A stretch of 60,968 nt of DNA, filler included. It is 5 parts of 5 records of this genome, joined end to end, with 100 filler letters (N's around TTAATTAATTAA, not from the genome) between each part and the next. Parts side by side here need not be neighbours in the genome. Positions count along the whole stretch, not along the records: positions 41,655 to 60,968 come from DRR723986_9061; 4 more parts are not named here. The stretch is one strand, 5' to 3'. Shown one piece after another: positions 1 to 60,968 of the stretch. Every line of letters starts with the position of its first letter. Positions within the stretch are counted from its first letter, which is position 1. The notes under the pieces are model-generated. The model was given only the letters and a program-made list of their open reading frames with translations. It had not been told where the DNA came from and did no database searches. The position numbers and the translations under genes are program-made.

Positions 1-322
1 GCTCCTGCGCAGCCTCCCCAGGCTTGAACTGCAAGAATAAGCACCACATTTCCCACCTGGTGAAAAGAATTTATGAACGTCCGCAATTTCCACATAAACT
101 CACCGTAATCCGGCTTTAACGGATGCCCAACTGCCCGATTTAGGACGCCAATGCAAGTGATTCTCCCCGCATTTTGCTGACTATTCGGTGCAGTCAAAGA
201 CCATCAAGTGCAGTCGCAATGCCCGACTTCGCCGCAGATGCCCCGTTTTTTGTATTTTTGCGCCTGAATCGGTAGAAACTACAGCCGAACGTCGTTACAG
301 AGAAAAGTCAGGAGAGTCTAGA

Positions 323-2512
323 ATGGCGCAGTCCCACGATAGTTCCCAAGCCCAGGGCGAAGGCAAGGACACAAGCAAAGCTCGCATGGATGAATGGCAG
401 GCCGCCGCAGCCAAAGAGCTCCGCAACCGCCCGCTGGACAGCCTCCAGGAACAATTGGCCGAAGGATTTGCGCGCAAGGCTCTCTATACAAGCGAAGATT
501 TGGCAAATCTTGAGTTGCAGGAAAGCTTACCCGGCTTTTTTCCCTACACCCGCGGCCCATACGCCACGATGTACACGAATCGCCCCTGGACAATTCGTCA
601 GTATGCAGGCTTCTCCACCGCCACAGAGTCAAATGCATTTTATCGCCGGAACCTCGCAGCTGGCCAAAAAGGACTGTCGGTAGCGTTTGACCTGGCGACT
701 CATCGCGGGTACGACAGCGACCATGAGCGCGTCATTGGCGACGTCGGCAAGGCCGGTGTGGCGATTGATAGTATTGAAGACATGAAGATCCTGTTTGATC
801 AGATTCCGCTCGACAAAATGTCTGTCTCGATGACGATGAACGGCGCTGTCATTCCAATCATGGCGATGTACATCGCGGCGGGACTTGAGCAGGGCGTCAC
901 AACACAGGAACTGAGCGGAACGATTCAGAATGATATTCTGAAAGAATTCATGGTGCGCAACACCTTCATTTACCCGCCCGCGCCTTCGATGCGGCTTGTT
1001 GGTGATATCATTGAGTATACCAGCCAGAATATGCCGCGCTTCAACAGCATCAGCATCAGCGGCTATCACATGCACGAGGCCGGGGCCGATGCCGTGCAGG
1101 AACTGGCATTTACGCTGGCGGATGGCTTGGACTACGTGCGCCAGGCCTGCAGCCGCGGTCTTGATGTTGACGCCTTTGCGCCGCGCCTCTCCTTTTTCTT
1201 TGGCATCGGCATGAACTTCTTTATGGAAATTGCCAAGCTACGTGCGGCCAGAACGCTCTGGGCCAAAAGCATGCAGCAGTTTAACCCCAAGAACCCACGC
1301 TCGCTGATGCTGCGCACACACTGCCAGACCTCAGGCTGGAGCCTTACAGAGCAGGATCCATACAACAACGTTGTGCGCACAACTATTGAGGCTATGGCCG
1401 CCGTGCTTGGTGGAACCCAGTCACTCCACACAAATTCGTTTGACGAAGCGATTGCCCTGCCTACCGACTTCTCGGCGCGGATTGCCCGTAACACGCAGTT
1501 AATTTTGGCCGAAGAAAGCAAAATCACTTCGGTAATCGATCCGCTCGGCGGTTCGTACTATATCGAGTCATTAACAGATTCGCTGGTACACCACGCCGAA
1601 AAGTTAATGCAGGAAGTTGAAGATCTGGGCGGCATGACCAAAGCCATTGAAGCCGGAATGCCCAAGGCGCGCATCGAAGAGTCTGCAGCCCGTCGCCAGG
1701 CGCATATCGAACAAGGCGTCGAGACAATTGTTGGTGTTAACAAATATCAGATTGAAGACGACTCGCAGTTTGAAGTGCGTGAGATCGACAACCAGGCCGT
1801 GCGCGAAGATCAGGTGCGCCGCCTCAAAGAACTGCGCGCCACGCGCGATCAGGCAGCCGTAGACAAATCACTCGCAGACTTAACAAAAGCGGCAGAAGGT
1901 AGCGATAATTTGCTGGCGCTGGCTGTTGAAGCCGCCAAAGCACGCGCAACACTTGGCGAAATTTCCGATGCCATGGAAAAAGTCTTTGGACGTTATGAAG
2001 CTCGCTCAGAAATCATCTCTGGTGTTTACGGTAACTCCTACGCTCAGGATAGCGCTTTTAACGCACTGCATGCTGAGATTGAGGAATTTGCCAAAGACTT
2101 CGGTCGCCGCCCCAGGATTCTGGTTGCCAAGCTTGGGCAGGATGGCCACGATCGCGGGGCACGCATAATCGCCTCTGCATTTGCGGATCTGGGATTTGAT
2201 GTGGACATGGGCCCGCTCTTTCAGACACCGGCGGAAGCCGCTCGTCAGGCAGTTGAAAATGACGTTCACGTCGTTGGAATTTCGACCTTGGCTGCCGGGC
2301 ATAAAACACTTGTTCCGCAGCTGGTTGAAGCCCTCAAAGAGCTCGAAGCCGAGGATGTCGTGGTAGTCGTTGGCGGCGTGATTCCGCGGCAGGACTACGA
2401 CTATCTCTACAAAGCGGGCGCGCACGAAATCTTCGGCACGGCAACGAACATACAGGAAGCGGCGCGCAGTATTCTCAAACGCATTCGGCAAATGTCTGAG
2501 TCGGCTGAGTAG
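323..2512 (+). CDS. scpA: Methylmalonyl-CoA mutase (single chain with C-terminal B12-binding domain)
   Basis: Motifs [17 protein letters not shown] and [13 protein letters not shown], plus B12 motif GQDGHDRG. Start moved to ATG 323, which follows a GGAG RBS. Confidence 0.96.
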
Positions 2513-2691
2513 TATCTTAACAACCATGCGGTCGCCCAGGAGTTAAACTTTTGCGATACAGTAATTTTGCAAGTTTAACATTTTTGGCCCCTGGTTGTTT
2601 AACTGAAAATGACCAGATCCGTTTTGGCATTTTTTTGTTTGTCATTGTGTTAAATGTCCCAAGTCATTCACAAACTTGAGTTCGCCAATCC

Positions 2692-3690
2692 ATGAAACGA
2701 GCACTGACACCACAGAACCTGGCGCCGGCAATTCAACGTGGCGAAAGACGCGCGCTTGCCAAAGGCATCTCGCTTGTTGAAAGCAGCCGCCCGCAGGATC
2801 GGCTGGCGGCACGTGAGCTGCTGGATTTGCTCAGTTCTGAAAGGCCGAAGGCTCGCAGACTTGGGATAAGCGGTACGCCGGGCGTGGGTAAAAGCACTTT
2901 TATCGATGCATTTGGAATGTCCGCCATTGCACGCGGCAACAGAGTCGCAGTCCTTTCGATTGATCCGAGTTCGGTACGTACCGGCGGAAGTATCCTTGGT
3001 GATAAAACACGCATGCCGGAACTGGCGCGCAATGGCAGTGCATTTATTCGCCCTTCCCCCAGCAGCGGAACACTTGGTGGAGTTGCTCGAAGTACACGTG
3101 AAAGCATGCTTCTCTGTGAGGCCGCCGGTTTTGATCTGATCATCATTGAAACTGTTGGCGTGGGCCAGTCCGAAACCGCAGTCGCACGCATGGTCGATTG
3201 TTTTATCCTCCTGACCCTGGCCAATGCCGGCGACGAACTGCAAGGCATTAAACGCGGCATCATGGAAGTCATCGACCTCGTAATTGTTAACAAAGTTGAC
3301 GAGCCCAAAGACTCGCGGGCACTGCGTGCACGCCAGCAATTGTTAAATGCGCTGCATTTGTTGCAGCCGCAATCACAGGACTGGACCATTGCAGTATTGA
3401 TGTGCAGCGCGCTGCACAAACTCGGTCTCGACGAAGTCTGGCAGCAGCTGGATCTATTTTTTGCTGAATCACGCCGCAGTCTGATCGCCGATAGACGCCG
3501 CCAACAGGCGCTGCAATGGTTCAAGGAAGTGCTGCAGAATCATTTGCTTGACGTTTTTCTTGAAGACTCAAGCCTGCAGACACGCTGGCAAACAAAAGAA
3601 CAAGCCGTACGCGATGGTGTGCTCAGTCCGCATGCCGCAGCGGAAGAAATCGCGGATGAGTTGCGTAGGAGGTTGAAGATTCCAGACTAA
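2692..3690 (+). CDS. meaB: Methylmalonyl-CoA mutase-associated GTPase MeaB
   Basis: GTPGVGKST P-loop, IDPSS, GGSILGDKTRM, ETVGVGQSE, GDELQGIKRG and NKVD motifs; adjacent to the mutase. Confidence 0.95.
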   Translation: MKRALTPQNLAPAIQRGERRALAKGISLVESSRPQDRLAARELLDLLSSERPKARRLGISGTPGVGKSTFIDAFGMSAIARGNRVAVLSIDPSSVRTGGSILGDKTRMPELARNGSAFIRPSPSSGTLGGVARSTRESMLLCEAAGFDLIIIETVGVGQSETAVARMVDCFILLTLANAGDELQGIKRGIMEVIDLVIVNKVDEPKDSRALRARQQLLNALHLLQPQSQDWTIAVLMCSALHKLGLDEVWQQLDLFFAESRRSLIADRRRQQALQWFKEVLQNHLLDVFLEDSSLQTRWQTKEQAVRDGVLSPHAAAEEIADELRRRLKIPD

Positions 3691-3804
3691 ACGACCGGAG
3701 CAACATACAGAAAGCCACGCTGAACACCACCAACACCCAATTTTTTCCTATATTCCACTCTTCCCAGGCCTACTCCCCGCATCCCCAAACCCGGGATCAC
3801 GATA

Positions 3805-4482
3805 ATGAAATTTCAATCGGTACTGTACCTGTTGTTAACACTTGCCTTCGTTAGTGGCTGCAAACAGTTTAGCCAGGTCGGACCCTACAAAAGTGTGTAC
3901 TCGCCAAGACGCGGCGCCCAGTCGCTAACACATGAGTTTACGGGCTATGTGCATTCCGAAGTGCGTGAACTGGTCGTATTTGCAACACGTGAATATCGCG
4001 AGTCTGATACACTTGCATATCTTGTTTTGGCGCGCAATCGCTGGCGCCCGGCATCGCGTAGTGAAGATGGCATTAGCAGTACACGCGAGCGCGACAATCT
4101 GATCAATGACGGCATTGCCATAACACCGGATGAAAGTGCACAATTCATCAGCTTCCTGAAGCAACTGCCCCAACAGGCTGCCCCAAATGCGCAGAACTCC
4201 CGCGACAGACAATTTCTGGTGGTTAACGGATGGGATGAACTGCGCTGCAGCGCACTTGATCGCGAAAACGGAATGGAGTTTCAGCTCAACCTACGCTCGG
4301 CCTTTCCAGCGCCTGTTGCCCGCACAGATAGCACCCAGAGCAGCCTGCCCCAGCTCCAACAGCCAACACGAAAAAAGCCGGACGTCTCGGCAATGCCATT
4401 TAACTTAACAAATCTTGATCGTGACTGGATCTCAAACTTTGAGTCTTTGCTGTCACATGCCTTGGCAGAGTTAAAGAAATAG
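3805..4482 (+). CDS. Hypothetical lipoprotein (paralog 1)
   Basis: Signal peptide with lipobox-like FVSGC; shares blocks with the next ORF. Confidence 0.7.
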   Translation: MKFQSVLYLLLTLAFVSGCKQFSQVGPYKSVYSPRRGAQSLTHEFTGYVHSEVRELVVFATREYRESDTLAYLVLARNRWRPASRSEDGISSTRERDNLINDGIAITPDESAQFISFLKQLPQQAAPNAQNSRDRQFLVVNGWDELRCSALDRENGMEFQLNLRSAFPAPVARTDSTQSSLPQLQQPTRKKPDVSAMPFNLTNLDRDWISNFESLLSHALAELKK

Positions 4483-4605
4483 TCAACAACTATTGCATGC
4501 GGATTTTGCATATTTAAAGCCGTCCTGGAACACTCATCAGCAGCCACTAACACAATTGCCCTCCCGGCACCTTTTAACGATAACTTACGTTTGAGGAAAC
4601 CTTAC

Positions 4606-5316
4606 ATGCGCTTTTCTACCGCCCTTAGCCTGTTAACTCTGGCCGGCGTGTCATACGGCTGCCTGCCTTTCTTTAGCGACCCCACGCCCAAATCCTATAG
4701 CAGCAATTATTCCGATGAACACTTATCACAGTCCAGAACATTTAACTACACGGGTCTGGTTCACGAAGAAATATCTGAACTGATCCTCTTTCCGACTCGC
4801 GAAGTCAGGGACAACAAAACCCTGGAGTACGCTGTGCTGTCGTACAGTGGAAGCGCAATTTCTTCGAGCTCGGATGATAAGATTTTCACTACACGCGAAT
4901 GCCACGAGTTGATTAACCGCGGAATTCCACTCAGCAAAACAGACCTTGAGAAGTTTATCGGATTCATCGATGCATTGCCCAAATCCACCAATCCTGGCAG
5001 CACAGTCGTTCAGTCCGCAGAATTTCTGGCAGTCAACGGCTGGCACGAGCTGCGCCTGCAAGTCGTAGACTCCCCAAACAGACCGCAATATCAAATGCGA
5101 TTAAACAATACCTACCAGCCGATTAACCGTCAGAGTGATAGTACCGACAGCCATCTCACTTCAGTGGTGCGCCAGCTATTGCGTGCCACTCAGTCCCCGG
5201 TTAAAAATTTCTTTATCAAAGAATTAGAATACGAGTGGCTGCAAAATCTACGCGCACTCCTGGCACGCAGCTTAGAAGAAATTGAGAATCTAAAACCAGA
5301 TCCCGGAGTACGCTAA
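4606..5316 (+). CDS. Hypothetical lipoprotein (paralog 2)
   Basis: Lipobox-like VSYGC; shares blocks with the upstream ORF; ATG 4606 follows GAGGA. Confidence 0.7.
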   Translation: MRFSTALSLLTLAGVSYGCLPFFSDPTPKSYSSNYSDEHLSQSRTFNYTGLVHEEISELILFPTREVRDNKTLEYAVLSYSGSAISSSSDDKIFTTRECHELINRGIPLSKTDLEKFIGFIDALPKSTNPGSTVVQSAEFLAVNGWHELRLQVVDSPNRPQYQMRLNNTYQPINRQSDSTDSHLTSVVRQLLRATQSPVKNFFIKELEYEWLQNLRALLARSLEEIENLKPDPGVR

Positions 5317-5498
5317 ATTCAGTCAGACACAAATATTCACTGAATTCTGCGCTGATTTGGCGGGCACAAGACCAAAGCTCATATTTGTAGTCTGCCGCAG
5401 TGACCGGAGTGGAAACTATCTCTCGTTTGTGCTTGCTGCGGCCTCACGTACAACAGACAGTCAAAACACGCTTCCATCTGGGCAAGCTCGGAGTTTCC

Positions 5499-6719
5499 AT
5501 GAATATCTCGTTCGCTAAAATCCAGCAAGTACTCAAAGACTTTGACATCGATGCCTGGGCGATGTACGACTTCCGCGGCGTAAATACTATCGCCTGGTCG
5601 GTTCTGGGCCTCGAAGCCGGTGCTCACTGCACACGCCGCTGGATTGTGGTAATTCCACGTGAAGGACGCCCACGCAAAGTCGTCTCGCGAATTGAACGTC
5701 ACACGCTGGAGCATGTGGATGCCGACGAAGTGCTTTACTCATCACGCCAGGAATGGAGCGCCGCCGTTGAAGCTATTGTGCAGGAATTTCCGCGCCTGGC
5801 AATGGAGTACTCACATAATAACGACATCCCTGTCGCCTCCAAGATTGACGGCGGCACACTCGAATACTTGCGCTCACTCGGCGCGCAGATCAGCAGCTCG
5901 GCCGATATCTCACAGCACTTTAGCGCCGTGATGAATACCGGTGAATTCGCGGCGACACTTAAAGGTGCCAAACTGCTGCGCGAGTGCATGCAGGCCGGCA
6001 TGGCCTATCTGCGCATGTCTCTGCTCGAAAAACGCAGTGTTAACGAATATCAGGTGCAGCAGCACATTCTGCAGTCGATGGCAGCGCGTGACCTGGAAAC
6101 GGACCACGCACCCATCGTGGCTATCGGTCCCAATGCCGCCAACCCACACTATGCGCCCAGCAAAGACAAACATGCCCCGATCCGCGAAGGTGACGTGATT
6201 CTGTTTGATATGTGGGCGCTCCCCAAAGACAATAGCGGCTTCTTCAGTGACATAACCTGGATGGCCTATGCAGGTGACGCAGTCCCCGATCGCCCCGCGC
6301 AACTCTTTGGTATCATCGCCGAAGCTCGCGACGGCATTATCAATCACTTGCAGTCGGCTATTCCGTCGGGACAGAGAGTTCAGGGTTTTGAGTTGGATGA
6401 CATCGCACGCACAATTGTTTCTGACGCCGGTTATGCCGACGCATTTGTGCACCGCACCGGACACAGCATTACGCGCGAGACACATGGCCCCGGCGTAAAT
6501 CTGGACAATTTTGAAACGCACGACACCCGTAGCATTATTCCAGGTATTTCGTTCTCCATCGAACCCGGCATCTACCTCAAGGATGATATTGGTCTGCGTA
6601 CAGAAGTTGATATCGTCATCTCAGCGCAAAACGAGGTTCTGGTAACCGGAGGTCCGGCCCAAAAAACTATCGTACCGCTCATGGGGCCAAGTTTTGACAT
6701 TACAGACGAATCGCACTAG
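5499..6719 (+). CDS. M24 family Xaa-Pro aminopeptidase
   Basis: Motifs NAANPHY, SDITW, FVHRTGHSI, FSIEPGIY and GLRTEVD. Confidence 0.9.
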   Translation: MNISFAKIQQVLKDFDIDAWAMYDFRGVNTIAWSVLGLEAGAHCTRRWIVVIPREGRPRKVVSRIERHTLEHVDADEVLYSSRQEWSAAVEAIVQEFPRLAMEYSHNNDIPVASKIDGGTLEYLRSLGAQISSSADISQHFSAVMNTGEFAATLKGAKLLRECMQAGMAYLRMSLLEKRSVNEYQVQQHILQSMAARDLETDHAPIVAIGPNAANPHYAPSKDKHAPIREGDVILFDMWALPKDNSGFFSDITWMAYAGDAVPDRPAQLFGIIAEARDGIINHLQSAIPSGQRVQGFELDDIARTIVSDAGYADAFVHRTGHSITRETHGPGVNLDNFETHDTRSIIPGISFSIEPGIYLKDDIGLRTEVDIVISAQNEVLVTGGPAQKTIVPLMGPSFDITDESH

Positions 6720-6850
6720 ACACGCGCGGTTTTCAGTGCTGCAGCATCGTGAGTGTTCATTCTATAGCTAAACATGTGAATCAAAATTGACGGCGGTATC
6801 GTACGTCGGCACTGTTTGTGCGGTCTTCTAACGCCCGTGCCTGATTTTCC

Positions 6851-8743
6851 ATGCAAAAAACGACTGCGATCATGTCATATACATTCTCAATTACAAGCCG
6901 GCCCGATTCATCCACATTCAGTGCTGCTCGTCCGGGGCCGCTTTCGATCCTGGTAATTGCCGGCCTGCTGCTAAGCTGTTTAACAACGACTGTTATGGCT
7001 CAAAGTACTGCCGAACGCAAGTATCTGCTGGCCCAGTCCTATGAGCAAAGTGGAAATCTGGATGATGCCGCGCGCCTCTATCTGGAACTGTACAACAATG
7101 ATCCCAAGTTTGACCGCGTGTACGCCGCAGTAGAACGCACGCTGATGGAATTGCAGCGTTACAGCGAACTGCAGCCGATTGTTGCCGATCAGGCCGGCAA
7201 ACAGCAGCAGCCTGAACTGCATGCACTCAACGGCAACCTCCTCTGGAAAGTTGGACAGACCGATCAGGCTTTTCAGGCCTGGGACACAGGCCTCGAACTT
7301 AAAAGTGATGATCCCGACGCATACTCCGCCATCGCCCAGGCTCAAATCGATAATCGTCTGTTTGATCAGGCAATTCAAACCCTGGTCCTGGGGCGCAAAC
7401 GCGTGGGTGGCAAAGCCACATTCGCAAACGATCTCAGTCAGCTCTATGGTGCCGTCGGCAACTATCGCCTCGGCGCAGCTGAAGTCATGACACTCCTCGA
7501 TCAAACTGGGAATTTGCCCCTGGTGCAGGGTCGCCTCTCAGCATATCTGGTCAATGAAGCCGGTGTTAAGGAAACAGGCGAAGTCCTCGCCGACGTCGCC
7601 GACGGTAGCCGCGACCAGCTGGTACTGGAAATCTATGAATGGTATTTGCGCCAAATCAAAGATTACGACCGCGCATTTGACATCTTCGTTAAAATCGACG
7701 AGTTAAATGGCGGTGACGGACGCCAGCTGCTGCGTTTTGGCAATCGCGTGGCGCGTGACGGTCGTTATGACGTGGCAATTCGCGCATTTGGACGCATTAT
7801 CGAAACCGGCAAAGGCAAAAATCCGCACGTGCACTCGGCACTCTATGGGTATGCCAAGGCCATGGAACAACGCCTGGCCGCCGGCAATGAAATCGCCGAA
7901 ACAGAAGTTCTCGAAATTGTTGCGCGTTACGAACGAATCCTTAGCGAATTCCCCAAGTCCAAGTTTGCTGCAGATGCGCAGTACGGTTTGGCACATCTGC
8001 ACCATCATTACCTCAACGATCTCGATCGTGCAATAAGCGAATACGAAACTCTGATTGGCAAGTTTGCACGCAAACAAATTGCAGCCACCGGCGCGCTCGA
8101 ACTGGGCCGTTTGCATTTGCAGCAGGACAATCTGGAACAAGCCGAACAAACGTTTAACACCATCGGCAAAAAGTTCAAAAAATTCGACGATCCTGTTAAA
8201 CAGGCACGTTTTGAACTCGCCGAACTCCTCTTCTATCGCGGCGAACTCGACTCTGCCGTGCTTGCCTACACCGGCCTGGCCAATGATGCCGACAAAGATA
8301 TTGCCAACGATGCCCTAAACCGTCTGCTTCTGTTTGGAGGAAATCCAGACGAACAGGCCAAGGAACACATCAAAACGTTTGCCCGTGCTATTCTGCGCGC
8401 GCGTCAGTCGCGTTCCGCGGAAGCACGCAATTTGTTTAAGGAAGCCGCCGACGCCGCTAATGGCAGTGCTCTTGGCGAGCTCTCGCTCTTCCGGATTGGC
8501 GAACTCGATATGTCTACCGGTCAGTACACCAACGCGCGTACAACGCTGGAATCACTCCTGTTTCAGTATCCCGAAAGCATTTACGGCGACAAGGCCTACG
8601 CTATCATCGGCGACACCTGGCTTGCCGAAAAGGCTCCCGACAAAGCTATCGAAGCCTACACGCACATCCTGGTTAATTATCCCGATTCGACGCTCCTGCA
8701 AGAAATGCGCGCCAAAATTCGTTCCCTGCGCGAAGAAAGTTAA
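6851..8743 (+). CDS. Secreted tetratricopeptide-repeat protein
   Basis: Hydrophobic N-terminal segment; many TPR-like units (e.g. AADAQYGLA, AIEAYTHILVNYPDS). Confidence 0.8.
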   Translation: MQKTTAIMSYTFSITSRPDSSTFSAARPGPLSILVIAGLLLSCLTTTVMAQSTAERKYLLAQSYEQSGNLDDAARLYLELYNNDPKFDRVYAAVERTLMELQRYSELQPIVADQAGKQQQPELHALNGNLLWKVGQTDQAFQAWDTGLELKSDDPDAYSAIAQAQIDNRLFDQAIQTLVLGRKRVGGKATFANDLSQLYGAVGNYRLGAAEVMTLLDQTGNLPLVQGRLSAYLVNEAGVKETGEVLADVADGSRDQLVLEIYEWYLRQIKDYDRAFDIFVKIDELNGGDGRQLLRFGNRVARDGRYDVAIRAFGRIIETGKGKNPHVHSALYGYAKAMEQRLAAGNEIAETEVLEIVARYERILSEFPKSKFAADAQYGLAHLHHHYLNDLDRAISEYETLIGKFARKQIAATGALELGRLHLQQDNLEQAEQTFNTIGKKFKKFDDPVKQARFELAELLFYRGELDSAVLAYTGLANDADKDIANDALNRLLLFGGNPDEQAKEHIKTFARAILRARQSRSAEARNLFKEAADAANGSALGELSLFRIGELDMSTGQYTNARTTLESLLFQYPESIYGDKAYAIIGDTWLAEKAPDKAIEAYTHILVNYPDSTLLQEMRAKIRSLREES

Positions 8744-8992
8744 CTGCGGTTCACGGGCCTCACGTTTTAACATTTTCTGAGCTTTGAGCGCTTCGCCTCC
8801 TGCCCCGCTACGCGGATTCAGTTGGGCTTGCTGTTTCTTGTTGTTTTTCTCTGGGCTGCAAGTTCAACACATTTTAGTCTGCATTTCAGCTTAGAGTTTT
8901 GCCTCAAGTCTCTGATTCCAAGTCTCAAACCTCTCAGCTTCAGGCCTTCGCGTCTGGAGTCTCACCACTCAGCGACAAGTCTTCCGGTTTAA

Positions 8993-9092
8993 NNNNNNNN
9001 NNNNNNNNNNNNNNNNNNNNNNNNNNNNNNNNNNNNTTAATTAATTAANNNNNNNNNNNNNNNNNNNNNNNNNNNNNNNNNNNNNNNNNNNN
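8993..9092. other. Artificial contig linker
   Basis: N-run + TTAATTAATTAA (stops in all six frames) + N-run, 100 bp. Confidence 0.98.
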
Positions 9093-9372
9093 AGCCCTAA
9101 GTGCTCACAGCTGCAAATCTACTGGGCTTCAAAGTCTTCCGGCCCTCCAGGCCGAACCCAAGTCTGGACACCGGAACTAAGTTCACAGGATGCCGTGCCC
9201 GATTCAGGCACTGCATCACCGAAAACTGCAGCGGTCTCTATGCCCAACTTGTGCCTTTTGACCGCGATTTGAGATTACTCGTGGCGTCGCCGTGGTGCAG
9301 CACTTGTACTTGCAGCCAACGCCGCAGAATACTCAGACACTCACAATTTTTTGATAATATTTTGGAGGATCG

Positions 9373-11331
9373 ATGTTCACTCTCACACGTAGTCAGGGCC
9401 TTGCGCTACTGGCAGTGCTCGCTCTTACCTTTGGCGGACTTACCGCCTGTGGTGGCGAAGAAGCTGCGCAGATAGACACGACCGCAAATAATTCAGACGA
9501 CAGTGCGATGGATGAAAGTACCATTCCCGCCGAACTCGGTGGTGATGGTTGGGAAGGTGTTGCAGAATCACTCGGATTTGTCACCGGCGGTTACACGCCC
9601 GAACAGGTCGAGCTGCTCACAGACGTCAACGCCAAAAAAGGTGGAGAACTCCAAAAAACCATCACGCGTTTTGTTCTCACCTTCCGCCCCTTCTTTTATG
9701 GCAACAACGCCAACTACAGCGAAAACAAGATGATCTCTGATTTTTGCTACGAAGGACTGGTCAGCGTAAACTCCATCAACCTCGAAGTCATTCCCTGGCT
9801 TGCGACTCACTGGAAAATTCACGACGATTCTCTGACATACGATTTTCGTATCAACCCCGATGCGAAATTCTCAGATGGCTCTCCCGTCCGCGCGCGTGAC
9901 GTACTGGCCACCTGGCAGCTGCTCGTTGAAGATGACCTGCAGTCGCCTAGTATGAAAGTAACATTCGGTCGCTTTGAAGAGCCCGAAGTCCTCAGCCCGC
10001 TCATGATTCGCTTCAAAAGCAAACTCAACACATGGCGCGCTATCCTCAGCATCGCCGGTATGTCCGTTCTTTCTGCTGATCAAATTGGCGACCTGACGGC
10101 CACCGAATTCCTGGATGCATTTGACAACATCCCGCCAATCGGCTCCGGTCCGTACATTATCACCGAGGACAACATCGTAAATCAGCGGTCCTACGCGCTT
10201 ACGCGCCGTCCTGACTTTTGGGACTGGGATTCACCGCTCATGCAGCATACCTGTAACTTCGACCGCATTCAGCTCGAAGTTGTGCGTGACAACCCTTCAC
10301 TCGAATACCAGAAATTTATCAAAGGTGAGCAGGACTTTTTCTACTACACCAGCGGTACGATCGAAGAGTGGGTTGACAATTCTGCCGAAGCCTACCAAAA
10401 AGGTTGGTTCAAAAAAATGCGTGTTGAGACCAATGGTCCTTCCGGCATGTGGGGTTATGCTCTTAACCTGCGCAAACCACCGTTTGATGACATGAACATG
10501 CGCAAAGCATTTGCATACCTGAATCCTCGTCAGCGCTACATCGATAAAGCCCTCTATGGCGAATACGAGGCGCAGGATTCCTATTACGATCAATCGCCAT
10601 ACGCCAATTCAGCCAACCCGGAAATACGTTATAACCCCGCAAAAGCCGGTGAGTATTTGCGTGCCGCAGGTTGGGTTGATCGTAACTCCGATGGTTATCT
10701 TAGCAAAGATGGCCAGGTTCTTGAAGTCAACCTGAACATCGTTAAGCCTGTTGAAAAATTTGTGACGCCCTACCAGGAAGCTCTGCGCGAAGCCGGGATT
10801 AAACTCAATGTGAACTACATTGACGGTAACACGAACTCCAAAAACGCACAGGAACGTCTCTTCACGATGTTCTGGGCCACACAGGGATCGCTCGTATTCC
10901 CTAACCCACGCTCGTCCTTCCATAGCGACCTTGCCGAGAAAACCAACAACAATAACTGGTGGGGCTTCAGCAACGCCAAAGTTGATGAACTGATTGAGAT
11001 ATATGACCTGACCTACGAGGCCGGCGAACGTATCAAAATCATTCAGGAAATTGACAAGATTCTGATGGAAGAAAATCTGACGGTGATGTTGTACAACACC
11101 AAAGGTATCAAGATTGGCTACTGGGATAAGTTCGGCTTCCCGCCGCACCGCTTCTCGCGTTTTTGCCAGGCCGGTGATAACCTCGACGAGGCCATTCGCT
11201 TCTGGTCATATGACGAAGCCAAGGCCAAACGACTTGAAGACGCTATGAAGAACAATCAGTCGCTTGAAAAACCAAGCGAGCCATATAAAGTCTACGACTT
11301 CTGGCGTAATCAGTTCAAAGATCCAGCCTAA
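9373..11331 (+). CDS. ABC transporter substrate-binding lipoprotein, family 5 (OppA/YejA-like)
   Basis: Lipobox LTAC; motifs AKFSDGSPV, IGSGPY and NLRKPPFDD; GGAGG RBS. Confidence 0.9.
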   Translation: MFTLTRSQGLALLAVLALTFGGLTACGGEEAAQIDTTANNSDDSAMDESTIPAELGGDGWEGVAESLGFVTGGYTPEQVELLTDVNAKKGGELQKTITRFVLTFRPFFYGNNANYSENKMISDFCYEGLVSVNSINLEVIPWLATHWKIHDDSLTYDFRINPDAKFSDGSPVRARDVLATWQLLVEDDLQSPSMKVTFGRFEEPEVLSPLMIRFKSKLNTWRAILSIAGMSVLSADQIGDLTATEFLDAFDNIPPIGSGPYIITEDNIVNQRSYALTRRPDFWDWDSPLMQHTCNFDRIQLEVVRDNPSLEYQKFIKGEQDFFYYTSGTIEEWVDNSAEAYQKGWFKKMRVETNGPSGMWGYALNLRKPPFDDMNMRKAFAYLNPRQRYIDKALYGEYEAQDSYYDQSPYANSANPEIRYNPAKAGEYLRAAGWVDRNSDGYLSKDGQVLEVNLNIVKPVEKFVTPYQEALREAGIKLNVNYIDGNTNSKNAQERLFTMFWATQGSLVFPNPRSSFHSDLAEKTNNNNWWGFSNAKVDELIEIYDLTYEAGERIKIIQEIDKILMEENLTVMLYNTKGIKIGYWDKFGFPPHRFSRFCQAGDNLDEAIRFWSYDEAKAKRLEDAMKNNQSLEKPSEPYKVYDFWRNQFKDPA

Positions 11332-11344
11332 GAGATTAAACAGT

Positions 11345-11380
11345 TGGCGTCGTCACATGGTGTGGCGGCGCCATTGTTTT
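11345..11380 (+). terminator. Hairpin plus T-rich tail between the two binding-protein genes
   Basis: TGGCGTCGTCACA/TGTGGCGGCGCCA stem (with G-U pairs) followed by TTGTTTT. Confidence 0.55.
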
Positions 11381-11418
11381 AAAGTCCATTTTGTTAACAT
11401 CACAACAGAAGTTTTCAC

Positions 11419-13383
11419 ATGCACAGTCGCCCAACCCTACCGCTACTACTCCTTATCTGCTTTTCATTTGGTCTTGTTTCATGCGGACAGCAATCCGGTG
11501 ATGGGCCCGCTGACAATGCCGCGACCAATTCTGGTGACTCCCAGATGCCCGCGGAACTTGAAGGGCTTACAGCCGCACAAGGTGGAACCGGTTTTGAAGA
11601 GATTGCTGCCGACCTTGGGTTTGAAACTGTTGCCCCAACACCTGAGACACTCAAATATTTGGGTGACCCCAATGCCGAAGTTGGTGGTCAATTCCGCTAC
11701 ATCATTACGCGTTTCCCATTAACATTTCGTCCACTGGGTTACGGCCGTAATGCGCAGTACAGTGAGAACAAGTACGTAACCGAACTCTGCTACGAGCCGC
11801 TCGTTCGTGTTAACCACGTCAATCTCAAGTACATGCCCGGCCTGGCTACCCACTGGCGCATCTCCGATGACAAGTTAACTTACACCTTCCGTATCAACCC
11901 CGCTGCGCGTTTCTGGGACGGCAGTCCGGTTACTGCAGAAGATGTTATTGCAACCTGGGAACTCCTCGTAGATGAGGATATCAAACAACCATCGATTACG
12001 ATGGTTATGGCCGAATATGAACGTCCGGTGGCCGAGAGCCCGCTGATCGTTTCCGTCACATCCAAACAGCCCAAATGGGCCAACTTCATCAATTTTGCCG
12101 TTAACATGTCCATCGTCTCCGCTGAGGCCGTGGCACCGCTAACAGGTACGGAGTTTCTGGACAACTTCGACTATAAACTTGTCCCCGGCACAGGTGAGTA
12201 CATTATCAACCCAGAGGATATTACAAAAGGCGTTAGTTACACTTTTACGCGCCGCGAAAACTACTGGGCCAAAGACGATCCCTTCCGCCGCAACCTTGGA
12301 AACTTTGACCGCATCAAAATTGACGTTGTTGACAACAACGAAGGTCTGCGCTACGAGCGGTTTAAGAAAGATGAGCAGGATTTGTTCTACTTCACCAGCA
12401 GCACAATGGAAAGCTGGATGAATGATAACGACCATGAAGCCGTTGCAAATGCCTGGGTAGTGAAAAAACGTGTACATACCGACGGTGTCGGAGGTTCCTG
12501 GGGGATCTCCTACAATATGCGCAAACCACCCTTTGACGACATCCGCATGCGCAAGATATTCACGCACATGTTAAATCGTCAAGAGTTTATCAATAAGCGC
12601 CTGTACGGTGAATATGTGCCGCTCGATTCCTACTACGAAGGCTCAGTTTACAAGAACCCGCAAAACCCGCTGGTACGCTACGATCCGAATATGGTCGCCG
12701 CACTCCTGCGCGAACTTGGCTATTCCAAGCGCAATGCCGACGGTTACGTCGTAAATGCTGCCGGCGAAATGATTGAAATCACCCTTACGATTGTACAGTC
12801 CGCCGAAATGTTCGTAACGCCGTTCCAGGAAGACCTGCGCAGCATTGGCGTTAAACTTAACATTGAGTATGGTGACCAGAATTCGAGCTTCAAAAACGCG
12901 ATGGAGCGTAACTTTCAGCTCTTCTGGAACAACCTCTCCGGTCAGGTATTCCCCGATCCACGCACGCAACTGTCATCTGCTCTGGCAGATGCCGATAACA
13001 ATTGGAACGTCGAAGGTGTCAGCAAAGCTGAAATCGATCAGTTGATTGCCGAGTACGATACGACCTTTGCCATTGAGCGGCGCATCGAGATTGTGCAGGA
13101 GCTCGACAAGATTCAGATGGAAATGTACAAGAAGATTCTGCTCTACAAACCCAAGGGTATCAAAGTAGCGCACTGGGATCGTTTTGGCATGCCGCCCTAC
13201 ATCTACGAGCGCATTACACAGCCGGGTGATCACTATATCGCCATATTCCTGTACTGGTGGCTTGACAAAGATAAAGAGCGTCGCCTGGCAGATGCCAAGG
13301 CCGCCGGAAATGCTCTTGGCAGTTACCAGGGCGTTGAAGATATTAACTACTGGGCTGACTACGAAGAAGCCAGTATTCAGTAA
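11419..13383 (+). CDS. ABC transporter substrate-binding lipoprotein, family 5 (second paralog)
   Basis: Lipobox LVSC; motifs ARFWDGSPV and NMRKPPFDD; clearly colinear with the first binding protein. Confidence 0.9.
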   Translation: MHSRPTLPLLLLICFSFGLVSCGQQSGDGPADNAATNSGDSQMPAELEGLTAAQGGTGFEEIAADLGFETVAPTPETLKYLGDPNAEVGGQFRYIITRFPLTFRPLGYGRNAQYSENKYVTELCYEPLVRVNHVNLKYMPGLATHWRISDDKLTYTFRINPAARFWDGSPVTAEDVIATWELLVDEDIKQPSITMVMAEYERPVAESPLIVSVTSKQPKWANFINFAVNMSIVSAEAVAPLTGTEFLDNFDYKLVPGTGEYIINPEDITKGVSYTFTRRENYWAKDDPFRRNLGNFDRIKIDVVDNNEGLRYERFKKDEQDLFYFTSSTMESWMNDNDHEAVANAWVVKKRVHTDGVGGSWGISYNMRKPPFDDIRMRKIFTHMLNRQEFINKRLYGEYVPLDSYYEGSVYKNPQNPLVRYDPNMVAALLRELGYSKRNADGYVVNAAGEMIEITLTIVQSAEMFVTPFQEDLRSIGVKLNIEYGDQNSSFKNAMERNFQLFWNNLSGQVFPDPRTQLSSALADADNNWNVEGVSKAEIDQLIAEYDTTFAIERRIEIVQELDKIQMEMYKKILLYKPKGIKVAHWDRFGMPPYIYERITQPGDHYIAIFLYWWLDKDKERRLADAKAAGNALGSYQGVEDINYWADYEEASIQ

Positions 13384-13564
13384 AATTCACCCTTTGCCGC
13401 CTTAAAGTGAGGCGGCTCAAGACGCCGGAAAGCATGAGCAACCTCGTAGTATCAACTATTCTGATACTCTTAGTGCTAATATTTTTGGAAATTGCAGCCT
13501 AATCTATAACTTGCGCCCGCCGCTACGAGAGAGCGGGTCTTGTTTTGAACTTACAGCAAACGAT

Positions 13565-14803
13565 ATGACCGAATATTTTATTCGACGGCTTCTCCTGGCC
13601 ATCCCCACATTCTTTATTAGCACTCTGATTGTGTTTGGAATTGTTCAGGGGGCACCTGGTGGACCGTTAGAGCAGCAACTCAACCAGTTGCAGGCTCAGG
13701 GAGCGGAGCAGGGCGGCGGCGGGAATGCCGGCCAAACTGAAATTCCACCAAGTGAGGTCGCCAAACTTGAACGCTATTATCACTTTCACGAACCTTTCTT
13801 CATCCGCTATCTAATCTGGCTTGGAGCATGGGAGCGCAATGAACTTGACTTTAGCGTGACGGTTGACAAACCACGTAAAATTGGCGGCGGCCAACGCGCC
13901 GTTGTCACGCAGGATGCGCAAGGTAACTTTTCAGTTCTCGACGCTAACGACCGCTCCAGGGTTCTCAATGGTTGGGAAGTCGAGATGATGACTATCGATG
14001 GCGAGGAACCACAACCGCGCCTGGTCAAGAAAGCACACAAAGGCATTCTGACCTTTTACTTTGGTGACTCCTTCCAATACAATGAACCCGTCGGTGATCT
14101 GATCGCCGAACGTTTTCCGGTCTCATTTCAGTTTGGTCTGATCGGATTTATTCTGGCATACACAGTATGTATATATATGGGGATTCTCAAAGCGCTTAAC
14201 CACGGTGGCGTCTTTGACTTCTCAACCAGTGTCATTGTCTTTGTCGGTTACTCTGTTCCCGGCTGGGCGCTTGGCGCGGTACTCCTCGTTTTCTTCGGTG
14301 GTGGCTCCTTCCTCGACGTCTTTCCGCTCGGGAATTTCCAGTCAGAAAACTACGCTGAACTTACGTTCTTCGGTAAATTTCTTGACCGTGCCTACCACTT
14401 TATTCTGCCGACAATTGCGTACACAATTGCGCAGTTTGCAACGCTGACAATGCTCACGAAAAACTCTTTGCTGGAAAATCTCAGTAAAGATTACGTGAGA
14501 ACGGCCTTTGCAAAAGGTTTGCGTGAAAAGCGCGTCGTCTGGGTCCACGCCCTGCGTAACAGTCTTATCCCCATTGCTTCCCGCATTGGTGGCGTCATCG
14601 GTCTGTTCGTGGCGAGTTCCTACCTGATTGAACTTGTGTTTAATATCGACGGACTTGGCAAACTTTCGTTCCAGGCCATTCTGGCACGTGACTACAACAT
14701 CGTATTCGCATTTGCGGTGATCAGTACTCTGTTATTGATCTTCGGCCAAATGTTGTCCGATTTAGCATTGTCATTTGTAAACCCGCGAATTCGCTTCAAG
14801 TAG
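13565..14803 (+). CDS. Oligopeptide ABC permease (OppB/YejB-like)
   Basis: YFIRRLLLAIPT N-terminus; EAA loop DYVRTAFAKGL; NPRIRF end. Confidence 0.92.
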   Translation: MTEYFIRRLLLAIPTFFISTLIVFGIVQGAPGGPLEQQLNQLQAQGAEQGGGGNAGQTEIPPSEVAKLERYYHFHEPFFIRYLIWLGAWERNELDFSVTVDKPRKIGGGQRAVVTQDAQGNFSVLDANDRSRVLNGWEVEMMTIDGEEPQPRLVKKAHKGILTFYFGDSFQYNEPVGDLIAERFPVSFQFGLIGFILAYTVCIYMGILKALNHGGVFDFSTSVIVFVGYSVPGWALGAVLLVFFGGGSFLDVFPLGNFQSENYAELTFFGKFLDRAYHFILPTIAYTIAQFATLTMLTKNSLLENLSKDYVRTAFAKGLREKRVVWVHALRNSLIPIASRIGGVIGLFVASSYLIELVFNIDGLGKLSFQAILARDYNIVFAFAVISTLLLIFGQMLSDLALSFVNPRIRFK

Positions 14804-14818
14804 GAATTGCAATTGAGC

Positions 14819-15976
14819 ATGAAAGCAAGCGAAGCCAAAACTCCAGATAAGGCTCCCAATACAGACGCAGCCACGACTCCAAAAGTCGATAAGCCCATTA
14901 GTGTGATGCAGCGCCGCTGGCGCAAATTCAAAAGCATTAAACGCGGCTATTATTCCTTTTGGATCCTCGTCGCCATGTACTTCCTGTCCTTTCTGTTGCC
15001 CGTACTGGTCAACAACAAGGCCTTGGTAGTTAGTTATGAAGGCGAAACCTATTTTCCGGCTCTGCGTGACTTGGTTGGCCTGTCCTCGTATTACAGTGGC
15101 GAACAACTCGGGCAGCTCAATTCTGCGCGTGATAATGAAGCCAACTACCGCGATCTACGTGATCAGTACGAAAATGAAGGCGGCGATAACTATGTCATCA
15201 TGCCGCTGTATCCCTTTGGTCCTATTGAAAACTTAAGTGTCGAAGAGAATCCGGTTTTTGCCGCTCCCTTTGAGATTAAGAATAACTCGCGCCCGCGACT
15301 GCTCGGGACGGATGATGTTGGCCGTGATGTGTTTGCACGTATGGCCTACGGATTTAACATTTCAATATCCTTTGCCCTGATCGTGGCCATGTGTTCGTAC
15401 CTGATAGGGATTCCCTTTGGTGCGCTCTCCGGCTACTTTGGTGGATGGGCAGACATCCTGCTGCAGCGTATAGTTGAAATCTGGTTGGCTCTGCCATTCC
15501 TGTTTTTGATTATCATCGTCGTTGCTTTCCTCGGGCCCAGTTTTGCGCTGCTTGTCGGCCTCCTGGCGGCCTTTGGCTGGCTCGGAGTTTCGCTGTTAAT
15601 GCGCGCCGAGTTCTACCGTGAAAAGTCTATGGACTATGTAGCCGCCGCCGTTTCCATCGGTGTGCCGACGCATAAAATCCTGCTGAAACATATCCTGCCA
15701 AACTCTCTGGTTCCAATTATCACGTTCTTCCCGTTCGCGATTGTCGCTGGTATCACGCAGCTCGTGAGTCTGGATTTCCTTGGATTCGGATTGCCGCCTC
15801 CAGAGCCAAGTTGGGGACAAATGGTCGGCGTCGGCCTCAAGTACATCTCTACCGGGTACTGGTGGCTCGTCCTGGCTCCGCTGTCCGCAATGTTTATGAC
15901 TCTCTTATTGACGGTATTCATTGGCGAAGGCGTCCGTGAAGCCTATGATCCGAAAACCTTCTCGCGTCTGCGCTAA
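14819..15976 (+). CDS. Oligopeptide ABC permease (OppC/YejE-like)
   Basis: Motifs LGTDDVGRDV, DYVAAAVSIG, HILPN, PSWG and GEGVREAYDP. Confidence 0.92.
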   Translation: MKASEAKTPDKAPNTDAATTPKVDKPISVMQRRWRKFKSIKRGYYSFWILVAMYFLSFLLPVLVNNKALVVSYEGETYFPALRDLVGLSSYYSGEQLGQLNSARDNEANYRDLRDQYENEGGDNYVIMPLYPFGPIENLSVEENPVFAAPFEIKNNSRPRLLGTDDVGRDVFARMAYGFNISISFALIVAMCSYLIGIPFGALSGYFGGWADILLQRIVEIWLALPFLFLIIIVVAFLGPSFALLVGLLAAFGWLGVSLLMRAEFYREKSMDYVAAAVSIGVPTHKILLKHILPNSLVPIITFFPFAIVAGITQLVSLDFLGFGLPPPEPSWGQMVGVGLKYISTGYWWLVLAPLSAMFMTLLLTVFIGEGVREAYDPKTFSRLR

Positions 15977-16039
15977 TCCGCCGGACGCCCCGTCGCAAAC
16001 CCTAGAATAGGGACAAGCGCAAATCGGCAGTAAAAACGA

Positions 16040-17113
16040 ATGAACACGCCTGAAACACGCGATAAACTGGTAGAAGTACGCGACCTCAAAACGTACTTCA
16101 CAATCGAAGGCCGCACGGCGAAAGCCGTGGACGGTGTCAGCTTCGATATCTACAAAGGAGAAGTGCTCGGCCTGGTGGGCGAGTCCGGTTCCGGCAAGTC
16201 AGTCACATCACTAAGCCTGATGAAACTGATCCCAAGTCCCCCCGGCGAAATCGTCAATGGGGAAGTGCTGTACCGCGGCCAGGACCTGATGAAACTCTCC
16301 TACGAAGACATGTATAAAGTTCGTGGCCGTGAAATCGCCATGATCTTTCAGGAACCCATGACATCTCTTAATCCCGTCTTCCGCATTGGGATGCAGATCA
16401 TGGAAGTTATCCTGACACATGAGAATGTCGACGAAGAACAAGCCTTTGGACGCGCAGTTGAAATGCTGCGCGCCGTTGGTATTCCCGACCCGGAAAAGCG
16501 GATGAAAGACTATCCGCACCAGTTCTCCGGTGGGATGCGCCAGCGTGTGATGATCGCCATTGCACTTGCCTGTAATCCAGGTCTGCTAATTGCCGACGAA
16601 CCGACGACTGCCCTGGATGTAACCATACAGGCACAGATCCTTGAACTCATGCTTGAGCTCAAAGAACGTCGCAAGGAAGCTGCAATCCTCCTGATCACAC
16701 ACGACCTTGCGGTTGTGGCCGAAACCTGCCAACGCGTGATTGTAATGTATGGCGGTAAAATTCAGGAAGTCGCGGAAGTCAAACAGCTGTTTAACAGCCC
16801 GCAGCATCCCTACACGCGTGGATTGATTGAATCAATTCCGCGTCCGGCCGTACTCGGCCCGGAAGGCGCGCATCAAAAACTTCGCGCCATTCCAGGCAAC
16901 GTGCCCAGTATCATGAACCTGCCCGTCGGCTGTAAGTTCTGCACGCGCTGCGAAGTCAAAATTGATATCTGCGATACCGTCGAACCGGAATTGATCGAAG
17001 TTTCACCCGGACATCAGGTGCGCTGTCACCTGGTTTCCAAAGACTCTGCAGCCGCGCAATCTTCCGGCGCGACGTCGGATCAGAAGCCGACGGATAAGGG
17101 AGGGCAAGCCTAA
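16040..17113 (+). CDS. oppD: Oligopeptide ABC ATPase (OppD/DppD-like)
   Basis: Walker [27 protein letters not shown] and a Cys-containing C-terminal domain. Confidence 0.9.
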
Positions 17114-18132
17114 TGAGTTCCAATACTCCCAAACGTGAACCGCTCCTTGAAGTCCGCAATCTGAAAGTACACTTCCCGATTTTCGGTGGAATTTTCCAGC
17201 GACGGGTTGGTAATGTCAAAGCCGTGGATGGCGTAAGTTTTACGCTGTACAGAGGTGAAACACTTGGTCTGGTCGGTGAGTCCGGCTGCGGAAAAACAAC
17301 CGTCGGCCGTGCAATCATCAACATCCTGCGCCACGTCTCTCCTGATGTGACGGTTGAAGGTGAAGTCCTGTATCACAGCAAGGGCAAAACCTACAATCTG
17401 GCACACATGAACAAAGCTGAGATGCTGCCGCATCGCAGTCAGGTACAGATGATCTTTCAGGATCCCTATTCCTCCCTGAACTCGCGCCTTACGGTGCGTC
17501 AGATTATCGCAGAGCCTCTTAAACTGCACATGCCCAATCTGAAGGGCTCCGAAGTCAACGATCGCGTTGAAGACTTGCTCCAGAAAGTCGGCCTGCAGCC
17601 CGAATATGCCATGCGTTTTCCGCATGAATTTTCAGGTGGCCAGCGCCAAAGGATTGGGATCGCGCGCGCACTCTCAACGAATCCAGATATCATCATCTGT
17701 GATGAGCCCGTCTCCGCGCTTGATGTGTCCGTTCAGGCTCAGGTGATCAACCTGATGGAAGACTTGCAGGAAGAGTTTAATCTCTCATACCTGTTTATCG
17801 CACACGATCTCTCAGTCGTTGAGCATATCAGCGACCGGATCGCAGTCATGTACCTGGGCAACATCGCCGAAATCGGTGAGGCAGACGACGTCTACTTCAA
17901 GCCCAAACATCCTTACAGCAAAGCGCTCCTGTCCGCCGTGCCTGTTGCCGATCCAAATCGCAAACAGCAGCAGCGCCAGGTGCTCGAAGGTGATATTCCA
18001 ACACCTTTGGCCAAACCCTCAGGTTGTGGTTTCCGGACGCGCTGTCCCATTGCCAAGCCCGACTGTGCGGAAAATATCCCGCAGTTGCAGGATAAAGGCA
18101 ATGATCAGATGGTTTCCTGTCCGCACGTTTAA
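17113..18132 (+). CDS. oppF: Oligopeptide ABC ATPase (OppF/DppF-like)
   Basis: [25 protein letters not shown] and GCGFRTRCP motifs. Confidence 0.9.
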
Positions 18133-18231
18133 ACGTCAGCAGTACGCACAATCTGTCAGCACAAGCTGTCAGAGGCAACTGATAGGGAATCGCTTCTGCT
18201 TTTCCTGCGGCTTGTGTCCAGTTCAGATCAA

Positions 18232-18278
18232 AATAAAAAGAGCTGCCGAGATCATTCTCGGCAGCTCTTTCTGTTTTC
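18232..18278. terminator. Bidirectional intrinsic terminator
   Basis: AAAGAGCTGCCGAGA-TCAT-TCTCGGCAGCTCTTT stem with A/T flanks, between convergent genes. Confidence 0.85.
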
Positions 18279-18345
18279 GGGCAGGAATCAAGGCGGCAGT
18301 GTCCTCAATTCTCTTTCTGACTTCAATTGTTCTGCAGCATTGGGA

Positions 18346-18732
18346 TTAAATCCGGTCTCCCTTGCGGCCACCTTTTTTATCACCGCGTTTTTCCTTTTTC
18401 TTGGCTTTCATAGCTTCGAATTTCGCGCGTTGATCTGCTGTCAGAATCGAAGCAATCTGTGATTGGCTCTCATCGCGCAGTGCCTTCATGGCTTCGCGTT
18501 TACTGGCGCGGTCACCGTCCTGCTCACGCAGTGCCTCAGCCTGAGTTTTCGCATTCTCGAGAATGCCACGTACCTGGCCAACCTGATCAGCTGTCAGTTC
18601 CAGATGTTCAGTCATTTTTTCGAGGCGCTTCTCAATGTCGCCGCCGCGCGCCAATGCCTGAGGCGCAAATGTTGCCATAATTAAGAGACTGCAGGCGATC
18701 AGAGCGAGGGTTTGCAGGTTTAGCCGTTTCAT
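18346..18732 (-). CDS. Secreted helical Spy/CpxP-like (LTxxQ) protein
   Basis: Signal peptide (QALA); LELTADQ and ILTADQRAKF motifs. Confidence 0.75.
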   Translation of the reverse strand: MKRLNLQTLALIACSLLIMATFAPQALARGGDIEKRLEKMTEHLELTADQVGQVRGILENAKTQAEALREQDGDRASKREAMKALRDESQSQIASILTADQRAKFEAMKAKKKEKRGDKKGGRKGDRI

Positions 18733-18826
18733 GATATTTCTCCCGAGAGTATTCAATAGCGCCCGAACTGTCGAGCCCGAACTAACGTGTATGTAGCTGC
18801 TTAGAGCTGCGCCAATCGGGAAAGGT

Positions 18827-19276
18827 TTAAAGCAAACCGCCAAAAGGGAAATTTTTATAATACTTTTTTTGAACGACCAGAAATTTCACGTACTGCTGTG
18901 GTGTCAGAATGCTGCGCAGCTCCGTCTCAAATGCCGCCCGGCGTTTGCTGCGAAACTGCTTGTTCCATTGCGCCTGCGTCTCCGTTTTCAGGAAGTTTTC
19001 ATAGGATTCATGACAGTGCGCTGCTACCGCATTCTGGACTCTTGCGGCGCTTGCCTTGTCCAGCTCCAACTTTTTGCGCAGATAGTCGGTCCGTCGTTGG
19101 ATTTCATACACAAACGAAATTTCGGCTGTGCTCCTCGTGGATGTGCTCCTCGCGGTTGTGTCACTAACTGCAGAACTTTCATCTTGTGCTGCAAAGCCGT
19201 TTACGGCGGGCAAAACAAGAAAACTCAAGCTGAATAAGCCTATGCCAAAAAGTAGCGTGCGCCTCAATATGTTCAT
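18827..19276 (-). CDS. Secreted LTxxQ-motif protein
   Basis: Signal peptide; ILTPQQYVKF motif. Confidence 0.65.
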   Translation of the reverse strand: MNILRRTLLFGIGLFSLSFLVLPAVNGFAAQDESSAVSDTTARSTSTRSTAEISFVYEIQRRTDYLRKKLELDKASAARVQNAVAAHCHESYENFLKTETQAQWNKQFRSKRRAAFETELRSILTPQQYVKFLVVQKKYYKNFPFGGLL

Positions 19277-19396
19277 TGTTTAAGTCCCCGCAATCTAATG
19301 TGTAAAATGGTGGCCATCAACAAACACGCGCCAGAAAAATTAAACAAGTTCTATCTGGTTGAAACAAGCTGAGTGCAACATCTGTGCGCAATTCTT

Positions 19397-19879
19397 CTAC
19401 TTGTTGTTACCCTTGTGGTCCGTTGGCTTGATCGTCTGAATATTTTCACGAATTTTGCGTCTTTCCGACCATTCGATGTGTTTTTCCAACTGTTTGGGTG
19501 TTAACACGGCCATCAGGGATTCTTCAAATTCTGCCCGAGCGGCCTTAACAACTTTGTCGTATTCCTCGCGCTGCTTGGGTTTAACATCGGACTGCTGAAC
19601 CGTTTCCTCGCGTTGGTGTAGTAAAATGTCAACAGTATCCCGTTGTGCTTCGCTGAGTTTCAGGCGTTTAGCCAAGCGTTTTAACTCTTTGGCAAGCTTT
19701 TTCGCGCTGTTTTTTCGCGTCTGTTTTTCTATTAAAGAATTATGGACGTCTACTGAAGAGGCTTGTGCACCTGCTTTACCCGATTCGGGAGTCGATTGCC
19801 CTGCCAGGACGGAAGAATTTAAGCAGACAAGTGCAGCACATAAAATCGTGCCGCGCATAATTTGGGTGTAAAAATTCAT
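19397..19879 (-). CDS. Secreted LTxxQ-motif protein
   Basis: Signal peptide; LKLSEAQ and VLTPKQLEK motifs. Confidence 0.65.
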   Translation of the reverse strand: MNFYTQIMRGTILCAALVCLNSSVLAGQSTPESGKAGAQASSVDVHNSLIEKQTRKNSAKKLAKELKRLAKRLKLSEAQRDTVDILLHQREETVQQSDVKPKQREEYDKVVKAARAEFEESLMAVLTPKQLEKHIEWSERRKIRENIQTIKPTDHKGNNK

Positions 19880-20070
19880 GTTGTTTTCACTCCAAAATCA
19901 GACAGGAAAAAAACGTCTTGCCGCACATCTTGTCAGCATATTTTCTTCAAAACACAAATTTGCTAAAAAATGAGGTCCCCCAGCAAAAATTTTTATCCGA
20001 CACAGTCGTGTACTCCCTTCAAATCTCGACGCCGCGTCGGAATATTTCGCAATCCGAAAGGAATTGAGCT

Positions 20071-20442
20071 ATGGTTAAGATCAACGGACAGGCCATCGAC
20101 CCCGAGCAGTTGCCCTTCAAAAAAGTGCAGCGCACATCGCTGGAATTAAATGCGACCAAAATGCCCTACACTTTTGAGGTTGAGACACTCGAAGGTATCA
20201 TGCGCGGGCATGCCGGCGATTATCTTGTACGCGGACTGAGTGGCGAATATTACCCGATCAAAGCCTCCTTGTTTGAGCGTACTTACGAGGGGCTGGAGGA
20301 AGATGCTGTGGACGCAGTTCCCAGTCCTGAACTGGTGCACAATATCGAAGACGGCGTACTTAACATGCGCGTTTTACATGCAGATGCGGCAACGCAAGGG
20401 CGTGTGATTGCAGCTGTCCAGGCCGCGCTAAAGGGTGAGTAA
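20071..20442 (+). CDS. PGDYG-like small domain protein
   Basis: TLEG...AGDYLVRG..GEYYPIK..LFERTYE pattern. Confidence 0.65.
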   Translation: MVKINGQAIDPEQLPFKKVQRTSLELNATKMPYTFEVETLEGIMRGHAGDYLVRGLSGEYYPIKASLFERTYEGLEEDAVDAVPSPELVHNIEDGVLNMRVLHADAATQGRVIAAVQAALKGE

Positions 20443-20947
20443 TTAACTCCTTAGCTGTTACCAGGCTCTTGAATCGAATTGTTTAACTTCACTGTTAAAC
20501 GTAGGCTGTTAAACATTGGCAAAAATTGCGCTGCATTCAGATTCCTGGATTGCAGCGCCGTTTGTTTGCTCTTACATAGCTGCACTCCGGCTTGCTTTTT
20601 GAGCTTCTTGTTTGTTAATGAGCCTAAAGTCAAAAGTCCCTGCTCCCGGTAGCGCCTGCCGCGCCACAATTGTTCCAATCTGCAGCGTCAGTAGCAGCAC
20701 AGGAAGTGCGGCGCTCCAGCCTGCAGCCCACACTGCCTTAACCCCACCACCCGGCTTACGTCAGGAAATAAGCTTGCAGTTGCCATTTAACACACAACCT
20801 TGATTCAAGCGCACGCAGCCGCGCAGCCACGGCAGCTTTGATCCCCAAATTTTGTATCATTGCAGTAGCTTTTTAGCGCAATCATCAAGGTTTCTTGCTG
20901 AACGCCAAGCGCAAAATGGTGACATCCATAAACCCACTGGAACACAC

Positions 20948-21811
20948 ATGTTCACACGTAAACTTTCCTGTCTGGTACTTATCGCCATGCTCATTGCTGG
21001 ATTCACGGCCTGGTTGCCGGCCGGCGCAACTCCAACACCCGAACCCGCCGATGCCGCCGATTACGAAGTTGTTGCACTCGATGACGTCGAGTGGCAGCAG
21101 CTCAACCCGCTGCGTGGCGATAAAAGCCCCAAAGCCGGCACGCTCTGGGGCGATCGCACCGGCTCCGGCCCCGCCGGATTTCTCCTTAAACCAATCGACG
21201 GCTTCAAATCACCGCCGCACATTCACAATGTCGCATACCGCGGCGTGGTCATCAGCGGGCTGATTCACAACGATGACCCCGACGCAGAAGAGATGTACAT
21301 GCCGGGTGGCTCGTTCTGGACACAGCCTGCCGGTGGCATTCACATCACCGCCGCCAAAGGTGATAACACGCTGGCCTACATTGAAGTCGAAGATGACTTT
21401 GGTGTGCTGCCCGCCGATGAAGCCTTCGCCAGCCCCGAAAAACCGCTGAATGTCGATGTCTCCAATCTCGTCTGGGTTAATCCGCCCGCGGGCCGGACTG
21501 CATCCGGTGGCGCCAAAGTTGCCTATCTGTGGGGCACACCGCAGAGCGATCAGTTAAATGGTGTTCTCGTCAAATTGCCGCACGGTTTTAAGGGCAAACT
21601 GCAGGTGCTTGGCAAAAGTCTGCGTGCCGTTGTCATCCAGGGGCAGCTAAGCCATCAGATTCCAGGGCATGATAAAGCGACCAAAATGCAAGCCGGCAGT
21701 TATTTCAGTTCCAAGGGTGATGCCGCACACCAGTTGGCCAATCAGGCCGGCGGTGAGTGTATCGTGTATCTGAGGACCAAAGGACACTTTAACCTGACTG
21801 CCGCGAACTAG
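20948..21811 (+). CDS. Secreted cupin-like DUF4437 family protein
   Basis: LNPLRGDKSPKAGTLWGDR, SPPHIHN and SFWTQPAG motifs; signal peptide. Confidence 0.8.
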   Translation: MFTRKLSCLVLIAMLIAGFTAWLPAGATPTPEPADAADYEVVALDDVEWQQLNPLRGDKSPKAGTLWGDRTGSGPAGFLLKPIDGFKSPPHIHNVAYRGVVISGLIHNDDPDAEEMYMPGGSFWTQPAGGIHITAAKGDNTLAYIEVEDDFGVLPADEAFASPEKPLNVDVSNLVWVNPPAGRTASGGAKVAYLWGTPQSDQLNGVLVKLPHGFKGKLQVLGKSLRAVVIQGQLSHQIPGHDKATKMQAGSYFSSKGDAAHQLANQAGGECIVYLRTKGHFNLTAAN

Positions 21812-21950
21812 GTTTTCTGCTCGCCGTCTGCCCTAAAACGCCGACGCCGACGCCGATGCGTTCAGAGCAGCATAGTCGTTTCTGACTATCCCGCTTGCCG
21901 GACTTAAACAAATGCGCAAATCATGAGACACCTGAACATTTGCCGGACAA

Positions 21951-21995
21951 CAAAAAAAGCCGCACATCCCAAAGGATATGCGGCTTTTGTATTTG
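21951..21995. terminator. Bidirectional intrinsic terminator
   Basis: AAAAGCCGCACATCC-CAAA-GGATATGCGGCTTTT between convergent genes. Confidence 0.85.
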
Positions 21996-22035
21996 TAGTG
22001 TTAACTCTGCCGCGGGCAGAGAATCACAACCTAAA

Positions 22036-23890
22036 TTACATGCGTTGCATCTGCGCTTCCAGCGCCGCCTCAATGCGTGCCAGCGACTCCTGCAGGTGTG
22101 CCGTTGTATACGTGTCGGCAGCACCCGTGCTTGCCAGGGCCGACTCAATCCGGTCACGCAGTTTCGTTAAGCTGAAGCGCGTCAGTGTCAGCGCGTCGTT
22201 TGGCAGGGAAGCCGGCGCCTTGGTTAACCACGAGCTTAACATCCACAGATGCATGCGCTGCAGTTCACGGCGGTATGCGCCTATTTCACCACCGCTTCCC
22301 AGCTCAGTCCAAACCGAATTGTCGATGCTTTCAAACATCTCCGCCAGGGTGAACTTCGGCTGGCCCTCAGGGAAGCGCAACTCATTATCCAGAATCCGGC
22401 TGATGCGCGGAATGCTGTACAATGTAGACATCGCACCCGCCTGTGCCGACTGCACAACGCTGCGGACGGGGTAGTCCAGACGTGTCATCGTCCAGGTTGT
22501 ACCGAAGAAATCCGGCAGACGCTCAGGCGCCAGTTTGTTAACCAGCTCAGGATCGAAGTCAAACGCACCCGGCTTAAACAGATTATCCAGGATTGTATTC
22601 AGCGCTTCGCGCTGCTTGGCGGCCGGAATAATCTCAAATGGCACGCGGTCGCCCGGATCGCCTACATGGTCGCGAACATGTTTAATACCACCGATGAATT
22701 TGGCCATCGCTGCGGGACCAAAGAAATACGGGCGCCAGGCCGTGCCAAAGGCGCGCCGCAGACGTTGGTAGCGCTCGCCTTTCAGCTCAAATTCAGCCGG
22801 AATGTTGGCCCACATTTCCTGGGACATGCCAAAGCGCTGTTTAAAATACGCAATCGGGTCGTCGCCCAGATCCCAGACATTGCTGTACGGGTCAATCGCA
22901 CGTGCCGCCGTGAAGTATGTGTCTTCATCCGTGGCATACTGCAGGCCTTCTGCCGCAACTCGCGAGATAATATCGTCCAGCATCTGTTTTTCGCTGATCT
23001 CGGAGTCGGGATCAAGCTCGCTGTAAGCGTACTCAACTACCCAGTAGTCGTATGGCCCCAAAGTTGTCTGCAGATATTTACCCTGCTTCTGACCTTTGGG
23101 CGAAAGATTTACCGGATTGTATTCCATCACCGAGCCGGTCATGCCAACCGAATCCGTAAGAGCCGCATTGTGCAGATCGTCAAGGCTGTGGATCGTACTG
23201 CCTTTGAAATTGTGACGGAAGCCAAGTGTATGCCCAATCTCGTGCGAAACCAGATTGATAATGTACTGGCGCACAAATTCGCGCAATTCATCTTTGTCAA
23301 TCAATTCGCCACGTGTCTGCAGCATCGTTCTGCCGAAGTCAGACTCGCGTGCCAGGCCATGCGCGTGTGCACATTGGTGGTCATGGCGATGCCAGGGCAC
23401 CATCTGCAAGATAGAATCGATAGTTGCCTGTTTGTCCTCCTGCGGCTGCTGCCAGGACATCGGGTCTACCTGGTAGTCGTAGTTGCGGTACATCGAACGC
23501 AGCCAGTCGGCCTGCACGCGCACGTCCGCATCGTAAATTTCACCGGTGAAAGGATTGGCGCGCGAAGGCCCAACCGCCGTTCCGCCTCCTGGGTGCATTA
23601 CCCAGCGGACGGTGTTATAACGCACGTCGGCAGGATCCCAGTCGGCGTCATCCGGCATCTGTTTAACTTCAATCGCATCGCGGAAACCAATCTTCTCAAA
23701 CGCATCATTCCACAGCAGAACTCCATCGCGCACGTCGTCGCGGAACTCTGTCGGGATTGTATTTTCCAGCCAAAAAACGATTGGTTTTTTGGGTTTGGAC
23801 ATGCCCAGCGACGGCTCCGATTTCTCCAGATTCCAGCGATTGACGTAGTACACATACGGTGACTCACGCATGATCGAGCTGTAATCCTGG
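22036..23890 (-). CDS. Zinc-dependent metalloprotease (DUF5117/DUF4953-type), 5'-truncated by the contig end
   Basis: HEIGHTLGFRHNF zinc motif, GSVMEY Met-turn, and NPFTGEIYDAD. Confidence 0.88.
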
Positions 23891-23990
23891 NNNNNNNNNN
23901 NNNNNNNNNNNNNNNNNNNNNNNNNNNNNNNNNNTTAATTAATTAANNNNNNNNNNNNNNNNNNNNNNNNNNNNNNNNNNNNNNNNNNNN
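23891..23990. other. Artificial contig linker
   Basis: N-run + TTAATTAATTAA + N-run. Confidence 0.98.
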
Positions 23991-24215
23991 CCTCCCACCC
24001 TATATTTCTACAGGTTAAAATTAATGAAGCCAAGAGTTAACAGCGCTGACGCACCCTACATCGATACTCGGGCCGTCAACTACAAGTCTAACACCACTCA
24101 GCCGGAAGTCAATGCGCCAAAAATCAAACGGACAGTAACCTCCAGGTGAACGGACGGTATTTCCAAATAAACGGCAATGAACCAGATAAAAACTCAAGCA
24201 GTAAAAGCCGGCAGC

Positions 24216-24677
24216 CTAGGCGTGATCGTGACTGCAGCGCACCCAGGCCGATTCACCATCCACATACTCTTCCTTTTTCCAGATGGGCAGTTCGTGTTTT
24301 ACAGCATCTATAATCTCGCGGCAGGCAGCAAAACACTCATTGCGATGGCGCGAAGCTACTGCCACCATAACCGCCGGCTCCTCCAACTGCAGATGCCCCG
24401 TCCGGTGAACAGCATATAGTCGGTGAATCGCATGCCGCTCGCGGACCGCTGCACAAATCTGACGCAGCAAATTCAAACACATCTCCGGGTAGGCCTCGTA
24501 GTTTAACGCACGCACCGCACGCCCATCGTTGACGTCGCGCACCGTACCCAGAAAAATATCAATCCCGCCGCTGGCCGCGCTGCGCACGAAATCCAAACCG
24601 GCGGGAATATCGATCGGTGTAGACTGAATGGCCAGACGCGTTTCCGCGTCCGACCATTCGTGTATACTTTTAAGCAT
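24216..24677 (-). CDS. moaE: Molybdopterin synthase catalytic subunit
   Basis: FLGTVRD, LNYEAYPEM, HRTGHL and PIWKKE motifs. Confidence 0.93.
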   Translation of the reverse strand: MLKSIHEWSDAETRLAIQSTPIDIPAGLDFVRSAASGGIDIFLGTVRDVNDGRAVRALNYEAYPEMCLNLLRQICAAVRERHAIHRLYAVHRTGHLQLEEPAVMVAVASRHRNECFAACREIIDAVKHELPIWKKEEYVDGESAWVRCSHDHA

Positions 24678-24717
24678 CTATTTCATCTCAAAGCGTTCAA
24701 CAGAATCACAGGCCTGC

Positions 24718-26007
24718 TCAGGCTTCGGCACGCAACCACTGGAAAACCTGCGGAAGAGTGACTTTTTTACCCGACCGCAAAATTCCAATGCGATAGATTT
24801 TGCCCGCCAGACGCAAGATACCGACTAATGCGAGAATATTGCCAAACAGCGCGACTCCAACCTGCCACCAGGGCACATTTGAAAGCGCCATGCGAGCGGG
24901 CATAACCATGAAGGATGAGATCGGCAACATCGAACTGATTACACCAAGCTGGGATGCGGGGTTGGCAACAATTGAGATTGCGATAAAGAATGGAATCATG
25001 ATTAAACTGACGACCGGCCACATACCCTGCTGCGCGTCCTGTTCATTATCAAACATTGCGCCAACTGCGGCAAAGAGCGCCATAAATGTCACCAGGCCCA
25101 TAAAAAAGTTAAGCACGAAGTACAGAAGAAGGCCAACTTCCAGCGAACCCGTGACTCCACTGATTTTTTCAGCCATGCCTTCCGGTAAAAAGCTGAGCTG
25201 CAGGACCGAGAAGATCATAAGTGGCAGGAACCAGATTAACATTTGCACAATTCCAGTGATAACTGTGCCTGCAACCTTGGCCGTCATTAACTCGCCCGCG
25301 TTAACCGATGAAAGTAAAATTTCAACAATGCGCGAACTCTTCTCCTGTGTAACCGCACGCAGAAGCTGCATGCCGTTAATAAACATGGAAATGTAGAGCA
25401 GGAAGGTAAATGTAAAGGCAAGGATTACGCTCCCGGAACCTTCCTCCGTCACATCTTTATCTTCTGAAATTTTAAACGCATCCAGGTCTGCGCGTTGACG
25501 GGCAAAGGTAACATCCTCACGCGCTACATCGCGCCCCACAAAATGCAGCTCTACCAGGGCGCTGTTAACTGCACTGGAGACACGGCGGCTTAAGCTCATA
25601 TTATTTGGGTTGGCAGAATAAAACTCAAATGACTTGCTCTGCCTGGCCGTGAGTGGGATAAAAAATGCACCGGTAAGCGAATCACTCATAAACGCCGAAC
25701 GATTGGCTTCAATGTACTTGTCAAACTCGGCACGGCTCATCGTCCTGTAGTCGGCTGTGATACCGCCACTGAGAACGTCCTCATGTTCGTTCATCAGGCC
25801 CCGCAAAATGTCATTGATAAAAGGTTCTTCCTCTACAATCACAATGCGGGCGTCTTTAACGCCATCTATAGCAGACATCAGCCCCACGACCAAAAAACCG
25901 CTCATAAACAGAACGGGCATCAGAATGGTCATGATGATAAACGTTTTATTGAGCATCAAGGCTTTGACTTCGCGCTTGATGACGGCAAGTGTTCTGTAAT
26001 TAAACAT
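24718..26007 (-). CDS. ABC-2 type exporter permease (NatB-like)
   Basis: AVTQEKSSRIVEILLSSV motif; multiple TM segments; AGKIYRIGIL end. Confidence 0.88.
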   Translation of the reverse strand: MFNYRTLAVIKREVKALMLNKTFIIMTILMPVLFMSGFLVVGLMSAIDGVKDARIVIVEEEPFINDILRGLMNEHEDVLSGGITADYRTMSRAEFDKYIEANRSAFMSDSLTGAFFIPLTARQSKSFEFYSANPNNMSLSRRVSSAVNSALVELHFVGRDVAREDVTFARQRADLDAFKISEDKDVTEEGSGSVILAFTFTFLLYISMFINGMQLLRAVTQEKSSRIVEILLSSVNAGELMTAKVAGTVITGIVQMLIWFLPLMIFSVLQLSFLPEGMAEKISGVTGSLEVGLLLYFVLNFFMGLVTFMALFAAVGAMFDNEQDAQQGMWPVVSLIMIPFFIAISIVANPASQLGVISSMLPISSFMVMPARMALSNVPWWQVGVALFGNILALVGILRLAGKIYRIGILRSGKKVTLPQVFQWLRAEA

Positions 26008-26941
26008 TCGGCACCTCCAGCATTCCGGCAGCGCCGTCCTTCACATCATCTCCGGCTACGCGCACAAAGATTTCATGCAGTGAGATTGTGTGTGCGTCAA
26101 AGCGTTTAACCACGATATTATTCTGAACCAGCAATCGTAACAATTCTTGTATATCGTTCTCCTGTTTGACGAGTATTCCAGTAGTGTTGCCAAAGTCTTC
26201 GATTGTCTCAATAATTGGATTGCCATGCAGGAAGCTCAAGTCACCTTCCGACTGGATCGTAACATTGCGGTTGCCATACTCACGGCGGATATCCGCCAGC
26301 GGTCCATTCAGCAGGGCCTGACCTTTGTGGATTAAACAAATGTTATCACACATCCGGTCAGCAAAATCCATTAGGTGTGTTGAGAAGATAATGACCTTTC
26401 CGCGGCGCTTAAGATCGAGAATCATGTCGCGAATGATCGATGTATTGACCGGGTCGAGGCCGGAGAATGGCTCATCCAGAATCACGAATTCAGGGTCGTG
26501 CAGGATGGTACTGACGAACTGTATTTTCTGTTGATTCCCCTTTGACAAGTCTTCCAGCTTGGAATCCTTGCGGTCGATCAGATCAAATTGCTCAAGGTAT
26601 TCAAATGCGCGCTGTTTAACGTTTGTGCCTTTATGACCTTTGAGTTCGGCAAAGAACAGCAGCGTATCAATCACCGTCATTTTCTGATAGAGTCCACGTT
26701 CTTCCGGCAGGTAACCGACTATGGACTTAAACTCCTCACCGGGTTTAACGCCGCGCAGCAGGACTTCACCCGAATCCGGTTTATAAATATCCATCATCAT
26801 GCGGATTGTGGTGGTTTTACCCGCACCGTTACGTCCCAGCAGACCAAAAATCACGCCTTCCGGGATGCTGAATGAGACGTCATCGACTGCAACGACGTCT
26901 CCAAACCGCTTTTTGAGATTCTGAACCTCGAGTGCAAACAT
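26000..26941 (-). CDS. ABC exporter ATP-binding protein
   Basis: GRNGAGKTT, LSKGNQQKIQ and LDEPFSGLDP motifs. Confidence 0.92.
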   Translation of the reverse strand: MFALEVQNLKKRFGDVVAVDDVSFSIPEGVIFGLLGRNGAGKTTTIRMMMDIYKPDSGEVLLRGVKPGEEFKSIVGYLPEERGLYQKMTVIDTLLFFAELKGHKGTNVKQRAFEYLEQFDLIDRKDSKLEDLSKGNQQKIQFVSTILHDPEFVILDEPFSGLDPVNTSIIRDMILDLKRRGKVIIFSTHLMDFADRMCDNICLIHKGQALLNGPLADIRREYGNRNVTIQSEGDLSFLHGNPIIETIEDFGNTTGILVKQENDIQELLRLLVQNNIVVKRFDAHTISLHEIFVRVAGDDVKDGAAGMLEVPNV

Positions 26942-27223
26942 ACATTTAGCCCTCCGTGAATGACCACATCATTTATCCGAGCGATTGCCCGGATTCGCGT
27001 TCGTGTGCCGTACGCTGTTGAATTAGCTTCGCCGAAAAATCTCGCACCGGCGTGCTAATTCCTCGCTTGCCAACGGATGCAGCCGCTAAAAGTTGCGCCG
27101 TCGGCATAATAATCCCACCGACAAAAAAGCGGGTATTTTTTTAATTGCGGTCGCAACTTTCACAAGCCAGGCCCGTAGCCGCGCAGCCACATTTCTCCCG
27201 TAGGGCTTTAACATTTCGGGCGG

Positions 27224-27472
27224 TCAGCCACCGCTTACTGGTGGGATTACACTGACTTCATCGTTGTTATTTAACAAACTCACGCTGTTAACATACTGCA
27301 TATTTATCGCCAGGCGGCTGTGGTCGCGGTGGGCCTCCATGCCGGGATAACGCTTCAGTAAAACAGCCCAAACGTCTTCAGTCGTCGCGCCGTCGGCCAG
27401 CTCAAGCTCTTCACCCGAACAGCCGCTTATCTCGCGTGCAATTGCAAAGTACTTCATCTGAACTCGCGGCAT
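27224..27472 (-). CDS. moaD: Molybdopterin synthase sulfur carrier
   Basis: YFAIARE near the N-terminus; C-terminal IPPVSGG. Confidence 0.93.
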   Translation of the reverse strand: MPRVQMKYFAIAREISGCSGEELELADGATTEDVWAVLLKRYPGMEAHRDHSRLAINMQYVNSVSLLNNNDEVSVIPPVSGG

Positions 27473-27553
27473 GCAGTCCTCCTTTAACCCTTTCGTACCG
27501 GCGGCGCCCAGCACCACCACCCAGCGCCACCACCTATAGTCAATTGTTAAAAC

Positions 27554-28807
27554 TTAGATTTCCTGCACCAGGATTTCCGTTCCGGCGGCTATGTCGGCAC
27601 CAGGCTGCAGTAGCAGCAATCCTGCAGACCGGCTGACACCGCTGAGCATGTGCGAGCCCTGATGACTGGCGGCAAAGGCCTGCCACTCCGTGCCGCTCTT
27701 CTGCAATTGCAGTCGCACATACACCGGCCGGCGTCCTTTGTTAACAAGCGGCGCGCCGGCCCGGGCACTGATTGGCTCACGTGCGGGAAGTCCGGCGGCA
27801 GCACGCAGCAGCGGCTGAATATACACCGTAAAACAGACATGCGCTGAGACGGGGTTTCCCGGCAGTCCAAATAGCAATTGTTCGCCGCGTTTCGCAAAAT
27901 AGAGCGGCTTGCCCGGCTTCTGATTCACGCGCCAGAAGATCGTTTCGAAGCCCGACGATTCAGCACAGGCGCGCACCAGGTCATGCGGCCCAACCGAAAT
28001 TCCACCAGAGAAAATGATGACATCCGCGTTCACATCCAGGGCCGCCTCAAGCGCGCGCGTATGTTCCGCCATCGTGTCCCCCGCTTGCGCACGCGGCAGC
28101 GCTACAGCTGCCGACTCCTGAATCAGCGCAGTTAACATCGGACCATTAGAATCGCGCAGGCCACCGACTGGCAATGCCCCCGGATGCCAGTGCGAAACCA
28201 GCTCACTCCCGGTCACAATTGACGCCGCGCGCAAACGCCGCCAGACAGCCACGGTCGGATAGCCCTGACCGGCAAGCACGCCAATCTGGGCCGAATTTAT
28301 CAGAGTACCCTGTTTAATCAGAGTATCGCCGGCACGGAACTCTTCGCCCTGACGGCGGATGTTGGCACCAGCTTTTTTGACTGTATTGATTTTAACAGCT
28401 TTGGCCGGCACAGAGTCGCCGATGCTGCAGTCTTCCTGCGGAATCACCGTGTCGCCGCCACGCGGAATTGTGGCGCCCGTACTGATGCGCACCGCTGTTC
28501 CCGCCAAAACCGCACCATCAAAGGGCGCGCCGGCGCTACTTTCGCCAATTATTGTTAACTCAACCAGCCCTGCGCCGGGATCAGTCGCCAGGTGTTGCAC
28601 GTCCTGCCAGCGCAGACAGTATCCATCCATCGCACTGTTATCAAAACGCGGCGAGTCCTCACGTGCTGTAATGTCCTGCGCCAACAGCATTGTATGTGCC
28701 GCTTCAGTCGCCAGCAAAACAGCTTCCGGCGCGGGAGCATGCGCGTTTATCAACTGCACAGCCTCGGGAATTTCAATCATCAGACCAGTCTCCAGGCTTT
28801 GCGGCAC
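27554..28807 (-). CDS. moeA: Molybdopterin molybdotransferase
   Basis: PRFDNSAMDGY, SGGISVG, KPGKP and GLPGNPVS motifs. Confidence 0.94.
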   Translation of the reverse strand: MPQSLETGLMIEIPEAVQLINAHAPAPEAVLLATEAAHTMLLAQDITAREDSPRFDNSAMDGYCLRWQDVQHLATDPGAGLVELTIIGESSAGAPFDGAVLAGTAVRISTGATIPRGGDTVIPQEDCSIGDSVPAKAVKINTVKKAGANIRRQGEEFRAGDTLIKQGTLINSAQIGVLAGQGYPTVAVWRRLRAASIVTGSELVSHWHPGALPVGGLRDSNGPMLTALIQESAAVALPRAQAGDTMAEHTRALEAALDVNADVIIFSGGISVGPHDLVRACAESSGFETIFWRVNQKPGKPLYFAKRGEQLLFGLPGNPVSAHVCFTVYIQPLLRAAAGLPAREPISARAGAPLVNKGRRPVYVRLQLQKSGTEWQAFAASHQGSHMLSGVSRSAGLLLLQPGADIAAGTEILVQEI

Positions 28808-28866
28808 CCTGCTGCTGCATCTGCAGCCCTGTGCGTTTTTGATCGGCGCTATAGCTGTCTAAAGTC

Positions 28867-29835
28867 TCACGCATCAGACTGCTCATCCGCATTTTCGGAT
28901 TTGGAGGGCGGCGTCGAAGGACCGGAATGTCCCAAATCATGAATCATCGGGATTGCATGCAGCAGCCCGGGAAACAGCGCCTGAATTGATTCGCGCGCAC
29001 CGTTGGTACTGCCCGGCACCGAGATAATCAGTGTGCTACCGCGCAGCCCAGCCACCTGGCGCGAAAGCATTGCAAAAGGTGTGCGGTCAAATCCGTAGGT
29101 GCGCATCAGCTCGGCAATTCCGGGCGCAGATTTGTCGATCACAGAATTGATCGCTTCGGGCGTAACATCGCGCGTACCAAATCCCGTGCCGCCTGTTGTG
29201 AAGACAAGGTCGGTGCGCCCCTCATCGGCCAGACGACATAACTCTGCAGCAATTAACTCGCTTTCGTCCGGCAAAATTTTGTGCTCAGTGACTTCTACGC
29301 CCTGGTTTTCCAGGAATGTCGCAATCGTGCTGCCCGAACCGTCGACGCGCGTCCCGGCATGCGCTGAATCTGAAATCACAAGAATCGCTGCGCGCGGAGC
29401 AGTTGCAAACTTGTCCGTAAAGTCACTCTTGCCGCCACGCTTTGAGATCAGGCGTGTACCGCCAATTTCCAGATTGTCGTCTACCGGTTTGAGCATATCG
29501 TAAAAATTGAGCCCGGCAGCCTGCACAGCGGCCAGCGCTTCCATCTCAACTCCGGTCTTCCACACTGAACGTACACGCGCCTCAATGCCAATCTCCCTGC
29601 CTTCAAATGAAAATTGCAGGTCGACGTAGTCGAGTGGCATTGAATGGCAAAACGTGATCCAATCAGACGTGCGTTTGGCTGCGTGAATCCCGGCAGCACG
29701 CGCCGTCGCCAACACATCACCTTTGGGCGGCATAATGCCCTCGCGCAGGCGCGTCACGGTCTCCGGCGACGCAATGACGCTGCCACGGGCAACCGCCGTG
29801 CGCAGAGTTGAGCGTTTATGCGAAATGTCAATCAT
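28867..29835 (-). CDS. moaCB: Bifunctional MoaC / MoaB-MogA fusion
   Basis: N-terminal MIDISHK...KTGVEMEAL...YDMLK (MoaC); C-terminal TTGGTG..RDVTPEA...PGS (MogA/MoaB). Confidence 0.9.
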   Translation of the reverse strand: MIDISHKRSTLRTAVARGSVIASPETVTRLREGIMPPKGDVLATARAAGIHAAKRTSDWITFCHSMPLDYVDLQFSFEGREIGIEARVRSVWKTGVEMEALAAVQAAGLNFYDMLKPVDDNLEIGGTRLISKRGGKSDFTDKFATAPRAAILVISDSAHAGTRVDGSGSTIATFLENQGVEVTEHKILPDESELIAAELCRLADEGRTDLVFTTGGTGFGTRDVTPEAINSVIDKSAPGIAELMRTYGFDRTPFAMLSRQVAGLRGSTLIISVPGSTNGARESIQALFPGLLHAIPMIHDLGHSGPSTPPSKSENADEQSDA

Positions 29836-29883
29836 ATCTTATCAGGCGATTTTGTTCGTTGTTGTCACAAAGACCATTTGTGT

Positions 29884-31188
29884 TTAAGAGCGCGCCGCAA
29901 ACTTCGAATGTACAAATAGGAGCAGGGCGCCGACCAGCATGGCCAACATCAAATTTTTTGTGAGGACGCTCAGCAATCCAATCAATACGGCCACAGCAAT
30001 TTCAAAAGGCGAATCCAGGCGGCGCACAAAACCAAGCATGCGTGCCGCGTCAAACAGCAGCAGCGCCGCCAGCAGCACAACCGGAATCGAGAGTAGCGCC
30101 GCAAGCAAAGGATCGATCAGCGCCACACCGATAAACAGCGCGCCGAGAATTATCGTAGCGCCCCCGGTTCTCGCACCAAATTGGGCATGGGCCGCCAGGC
30201 CCCCGGCTCCGTGACAAACAGGAAAACCACCCAGAAGGCCAATCCCAATGTTTGCATAACCGATTGAGCCGGCCAGCGCCGCTGGACTCACGCGCTGCAT
30301 GCGCTCAGGCCACAAATCGCGCGCCGTTTCATCCGCAGCATAAACCGCATTCCCGAGAGTCAGGGGTAACTGCGCAATAATCAGCACGCCGGCGGCTTCC
30401 CAGAAAACCCAGGGCTCGCTGAGCAGGTATCGCAAGGTATCCAGCCAACGCGTAGACATATCGCTCAAAATCAGGTCGAGCAGTCCCGGCGGGCCTCCAA
30501 AAGGCGAGGGCCGCCACTGAGTTGCCGGCATATCAGCTCCCTGTAGCAATCCTACAAGCAGGGCGCCTCCCAGCAAGAGCGGCGCTATGTGCCAACCGCG
30601 GCGGAACTGCAGCACCCAGAGCAGAAGCACAACAGCCAGCAAAATGCCCGCCGTCAGCCACCAGTCACTTGGCCAAAAATTGGGCCAAAAGTTGGGACCA
30701 TAACTTGACCAAGGGTTTGCCCCCGAATATAGAGTCCAGCCATGTGCCGTACTCAGCTCCCAGGCTTTGATGCCCAGCATCAGCCCGATCCCCAGCTGCA
30801 CACCGCGAATCATTGCCGGCTTCATCACTCGCTGCAGGCGTGAAATCAGACCGCTGCGCGCCAGGAACACAAACAGCAGTCCGTACAGAACCGCTACGGC
30901 CGCAAGCAGTGTCGGCTCGTATTCGTGTACCAGCGCCAGCACCGCCATCGCTTTCAGCGGCTGGATCGACATCGGAATGCGATACCACCAGGCGCAGATG
31001 ATGTACGCCACACCCCAAAGAGCAAACAGATACCCAGCCTGAAATCCGTTCGTGAGCGCCAGCGCTGTAATAATTGGCAGGCTGATGCCCAGGTCGCCAA
31101 CGGCGCCGCTCCACTCGGACCAGCCGAAAGTGTTGCGCGGCAGCGGCTGAGCGGCCGGTATATGTTTTGGCGGCACGCCGGTCTTCAC
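29884..31188 (-). CDS. Putative molybdate transporter (MOT1-like)
   Basis: GAVGDLG, PMSIQPLKA and PVCHGAGGLAAH..FGARTG motifs; lies inside the Moco operon. Confidence 0.82.
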   Translation of the reverse strand: MKTGVPPKHIPAAQPLPRNTFGWSEWSGAVGDLGISLPIITALALTNGFQAGYLFALWGVAYIICAWWYRIPMSIQPLKAMAVLALVHEYEPTLLAAVAVLYGLLFVFLARSGLISRLQRVMKPAMIRGVQLGIGLMLGIKAWELSTAHGWTLYSGANPWSSYGPNFWPNFWPSDWWLTAGILLAVVLLLWVLQFRRGWHIAPLLLGGALLVGLLQGADMPATQWRPSPFGGPPGLLDLILSDMSTRWLDTLRYLLSEPWVFWEAAGVLIIAQLPLTLGNAVYAADETARDLWPERMQRVSPAALAGSIGYANIGIGLLGGFPVCHGAGGLAAHAQFGARTGGATIILGALFIGVALIDPLLAALLSIPVVLLAALLLFDAARMLGFVRRLDSPFEIAVAVLIGLLSVLTKNLMLAMLVGALLLFVHSKFAARS

Positions 31189-31190
31189 CC

Positions 31191-32252
31191 TCAGCCTCCA
31201 ATCAAACTCATGGAGGCGTGTTCGCGACCGCGACCGGTGGAATCCGCTGCAAAGCCGTCGCGCGCCTTGTGTGCCACGCTGCTGCGTAAAAGTTCGGCCA
31301 GCTTGGAATCATCCGCGCCGTCAGGACTGCGCATCAATTGTTTAACATCGGCTTCATCGGCGCCGTAGAGACAGGACTTGATGCGCCCGCGTGAAGTCAC
31401 GCGCAAACGATTGCAGGTGCCGCAGAAGGTGCGGCTGAATCCCGCAATAATTCCGAGTGTTCCGCTGAAGCCCGGAACGCGGTAGCGGCGGGCCGTGGCG
31501 TGCGGCGCCATCCCCAAAGACTCAATGTCGGGGAAATGCTGCGTCAGCTCGGCCAGAATCTCGCGATGAGTCCACTGCGTCGCATCGGGTCGCCCCAATG
31601 CCCCCGCAGGTGAAGCTCCATCAAAAGGCATTTTTTCCAGAAAGCGCACTTCCAGCGGGTGATCGCGCGCCAGCAGCGCCAACTCATGCAGCTCATCGTG
31701 ATTAACACCTGCCTGCACAACCACATTAATCTTGAGCGCAACGGGAGCGCTGCGCAGCAGGTTGAGCGCCTCAAGCGCGGTCGCAAATTTATCGCGCCGC
31801 GTCAGCTGTGCATAGCGGTCGGCACGCAGTGAATCGATACTGAAATTTATTCCGTCCAGGTAGGGAACAACCTGATCGTAGAGTGCAGGAATCAGAAGGC
31901 CATTAGTCGTCATCTGCACTGCATCCAGAGCGCCGGAAGTGCGCATGCCTTTGAGTGATTGCAGCAGCTGCGGCAGCCCCTTGCGCACGAGCGGCTCACC
32001 GCCGGTGATGCGCACGCGGCGGACGCCCAGCGTGGCGGCGACGGTGACCAGTCGCTCACATTCAGCCAGGCTCAGAAGTTCGGCATGCGGCACGTGTGCC
32101 ACACCTGCTTCAGGCATGCAATACGTGCAGCGCAGGTTGCAGTAGTCGGTGACGGACAGGCGCAGATAGTCGATTCTGCGGCCAAAGGAATCGACCAGAA
32201 TAGACTCGGCGCCCGCGCCGTAGAAACGTGGGACGTGATCAGTCGTGACCAT
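31191..32252 (-). CDS. moaA: GTP 3',8-cyclase (radical SAM)
   Basis: YLRLSVTDYCNLRCTYC, TGGEP, FCGTCNRLR..C motifs; ends MSLIGG. Confidence 0.96.
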   Translation of the reverse strand: MVTTDHVPRFYGAGAESILVDSFGRRIDYLRLSVTDYCNLRCTYCMPEAGVAHVPHAELLSLAECERLVTVAATLGVRRVRITGGEPLVRKGLPQLLQSLKGMRTSGALDAVQMTTNGLLIPALYDQVVPYLDGINFSIDSLRADRYAQLTRRDKFATALEALNLLRSAPVALKINVVVQAGVNHDELHELALLARDHPLEVRFLEKMPFDGASPAGALGRPDATQWTHREILAELTQHFPDIESLGMAPHATARRYRVPGFSGTLGIIAGFSRTFCGTCNRLRVTSRGRIKSCLYGADEADVKQLMRSPDGADDSKLAELLRSSVAHKARDGFAADSTGRGREHASMSLIGG

Positions 32253-32261
32253 TAGTGGAGA

Positions 32262-32412
32262 GACTCCTTTTCAAGTGTGGAAGGCTGTACCGTTTCCAGC
32301 ACAACCCTGGCCGGCTGAGTGCCGACGGCCGAACTTCGTAGCGCAGCTCTCTGCGCGCTCACCGGAAGTGAGCAGGCACACAACTGCACGGTAGAAAATG
32401 CGGCTCGGAGTT
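32262..32412 (-). ncRNA. Molybdenum cofactor (Moco) riboswitch
   Basis: Minus strand reads ACTCCGAGC...TTCGGCC-GTCGGC/GCCGGC-CAGGGTTGTGCTGGAAACGGTACAGCCTTCC...GAAAAGGAGT. The ACTCC/GGAGT closing stem covers the moaA RBS. Confidence 0.85.
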
Positions 32413-32431
32413 TACACTTTGATCAAATGTG

Positions 32432-33040
32432 TTATTTCAGATTATTCGCACGCATATAGCTGCGTGCACGCTCTAAATCTTCGGGAGTGTTGATATTGAT
32501 AAATTCTTCGGCTGGAATATGCGGCGCCACCTCGCGCAGGTCAATAATTTCGGCGCCGCAGCGCTCACTTAACGCTTCAATGCGCAGCTCACCGGAATGC
32601 ACCCCGGCTTCCAGACAGTCCACACTGCGACGCGGCCACAGGCAGATAAGATTTTCCTGCCCGGCGGCGGAGCGGATCACCAGCGGACCGTCCTTGCGTC
32701 GCTTCTTGTATAGCAGCAGCAGCACTTCAAAACGTAGCAAAGGCACATCTACAGGTATAAACAGGACAAAGGGACGCAGCGAGGTGTGCAGGATCGCAGA
32801 AATTCCGCCGGCAGGCCCCCAGTCGTGATTCATATCTGGCATATGGTGGTTGATATTATCGACCGGGTAGGGATCTTCGGCGCCAACAGATATCAGGACT
32901 TCATCCGTCAGCTGCAAACCCAAATCTATCGCGCGTTGCAGCAAGGTGCGCCCTTCCAGCTCCACGAGCCCCTTATTCTGTCCAAAACGGCGGCTTTGGC
33001 CCCCTGCCAGAATCGACACGGTTACGTCGATGTATCGCAT
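32432..33040 (-). CDS. mobA: Molybdenum cofactor guanylyltransferase
   Basis: ILAGGQSRRFGQNK, GPAGGI, PVDVP and FININTPEDL motifs. Confidence 0.92.
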   Translation of the reverse strand: MRYIDVTVSILAGGQSRRFGQNKGLVELEGRTLLQRAIDLGLQLTDEVLISVGAEDPYPVDNINHHMPDMNHDWGPAGGISAILHTSLRPFVLFIPVDVPLLRFEVLLLLYKKRRKDGPLVIRSAAGQENLICLWPRRSVDCLEAGVHSGELRIEALSERCGAEIIDLREVAPHIPAEEFININTPEDLERARSYMRANNLK

Positions 33041-33241
33041 TGATGTGTCCCGATTAGTCCCCAAGAATACCGCAATGCCGACGGACGGCAGCGCTTTAAA
33101 ATGTGACGAGTCCGATTTGTAGTGAAATCGGACTCGCCTCAACTAACTAAGTCATCAGCAATACTAGCTGGAACGGGCCGCTGATATAAGGTAGGACGGC
33201 ACCTCCCGCAAGCCTGTCAGGCTGCTATACTGTCGCTGAAA

Positions 33242-33733
33242 TTACTTCTTCTTGCGTTTTCCGCCTTTTTTGCTGCCGGAACTTTTTGGTCCTTCTTTGC
33301 GCAGTTTTGCAACTTCCGCTTCGGACACAACAGGTCCACGGTTACCAAAGCTGTTATAGACATATGTCAGGACGGCTGCAATGTCTTTGTCGCCGTATTT
33401 CTCAGGAATTTTTGGCATGACGCCGTTATACTTCTTGCCGTTGACAACGATCTCACCACTCAGGCCAAACAGAAGGTTGCGGATATTGCGTTTGCGGTCT
33501 TTTTTGAGGAAGTCGGATTTTGCCAGTGGCGGATAGACATTCGGCATGCCTTCACCTTTAGCCATGTGGCACGTGACGCAGTATTCGTCGTAGACTTTTT
33601 TACCGAGCTTCATCATTTCCGTTTTACTTACCATCGGCGTGGCCGTCAGCGTTTCCACGGAACTCATCGAATATAACATCGCGCCGAAGATCAGGCTGCA
33701 GACTATCCCGTAGAGAATTCGATTAGCACTCAT
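33242..33733 (-). CDS. Monoheme cytochrome c (class I)
   Basis: CVTCH heme motif, YPPLAKSDFL and YNGVMP; N-terminal signal/anchor. Confidence 0.9.
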   Translation of the reverse strand: MSANRILYGIVCSLIFGAMLYSMSSVETLTATPMVSKTEMMKLGKKVYDEYCVTCHMAKGEGMPNVYPPLAKSDFLKKDRKRNIRNLLFGLSGEIVVNGKKYNGVMPKIPEKYGDKDIAAVLTYVYNSFGNRGPVVSEAEVAKLRKEGPKSSGSKKGGKRKKK

Positions 33734-34172
33734 GACATCTTTCCTCATTCACTATAAGCAATTTTACCAGACCGGGAATCTAAAGGCATGGCTCAATGAT
33801 TATCGCCTTCCAAATTCAGTACAAAAATACGGCCTTGGCTTATGGCCGCATATGATAGCGCTCACTTCAAATCCTGATAAATATCATGTTGCTTTTGAAC
33901 GCTTGCCCTGGCGGGCGCTTTTTTGATTTTCTTGTTAGTTATTGGGCTGGAGGTTTGGGGCTTTTGAGGCGTTCAAACCACCAGCTGGTGTGGAAAACTA
34001 TTGACTTCAAATTCTGGCCGCTCAGCAGTTATTACCGACCGCTGGCCAACAATATACCAGACATCAACCGAAATGGATTGGATGCTGCAGCAATTATGCT
34101 CTCAGCGATCAGGTTCCTGAACTTCTTGCTCCAAGACCCGTAGATTTACGGCTCACAGCACTTAGGGCTGTG

Positions 34173-34272
34173 NNNNNNNNNNNNNNNNNNNNNNNNNNNN
34201 NNNNNNNNNNNNNNNNTTAATTAATTAANNNNNNNNNNNNNNNNNNNNNNNNNNNNNNNNNNNNNNNNNNNN
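34173..34272. other. Artificial contig linker
   Basis: N-run + TTAATTAATTAA + N-run. Confidence 0.98.
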
Positions 34273-34810
34273 GGATCTGCACCGGGCTGGTATGGGTGCG
34301 CAGCACGTGGGGCGGGCGATTGTCGCCCGGCGCGCGATGCGTATAGAACGTGTCCATCTCGGCCCGCGCGGGGTGATGGCCGGGGATGTTCAGCGCGTCG
34401 AAATTATACCAGTCGGTTTCGATCTGCGGGCCTTCGGCAACCGCAAAGCCCATATCGGCGAAGATCGCGGTCACCTCTTCGGTCACCTGGCTGACCGGGT
34501 GGATGGTGCCCTGACGGCGATGGCGCGCGGGCAGGGTCACGTCGAGCCATTCGCCACGCAGCCGTTCATCGAGCGCCGCATCGCCAAGGGCGGCCTTGCG
34601 GGCGGCCAGTGCCGAATTGACCTCGTTCTTCAGCGCATTCAGCGCGGGGCCCGCGACCTGGCGTTCCTCTGGCGTCATCTTGCCAAGCTCTCGCATCTGC
34701 AAGCTGATCTCGCCTTTTTTGCCAAGGGCCTGCACGCGCAGATCCTCCAGACCGGCTTCATCCGCCACGTCAGCAATGGCTTTCAGGTATTTTTCGCGCA
34801 GATCGTCCAT
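34273..34810 (-). CDS. pheS: Phenylalanine--tRNA ligase alpha subunit, 3'-truncated
   Basis: [22 protein letters not shown] and [11 protein letters not shown] motifs. Confidence 0.95.
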
Positions 34811-34882
34811 GGTCTCGCCCTTCGTCGCTTCGGCAAGACTGCTAGCCAGCCAAGGCCCGGAATGCAAGCGGCGAGCGGTGGA

Positions 34883-35080
34883 TCAGTCCGATGAGAGGCT
34901 CCAGGCCGTGGTGCTGAACAGGAAAAGGGCTATCGGCAGATCGTAGGTTACGGTTGGAGTCGCGCAGTTGCCGTATGCGTCGCGGTCGTAGCAGTCACAG
35001 CCTGCAAGCAGCAGGGCGCCCGCGGTCAAGGTGATAAGCGCGATGCGCCGGCGGGGCGCGGTGTCAGAATTGGAGGGCAT
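34883..35080 (-). CDS. Small Cys-containing lipoprotein (hypothetical)
   Basis: RRR + hydrophobic stretch + LAGC lipobox; GGAG upstream; overlaps the end of the barrel gene. Confidence 0.5.
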   Translation of the reverse strand: MPSNSDTAPRRRIALITLTAGALLLAGCDCYDRDAYGNCATPTVTYDLPIALFLFSTTAWSLSSD

Positions 35081-36092
35081 AGCCGATCGCTCCTGTCAGG
35101 CTGTCGCCGGAAAAGGCGGGGTGGTTGGCGTTGACATCTCGGTAGGTGACGGTTGCGGTGATGCTGCTGGTTTCGCTCAGTCGGTAGACCAACCGGCCGG
35201 TGAGGGTGGTGATGGTCTGGTCGGTGCGCCCACCCGCCACCAGATCGGTAAAGCCCATGCCGGTGTCGCGGTCTGACAGACTGGCATCGAGCGACCCGAA
35301 GAGGTTGGCCGCCAAAGGCCCGCTGATCCCGGCGCTGAGGCGAACTCCGTCATAGGACCAGTCCGACCCGTTGGCATCGTTGTTCTCTAACGCGATTCCC
35401 GCGCGGAACACGGCCCCGCCGGGCTGGGTCGTATAGACAAGCCCAAGCCCCGCTTCGGTATAGTCCGCATCGCGGTCGCGGGTGGGCTGCGGAAAGACGA
35501 CGCTGAAATCATTGTTCTGGTAGAGCAGATGCCCGTCCACACGCAGCTGTGGCGAGGCCTGATAGCGTGCATCCAGACGCAGTTGGTGGCTGGTCAGCCC
35601 GAGGGCCTCGACATCGGCGTCGCTTTCGTGGCGGAACGTGTAGCTTGGCAGGATCTCCAACAGGCCACCGGACCCGCCCGGTGTGATACGGGCAAAGAGC
35701 GTGGCAGAAACCGACGCATTTGAATAAGCGCTCGGGTCGTCTGTGCCCGGAGGCATACCGGCGGGCTGGTCACCGGAATAGCGGGTCGCGCTAAGCCCCC
35801 CAAAGACCCCGAAGGACAGCGTGTCGCTGCCCGGCCACTCGTAGGCCGCGCCGAGGCCAAGGGTTGCGAAGGACGCGGCCTGCTCGCCACCGGGGGGGAA
35901 GAACAGAGACTGATCTGCGACGAAGAGCAGATTGTCATCATAGCCGAAACTGAGAGACGCCTGCCCGACAAGCTGCCCACGCGGCAGCGCTTCGGGTGGC
36001 GCGACAGAGGGAACCGTTTCGTGCGCCGAAGCCATCCCGGCGCAGCAGAGCGCGAACCCCAGCGCAGAGGCCGGGAAAGAAGATCTTATCAT
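35064..36092 (-). CDS. Outer-membrane beta-barrel protein
   Basis: Signal peptide (ASA-H); FGYDDN; alternating beta-strands; C-terminal GYALQF. Confidence 0.75.
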   Translation of the reverse strand: MIRSSFPASALGFALCCAGMASAHETVPSVAPPEALPRGQLVGQASLSFGYDDNLLFVADQSLFFPPGGEQAASFATLGLGAAYEWPGSDTLSFGVFGGLSATRYSGDQPAGMPPGTDDPSAYSNASVSATLFARITPGGSGGLLEILPSYTFRHESDADVEALGLTSHQLRLDARYQASPQLRVDGHLLYQNNDFSVVFPQPTRDRDADYTEAGLGLVYTTQPGGAVFRAGIALENNDANGSDWSYDGVRLSAGISGPLAANLFGSLDASLSDRDTGMGFTDLVAGGRTDQTITTLTGRLVYRLSETSSITATVTYRDVNANHPAFSGDSLTGAIGYALQF

Positions 36093-36284
36093 GGTGCTGT
36101 CCCCCACGCGGGATCGCCCCCGCGCCTTCATTTCTTGCAGACGCCACGAGGTTATCGCGCCATGTCATCGGTCTCTATGGGCCGAAAGGGGGGGGAAATC
36201 ACGGTCGCGGGCTTGCAGCATTGCCTTTTGATCCGGACTGCGCTTGGCTTGATGTCACATTGGGTTCGGTTGGTGGGGCCAGCC

Positions 36285-37166
36285 ATGGATGTCACGCTGC
36301 GCAACCTGCGCGAGGTTTATCGACTATTGGACGCCTGCCTGCGGTATGGAAGCGATCCGACCGGCTGGCGGCAGACGCTGGCCGAGGGGCTGCGCGACCT
36401 GTTTGGCGGTATCAATGCCCATTGCGGCGAATATGCCTTCATCCACGATCCCGCGCGGGCGGGCGTGCTGGATTTCGTGGCCACGGATTGGCCGACGCCA
36501 GAGCAGGCGCGCAGTTTTGCCCGCTATCAGGTCTCTGGAAACCATGTGCACGATCCGCTGTTCGCGGCGATCCGGGCGCGGCGGAAACGGTTTCTGGTGA
36601 CGTCGATCGCCGATCTTATGCCGCCCGAGGACTATTTTCAGGGGGCTTTCTATCGCGACAACATGTCAGACGCAGGCATAGGGGATTTCCTGATCGGCAT
36701 TGCCCCGATCCCCGTAGACGACGGCGCCGCACGCTCGATCATGCATGTCTGCGTGCGCGGGCGCGAAGATCAGTTCTTCACGCCCGACCACCGCAAGCTG
36801 ATGCGGGTGCTGACGCTCGGGCTGACACGGCTGGTGGGTACCCGGCTGGCCGACAGCCAGTCGCCGGTGCACGGCCTGACATCGCGTCAGCGCGAAGCTC
36901 TGTCTCATTTGCTGACAGGCGCGGGGCTGGCCGACGCAGCGCGGAGCATGGGGGTCAGCCAAGGCACCTTCAAGAAATATGCCGCTACGCTGTATGGCCT
37001 CTTTGGAACACGCGGGCGGGCCGAATTGCAGGCCCGCTTCGCCAATTCCGATGGCATCCGGCTGGCTGGCGTGACCACCAGCCCGATCCGGGGGCGCATT
37101 CGCCGGGCTGGACCGCCGATGACGCAACCCTGGACTTCGCCCGATCACCTGCTGCGCGGGGAGTGA
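36285..37166 (+). CDS. LuxR-type C-terminal HTH transcriptional regulator
   Basis: LTSRQREALSHLLTG...AARSMGVSQGTFKKY...FGTRGRAEL; start codon uncertain. Confidence 0.75.
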   Translation: MDVTLRNLREVYRLLDACLRYGSDPTGWRQTLAEGLRDLFGGINAHCGEYAFIHDPARAGVLDFVATDWPTPEQARSFARYQVSGNHVHDPLFAAIRARRKRFLVTSIADLMPPEDYFQGAFYRDNMSDAGIGDFLIGIAPIPVDDGAARSIMHVCVRGREDQFFTPDHRKLMRVLTLGLTRLVGTRLADSQSPVHGLTSRQREALSHLLTGAGLADAARSMGVSQGTFKKYAATLYGLFGTRGRAELQARFANSDGIRLAGVTTSPIRGRIRRAGPPMTQPWTSPDHLLRGE

Positions 37167-37169
37167 CGG

Positions 37170-38456
37170 TCAGGACGGGTCAAGCTCCGACCTGACCCCG
37201 TCCTGAGGCGCAAGCGGGGCGGCCTCATCCTCGCCTTCCTGTAGGGCTGCGGTTTCCGGGGTGGCGATGCGGGCGGGCATACTGGCATGGAAATCACCCT
37301 TGTCGGCCTCGGCCACGGCGGCGCGGCGACTGATCCGCCAGAGGGTGAAGACGATCATCACCACATGCGCGGCGATGGTCGTCATGAACAGGCCGCGCGG
37401 ACCGAACGGGTCCATGATGCGGCCCGCGATCAGTGGCCCGACGATGGCGCCGATGCCATAGACCATAAGCAACCCGCCCGAGACCTGAATGGACGTGCCC
37501 GGCGGGGCGTGGTCATTGGCGTGGGCAACGATGATCGGATACATCGCGAAGATCGCCGCGCCGAAGATGCTGGCCAGCACCAGATTCAGCATCTGCCCTT
37601 CGGGTTGCAGCACCGTGAAGGTGATGTCGGCGGCCAGTGCCAGCAGCGCCGTCACCACCAACACCTTGCGCCGATCCATGCGGTCCGAAAATATCCCGAA
37701 CGGAATCTGCGCCACGGCCCCGGCAAGAATCGGCAGGCTGGCAAAGAGCGCGATGGACGACAGGCCCAACCCCACCCGGTCGGCATAGACGGCGGACAGG
37801 GTTCCGAAGGCACTGTTGGAGATCCCGACAAGGAACACCGCCACCACCGCAACCGGAGAATTGTTCCACAGCACCCGCAGATCCAGCCGGACCGTGGTCA
37901 GCGGCACCGGGCTTTGCGAGGTAGAGATCGCCGTGGGGATCAGCGCAAGGCTGTAGAAGATCGCGCCGAGCGCAAAGAACAGGAAGCCGCTGGCATCGCC
38001 CAGTGCAATGACCATCTGGCCCGCGGTGCTGGCCGCGAGATTGACCATGGAATAGATCGCGAAGATGCGGCCCCGGGTCGAGGGTTCGGCGCGGTCGTTC
38101 AGCCAGCTTTCCACGATCATCGCGGCCCCGGCAAAGCTGAACCCCGACACCGCACGCACCGGAATCCAGGCCCATGCCTCAACCACCAGGGCCTGACTTA
38201 GGATTGCGACAGAGGCACAGGCACACATGACGCCGAAGGTGCGGATATGGCCGACCGAGGCCACCAGACGTGGAATGTAGAGGCAGCCAAGCACGTAGCC
38301 GATTGCCCAACCGGTGCCGAGAAATCCGAGCGCGGTGGCCGAGAAACCTTCCTCGGACCCTCGCACCGGCAGGATCAGGCTGTTGATACCGCCTGCAAAG
38401 AGCAGAAGCGCAGAGCCGAGCAGAAGCGCACTGATAGGGAGAAGCTGACGATACAT
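37170..38456 (-). CDS. MFS transporter (YcaD-like)
   Basis: VGHIRTF, ESWLND and SDRMDRR motifs; about 12 TM segments. Confidence 0.9.
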   Translation of the reverse strand: MYRQLLPISALLLGSALLLFAGGINSLILPVRGSEEGFSATALGFLGTGWAIGYVLGCLYIPRLVASVGHIRTFGVMCACASVAILSQALVVEAWAWIPVRAVSGFSFAGAAMIVESWLNDRAEPSTRGRIFAIYSMVNLAASTAGQMVIALGDASGFLFFALGAIFYSLALIPTAISTSQSPVPLTTVRLDLRVLWNNSPVAVVAVFLVGISNSAFGTLSAVYADRVGLGLSSIALFASLPILAGAVAQIPFGIFSDRMDRRKVLVVTALLALAADITFTVLQPEGQMLNLVLASIFGAAIFAMYPIIVAHANDHAPPGTSIQVSGGLLMVYGIGAIVGPLIAGRIMDPFGPRGLFMTTIAAHVVMIVFTLWRISRRAAVAEADKGDFHASMPARIATPETAALQEGEDEAAPLAPQDGVRSELDPS

Positions 38457-38623
38457 GGGGACCAGACTAGGCGGAAACGGAGAAAACGGAAAGCAGGTCT
38501 GCGGCGGCTATATCGGTGCGGGATCGGGCGCAAGCCCTGCTGTCCCTCCTGCCGCGTACCCCTTGCGGGCGCCGGGCGGCGGGATAGGCTGGGCTGGTTC
38601 CTGCAAGGCGAGGCCCGCAACCC

Positions 38624-39778
38624 ATGACGACCTTTTTCAGCCAGGGCTTTCGGCCCTTTTTCCTGTTCGCCGCGCTTTGGGCTGGTCTGGCCATGGCCCT
38701 GTGGATCGCCCATTGGGCCGGGGTGCCGGTGCTGACGGGGGCGATGTTGCCGCTCGACTGGCATGTGCATGAGTTGATCTTCGGCTATGGCGGCGCGGTT
38801 CTGTGCGGCTTTCTGCTGACCGCGATCCCGAACTGGACCAACCGCCCGCCGGTGTCGGGCCTGCCGCTGGCCAGGCTGGCGCTGGTGTGGCTGGTCGCAA
38901 GGGTCGGCTTCCTACTGCCCGACGGTATGATCGCGCCGTCGCTGCTGGCCGCGCTGGCGCTGCTGTTTCCGGTGCTGTTCTGCCTGATCGCGGGGCGGGA
39001 ACTGGTCGCCGTAAAGAACCGGCGCAACCTGCCGGTGCTGGCGATTTGCGTGGCTTTTCTGGCTGCGGATGCCGTGTTCCTGTGGCAGGCCCTGCGCGAC
39101 GGCACGGCCTCGGGCGGTGCCGCAGAGCGGGCGGGCATTGCGGTGCTGATCGTGTTGATCAGCCTGATCGGCGGGCGCATCGTCCCGGCCTTCACCCGCA
39201 ATTGGCTGAAGGCGAAGGCGGTGGCCGGCAGCCCTGCGGAATTTGCGACGCTGGACAAGGCGGTTCTGGCGGGCAGCATCGTCGCGCTGCTGTCATGGGT
39301 GCTGTGGCCTGATGCAATCGTGACCGGAGCCTTGCTGCTGGTCCTGGCCCCCGCCCATGCGCTGCGCCTGTCGCGCTGGCGCGGGCTTGCCACTCGGTCC
39401 GAGCTGCTGCTGTTTGGGCTGCATCTTGGCTATGGGTTCGTCGCCCTGGGCTTTCTTCTGACCGGGGCGGGGGCGCTGCTGCCGGATCTTGTGCCCGCAG
39501 TGGCCGGGATTCACGCCTGGACGGTGGGTGCCGTCGGGCTGATGACGCTGACGGTGATGACCCGCGCCAGCCTTGGGCATTCGGGGCGGCCCTTGGTGGC
39601 GTTGCCGATCGAGCAAGGCTTTATCGCCGCGATTCTGCTGGCGGCGGTGCTGCGCATCCTGTCAACCTGGGGCGCATTGCCGGAGACGCTGCTGTATGGC
39701 TCTGCGGGGTTGTGGTGCCTGGGTTTCGGTCTGTTTGCGCTGCGGTTCCTGCCGGTGATGATCGCGCCACGCAGCTAG
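38624..39778 (+). CDS. nnrS: NnrS family protein
   Basis: GFRPFFL, WHVHELIFG, FLLTAIPNWT, GGRIVPAFTRN and RASLGHSGR motifs. Confidence 0.93.
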   Translation: MTTFFSQGFRPFFLFAALWAGLAMALWIAHWAGVPVLTGAMLPLDWHVHELIFGYGGAVLCGFLLTAIPNWTNRPPVSGLPLARLALVWLVARVGFLLPDGMIAPSLLAALALLFPVLFCLIAGRELVAVKNRRNLPVLAICVAFLAADAVFLWQALRDGTASGGAAERAGIAVLIVLISLIGGRIVPAFTRNWLKAKAVAGSPAEFATLDKAVLAGSIVALLSWVLWPDAIVTGALLLVLAPAHALRLSRWRGLATRSELLLFGLHLGYGFVALGFLLTGAGALLPDLVPAVAGIHAWTVGAVGLMTLTVMTRASLGHSGRPLVALPIEQGFIAAILLAAVLRILSTWGALPETLLYGSAGLWCLGFGLFALRFLPVMIAPRS

Positions 39779-39899
39779 GCCGACCTGCGCTGGCGACTGT
39801 GCCCTTTCCGCCAGACCGCGTGGCCTTGTGGGGCATCCCAATTGCCCGCAGGGGCGCTTCGCCGTAGCCTGTTGACGAGCAGACAGACAGAGGCCGATC

Positions 39900-40538
39900 A
39901 TGGACCCCAAGATCATCATTTGCGGCACCGGCCGTGCGGGCACCACTTTGTTGGTGCGCATTCTGACGGTGGCGGGGATGGACACAGGCTTCAAACCGCG
40001 TCGCTTCAAGGGGGTCGAAGAGAACCTCGGCCGGGCAGGGCTGGAAAAACCGGTGCGTCGGCACAATGCCGACAAGCTGCCGCTGGTGGTGAAATCGCCG
40101 CAGATCGTCGATGTGCTGCCGAGGCTGCTGGCGGAAAACTGGTTTCCCATCGGGCTGGCCATCGTGCCGATGCGCGATCTGGCCGCCGCTGCCGCCAGCC
40201 GCAGGCAGGTGCGCGAACGGGCGATTGCAGCGGGCGAAGACCCTGCAATGGCGCCGGGCGGGCTGTGGAAGACGGATGCGCCGGACAACCAGCATTGGGT
40301 GCTGGCCGAACAGTTCTACCGCACGCTGGAACCGCTGGTCGCCGCCGAAGTGCCGGTTGTGATGCTGTCCTTCCCGCGCTTTGCCGAGGACGCGGCCTAT
40401 TTCGACCGGGTACTCGGCCCGGTGCTGCAGGCACGCTACGGCGTGGACCGTGACAGGCTGCTTGTCGCCCATGCACAGGAATGTAACCCGGCGCTGATCA
40501 CCGGCGAAGCGGCGGCACAGGCGGACAGCCAGTCATGA
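39900..40538 (+). CDS. Sulfotransferase-like / P-loop protein
   Basis: IIICGTGRAGTT resembles a PAPS-binding loop; VKSP and PMRD motifs. Confidence 0.6.
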   Translation: MDPKIIICGTGRAGTTLLVRILTVAGMDTGFKPRRFKGVEENLGRAGLEKPVRRHNADKLPLVVKSPQIVDVLPRLLAENWFPIGLAIVPMRDLAAAAASRRQVRERAIAAGEDPAMAPGGLWKTDAPDNQHWVLAEQFYRTLEPLVAAEVPVVMLSFPRFAEDAAYFDRVLGPVLQARYGVDRDRLLVAHAQECNPALITGEAAAQADSQS

Positions 40539-40855
40539 GATGGGACAAGCTGGCCGAGCGGCAGATCAGGAAGGCCGAGGCCGAAGGGCAGTTCGACAAG
40601 CTGAAGGGCGCAGGCAAGCCGCTGAAAGCGGAAAGCGGGCACAGCGCCGACGCGGCGGGGTTTCGGATCATGCATGAGGCGGGCGTGGTCCCGCGAGAGA
40701 TAGAACTGCGCAAGGCCGTCGAGGCGCTGACCGCAAAGCTGCGCGACGCCCCGGCAGGGACTGAACGGGACGCCATCGTCAGGGAATTGGCCGGGGTGCA
40801 ACTACGGCTCGACATCGAACAGGAGGCGCGGCGCAAATACATGCGTCACGAATAG
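40535..40855 (+). CDS. DUF1992 family protein
   Basis: AERQIRKAEAEGQFDKLKGAGKPL...AGVVPREI. Confidence 0.85.
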   Translation: MRWDKLAERQIRKAEAEGQFDKLKGAGKPLKAESGHSADAAGFRIMHEAGVVPREIELRKAVEALTAKLRDAPAGTERDAIVRELAGVQLRLDIEQEARRKYMRHE

Positions 40856-40857
40856 GA

Positions 40858-41403
40858 ATGACCCTGGAGATTTCGACCAAGTACCGGACGCGGCATGGGG
40901 CGCTTGTGGCGCTTTTCCGGTCAAGTTTCGCGGATGCGGAAGGGGCCGAGGAAGGCGCGTTGATCGGCAGGTTTGTTGACCGGTTGTTGGGCGAGACCCC
41001 GGCAGAGGATCTGCGGGTCTTCACCGCGCTGGAAAGCGGCGATCCGATCGCCTGCATCTGCTTTTCGCGGCTCGACTACGCGCAAGATCCGCGTCGGGTC
41101 ATGCTGCTGTCGCCTGTGGCGGTGACAACGGCGGTGCAAGGCAAGGGCGTGGGGCAGGCCCTGATCCGCCATGGGTTGGACGTGTTGCGGGCCGAGGGCG
41201 TCGCGGTTGCGATCACCTATGGCGACCCTGCGTTCTACGGAAGGGTCGGGTTCCACCCGATCACCGAAGATCAGGCGCGCGCACCTTTGGCGCTGAGCCA
41301 CCCGAAAGGCTGGATCGGCCAGTCTTTGAACGGCAAGGAGTTCACTCCGCTCAAGGGCCCCGCGCGCGCCGTGGCGGCGTTGAACGACCCTGATCTGTGG
41401 TGA
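40858..41403 (+). CDS. GNAT N-acetyltransferase (YhbS-like)
   Basis: LSPVAV..QGKGVGQAL and GDPAFYGRVGF motifs. Confidence 0.88.
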   Translation: MTLEISTKYRTRHGALVALFRSSFADAEGAEEGALIGRFVDRLLGETPAEDLRVFTALESGDPIACICFSRLDYAQDPRRVMLLSPVAVTTAVQGKGVGQALIRHGLDVLRAEGVAVAITYGDPAFYGRVGFHPITEDQARAPLALSHPKGWIGQSLNGKEFTPLKGPARAVAALNDPDLW

Positions 41404-41421
41404 CCACGAGGCGGTGAAACC

Positions 41422-41459
41422 GAAAAGGGCCTGCCCGCACACGGCGGACAGGCCCTTGA
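41422..41459. terminator. Terminator hairpin after rplT
   Basis: AAGGGCCTGCCCGC/GCGGACAGGCCCTT stem between convergent genes. Confidence 0.7.
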
Positions 41460-41481
41460 AGATTTCGAAATGCGACGTGGC

Positions 41482-41554
41482 TTAGGCCAGTGCGCCTTTC
41501 GCCTGTGCAACGATAGCACCGAAGGCTTCGGGCTCGTGCACGGCCAGATCGGCC
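41482..41554 (-). CDS. rplT: 50S ribosomal protein L20, 3' end only
   Basis: Manual translation ADLAVHEPEAFGAIVAQAKGALA* matches the L20 C-terminus; same strand as and upstream of pheS. Confidence 0.88.
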
Positions 41555-41654
41555 NNNNNNNNNNNNNNNNNNNNNNNNNNNNNNNNNNNNNNNNNNNNTT
41601 AATTAATTAANNNNNNNNNNNNNNNNNNNNNNNNNNNNNNNNNNNNNNNNNNNN
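41555..41654. other. Artificial contig linker
   Basis: N-run + TTAATTAATTAA + N-run. Confidence 0.98.
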
Positions 41655-41745
41655 TTTGCAAGTGGATGGGCGCATGTTCATGGCTCAATGCCAGATGTCG
41701 CTGAACGTGCCGATGTGGCGCGAAGTGCAGCAAGGGTGCCTGTCT

Positions 41746-42192
41746 TCAGACCTGCAATTGCCTGAGCCATCCTTTAATCCGCTTGGCGTTTACCCCAAGA
41801 TCTGACCGGCCAAACCGCAAACGGCCATAAACCTCCAAGTAGGGTTGCCCATCCGGCGTTTGGTAGATGCCGATTGTGGTATAGTCTGGAAAGCCGACAA
41901 CCTTGGAGCGCGACACATAGGTCAGCTGTTTGTCTGCCAATGATCCGGCCAAAAGCGCCGTGCGCGGCTCTGCGCGGATGATCCGGTCCAACGCGGCCAG
42001 CGCGGCTGTTCCGTCATTCTCGACCGCCTGCTGCCAGATGTAGAAACCTTTGCCGCGCTTTTCTTCAATCCCTTGAAAGGACGCGGCTTTGTGCCACTTT
42101 CCCTGATCCGACGGGGCCAGCCGTACGTAGGCCGCAGCCCCCACAACCAGCAGCAGAACCACCCAAATGAACATCACAATTTCCTTTTTCAT
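41746..42192 (-). CDS. DUF1499 family protein
   Basis: RSKVVGFPDY and RLRFGRSDLGVNAKRI motifs. Confidence 0.85.
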   Translation of the reverse strand: MKKEIVMFIWVVLLLVVGAAAYVRLAPSDQGKWHKAASFQGIEEKRGKGFYIWQQAVENDGTAALAALDRIIRAEPRTALLAGSLADKQLTYVSRSKVVGFPDYTTIGIYQTPDGQPYLEVYGRLRFGRSDLGVNAKRIKGWLRQLQV

Positions 42193-42207
42193 ATTGTTTG
42201 GCAGAGC

Positions 42208-43155
42208 CTATCGGTAGCTGACGCCGGGCAAGACACATAGCATCTCAAACAGGATGTTTGCCCCCGTCAGCGCGGTATTGCCGGAGGTGTCATAAGGCGG
42301 AGACACCTCAACCAGATCGCCGCCGATGATGTTGACCCCGCGCAGAGCGCGGATCAATTGCAATGCCTGCGGCGTGGTCAAACCGGCAATCTCGGGCGTG
42401 CCCGTACCGGGCGCAAAAGCGGGGTCGAGACTGTCGATATCATAGGTCACATAGGTGGGCAGATCGCCAATGTCGCGCCGGACCTCAGCGCCCAAGGATG
42501 ACAGATCACGCCCCCAAAGCCCCTCTGCCGGAAACTGCTGAAACCCCCAACCAGCAGCTTCTGAGAAATCCTCTGCGGAATAGCCCGAGCCCCGAATGCC
42601 AATCTGATAGGTTTTTGAGGGGTTTATCAGCCCTTCTTCATATGCGCGGCGGAACACAGTCCCGTGCGTCTCCCGCTCTCCAAACATTTCATCGTTTACA
42701 TCGGCATGTGCGTCCACATGGACCAAGGCCACTGGCCCGTGTTTGCGCGCCATCGCCCGCAGGATTGGCAGGGTGATCGAATGATCACCGCCCATGGCAA
42801 GCGGCTTCACGTTATGCTTGAGGATTTCGTCGTAACTCTCTGCAATAATGCGCAAACTGTCGCTCAGGGAAAAGGTATTGATCGCCAGATCACCAATATC
42901 TGCAACTTGCAACGCATCAAACGGCGCGGCCCCGGTGCCAAGGTTGTAGGGCCGCAACATCGCCGATTCCGCACGGATCTGTTTGGGACCAAACCGCGTG
43001 CCAGACCGCCAGCTTGTGCCAATATCCATCGGCACGCCAAGCACAGCAACATCCAGCCCCGCCAGATCATTCACCGAAGGGAGCCGCATAAAGGTGTTCG
43101 GCCCGGAGAACCGCGCCAGATCATTGCCGCCGATAGGCTGATTAAAGTCGCTCAT
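42208..43155 (-). CDS. speB: Agmatinase / ureohydrolase family
   Basis: GGDHSIT, DAHAD, DIDSLDPAFAPGTGTP and VEVSPPYD motifs. Confidence 0.88.
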   Translation of the reverse strand: MSDFNQPIGGNDLARFSGPNTFMRLPSVNDLAGLDVAVLGVPMDIGTSWRSGTRFGPKQIRAESAMLRPYNLGTGAAPFDALQVADIGDLAINTFSLSDSLRIIAESYDEILKHNVKPLAMGGDHSITLPILRAMARKHGPVALVHVDAHADVNDEMFGERETHGTVFRRAYEEGLINPSKTYQIGIRGSGYSAEDFSEAAGWGFQQFPAEGLWGRDLSSLGAEVRRDIGDLPTYVTYDIDSLDPAFAPGTGTPEIAGLTTPQALQLIRALRGVNIIGGDLVEVSPPYDTSGNTALTGANILFEMLCVLPGVSYR

Positions 43156-44117
43156 GCGGTTCTCATCCGGTGGCCCAGCAAACACAAGATTTCGGTGGCC
43201 ACATGGGCGCCCGCAATCGCAGTGGCGCCAGTGGTGTCAAAGGGCGGAGATACCTCAACAATATCGCCACCCATGATGTTGATCCCCGCAAGATCGCGCA
43301 GCATGATCGCCGCCTGCGCCGAGGTCAGACCGCCCCACACCGGCGTTCCAGTGCCGGGGGCAAAGGCCGGATCAAGCGCATCAATGTCAAATGTCAGATA
43401 GCACGGCCGGTCCCCCAAAACCGCTTTGATCTTTGCCACGGCGGCGGCAGGCCCCAGCTCATGCACCTCACGGGCGTCAATGGTTGTGACCCCCAAAGTG
43501 TCTGGATTGGTCGTGCGAATGCCCACCTGAACGGAGGTTTTCGGATCGACGATGCCCGACTTCACCGCCTTGTAGAACATCGTCCCATGATCAATCCGGT
43601 CCATGTCGTCATCCGGCCATGTATCCGAGTGAGCATCAAACTGTAACAGGCTGATAGGCCCGTATTTTTCAGCATAGGCCTTGAGGATCGGAAAGCTGAT
43701 GTAATGATCGCCGCCCAGCACAACGCTGGCCGCGCCGGCATCCAGAATACCCTTGATATGCGCGGTCAAAGCGGCTGGGAACTGGCTGACATGGCCATAA
43801 TCGAAGGCCAGATCACCATAGTCCGCGACGGCAAATTCGCTTAGCACGTCAAAGTCCCAGCCATAAGGCGGATCATAGGGTTGCAAGCTGGACGCCTCGC
43901 GGATCGCACGCGGGCCAAGGCGGGTGCCTGTGCGGTTGGTCACCGCCTGATCAAACGGGATGCCCGTCACGGCAATATCAACGCCTGTCAGATCCTTGGT
44001 GTAGCGCCGCCGCAAAAATGACGTCGCCCCGCCAAAGGCGTTCTCGAAACTTGGCCCCTTAAGATCATCACGGGTAAACGCCTGATCAACCTGGGTTTTT
44101 GCATCCTCCAGCGCCAT
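43152..44117 (-). CDS. speB: Agmatinase / ureohydrolase family (second paralog)
   Basis: GGDHYIS, DAHSD and DIDALDPAFAPGTGTP motifs. Confidence 0.88.
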   Translation of the reverse strand: MALEDAKTQVDQAFTRDDLKGPSFENAFGGATSFLRRRYTKDLTGVDIAVTGIPFDQAVTNRTGTRLGPRAIREASSLQPYDPPYGWDFDVLSEFAVADYGDLAFDYGHVSQFPAALTAHIKGILDAGAASVVLGGDHYISFPILKAYAEKYGPISLLQFDAHSDTWPDDDMDRIDHGTMFYKAVKSGIVDPKTSVQVGIRTTNPDTLGVTTIDAREVHELGPAAAVAKIKAVLGDRPCYLTFDIDALDPAFAPGTGTPVWGGLTSAQAAIMLRDLAGINIMGGDIVEVSPPFDTTGATAIAGAHVATEILCLLGHRMRTA

Positions 44118-44118
44118 G

Positions 44119-45288
44119 TTATTTCCCCGCGACAGGCTGTGCCCGCTCCACCAGACGCGCAAAGAAGGACGCGCCAATGGGGGCGATATCATCGTTGAAA
44201 TTGTACTTGGGATGGTGCACGCCCGCGCCCTCACCCTGCCCGAGCATCAGATAGGCACCGGGCCGTGCCTCAAGCATGTAGGAAAAATCCTCGGCGCCCA
44301 TCACCGGCGGAAAATCCGCCTCAACCCCGGCCTCACCGGCGACTTCGCCTGCCACATCCACCGCAAAGCCTGCCTTGCCCGGATCATTGACCGTGGGCGG
44401 ATAGCCAAATTCAAAATCCAGCTCTGCCTTGAGGTCAAAACTGGCCGCGTGACCGTCCACAATCGCCTGCATCCGGCGCACGACCATGGCCTGCACATCC
44501 TTGTCAAAGGTGCGCACAGTGCCGTTGATATAGACCTCTTCGGGGATCACATTGTCGGTGGTGCCAGTGTGAATTTGTGTTGTAGAAACAACCAATTGCT
44601 GACGTGGGTCAACGTTACGGCTGACGATGGTTTGCAAGCTTTGCACGATCGCGCAGGCCGCCACGACGGGATCAACACAATCATGCGGGCGGGCGCCATG
44701 GCCGCCCTTGCCTGTGAGGTTGATCGTAAAGGTATCCGCCGCCGCCATGATCGGCCCCGGCGTGGTGTGAAAGCGGCCAAACTCAAGCCCCGGTGCATTG
44801 TGCAATGCAAAGACCTGCTGAACGTTGAAACGGTCCATGACGCCCTCTTGCACCATAATCTCACCGCCGCCGCCAAACTCTTCGGCCGGTTGGAACATCA
44901 ACGCCACGCGCCCCGCAAAATTGCGGGTCTCCGCCAGATATTTCGCCGCCCCAAGCAGCATCGCCGTATGCCCATCATGTCCGCAGGCATGCATTTTTCC
45001 CTCATGGGTACTGGCGTAAGGCACACCGGTCTCTTCCGTGATCGGCAGCGCATCCATATCCGCGCGCAGGCCCATGGTTGGCCCATCGCCCTGCCCGTTG
45101 ATGATCGCCACGATGCCGGTTTTGGCGATTCCCTCGTGGATCTCATCGACCCCAAACTCGCGCAAACGCTCCGCCACAAAGGCAGCAGTCTGATGGCATT
45201 CCAACCCCAATTCAGGGATCGTGTGCAGATGTTGACGCCACTTGGCCATGTCAGCACTGAAATCGGCGATGCGGTTGACGACAGGCAT
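44119..45288 (-). CDS. M20D amidohydrolase (hippurate hydrolase-like)
   Basis: LRADMDALP, MHACGHDGH, QPAEE and GAEDF motifs. Confidence 0.92.
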   Translation of the reverse strand: MPVVNRIADFSADMAKWRQHLHTIPELGLECHQTAAFVAERLREFGVDEIHEGIAKTGIVAIINGQGDGPTMGLRADMDALPITEETGVPYASTHEGKMHACGHDGHTAMLLGAAKYLAETRNFAGRVALMFQPAEEFGGGGEIMVQEGVMDRFNVQQVFALHNAPGLEFGRFHTTPGPIMAAADTFTINLTGKGGHGARPHDCVDPVVAACAIVQSLQTIVSRNVDPRQQLVVSTTQIHTGTTDNVIPEEVYINGTVRTFDKDVQAMVVRRMQAIVDGHAASFDLKAELDFEFGYPPTVNDPGKAGFAVDVAGEVAGEAGVEADFPPVMGAEDFSYMLEARPGAYLMLGQGEGAGVHHPKYNFNDDIAPIGASFFARLVERAQPVAGK

Positions 45289-45352
45289 GGGGTGGACTCC
45301 TTGGTTCAGAATGGATCAGGCTGCATCTGACACCACCAAGGACAAAGCTGCA

Positions 45353-46171
45353 ATGCCCGACACCCTGATTAACGATCAATCCGCAGGTATCGAACGCCTG
45401 CTAGAGATCATGCGCCGCCTGCGTGACCCCGACACCGGATGCCCTTGGGACATCGAACAGGATTTTGACAGCATCGCCCCCTACACCATTGAAGAGGCTT
45501 ACGAAGTTGCCGATGCGATCCAGCGGCGCGACTGGCCGGAGCTTGAAGGTGAACTGGGTGATTTGCTCTTGCAGACGGTCTATCATACGGCGATGGGCGA
45601 AGAGGCCGGGCATTTTAGCTTTCAATCCGTGGTGCAGAACATCAGCGATAAAATGGTGGCGCGGCACCCGCATGTCTTTGGCGATGAATCGCGGGACAAA
45701 TCCGCCGAACAGCAGACCGTCGATTGGGAAGCGATCAAAGCGCAGGAACGTGCGGGAAAAGCGCAGAAAGGCGCTTTGGACGGGGTCGCGATTGGCCTTC
45801 CTGCCTTGCTGCGGGCTTATAAATTGCAAAAACGGGCAGCGCGGGTCGGGTTTGATTGGCCTGAAACCACCCAGGTGCTCGACAAGATCAAGGAAGAGGC
45901 TGCCGAGCTGGTTGAGGCGCAAAATGAGCTGACGCCAGATGAGATCGAAGAGGAATTTGGCGATCTGATGTTTGTGATGGCCAACCTTGGCCGTCACCTC
46001 AACCTTGACCCGGAGGCCGCCCTGCGCCGCGCCAATGCCAAGTTCACCAAACGCTTTGAAGGCGTTGAGGCAAAGCTGGCCGAACGGGGAAAAACCGCCG
46101 CTGAAAGCGATCTGGCCGAAATGGATGCCCTTTGGGACTTGGTCAAAAAGGAAGAACGGCCACAAACCTAA
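45353..46171 (+). CDS. mazG: Nucleoside triphosphate pyrophosphohydrolase
   Basis: GCPWD, EEAYEV, ELGDLLLQ, RHPHVF and VGFDW motifs. Confidence 0.95.
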   Translation: MPDTLINDQSAGIERLLEIMRRLRDPDTGCPWDIEQDFDSIAPYTIEEAYEVADAIQRRDWPELEGELGDLLLQTVYHTAMGEEAGHFSFQSVVQNISDKMVARHPHVFGDESRDKSAEQQTVDWEAIKAQERAGKAQKGALDGVAIGLPALLRAYKLQKRAARVGFDWPETTQVLDKIKEEAAELVEAQNELTPDEIEEEFGDLMFVMANLGRHLNLDPEAALRRANAKFTKRFEGVEAKLAERGKTAAESDLAEMDALWDLVKKEERPQT

Positions 46172-46272
46172 GACCGCTTTTCGCCGACACGCGGGAAGAG
46201 ATCACACCGCATCTTTCGCTTTGGCGGCAACTGCCTTATCCCTGACCTCTACGTTGTTACAAGGAACCGCCC

Positions 46273-47214
46273 ATGCCCGCCCGTAAGATCATCATCGACA
46301 CAGACCCCGGACAGGATGACGCTGTCGCGATCCTTCTGGCTCTGGCCAGCCCCGAAGACATGGAGCTTCTGGGCATTACCTGTGTGGCAGGCAATGTGCC
46401 GCTTGATCTGACCTCGAAGAACGCGCGGATCATCTGCGAATTGGCCGGGCGCAGCGATGTCAAAGTCTTTGCCGGTTGTGATCGTCCCCTTGGCCGCGAT
46501 CTGGTCACGGCGGAACATGTACATGGCAAAACCGGCCTCGATGGCCCCGCTCTTCCCGATCCGGTCATGCCTTTGCAAGACGGTCACGCGGTGGATTTCA
46601 TCATTGATCAACTGCGGGAATATGCCCCTGGCACGATCACATTGTGCCCGCTTGGCCCGCTCACCAACATCGCCACAGCCCTGCAAAAGGCCCCCGATAT
46701 CGCCAATCGCATCGCCAAGATCGTGTTGATGGGCGGCGGCTATTTCGAGGGGGGAAACATCACACCAGCGGCGGAATTCAACATTTACGTCGATCCGCAA
46801 GCGGCTGATATCGTGTTCAAATGTGGCGCTCCTATTGTGGTGATGCCGCTTGATGTCACCCATAAAGCATTGGTGACAAAACCGCGCAACGATGCCTTTC
46901 GCAATATCGGGACGCCTGTGGGCACTGCCGTGGCAGAAATGACCGATTTCTTTGAACGCTTCGACAAGGAAAAATACGGATCAGCCGGTGCGCCGCTGCA
47001 TGATCCCTGCGTCACCGCCTATCTGATCAACCCCGATTTGTTCACGGGCCGTCACATCAACGTCGAGATCGAAACCCAATCGGAATTGACCATGGGCATG
47101 ACCGTTGCCGACTGGTGGCGCGTGACGGATCGTCCGGCCAACGCGACATTCATGGGAGATATCGATGCGGATGGTTTCTTTGCGCTGCTGACCGACAGAT
47201 TGGCCCGGTTGTGA
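46273..47214 (+). CDS. Nucleoside hydrolase
   Basis: DTDPGQDDA, AEFNIYVDP and PLHDP motifs. Confidence 0.94.
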   Translation: MPARKIIIDTDPGQDDAVAILLALASPEDMELLGITCVAGNVPLDLTSKNARIICELAGRSDVKVFAGCDRPLGRDLVTAEHVHGKTGLDGPALPDPVMPLQDGHAVDFIIDQLREYAPGTITLCPLGPLTNIATALQKAPDIANRIAKIVLMGGGYFEGGNITPAAEFNIYVDPQAADIVFKCGAPIVVMPLDVTHKALVTKPRNDAFRNIGTPVGTAVAEMTDFFERFDKEKYGSAGAPLHDPCVTAYLINPDLFTGRHINVEIETQSELTMGMTVADWWRVTDRPANATFMGDIDADGFFALLTDRLARL

Positions 47215-47660
47215 GCGCCGCCCTCACCCTTGCCAAGCCGGAACATCTGGACAAGATCACCACGCTTGCTGCCGCGTTTCATGCCGAAGAAGGCATCGAA
47301 ATGTCGAATGAGGCCCGCCGCGCGGGTCTGGCCCCGTTGCTGGATGGTATCCCGCACGGCGCCGCCTATCTGATCGGGCCGCCACGCGCGCCAATTGGCT
47401 ATATCGTCGTTTGTTTCGGCTGGTCCGTGGAGTTTGGCGGTCTGGACGCCATCATTGACGAATTGTTCATCCGCCCCGGTGTGCGTGGACGCGGGATTGC
47501 CACTGAAACCTTGATGTCCCTGCCGCGCGCCTTGGCTGGCGCTGGTTTGCGGGCCATCCACCTTGAGGTCGACAGCGGCAATGAGGCCGCGGTGAAACTT
47601 TACAAACGGGCGGGATTTGTCACCCGCGACCGCTATATGTTCATGTCAAAGACACTGTGA
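47211..47660 (+). CDS. GNAT acetyltransferase
   Basis: RPGVRGRGIA and N..AVKLYKRAGF motifs; GTG start overlaps the upstream stop. Confidence 0.85.
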   Translation: MSAALTLAKPEHLDKITTLAAAFHAEEGIEMSNEARRAGLAPLLDGIPHGAAYLIGPPRAPIGYIVVCFGWSVEFGGLDAIIDELFIRPGVRGRGIATETLMSLPRALAGAGLRAIHLEVDSGNEAAVKLYKRAGFVTRDRYMFMSKTL

Positions 47661-47669
47661 AGGATCGCC

Positions 47670-49079
47670 ATGACCATCGCCTTTGACAACTCCTATGCCC
47701 AATTGCCAGACGCTTTCTTCACACGGCTGGCACCCACTGCAGTTAAATTACCTAAATTGCTGGCTTTTAACGATGATCTGGCCAAGGTGATGGGCATTGA
47801 CACAGGTGATCTGGCGGATTTGGCGCAAGTATTTGGCGGCAATCAAACGCCCAAAGGTGCCGCGCCCCTGGCGCAGCTTTATGCGGGGCATCAGTTTGGC
47901 AACTTCAATCCGCAATTGGGTGACGGACGTGCAATCCTGCTGGGCGAAGTGATCGGCAGCGACGGCATCCGCCGCGATATTCAACTCAAAGGCTCCGGCC
48001 AGACCCCCTATTCCCGCATGGGCGATGGCCGCGCCTGGCTGGGCCCGGTGCTGCGCGAATATGTGGTGAGCGAGGCCATGCATGCGCTCGGCATCCCCAC
48101 CACGCGGGCGCTCGCTGCTGTGTCCACCGGCGAAGACATCTGGCGCGAACAAGGTGCCCTGCCCGGCGCGGTTCTGACACGGGTCGCGCAAAGCCACCTG
48201 CGCGTCGGCACCTTTCAGGTTTTTGCCCATCGCGGCGAGGTGGATCATCTGCGCATCCTCACCAACTACGCGATTAAGCGGCATTATCCCGATGCCGCCG
48301 GCCCGATGGATCTGCTGCGCAAGGTTTGCGCCGCACAGGCCGCGTTGATCCCGGCATGGATGTCCGTTGGGTTCATTCACGGGGTGATGAACACCGACAA
48401 TTGCACCATCAGCGGCGAAACGATTGATTATGGGCCCTGCGCCTTTATGGATGGGTTTCATCAAAACCGGGTGTTCAGCTCCATTGATCAACAGGGGCGC
48501 TATGCCTTTGGCAATCAGCCCAACATCGCAGTCTGGAACATGGCACAGCTGGCCACCAGCCTGATCCAATTGTTTGAGAACAAAGACGCCGCCATCGAAG
48601 AGGCGACCGAGATCGTGCATGCCATGCCCACCCAAATTGAGGACCATTGGCTGAAACGCTTTGCCGCCAAGATCGGCATCTCCAAACCACAGCCCGAAGA
48701 CAGCGATCTGATTGATGGGCTGTTGGGACTGATGCAAAGTGATGGCGCAGATTTTGCAAACACCTTCAACTCACTTTGCAAACCAAGCGCCCGCGATCAA
48801 TTTGCAAACCGCGAAGCCTTTGATTCTTGGGCAGAAAATTGGCAGAACCGGATCAAAGATGAGCCGGACCCGCAGGCCAGAATGCAAACTGCAAACCCGC
48901 AGATTATCCCGCGCAATCACCGGATCGAACAGATGATCGAAGCCGCAGTTGCAGGTGATATGGCCCCGTTCCATCGCTTGATGACAGCGCTGGCCACACC
49001 CTTTGAAAACACCGATCCGGACCTGCAGCGCCCGCCAAGCCAAGAAGAGATCGTACCAGCCACGTTCTGCGGCACTTGA
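47670..49079 (+). CDS. selO: Protein adenylyltransferase SelO/YdiU
   Basis: YAGHQFG..LGDGR, QLKGSG.TPYSR.GDGR and HGVMNTDN motifs; TFCGT end. Confidence 0.94.
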   Translation: MTIAFDNSYAQLPDAFFTRLAPTAVKLPKLLAFNDDLAKVMGIDTGDLADLAQVFGGNQTPKGAAPLAQLYAGHQFGNFNPQLGDGRAILLGEVIGSDGIRRDIQLKGSGQTPYSRMGDGRAWLGPVLREYVVSEAMHALGIPTTRALAAVSTGEDIWREQGALPGAVLTRVAQSHLRVGTFQVFAHRGEVDHLRILTNYAIKRHYPDAAGPMDLLRKVCAAQAALIPAWMSVGFIHGVMNTDNCTISGETIDYGPCAFMDGFHQNRVFSSIDQQGRYAFGNQPNIAVWNMAQLATSLIQLFENKDAAIEEATEIVHAMPTQIEDHWLKRFAAKIGISKPQPEDSDLIDGLLGLMQSDGADFANTFNSLCKPSARDQFANREAFDSWAENWQNRIKDEPDPQARMQTANPQIIPRNHRIEQMIEAAVAGDMAPFHRLMTALATPFENTDPDLQRPPSQEEIVPATFCGT

Positions 49080-49100
49080 TCTTCATTTGGCCAAAAAAAC

Positions 49101-49997
49101 TCAAGTGCCAGGGCGGCGTCCGGGCTTGCGGTTGATCAGGTAAATCCCCGCTGCCACCAACGCCAATGCGGCCCAGATCGACAGCGCCACCTCTTCGGAC
49201 AGGATCAACCAGCCGCAGAGCACCGAAAACACCGGCGACAGGAAACTGAACGAGGCGACAGAAGATGCCGGATAGATCGTCATCAGCCAGAACCAGATCA
49301 GATAGCCGAAACTGGCCACCGCGAGGATTTGGAACAACAGACCCGCAATATGGATCGGTTCCACTTCGCGCATGAGCGGGCCAAAAAGCGGCGCAATCAA
49401 AAGCAGGATCGGCGCGGACACTGCCACCTGGCAAATCAGCTGTTGTGCGGGCGGCACCTCGCTGAGCGGGGTGAGGCGCACACACAGAACAATCCCCGCC
49501 CAGCACAGCGCCGCCAGCAGCGACAAAAGATCCCCCGTCCAACTGGCCGCACCGCTGTCTCGGTCCAGCAGTGCCAAGGCCACTCCGGCCATCGCCAGCG
49601 CCAGGCCGACCCCGCGCCCCGTCGTCAGCCGCTCACCGGGCAACAGAAAATGCGCCATCAGCGCCAGCCAGACCGGCATTGAATAAAAGATCACGGAAAC
49701 CCGGCTGACCGTGGACAGGTCCAGCGCGGTGAAGGCACTGGTGAATTCCAGCGCAAAGAGCAGCCCCGACAAAAGACCGCCGACCCAGGCCCGCCGCGGC
49801 AGGCCGATACGCAAATCGCGCAGATACATCCAGACCAGCAGCACCAGCACCGCCCCTGCCGAGCGCAGGCCAGCGGAAAAGACGGGGCTGAACCCGCCCG
49901 ATGTCACTTTGATCACCACCTGGTTAAAACCAAGATGAAAGGCAAAAGCTGTCAGCGCCACAGCGCCGATGAGATCCATATGTGATTTGCGGTCCAT
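49101..49997 (-). CDS. DMT/EamA family transporter
   Basis: About 10 TM segments in two EamA-like halves (LLPGERL, LILSEEV). Confidence 0.85.
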   Translation of the reverse strand: MDRKSHMDLIGAVALTAFAFHLGFNQVVIKVTSGGFSPVFSAGLRSAGAVLVLLVWMYLRDLRIGLPRRAWVGGLLSGLLFALEFTSAFTALDLSTVSRVSVIFYSMPVWLALMAHFLLPGERLTTGRGVGLALAMAGVALALLDRDSGAASWTGDLLSLLAALCWAGIVLCVRLTPLSEVPPAQQLICQVAVSAPILLLIAPLFGPLMREVEPIHIAGLLFQILAVASFGYLIWFWLMTIYPASSVASFSFLSPVFSVLCGWLILSEEVALSIWAALALVAAGIYLINRKPGRRPGT

Positions 49998-50144
49998 CGG
50001 GCCAGAAACGGGCAGCAGCGCGGTGAAGTCAATGTGCAAACGCCCGCCCGTGCCGCAACCTGGCGGAATTTCCCCTCGCATCAGGCGTCAGATGTGCCAC
50101 AGTCCGTGCAAACCAAAACGGGAGATCTGCACATGAGTTTGATG

Positions 50145-50227
50145 ATAATGCCGAGGTTTGGATTATGCCGACCTGATAAAAACAGTCCCACGAAGCTTGG
50201 CAGATGCCCTGCATACGCGCGGCATAG
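50145..50227 (+). repeat. RIT left end: inverted repeat and box array
   Basis: ATAATGCCGAGGTTTGGATTATGCCG (50145-50170), plus an inward-facing box CGGCATAG at 50220-50227. Confidence 0.9.
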
Positions 50228-50253
50228 TCAAGGATGCTCAGCGAGGCGAAAGA

Positions 50254-50748
50254 TCAGGCTTCGTTAGGATCAGGCCCAAGCAACGCTATGAATTCCGAGA
50301 ACGTGTTTGCGACTGGATGGAGGAACAAAGCCTCTTCGTAGTCGTCCTCGTCTTGAAAGCCTGCGTCGTTTACCTTTAGCGTCTCGTTTGCGGGGCGCGC
50401 CAAGATGTAAATTCTGCCATGCATTGGGCCTTCCCGAAGATCCATGTAAATGCCTTGCGAGCCTGTGTAGGCGATCTGAAGCAGTTGCGCATGGATGGAT
50501 TCCGAAAAATTGTTGTAAGGATCGTCTTCGATGGAGTTCAAAGGATTACTGGTAAGACCATAAATTTCCTCAATGCTCAGTAAGATAAGGCCTTGCACCT
50601 CGAAAAAGGCATTGGAATCTGCAGGGCGACCACCGTTGTATTTTAGAAGAAACGCTCTGTAGTCCGCGGGTAAATTCACGGTTCTGACTGCCTCAAATCC
50701 ATCGATCTTTGCCTCATCAATTGGTTCATTCTGCCTCTCGAAGATCAT
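50254..50748 (-). CDS. SMI1/KNR4 family immunity protein
   Basis: LPADYRAFLLKYNGG and VANTFSEFI motifs; ATGA-coupled to the toxin stop. Confidence 0.88.
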   Translation of the reverse strand: MIFERQNEPIDEAKIDGFEAVRTVNLPADYRAFLLKYNGGRPADSNAFFEVQGLILLSIEEIYGLTSNPLNSIEDDPYNNFSESIHAQLLQIAYTGSQGIYMDLREGPMHGRIYILARPANETLKVNDAGFQDEDDYEEALFLHPVANTFSEFIALLGPDPNEA

Positions 50749-52448
50749 TGATTTCTCGCTCTGGATGCGCCGCCTTGGTGGAAGAAGTCACGGTTTACTA
50801 CTCTGGGGACAAGCTGCATCGTACGTGCATCTTCAACATGGTGCCAAACCCAGTCTTCCGGTGCGTCGCGTCCCCATTCCGGCTTTCCAGCGGCTATATT
50901 TGCGCGACGGTTGTCGATGCGGCCATTCCCAGAAACATCAATCTCAACGGACCGCACACCACTTGGATGGGTCATGAACGGACGGAAATCGGGGTATCCG
51001 TCCGGGTATTCGACGGAAACCCGTTGCGGCTGTCCCATAATGTCGATGTCCGCCGAGTAGCGGAAATGGCCCTCTGGCATCAGTTCAACTGTGCCACCCC
51101 GGTTGATCCACTTCTCGAACTTGGGCGAGTACGGGCCAGCATTGGTCACACCTTCGAAGTCCGGATCGGTTCTAAGCCGGTCGAGTGTGAGTTCTTCGGG
51201 TGCTGATAGCCCCTCGGCGCGGCGCCGAACGCGACCAAGGGCGGCAACACCGGCCAGGACTTCCGGCAACCCATAACCCAAAGCGCCTGCATAATCGCCT
51301 ACAGCGATCCTATCACGGAACGGCTCCACCATCGCTTCGGGCAAAGAAGATGGATCGGCATAGATAGCCTCAGCAACGCGACGCAGGTCATCCAGACGTA
51401 TGTCCGGAATACTTCGTATCGCTTCAGCGATATCCACCAGCGATGTGGCGGTGCCCCCGACGAACCGGTCAATTGGGCTGCGGACTTGGGTGAGTGCCTG
51501 ATCGATAAGTTCATTTGACGCTCCGGCAGTTGCCAGAGTGGCTGCCGCCGCCAGGGCGTCCGGGTTTGATATCCCGAAGACGGATGCGAGACGTTCCAGT
51601 CCGTCGCCGCGGCGCTCCAGAAGATTGAGGAAGGCGTCAGGGTTGTCTTTGATGGCGTCTCCAAGCTGATGGAACGCTTTGGCCAAGTCGCCTTGCGTCT
51701 GAACGTCGAGCATCTCGCCGTCAATCGTGATGCCGGGCTCTGGATAGAAACCATCGCGTAGCCGTTCAACAAACGTCTGCGGCCGGACGCCGGTGCCAGC
51801 GGTAAAATCGTCTCCGAGATCACTCAGGAACCTGTCAAGCAAACCAATGGGTCCCAGCAGGCCAATGTCGGCACCGGGCGGCACAGGGCGCGCGGAACAA
51901 CGACAGTTTGACGCCTCGCCAGGCTTCTCGTCATTCGAGTCCCATCGATACACGGCACCGTTGCGAGCAGAATGCGAGGCCCGGACTTTCTCATCGCCTA
52001 CGGTTTGCCAAACGTACTGTTCAATGCCGAGGTCACGTTGCCTGATCTCATTGATCAGACCAGCAAAGCTCCGCAGCAGTCGCTCTTCCATGGCTTGCCG
52101 GACTGGTCGTAGCCTTTGAGGATGCGTGTTCCATTCGGCCCAGATTGCGGAAAGCCTTTGGTCCCACTGGCTGAGGGTCTCATTGACGGCACCAGAGATG
52201 CCGGGCAGGTCTTGTTCTTCCAAGGGCGGGTCATAGGCGTCCGCCAATGCGTCCAGCAGCATGTCGGCATTGTCGCGGCCGATGGAATCAAGCTGGTCTT
52301 CAAAATTGCGACGTAGTGCGCTGTAGTCTGGGAAGCTATTTTTAACAGACCAGTTAACCCGTCGCCCGAGAACCCGCCCGTCGGACTTCCGAAGCAGAAA
52401 CTCGCCTTCTCCGCCGGTGCGGATAGAGTCTGAAAATGATTGATGCAT
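50745..52448 (-). CDS. MuF (phage Mu F / SPP1 gp7 head morphogenesis) domain polymorphic toxin with C-terminal WHH (HNH/EndoVII) nuclease
   Basis: YVWQTVGDEKVRASH...PGEASNCRC (MuF); GYPDF...WVWHHVED..MQLVP..N..FFHQGG (WHH nuclease). Confidence 0.87.
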   Translation of the reverse strand: MHQSFSDSIRTGGEGEFLLRKSDGRVLGRRVNWSVKNSFPDYSALRRNFEDQLDSIGRDNADMLLDALADAYDPPLEEQDLPGISGAVNETLSQWDQRLSAIWAEWNTHPQRLRPVRQAMEERLLRSFAGLINEIRQRDLGIEQYVWQTVGDEKVRASHSARNGAVYRWDSNDEKPGEASNCRCSARPVPPGADIGLLGPIGLLDRFLSDLGDDFTAGTGVRPQTFVERLRDGFYPEPGITIDGEMLDVQTQGDLAKAFHQLGDAIKDNPDAFLNLLERRGDGLERLASVFGISNPDALAAAATLATAGASNELIDQALTQVRSPIDRFVGGTATSLVDIAEAIRSIPDIRLDDLRRVAEAIYADPSSLPEAMVEPFRDRIAVGDYAGALGYGLPEVLAGVAALGRVRRRAEGLSAPEELTLDRLRTDPDFEGVTNAGPYSPKFEKWINRGGTVELMPEGHFRYSADIDIMGQPQRVSVEYPDGYPDFRPFMTHPSGVRSVEIDVSGNGRIDNRRANIAAGKPEWGRDAPEDWVWHHVEDARTMQLVPRVVNRDFFHQGGASRARNQ

Positions 52449-52560
52449 GCAAGACGCCCGGAACTAGGTTGGGCGTCAATGTCTCAAGATTTGGTTAACA
52501 GGCTGTAACCAATGCGTTCTCTGGTCACACTGCCTCTTCGTTGAAACGAAGGAGGTCAAA

Positions 52561-53799
52561 ATGGCAAAAGATAAACCAGATCAAACAGTTCAAAGCACTC
52601 TGGCCGAGGCTGCCGCCAATTTTGCGGCGATGATCACAGCCCAGGGATATTGCACTCACACCGTCGACAGCTATGCGCGCAACGCTCGGAGGTTTGCGGC
52701 CAAGCTCGAGTGTTCCGGTGTTACGCTCATCAAGTTGGATGACCAAACCGCAGAAGAACTGATCTCTCAGATCACAACACAAATTTGTGCGTCAGGTCGA
52801 AGCTACGTAAAGCACCAATTGGAACGATTCCGGGACTATTTGATCGGTGAACACGGGGCGCCGCCGCGTGAGCCGGAGCCAATCGACACGTCGCCCAGAG
52901 CAGTCCTAAAACGTGATTACGAACCCTGTCTTCGCGTCCAGCGCGGCCTGTCAGAGGAAACCATCTACCATTGCCTGCGGTTCTTTGATCGGTTCCTGAC
53001 AGCGAAGTTCGGTGCCGGTCTAGGTGATCTCAATAGCATCAAGCCCGACGACATTACGGGCTTCATACTTCGATTGCGCGAGAAGCAAAACGCGCCGCGG
53101 GACAAGACAGGCCCGTCGCATCTTCGCAACCTCTTCCAGTTCCTGTTCTGGAGCGGAAAGACAACTCGCAACCTGAGCAGTGCTGTCCCAAAAGCAAGAC
53201 AGCCAAAGCCGACAGGTATTCCAAGATATCTGGAGCCGGAAGAGGTCAATCGTCTTATCGAGGTGGTGCGCGACCACAAGAAAACGGGTCGACGCAACTA
53301 TGCGATGCTGATGCTGATCGCCCGGCTTGGCCTTCGAGCGCCGGAAGTGATGGCCATTGAACTGGATGATATCGACTGGCGGGCCGGAGAAATCCTGATC
53401 CGAGGCAAGAGGCAGTGGCACGACCGAATGCCAATGTCGCCGGAGGTCGGCGAGGCGATTGTCGATTACATCAAGAATGAGCGCCGGGGAGCGGACCGCG
53501 CGCTGTTCGTCTCGGTGAAGCCGCCATTCAAGAGGTTCAAGGACGCGCAAATCCTGCGCTGGATATTGCGCGACGCCTACGACGCGACCGGCATCAGTCC
53601 ACCGCAAGCCTATATTGGCAGCCACATTCTCAGGCATAGCCTGGCCACCGACATGCTGCGAAAGGGCGCGTCGTTGGCCGAGATCAGCGACGTTTTGCGC
53701 CACCGGTCGGCGATGACCACAACGATCTATGCGCAGCATGATGTTGATGCCCTGCGCTCGATCTCGCGGCCTTGGCCAACTTCGGGAGATGCCCAATGA
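52561..53799 (+). CDS. ritA: Tyrosine recombinase RitA
   Basis: LGLRAPE, RGK, HILRH, LRH and TTIY catalytic motifs; GGAGG RBS. Confidence 0.88.
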   Translation: MAKDKPDQTVQSTLAEAAANFAAMITAQGYCTHTVDSYARNARRFAAKLECSGVTLIKLDDQTAEELISQITTQICASGRSYVKHQLERFRDYLIGEHGAPPREPEPIDTSPRAVLKRDYEPCLRVQRGLSEETIYHCLRFFDRFLTAKFGAGLGDLNSIKPDDITGFILRLREKQNAPRDKTGPSHLRNLFQFLFWSGKTTRNLSSAVPKARQPKPTGIPRYLEPEEVNRLIEVVRDHKKTGRRNYAMLMLIARLGLRAPEVMAIELDDIDWRAGEILIRGKRQWHDRMPMSPEVGEAIVDYIKNERRGADRALFVSVKPPFKRFKDAQILRWILRDAYDATGISPPQAYIGSHILRHSLATDMLRKGASLAEISDVLRHRSAMTTTIYAQHDVDALRSISRPWPTSGDAQ

Positions 53800-54740
53800 A
53801 GACGCTTTCCCAAAGACTTGATGAATATCTGGCCCTGCGCCGCTCGATGGGGTTTGATCTCTCCTTTGACGAACGGGTTCTGCGCAAGTTCGCCAACTTT
53901 GGCGATGAGAATGGGTTCGATCGGATCACGACGCCCTTGTTCCTCGACTGGAAAGCGAACTACGGCGGCGCCGACGACAACACATGGTCTCGACGTCTTG
54001 GATTGGTGCGCACGTTCGCCATCTGGCTAGTGGAGCATGATGATCGGACCGAGATCCCGTCCAGCCAACTCGTCATCGGTCGATACCGAAGGCGTGTCCC
54101 CTACATCTACGCGCCCACGCAGGTTGCAGATATTGTTGCTGGGGCCGGTCGATTGCCGTCACCCTACGGTCTCCGTGCCGCATTGTGGCAGACCCTGTTC
54201 GGCTTGATCGCGGTAACGGGGATGCGCGTGAGCGAAGCCTTGTCGCTTGATCGGCAGGATGTCGATCTGGATCGGGCCATGCTCACGCTCAGAAACACCA
54301 AAAACGGCAAGAACCGCCAGCTACCTGTCAAAGGGGACACCGTTGCCCAACTTGCACACTATGCCGGATTGCGAGATCGGCTGGTTGCCCAGCAAGCCTC
54401 GCGGTTCTTCATCAAAGAAGACGGTCAACCGGCAGGGGATTGCGGGGCGCGCTACAACTTCGCGCAGGTCAGCAGGAACATCGGCCTTCGGTCACAGCAA
54501 GCCTTCAACCGCCACGGGCATGGACCACGCATCCATGATTTGCGGCACACATTTGCTGTTCACACCATCCTGGACTGGTTCCGGGATGGACGGGACATTG
54601 AGACTGAAATGTACAAGCTCAGCACGTATCTCGGCCATACCGAGCCAAAGCACACGTTCTGGTACATCGAGGCCGTACCCGAGCTGATGCAGTTGGCCGC
54701 GGAGCGTGCAGAACGACGGGCTTTGGAGGGCGCATCATGA
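53796..54740 (+). CDS. ritB: Tyrosine recombinase RitB
   Basis: YLALRRSMGF N-terminus; TGMRVSE, TKNGK, HDLRH, YLGH and TFWY motifs; ATGA overlap. Confidence 0.88.
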   Translation: MKTLSQRLDEYLALRRSMGFDLSFDERVLRKFANFGDENGFDRITTPLFLDWKANYGGADDNTWSRRLGLVRTFAIWLVEHDDRTEIPSSQLVIGRYRRRVPYIYAPTQVADIVAGAGRLPSPYGLRAALWQTLFGLIAVTGMRVSEALSLDRQDVDLDRAMLTLRNTKNGKNRQLPVKGDTVAQLAHYAGLRDRLVAQQASRFFIKEDGQPAGDCGARYNFAQVSRNIGLRSQQAFNRHGHGPRIHDLRHTFAVHTILDWFRDGRDIETEMYKLSTYLGHTEPKHTFWYIEAVPELMQLAAERAERRALEGAS

Positions 54741-55735
54741 TCGCAACCTATCCCTTGCCCGTCTACGTGCAGCGGTTCTTCACCGAGCGGCTGTTGACCC
54801 AGATGCGGGCAAGCCCAAACACGATTGCCAGCTATCGCGACACGTTCCGTCTCTTGCTGAAATACGCGGAGGCGCAATCCAAGCTACCGCCGACTGACCT
54901 GCACGTCGCCCACGTAGACGCCGACATGATCGGCCAGTTCCTGACCTTCTGCGAGGAGGAACGCGGCAACAGCGCGCGCAGCCGGAACACGCGCCTCGCG
55001 GCCATTCGATCCTTCTTCAAATACGTCGCGGGCTGTGAGCCCCAGTTGTTGCATCACTGCCAGAAGGTGCTGGCGATGCCCTCCAAGCGGCATGAAAAAC
55101 GTGTCGTGGACTTCCTGACCCGTGACGAAATGGAGGCCTTGCTGAAGGCACCAGATCAATCGACCTGGTTTGGTCGGCGAGATCGGGTCCTGCTCCTCAC
55201 AATGCTCCAGACCGGTTTGCGTGTGTCAGAGGTAATCGGTCTTCGCGTTGGCGATGTCGAGCTCGGCACCGGAGCGCACCTCAGATGCATGGGCAAAGGC
55301 CGAAAGGAGCGCGCAACGCCGCGACGAGCGGACAGTCGGGATGCGTTGAGATCCTGGCTTGCCCAGATTGAAGCTGGGCCCAGCGATCCTTTGTTTGCAA
55401 CGATCCGTGGCAGGCCACGCAGCAGAGATGCGGTTGAGCGAATTGTTCGAAAACACGCGGACACCGCCGCCTCGAACAGTTCCACCTTCAGATTGAAACG
55501 CGTCACGCCCCATGTTCTGCGCCATACCGCCGCAATGCAACTTCTGCAGAGTGGTGTTGACCGAACAATCATTGCTCTTTGGCTAGGCCATGAATCGATT
55601 GAGACGACGCAGGTTTATATCCATGCCGATATCGAACTGAAGGAAAGAGCGATGGCGCTGACGAAGCCGGTCGAAAGCACTGGCGGACGCTATCGACCCG
55701 GAGATGAACTGCTCGCCTTCCTGGAAGCACTCTGA
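54737..55735 (+). CDS. ritC: Tyrosine recombinase RitC
   Basis: SPNTIASYRD, TGLRVSE, GKGRK, HVLRH, WLGH and TQVY motifs; ends LLAFLEAL; ATGA overlap. Confidence 0.88.
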   Translation: MIATYPLPVYVQRFFTERLLTQMRASPNTIASYRDTFRLLLKYAEAQSKLPPTDLHVAHVDADMIGQFLTFCEEERGNSARSRNTRLAAIRSFFKYVAGCEPQLLHHCQKVLAMPSKRHEKRVVDFLTRDEMEALLKAPDQSTWFGRRDRVLLLTMLQTGLRVSEVIGLRVGDVELGTGAHLRCMGKGRKERATPRRADSRDALRSWLAQIEAGPSDPLFATIRGRPRSRDAVERIVRKHADTAASNSSTFRLKRVTPHVLRHTAAMQLLQSGVDRTIIALWLGHESIETTQVYIHADIELKERAMALTKPVESTGGRYRPGDELLAFLEAL

Positions 55736-55736
55736 A

Positions 55737-55850
55737 TTATGCCGACATGCCGCGCCGATCTTCTCGTTGAACAACAGGTAATGAGGACCGGCGCGGCATA
55801 ATCCAAACCTCGGCATTATGGCAATTATGCCGACATCGGCATAAGGCCCA
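55737..55850 (-). repeat. RIT right end: box array, inverted repeat and terminal palindrome
   Basis: TTATGCCG (55737), CGGCATAATCCAAACCTCGGCATTAT (55794-55819), and TTATGCCGACATCGGCATAA (55825-55844). Confidence 0.9.
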
Positions 55851-56733
55851 AAACACTGGCCAAAGTGGCCGTTGGCGTGGCCTTGGCAAAGGGCGCAAGT
55901 TCGATGATGAAGAAGGGCGGCAGCAACCAAGGCGCGGGCAGCGGCCTTGGTGGCTTGCTGGGCGGTCTGGCCGGCGGCAGCAGCGCGTCCGGCGGCGGGC
56001 TGAACGACATGTTGGGCGGTTTGCTGGGCGGTGCGGGCGGCAGCAGCCGCGCAGGCAGCGCAGGCGGTTTGGGCGGCCTATTGGAACAACTGGGCGGCTC
56101 TGGCGGCAGCGGGGGCGCAGGTGGGCTGGGCGGTTTGCTTGGCGGGTTGGCAGGCGCTGGCGGTGCGGGCGGCTTGTTGGCCGGGATGACCAAGGCGATG
56201 GAGCAACGCCCCGCAAGCAATACATCCAGTTTTGGTGCGGTCCTGAATTCTCAATTCGACGCCACGCCAGAGCCGGAGATTGAACCGTCACAGGAACAGG
56301 AGGCCACCGCCGCCCTGATGCTGGCTGCGATGATCCAAGCGGCCAAATCCGATGGCACCTTTGATGAAGCGGAAAAGGACAAGCTGCTGGGCCAGTTGGG
56401 TGATGTGGATGCGCAAGAGGCCGCATTTGTGCAGCAGCAGTTGCAAGCGCCCGTGGATATCAACGGTTTGGTGGCGCAAACCCCGCAGGGCATGGGCCCG
56501 CAGGTCTATGCGATGTCGGTGCTCGGCATTGATCTGGACACTCAGGATGAGGCGCAATATTTGCACCAGCTGGCGCAGGGTCTTGGAATGCAACCGGCGC
56601 AAGTCAATGACATTCATGATCAGATGGGTGTGCCGTCGCTTTATACCTGATGTCGAGGGTAGGCTGATAAAGAAAAACCTGCGCAACGGGCTTTCGTCGC
56701 GCAGGAGTATTTTTGGCCAAAAAGGGCGCTGGG

Positions 56734-58059
56734 TCAGGCGGCTTTCTGACCGCCCGGTTTGCCGCCACCGCCGCCGCGCCGGCGTCTGCGGCCTGCGCCG
56801 GGTTTACCGGGTGCTCCGCCGCCACCGCCGCCGCCTTGCGGACGGTTTCCGCCACCTCCGCCACCGCCACCTGGGCGGCCACCGCGTCCGCGGCCCCTGC
56901 CCTTGGGTTTGTCGGGGGCGTCAACGGCCTCCCACGGGCGACCCGAGGCCACGGGGATGCTGATGCCCATGGTTTTCTGGATCGCTTTCAATTCGCCCAT
57001 TTCATCCGGTGCGCAGAAGGCCACAGCGGCGCCGTCCTTGCCCGCGCGTGCGGTCCGGCCAATGCGGTGGACATAGTTGTCCGGCACGTTTGGCAAATCG
57101 TAGTTGTAGACGTGTTTGACGTCCGGGATGTCCAAGCCCCGCGCCGCGACATCCGTCGCGACCAAAACCGTCACGTCACCCGATTTGAAGCCCGCGATGG
57201 CGCGGTCGCGCTGTCCTTGGGATTTGTTGCCGTGGATCGAGGCTGCATCAAAACCCGCCTTGACCAACGTTTTCATCAACTTTTCAGACCCGTGTTTGGT
57301 GCGGCCAAAGACCAGCGCGCGTTCACCGCGGTGTTGGGCCAGAAGTTCAATCAACAGGTTGGTCTTTTCGGCCTTGGCGATGAAATGTACCTCTTGGGTG
57401 ACTTTGTCTGCCGCCTTGCCCGGAGGCGACACTTCGATGCGGATCGGGCTGCGCAGATAGCTGTTTGCGATTTCGTTCATCAGTTTCGGCATGGTGGCCG
57501 AGAACAACATGGTCTGGCGTTCCTTGGGGATCACCGAGGAGATTTTGCGCAGATCGTGGATAAAGCCCATGTCGAGCATCTGATCAGCCTCATCGAGCAC
57601 CAGAAACGTGGTTTCCTCAAGGCGCACGGCGCGGCGGTCCATCAGATCCAGCAGGCGGCCCGGTGTGGCCACCAGCAGATCCACCCCTTTGGCAAGGCGG
57701 TTGATCTGCGGATTGATCGACTGACCGCCCACAACCATCTGCACCTTGAGCGGGGTGCGTTCGCAAAACCCCTTGAGGTTCTGCATGATCTGTTGGGCCA
57801 GCTCGCGCGTTGGGGCCAGCACCAGACCGCGTACTGATTTGGGGCTGGGCCGCTGGGCCATCTCAAGCATCTGCGCCACCAACGGCACACCAAAGGCCGC
57901 GGTTTTGCCGGTGCCGGTTTGCGCCAGACCCATCACATCGCGCCCGTTCAGTGCATGTGGGATGGCTTGTTTCTGGATCGGGGTCGGGTCCTTGAGACCC
58001 ATTTCATTCAGACGCGCCACCAGTTTGGGTGGCAGGTCCATCATATCAAAATCGCTCAT
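56734..58059 (-). CDS. rhlE: DEAD-box RNA helicase (RhlE-like)
   Basis: AQTGTGKT, PTRELA, LDEAD, SAT and HRIGRTAR motifs; Gly/Arg-rich tail. Confidence 0.9.
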   Translation of the reverse strand: MSDFDMMDLPPKLVARLNEMGLKDPTPIQKQAIPHALNGRDVMGLAQTGTGKTAAFGVPLVAQMLEMAQRPSPKSVRGLVLAPTRELAQQIMQNLKGFCERTPLKVQMVVGGQSINPQINRLAKGVDLLVATPGRLLDLMDRRAVRLEETTFLVLDEADQMLDMGFIHDLRKISSVIPKERQTMLFSATMPKLMNEIANSYLRSPIRIEVSPPGKAADKVTQEVHFIAKAEKTNLLIELLAQHRGERALVFGRTKHGSEKLMKTLVKAGFDAASIHGNKSQGQRDRAIAGFKSGDVTVLVATDVAARGLDIPDVKHVYNYDLPNVPDNYVHRIGRTARAGKDGAAVAFCAPDEMGELKAIQKTMGISIPVASGRPWEAVDAPDKPKGRGRGRGGRPGGGGGGGGNRPQGGGGGGGAPGKPGAGRRRRRGGGGGKPGGQKAA

Positions 58060-58418
58060 CTTACGTCTTTCCAACGCCTTGAGGCATCGCCCCGGCGCTT
58101 TTTCTTATTGCATCACGCCTCTCAAGGCGCAGGCAGGGTCACGCAAAACAGATCGCAGGCGCGGGCCATATGCCAACACCTGTCTGATGCGTTTGGCCCC
58201 ACGCGTGATTTTGGGAACAAGGGGCAAAGCTTACAAGCCGGACTGTTGGGGCATATCCCCGGCACCGGAACTGCTCACGCGGCAGAAGCATCGCCTGAGC
58301 GGTCAAATGGGGGTTTGCGGCGCAAAAGTCAACCGCTGCGGCCAAAAGCCTGTAGCGCTGCGGCGCGAACACCGCTAAGACGGGGTCTCTTTGACGATCT
58401 GGCGACCGGGGGCGGCCC

Positions 58419-58835
58419 ATGAGCACATCCATCATCACCCGCTGCGAAAGCATGGGATTGCGTATGACAGGCCAGCGCCGCATCATTGCGCAGGTCATCG
58501 AAGACAGCCGCGACCACCCGGATGTCGAAGAATTGTTTACACGGGCCTCTGCCCTTGATGGCGCGATTTCCATTGCCACGGTGTACCGCACGGTCAAATT
58601 GTTCGAAGAGGCCGGCATTCTGGACAAATTGGAATTTGGCGACGGGCGCGCGCGGTATGAAGATGCAGAGCGGGATCACCATGACCATCTGATTGATCTC
58701 AATTCCGGCAAGGTCATCGAATTTGTCGATGCCGAGATTGAGCAATTGCAGGAACGCATCGCCAAAAAGCTTGGATATGAGCTGCGCGGGCACCGGATGG
58801 AGCTTTATGGGGTGCCGATCAAAAAGGGTGACTAA
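58419..58835 (+). CDS. fur: Fur family transcriptional regulator
   Basis: GLRMTGQRR, HPDVEEL, ISIATVYRT and HHDHLID motifs. Confidence 0.92.
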   Translation: MSTSIITRCESMGLRMTGQRRIIAQVIEDSRDHPDVEELFTRASALDGAISIATVYRTVKLFEEAGILDKLEFGDGRARYEDAERDHHDHLIDLNSGKVIEFVDAEIEQLQERIAKKLGYELRGHRMELYGVPIKKGD

Positions 58836-59887
58836 GGCGCGCCTTCTTTGCGCCGGTGCCGCGCCAGCATCGCGGGCAAGACAAAGCTGAGCACAACAAG
58901 CCGCATGATATGGCAGGCCGCGACAAAGCCGGGGATCACGCCCAGAACCGCACCCATCGCGATCATGGTCTCAAAGCCACCGGGCGCAAAGGCCACCAGC
59001 ACATGCGCCAAGGGCATTCCCAGCGCCAGACCAACCGGCACAGCGCCAAGCGCGGCCAGCCCGACCGCCACGCCGGTGATCGCCAGTCCGGCTGTCAGCC
59101 CACTGGTCAGCCGCGCCAAGGTTACCCCTGAAAACCGTGTTCCAATCAGCCCGCCCAGCACCAGATAGGCCGGCAGGATCAACCATGCCGGCAAAACACC
59201 GGGGGTCAGTTCCGTCACATGCCCAATCGCGCTGACTGCCATACCGCCCAAGAGCAGCGGCGCAGGCACGTTCAAACGCATGAATATATAGCCAACCCCA
59301 GCGGACAATGCCGCCAGAATGCCAATCACAAGCAGGCTCATCTGATCGCCTTGCGGCGCGACATTGCCGGACACTTCGATGCCCATGGCCAAGGCAATGA
59401 ACGGCACCACAATCGTCAGCGACAAAAGCCGCACCGATTGGGTGATCGAGATCCGCGCCACGTCAGAGCCGCCTTCGGTCGCAATAGCCATAACAAAGCT
59501 CAGATGCCCCGGCGCAGAGGCGAGGATGGCGGATCTTGGATCGAACCCGAACCCGCGCACCAGCATGATCCGGCATAGGATCAAAATCGCCCAGATGATC
59601 AGCGCCATAAAGACAAACGCCAATGGCCAACGCAGCATCGCCGCCAGGGCATCGGCATCAAATCCCGCGCCAACGGCGATCCCCAACAGCAGAAAACACG
59701 CATCTCGCAACCGCGTGTCAACACCCGTGGATAGCCCCCCCAAACCCGCCAGGGTCACCGCAATTGCAGGGCCAAGCAGCATGTAAACCGGCGCATTGAT
59801 CGCCCATCCCAGAGCCGCGCCCGCAATGGCGATGGCAAGTGTGACTGCAGTGATTTGAGGAGAGTTCCCGAACATGTCTTTTTGCAT
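58832..59887 (-). CDS. AbrB family membrane protein (putative ammonia monooxygenase-like family)
   Basis: Duplicated halves with SAPG..Q.VRL and FAPGG...H.MRL; start uncertain. Confidence 0.8.
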   Translation of the reverse strand: MQKDMFGNSPQITAVTLAIAIAGAALGWAINAPVYMLLGPAIAVTLAGLGGLSTGVDTRLRDACFLLLGIAVGAGFDADALAAMLRWPLAFVFMALIIWAILILCRIMLVRGFGFDPRSAILASAPGHLSFVMAIATEGGSDVARISITQSVRLLSLTIVVPFIALAMGIEVSGNVAPQGDQMSLLVIGILAALSAGVGYIFMRLNVPAPLLLGGMAVSAIGHVTELTPGVLPAWLILPAYLVLGGLIGTRFSGVTLARLTSGLTAGLAITGVAVGLAALGAVPVGLALGMPLAHVLVAFAPGGFETMIAMGAVLGVIPGFVAACHIMRLVVLSFVLPAMLARHRRKEGAP

Positions 59888-59981
59888 GCCTCCTGCTATC
59901 ATTGGTTGCAGGCAGCTTCCAGCCGCACTTGCCCTTGCTCGCCAAAACCGTCATGGCGGAGAAAAGACTTTTGGCTAGGAT

Positions 59982-60857
59982 ATGAACATGGACAACTTTC
60001 GCGGCGCCGCCCTGATGGTTTTGGCGATGCTGGGCTTTGCCCTTGAGGACATGTTTATCAAGCTGCTGGCCGACGCTTTGCCCATCGGGCAGATCCTGTT
60101 GATGCTGGGCATTGGCGGATCGGCGGTCTTTGGCGCGGTGGTTCTGGCACAGGGCAAATCCCTGTTCACCCGTGAAATGTTGTCCTGGCCCATTCTGGCC
60201 CGCGCCATGGGCGAATTGATTGGCGCGTTGACCTTTGTCTCGGCCATCGTGCTGACCCCGATCTCCAGCGCGTCGGCGATTTTGCAGGCCACACCGCTTG
60301 TGGTGACATTGGGCGCGGCGTTGTTTCTGGGCGAACCGGTGGGCTGGCGGCGCTGGAGCGCGATCTTTGTCGGGCTGTTTGGTGTCTTGCTGATCATCCG
60401 GCCCGGCATGGACAGCTTTGAAATGTTGTCCATTCTGGCGCTGATCGCGGTCTTTGCGCTGGCGCTGCGGGATCTGTCCACCCGCAAGATCCCGCCAAGC
60501 GTGTCCTCGATGCAGCTCAGCTTTGTCGGCTTTGTCTCGGTGCTGCCTGCGGGGGTGATCCTGCTGCTGTTTACCGGTGAAAGCCTTGTCGCGCCGACCT
60601 CTGGCGGCTGGATCAAGGTTGTCTCGGCCATCACCATTGGCCTGTTTGCCTATTACGCCATCGTCGCCGCCACGCGGGTCGGCGACATCGGATTTGTCAC
60701 GCCTTTCCGCTATACAAGGCTGTTGTTTGCGCTGGTGGCCGGGGTCGTGGTTTTTGACGAATCCCCCGATACGCTGACCCTGCTTGGCGCTGCGATCATC
60801 GTGGCATCGGGCATCTACACCGTCTGGCGCGAGCGCAAAATCAGGCCGCTACAGTAA
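59982..60857 (+). CDS. DMT/EamA family transporter
   Basis: FLGEPVGWRRW, IIRPG and PFRY motifs. Confidence 0.88.
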   Translation: MNMDNFRGAALMVLAMLGFALEDMFIKLLADALPIGQILLMLGIGGSAVFGAVVLAQGKSLFTREMLSWPILARAMGELIGALTFVSAIVLTPISSASAILQATPLVVTLGAALFLGEPVGWRRWSAIFVGLFGVLLIIRPGMDSFEMLSILALIAVFALALRDLSTRKIPPSVSSMQLSFVGFVSVLPAGVILLLFTGESLVAPTSGGWIKVVSAITIGLFAYYAIVAATRVGDIGFVTPFRYTRLLFALVAGVVVFDESPDTLTLLGAAIIVASGIYTVWRERKIRPLQ

Positions 60858-60923
60858 GCCGCCTTTCCAACCCGGCCCTGCCCCGTTAAAACGCATTCGA
60901 CTTGAGCCAAAAGGACATTGCCC

Positions 60924-60968
60924 ATGAGCACGATCATCGACATCCACGCCCGCGAAATCCTCGACAGC
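60924..60968 (+). CDS. eno: Enolase, 5' end only
   Basis: MSTIIDIHAREILDS; AAGGA RBS. Confidence 0.88.
   Translation, partial: MSTIIDIHAREILDS

Follow-up and report, generated by a model that had tools for sequence, protein, structure and literature searches.

The locus described here raises the question of whether the genes for a MuF-WHH polymorphic toxin and its SUKH immunity protein lie inside a RIT element and move with it, or merely lie beside it. RITs have been described as three genes with terminal repeats, and in the available parts of two papers (PMC10214605, PMC3414803) their target specificity and movement are called not tested. The window, i.e., the whole stretch of DNA analyzed, has a length of 60,968 nt and is composed of 5 joined parts, and the element is located in the part derived from DRR723986_9061 (positions 41,655-60,968).

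The RIT unit spans 50145-55849 (5705 bp). These ends have been set by the joint of an empty site (50144|55850, see below), and the extent of 50146-55850 given in an earlier note on this DNA has been revised to them; DNA homology to the Sulfitobacter locus L001 also begins at 50145. As the earlier note stated, the terminal inverted repeats of 26 bp are perfect (the arms are 100% complementary), and a search with the 26-nt arm allowing up to three mismatches has found only these two sites in the entire window, where 0 are expected according to 100 shuffles. The repeats enclose the SUKH immunity gene, the MuF-WHH nuclease toxin gene, and ritABC (Table 1), and IR_L contains two direct boxes of 8-9 nt, which are of the TAATGCCG / TTATGCCG type. 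Boxes of TTATGCCG are present at 50163, 55737, 55794, 55825, and 55837, and there is none from 50170 to 55737, in agreement with the claim that the cargo is not separated from ritA by such a box. Occurrences elsewhere in the window (6431, 27102, 29728, and 36616) have been set aside, because they match chance (2.35, sd 1.47). The right end has a structure beyond what had been described previously, in which two inverted boxes form a 20-nt palindrome (55825-55844) with 5-nt spacers on either side (55820-55824 and 55845-55849). In every junction-resolved element (20/20), the palindrome is located at a distance of 5 nt beyond one, and only one, of the IRs, and it was not found at any of 12 empty-site loci. 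The 5-nt spacers flanking it are not constant among copies and frequently match the target-site flanks seen with other copies.

Table 1. Features of the RIT unit, with positions counted along the window
Feature	Position	Strand	Remarks
IR_L, left terminal inverted repeat	50145..50170	+	begins with the leftmost base of the element
Immunity gene, SUKH/SMI1_KNR4	50254..50748	-	164 aa; Pfam SMI1_KNR4 6.6e-15, SUKH_6 9.4e-09
Polymorphic toxin gene	50745..52448	-	567 aa; MuF / SPP1-gp7 N-terminus, WHH / colicin-type DNase C-terminus
Divergent intergenic region between toxin operon and ritABC	52449..52560	.	112 nt, without IR box
ritA	52561..53799	+	412 aa; tyrosine recombinase with extended N-terminal DNA-binding region; Phage_integrase 1.1e-27
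ritB	53796..54740	+	314 aa; tyrosine recombinase; Phage_integrase; ATGA overlap with ritA
ritC	54737..55735	+	332 aa; tyrosine recombinase; Phage_integrase 3.9e-35; ATGA overlap with ritB
Sub-terminal box TTATGCCG	55737..55744	+	immediately past the ritC stop; kept in L001, L002, and L003
IR_R, right terminal inverted repeat	55794..55819	-	perfect complement of IR_L
Asymmetric terminal module	55820..55849	.	spacer, palindrome, and spacer; 55849 is the final base of the element

Features of the RIT class that are present in this element are three adjacent recombinase genes on the same strand in the order of ritA (long), ritB, and ritC, ATGA-type overlaps (53796-53799 for ritA/ritB, after correction of the ritB start to the ATG at 53796, and 54737-54740 for ritB/ritC), and terminal inverted repeats. 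According to the accessible text of the respective papers, short overlaps of 4-8 nt between rit genes are a RIT trait (PMC3414803, PMC2864759), as are two core-binding domains in RitA and an extra C-terminal helix in RitC (PMC8138268). RitA of the window has a SAM_1 match at aa 120-198 and an only weak SAM_4 match at aa 21-50. By inspection, the HxLRH motif and the C-terminal Tyr are intact in RitA, RitB, and RitC; the position of the first catalytic Arg was not identified. The window ritABC is 72-96% identical to the trios at 40 loci, and its IR pair recurs at 27 of these related loci, plus L065.

Among known systems, ritA2B2C2 of Cupriavidus metallidurans CH34 and the RIT of Bordetella petrii GI3 are alike in having the A-B-C trio, ATGA overlaps, terminal IRs, and a location within a conserved mobile-island gene, which for both trios is radC (PMC2864759). 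The window element differs from RITs as portrayed in PMC10214605 and PMC3414803 in its 2.3-kb toxin-immunity slot, extra terminal palindrome, and ardC-targeting family. Tn554, SE (strand-biased circularizing integrative elements), and GInt are likewise multi-recombinase site-specific cargo transposons, but their recombinase sets are different, a fourth protein being required in SE and GInt, and TnpC being present in Tn554. SE and Tn554 carry 6 nt of the donor-site flank to the new site, and the kinship of RITs with Tn554, SE, and GInt is presented as not settled in the literature (both PMC10214605).

Profile searches have recovered all of the MuF, WHH, SMI1_KNR4, and Phage_integrase matches that the earlier note had predicted. 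The toxin matches Phage_Mu_F (PF04233) at aa 114-186 (8.2e-10, 39.9 bits, cut-off 29.6) and TIGR01641 (SPP1 gp7) with 43.4 bits, above the curated cut-off of 39.65, while no family is recognized in its central region. Its C-terminus matches WHH at aa 530-565 (2.9e-12) and also Colicin-DNase, aa 482-560 are weakly similar to the Rhs C-terminal toxin chains 8bd1_A and 8h8a_B, and W533, H536, and H537 are invariant among 5 homologues. SUKH (SMI1/KNR4) proteins are said, in work of Zhang and colleagues from 2012, to be immunity proteins of polymorphic toxin systems, and the predicted immunity gene of the window resembles these in being a small SUKH gene directly downstream of a nuclease toxin gene and in diverging together with the toxin tip; at locus L002, identity falls from 87% over the whole toxin to 65% in its tip and 40% in the immunity protein. 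The divergent region preceding the operon is 91% identical in L001 and L065. We read the cargo operon as a predicted interbacterial toxin-immunity system that is now spreading with the RIT. The protein would presumably be toxic, be neutralized by the immunity protein, and have a route into other cells, and its possession may benefit the element.

The same two genes could instead form an intracellular addiction or stabilization module, so that cells losing the RIT or its plasmid would be killed by residual nuclease, which we regard as unlikely. This reading would suit the lack of secretion or delivery genes in or beside the element, and the overlap of the immunity ATG with the toxin stop codon (ATGA), a translational coupling found in many toxin-antitoxin pairs. 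It would also suit locus L025, where an intact immunity gene and a toxin gene of 567 aa without a stop persist next to decayed recombinase genes (stop codon in ritA, ritB cut at residue 92, ritC missing). However, approximately 470 residues preceding the nuclease are conserved, and a shared head with differing C-terminal toxins is the layout of trafficked polymorphic toxins; since an intracellular toxin would not need such a conserved trafficking-type head, the addiction reading is disfavored. The toxin also precedes the immunity protein in the gene order of the operon, and the remnant L066 is an example in which toxin and immunity genes can decay together.

This interbacterial toxin candidate belongs to a Rhodobacterales family that has a common MuF head and varied toxic tails. 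The first ~190 residues are common to ~20 proteins in 401 genomes (47-53% identity), and these relatives bear differing C-terminal toxins, i.e., WHH, RNAse_A_bac, or unrecognized tails. Temperate-phage MuF toxins (Jamet et al. 2017, PMC5576092) are alike in this plan, with MuF / SPP1-gp7 at the N-terminus, an adjacent immunity gene, and a C-terminal toxin that varies, nucleases being the commonest type in the part of that paper available. Unlike these, the window gene is alphaproteobacterial, and it is part of a recombinase element around which phage head genes are lacking. No phage head clusters were found around the four N-terminal relatives examined; the neighbors of one are a relaxase and a T4SS coupling protein, and those of another are SSB and DUF932. 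The non-phage setting proposed previously holds, with housekeeping genes around the window copy (nucleoside hydrolase, GNAT, SelO, EamA, DUF533, DEAD helicase, and Fur) and plasmid genes around a plasmid copy (ParB, DUF3768, and others). Because the neighbors of both copies are non-phage, the likeness to the MuF family is taken as one of architecture, and not as membership of a prophage.

A further idea, which we hold to be rather doubtful, is that Rhodobacterales MuF toxins are effectors of conjugative elements rather than capsid riders. ardC is a gene of plasmids and ICEs, and its product is itself transferred with DNA. A RIT homing to ardC would then arm conjugative DNA, and the toxin would travel with or alongside the DNA via a type IV apparatus and harm recipients or neighbors without the established element and its immunity. 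If true, RITs would be general cargo transposons arming conjugative elements.

Whether the cargo is inside the element has been examined by comparison with empty and filled sites, and the claim of the earlier note that it lies inside, not beside, is upheld by an exact empty site, syntenic empty sites, and the presence of the 5.7-kb unit in other contexts. A metagenome contig of run X1 joins 50144 to 55850 and skips 5705 nt (depth 11.6, one letter shared), the shorter side of this joint being only 21 letters; this empty form may represent a sister strain rather than an excision product. A 381-nt contig of run X9 consists of 49876-50100, 43 diverged letters, and 55850-55962. In X1, skips of 49933 to 55850 (depth 3.7, side 21) and of 53298 to 54433 were also observed, and these may be derived from other organisms or other RIT copies; some bins have no cover in X8 and X9. 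Homologues of EamA and DUF533 are adjacent in 9 of 12 related genomes, and no toxin, immunity, or ritA match is present there.

Homology of the window to the Sulfitobacter locus L001 covers exactly 50145-55821 (89.4%), and the flanking SelO-EamA DNA is just 73% identical to L001's own Sulfitobacter genome. The complete Pukyongiella plasmid NZ_CP043621.1 has the whole unit (100% cover, 91.2%) in a split ardC, and two further genomes have partial or decayed copies of the toxin-carrying unit. RitA proteins of toxin-carrying elements form a single clade (support 99/100), and at least four different insertion contexts are known for this form. Since these are one chromosomal intergenic site and three ardC genes of differing sequence (95%, 61-78%, and 38% identical to the ardC of L012), the unit must have inserted as a whole on four or more separate occasions. 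Copies that have no toxin because the left end adjoins ritA, a possibility raised in the earlier note, were not seen among the copies examined. As the exact empty site, the 9 of 12 empty relatives, and the other contexts together assign the toxin pair to the RIT unit, the comparison supports the view that the pair moves as part of this unit.

These results also bear on an accidental composite, in which neighboring toxin DNA came to be enclosed by a compact RIT on one side and a second, stray left-end repeat on the other; this is very improbable and can be taken as largely refuted. Rearranged relatives do exist: L023 and the pair L021/L022 are each flanked by two like ardC halves, indicating recombination between two copies, and L001 has a duplicated left end beside a scaffold gap. 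However, the window ritA has no IR-like sequence next to it (up to 6 mismatches allowed), the empty site lacks exactly 50145-55849, and the unit is found as a whole in each of the separate insertions mentioned above. The chance of an assembly artefact, i.e., a RIT repeat misjoined to an unrelated toxin locus, is negligible: RIT copies do break assemblies (contigs L004-L006 of ~3.45 kb end in IRs), but contigs from other studies cross the locus (one 14,669-nt contig of run X3 spans the filled site as a whole with 44 differences, and X1 and X8 contigs bridge the left junction), and the finished circular plasmid has the identical arrangement.

A cargo slot is also seen in relatives of this toxin-carrying unit. 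Among 29 elements for which both IRs are known, the gap between IR_L and ritA is 0.77-7.6 kb in 13 and 160-251 nt in the other 16, and the annotated slots are filled with unrelated genes, namely GrpB; EamA and a WYL regulator; TetR; MarR-GNAT; FabMG; an ABC transporter with LysR and HAD; and MFS with hydrolases. Copies with the same, different, and no cargo, for which a search had been suggested, are all present among the relatives, and cargo is common in the RIT lineage of the window element. The apparent cargo of L023 (catalase, VIT1, and an IS) was rejected; because both of its flanks are 5' halves of ardC and there is no palindrome, L023 is probably a two-copy rearrangement. A literature search covering few subscription journals found no publication describing RITs that carry cargo or target ardC.

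The gene split by family members contains ArdcN and MPTase-PolyVal domains (ardC-like), and 16 of the 20 resolved junction pairs rebuild a HExxH zincin motif. At 14 loci typed as ardC, the palindrome is always on the 3' side of the target, and the orientation of ritABC is divided 8 vs 6. The RIT family thus has a preferred target, the codons for HExxH in genes resembling ardC. The window copy is located at a look-alike chromosomal intergenic site, not in ardC, and its target shows no identity with the element's presumed overlap region of 5-6 nt.

Taken as a whole, the locus is very likely explained by a cargo-carrying member of the RIT class with a 5705-bp unit, an ardC-targeting family, and a toxin-immunity cargo. 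RitA, RitB, and RitC would recognize arrays of end boxes, consisting of the two 26-nt inverted repeats and the terminal palindrome, and everything between the ends would be moved as one unit, most likely via a circular form. The joint of this putative circle would be a nearly mirror-symmetric site of ~82 nt (IR, 5 nt, palindrome, 5 nt, and IR), and since the joined-end site would be symmetric, the interior could integrate in either orientation. The circular intermediate and the crossover position are inferred from the ends and target sites; no circular junction was seen among the assembled metagenome contigs, and transposition of a RIT has never been reproduced in the laboratory according to the part of PMC10214605 available. 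Members of the family as a rule insert where ardC-like anti-restriction genes of plasmids and conjugative elements encode HExxH, and the window copy would have entered a chromosomal intergenic pseudo-site in which the target sequence is partly retained. The two-gene operon for the MuF-WHH polymorphic toxin and the SUKH immunity protein occupies the slot from IR_L to ritA.

RITs are common in bacterial genomes and are treated, in the available parts of the papers, as bare three-gene units whose movement, target choice, and purpose await testing. The present locus and its relatives offer experiments exact ends, a natural empty site, and a predicted symmetric joint, as well as a preferred ardC target codon and a slot in which 0.8-7.6 kb of unrelated genes can be accommodated. 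The window copy has missed the preferred ardC target of its family. A phage-type MuF toxin on a non-phage vehicle widens the known routes of transfer and the possible uses of MuF modules, and the poorly understood RIT class can haul cargo, in this case as a unit that has been carried between marine bacteria.

The element is a mobile unit with exact ends, internal cargo, a preferred target and an intact toxin-immunity architecture (see the table). The perfect 26-nt inverted repeats (IRs) that the earlier note had seen at both ends are fully complementary, and at up to three mismatches the arm occurs at no third place in the window (none expected from 100 shuffles). Five genes are enclosed by the arms, and ATGA overlaps at all gene junctions place the start of ritB at 53796. 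The WHH/MuF and SMI1/KNR4 domains named in the earlier note were recovered as profile matches, the NCBIfam SPP1-gp7 domain model also scored above its cut-off on the toxin, and there is a weak similarity between the toxin tail and Rhs C-terminal toxins of solved structure. Each of the three recombinases retains the HxLRH motif and the C-terminal tyrosine, and the element qualifies as a RIT in its gene content, its overlaps, its repeats and its mobility. The stretch from the cargo to ritA contains no TTATGCCG box, as had been stated before, and also no IR-like sequence at up to six mismatches. In the divergent region that separates ritA from the toxin operon, two 7-nt arms form an inverted repeat around an 8-nt spacer (52491-52512), which may be an operator or may have arisen by chance.

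Features of the element and its neighbour in the window, and contents of the cargo slot (the stretch between the left IR, IR_L, and ritA) at related loci
Feature	Coordinates	Strand	Content or basis
IR arms, 26 nt	50145-50170 and 55794-55819	inverted	perfect complements
SUKH/SMI1_KNR4 gene	50254-50748	minus	domain match
Toxin gene, 567 aa	50745-52448	minus	Phage_Mu_F, Colicin-DNase and WHH domain matches
Three Phage_integrase genes (ritABC)	right of toxin gene	plus	domain matches
DUF533 gene	55865-56650		right neighbour of element; synteny reference
L003 slot			GrpB
L013 slot			EamA and HTH-WYL regulator
L014 slot			TetR and two genes of no known family
L015 slot			MarR-GNAT fusion
L020 slot			FabMG
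L026 slot			genes of no known family and weak Imm1-like match
L027 slot			LysR, ABC transporter and HAD hydrolase
L036 slot			OmdA, MFS, hydrolase, PadR and beta-lactamase-fold protein

Contig assemblies from four metagenome runs, each belonging to a different study, were compared with 49500-56500. In run X1, both junctions of the filled site are bridged by contigs, and an empty-site contig (depth 11.6) joins 50144 straight to 55850 and skips 5705 nt, with one letter common to both sides of the joint and only 21 letters on the shorter side. In run X9, a 381-nt contig from an approximately 92% identical relative is composed of 49876-50100, 43 diverged letters and 55850-55962, and in run X3 the filled site is wholly spanned by a single 14,669-nt contig with 44 differences. 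Because metagenome contigs show both empty and filled forms, the element extends over 50145-55849; the enclosed unit of the earlier note stands, but its ends at 50146 and 55850 are corrected by the empty-site joint. Misassembly, the doubt raised there, is ruled out by these contigs of other studies, namely the X3 spanning contig and the X1 junction contigs. A search with the left flank across the family to which the Sulfitobacter genome G001 belongs (401 genomes) gave 73% identity at best. An EamA homologue directly adjoins a DUF533 homologue in 9 of the 12 fetched loci, and matches to the toxin, the immunity gene and ritA, like the IR and the palindrome, are absent from all 12. Three independent lines (empty sites, synteny and the same toxin-carrying unit in other genomes) agree that the cargo lies within the mobile unit, as first proposed. 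Towards its N-terminus, the DUF533 protein consists of a glycine-rich repeat of 48-66-nt units (window 55947-56173), and 12 nt are missing at 56013 in one metagenome contig.

A RitA scan with one genome per species returned 40 loci, and relatives with the same, different or no cargo, a search for which had been suggested earlier, were all found. The copy of Sulfitobacter sp. DFL-14 (L001) aligns with the window over exactly 50145-55821 (89.4%) between unrelated flanks, and toxin, immunity and ritA are arranged as in the window in a Labrenzia MAG contig (L002) and in Roseobacter weihaiensis (L025). The whole toxin-carrying unit is also found (91.2%) on the complete plasmid p3 of Pukyongiella litopenaei (NZ_CP043621.1), annotated merely as an HNH endonuclease, an SMI1/KNR4 protein and three recombinases. 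Horizontal spread would fit these data, since between these genera the element is 86-96% similar against 73% for the housekeeping flank. RitA of the toxin-carrying copies forms a single clade (support 99/100), from whose tree L025 was excluded because its ritA has a stop codon. Since DNA homology with other RITs starts only at approximately 52825-52883, within ritA, the left 2.7 kb or so of the element is specific to the toxin-carrying lineage. At L001 7384-7464, the left end is duplicated beside a 10-N scaffold gap, with an outer flank that is the reverse complement (one mismatch) of the flank past the right end; either a paralogous ardC holds another copy, or the sequenced culture contained the element in both orientations. 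L025 (10001-11487) is a decayed toxin-carrying RIT, in which the ritB match ends at residue 92, ritC and the right IR (IR_R) were not found at the locus, and the reading frames of the toxin (567 aa) and immunity gene are still open. G001 itself also contains what is left of another, diverged toxin-carrying RIT (L066, contig C15, 1861-2618), namely the 3' half of an ardC gene, an IR degraded by six mismatches and fragments of the immunity gene (58 residues, 59% identical) and toxin tail (32 residues).

Carriage of cargo is a family trait of these RITs. The two IRs could be placed in 29 elements, namely that of the window, that of the further locus L065 and those of 27 among the 40 loci. The gap from IR_L to the downstream ritA is 160-251 nt in 16 of them and 0.77-7.6 kb in 13, these distances being approximate because they were measured up to the tblastn match start. 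The halves of the target gene flank the entire unit including cargo in L003, L013, L014, L020, L026, L027 and L036; L031 has the same ORF layout as the L027 slot, by layout comparison only, and L023 was ambiguous and not counted. A Hyphomonas MAG and Paracoccus halophilus, each with ABC cargo, have identical RitA proteins, as do Thalassobacter and Celeribacter, whose elements are compact. In a Pseudomonadales MAG (L033, 9835-16674), two convergent recombinase trios are enclosed by a single pair of IR-like ends 6.8 kb apart and form a nested or back-to-back RIT pair. In the passages cited, RITs are described as three genes with terminal repeats, and target and movement are given as untested (PMC3414803, PMC10214605, PMC8138268, PMC2864759). 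In contrast, the window element has a filled cargo slot and an asymmetric terminal palindrome, and its lineage has a defined target. No paper describing cargo-carrying or ardC-targeting RITs was found in the literature searched, and Ricker et al. (2013) may bear on this point.

Both junctions were resolved in 20 elements, and each of these has a 20-nt palindrome, made up of two inverted boxes, 5 nt beyond one of its IRs and never beyond both, with a further 5 nt after it. When the outer flanks are put together, the HExxH motif of a gene for a zincin peptidase is restored in 16 of these elements. At L012, the target halves match ArdcN and MPTase-PolyVal, with the break at profile positions 52 and 56, and the split gene is ardC. 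Both halves were typed as ardC by tblastn in 14 loci; the palindrome adjoins the 3' half in every one, and ritABC has the same direction as ardC in eight (L003, L007, L008, L012, L013, L014, L017 and L018) and the opposite in six (L001, L009, L011, L020, L036 and L065). The 5-nt spacers differ between copies and are often identical to flanks of other copies' target sites, a likeness to SE and Tn554, for which carriage of flank nucleotides is described in the passage cited (PMC10214605). The inner spacer of the window is the reverse complement of the L027 target flank and its outer spacer is the commonest ardC flank; in 8 of the 20 elements, the outer spacer has the same sequence as the current left flank. 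Sites other than HExxH are used by the window copy and three Pseudomonadales copies (4/20). The window copy lies in the 77-nt EamA/DUF533 intergenic region, where an H-E-encoding hexamer is retained, likewise 7 nt from the crossover, and 5 nt slightly further right also match, and we read this site as a probable secondary, look-alike target.

The RIT part alone (query 2739-5706, 83-86% identical) was found in 26 further plasmid records, with hits H2-H25 in Phaeobacter inhibens, P. piscinae and P. gallaeciensis; the 27 plasmids hit include 21 typed as conjugative, and several of these further copies adjoin genes annotated as ArdC-like or zincin-like metallopeptidase. On a Mesobacterium pallidum scaffold, two RIT copies (L021 and L022) lie approximately 29 kb apart, one between two ardC 3' halves with two palindromes and the other between 5' halves with no palindrome, the pattern expected if recombination between copies in two ardC genes had inverted the intervening segment.

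A putative circular form would carry IR_R, 5 nt, the palindrome, 5 nt and IR_L as a nearly mirror-symmetric site of approximately 82 nt, and crossover would occur between one spacer and the neighbouring IR. Because of this near symmetry, the orientation of the interior would be arbitrary. An identical orientation pattern of ritABC would also arise if the interior were inverted between the IRs once integrated.

Over its full length, the toxin shows 87-95% identity among the copies that carry it, its W-H-H residues are invariant, and its last 70 or so residues diverge together with the immunity protein (approximately 65% and 40% identical, respectively, in L002). At E <= 1e-12, toxin matches were found in 23 of the same 401 genomes. 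Two of these are the toxin-carrying RIT itself, in G001 and in G343, where the coordinates are those of the Pukyongiella plasmid unit, and another genome (G310) has a full-length toxin homologue (63%) with an immunity gene (46%), next to only one recombinase, which is distant. In approximately 20 matches, homology is limited to the first 190 or so residues (47-53% identity). The four of these looked at in detail have as tails one WHH/Colicin-DNase, one RNase-A-type CdiA-CT and two of no known family; since a common N-terminus carries differing tails, the architecture is that of a polymorphic toxin family. None of the four has ritA, an IR or phage head genes next to it, and the neighbours found beside one or another of them are an integrase and DUF900; DUF932, SSB and H-NS; ScpB, DUF1403, AbiEii, a relaxase and a T4SS coupling protein; or chromosomal genes.

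From family knowledge, the toxin would be a DNase neutralised by the SUKH protein. A purely intracellular addiction module seems an unlikely role for the pair: its intactness in L025 despite the decayed recombinase part speaks for addiction, but in the L066 remnant toxin and immunity genes are decaying together, and a long N-terminal module conserved across differing toxic tails would serve no purpose within the cell. For this last reason we favour delivery of the toxin to other cells, by a route that would be determined by the MuF head. Since MuF is one of the hub domains in polyvalent proteins of phages and conjugative elements, according to the passage cited (PMC5512222), this route may be linked to conjugation.
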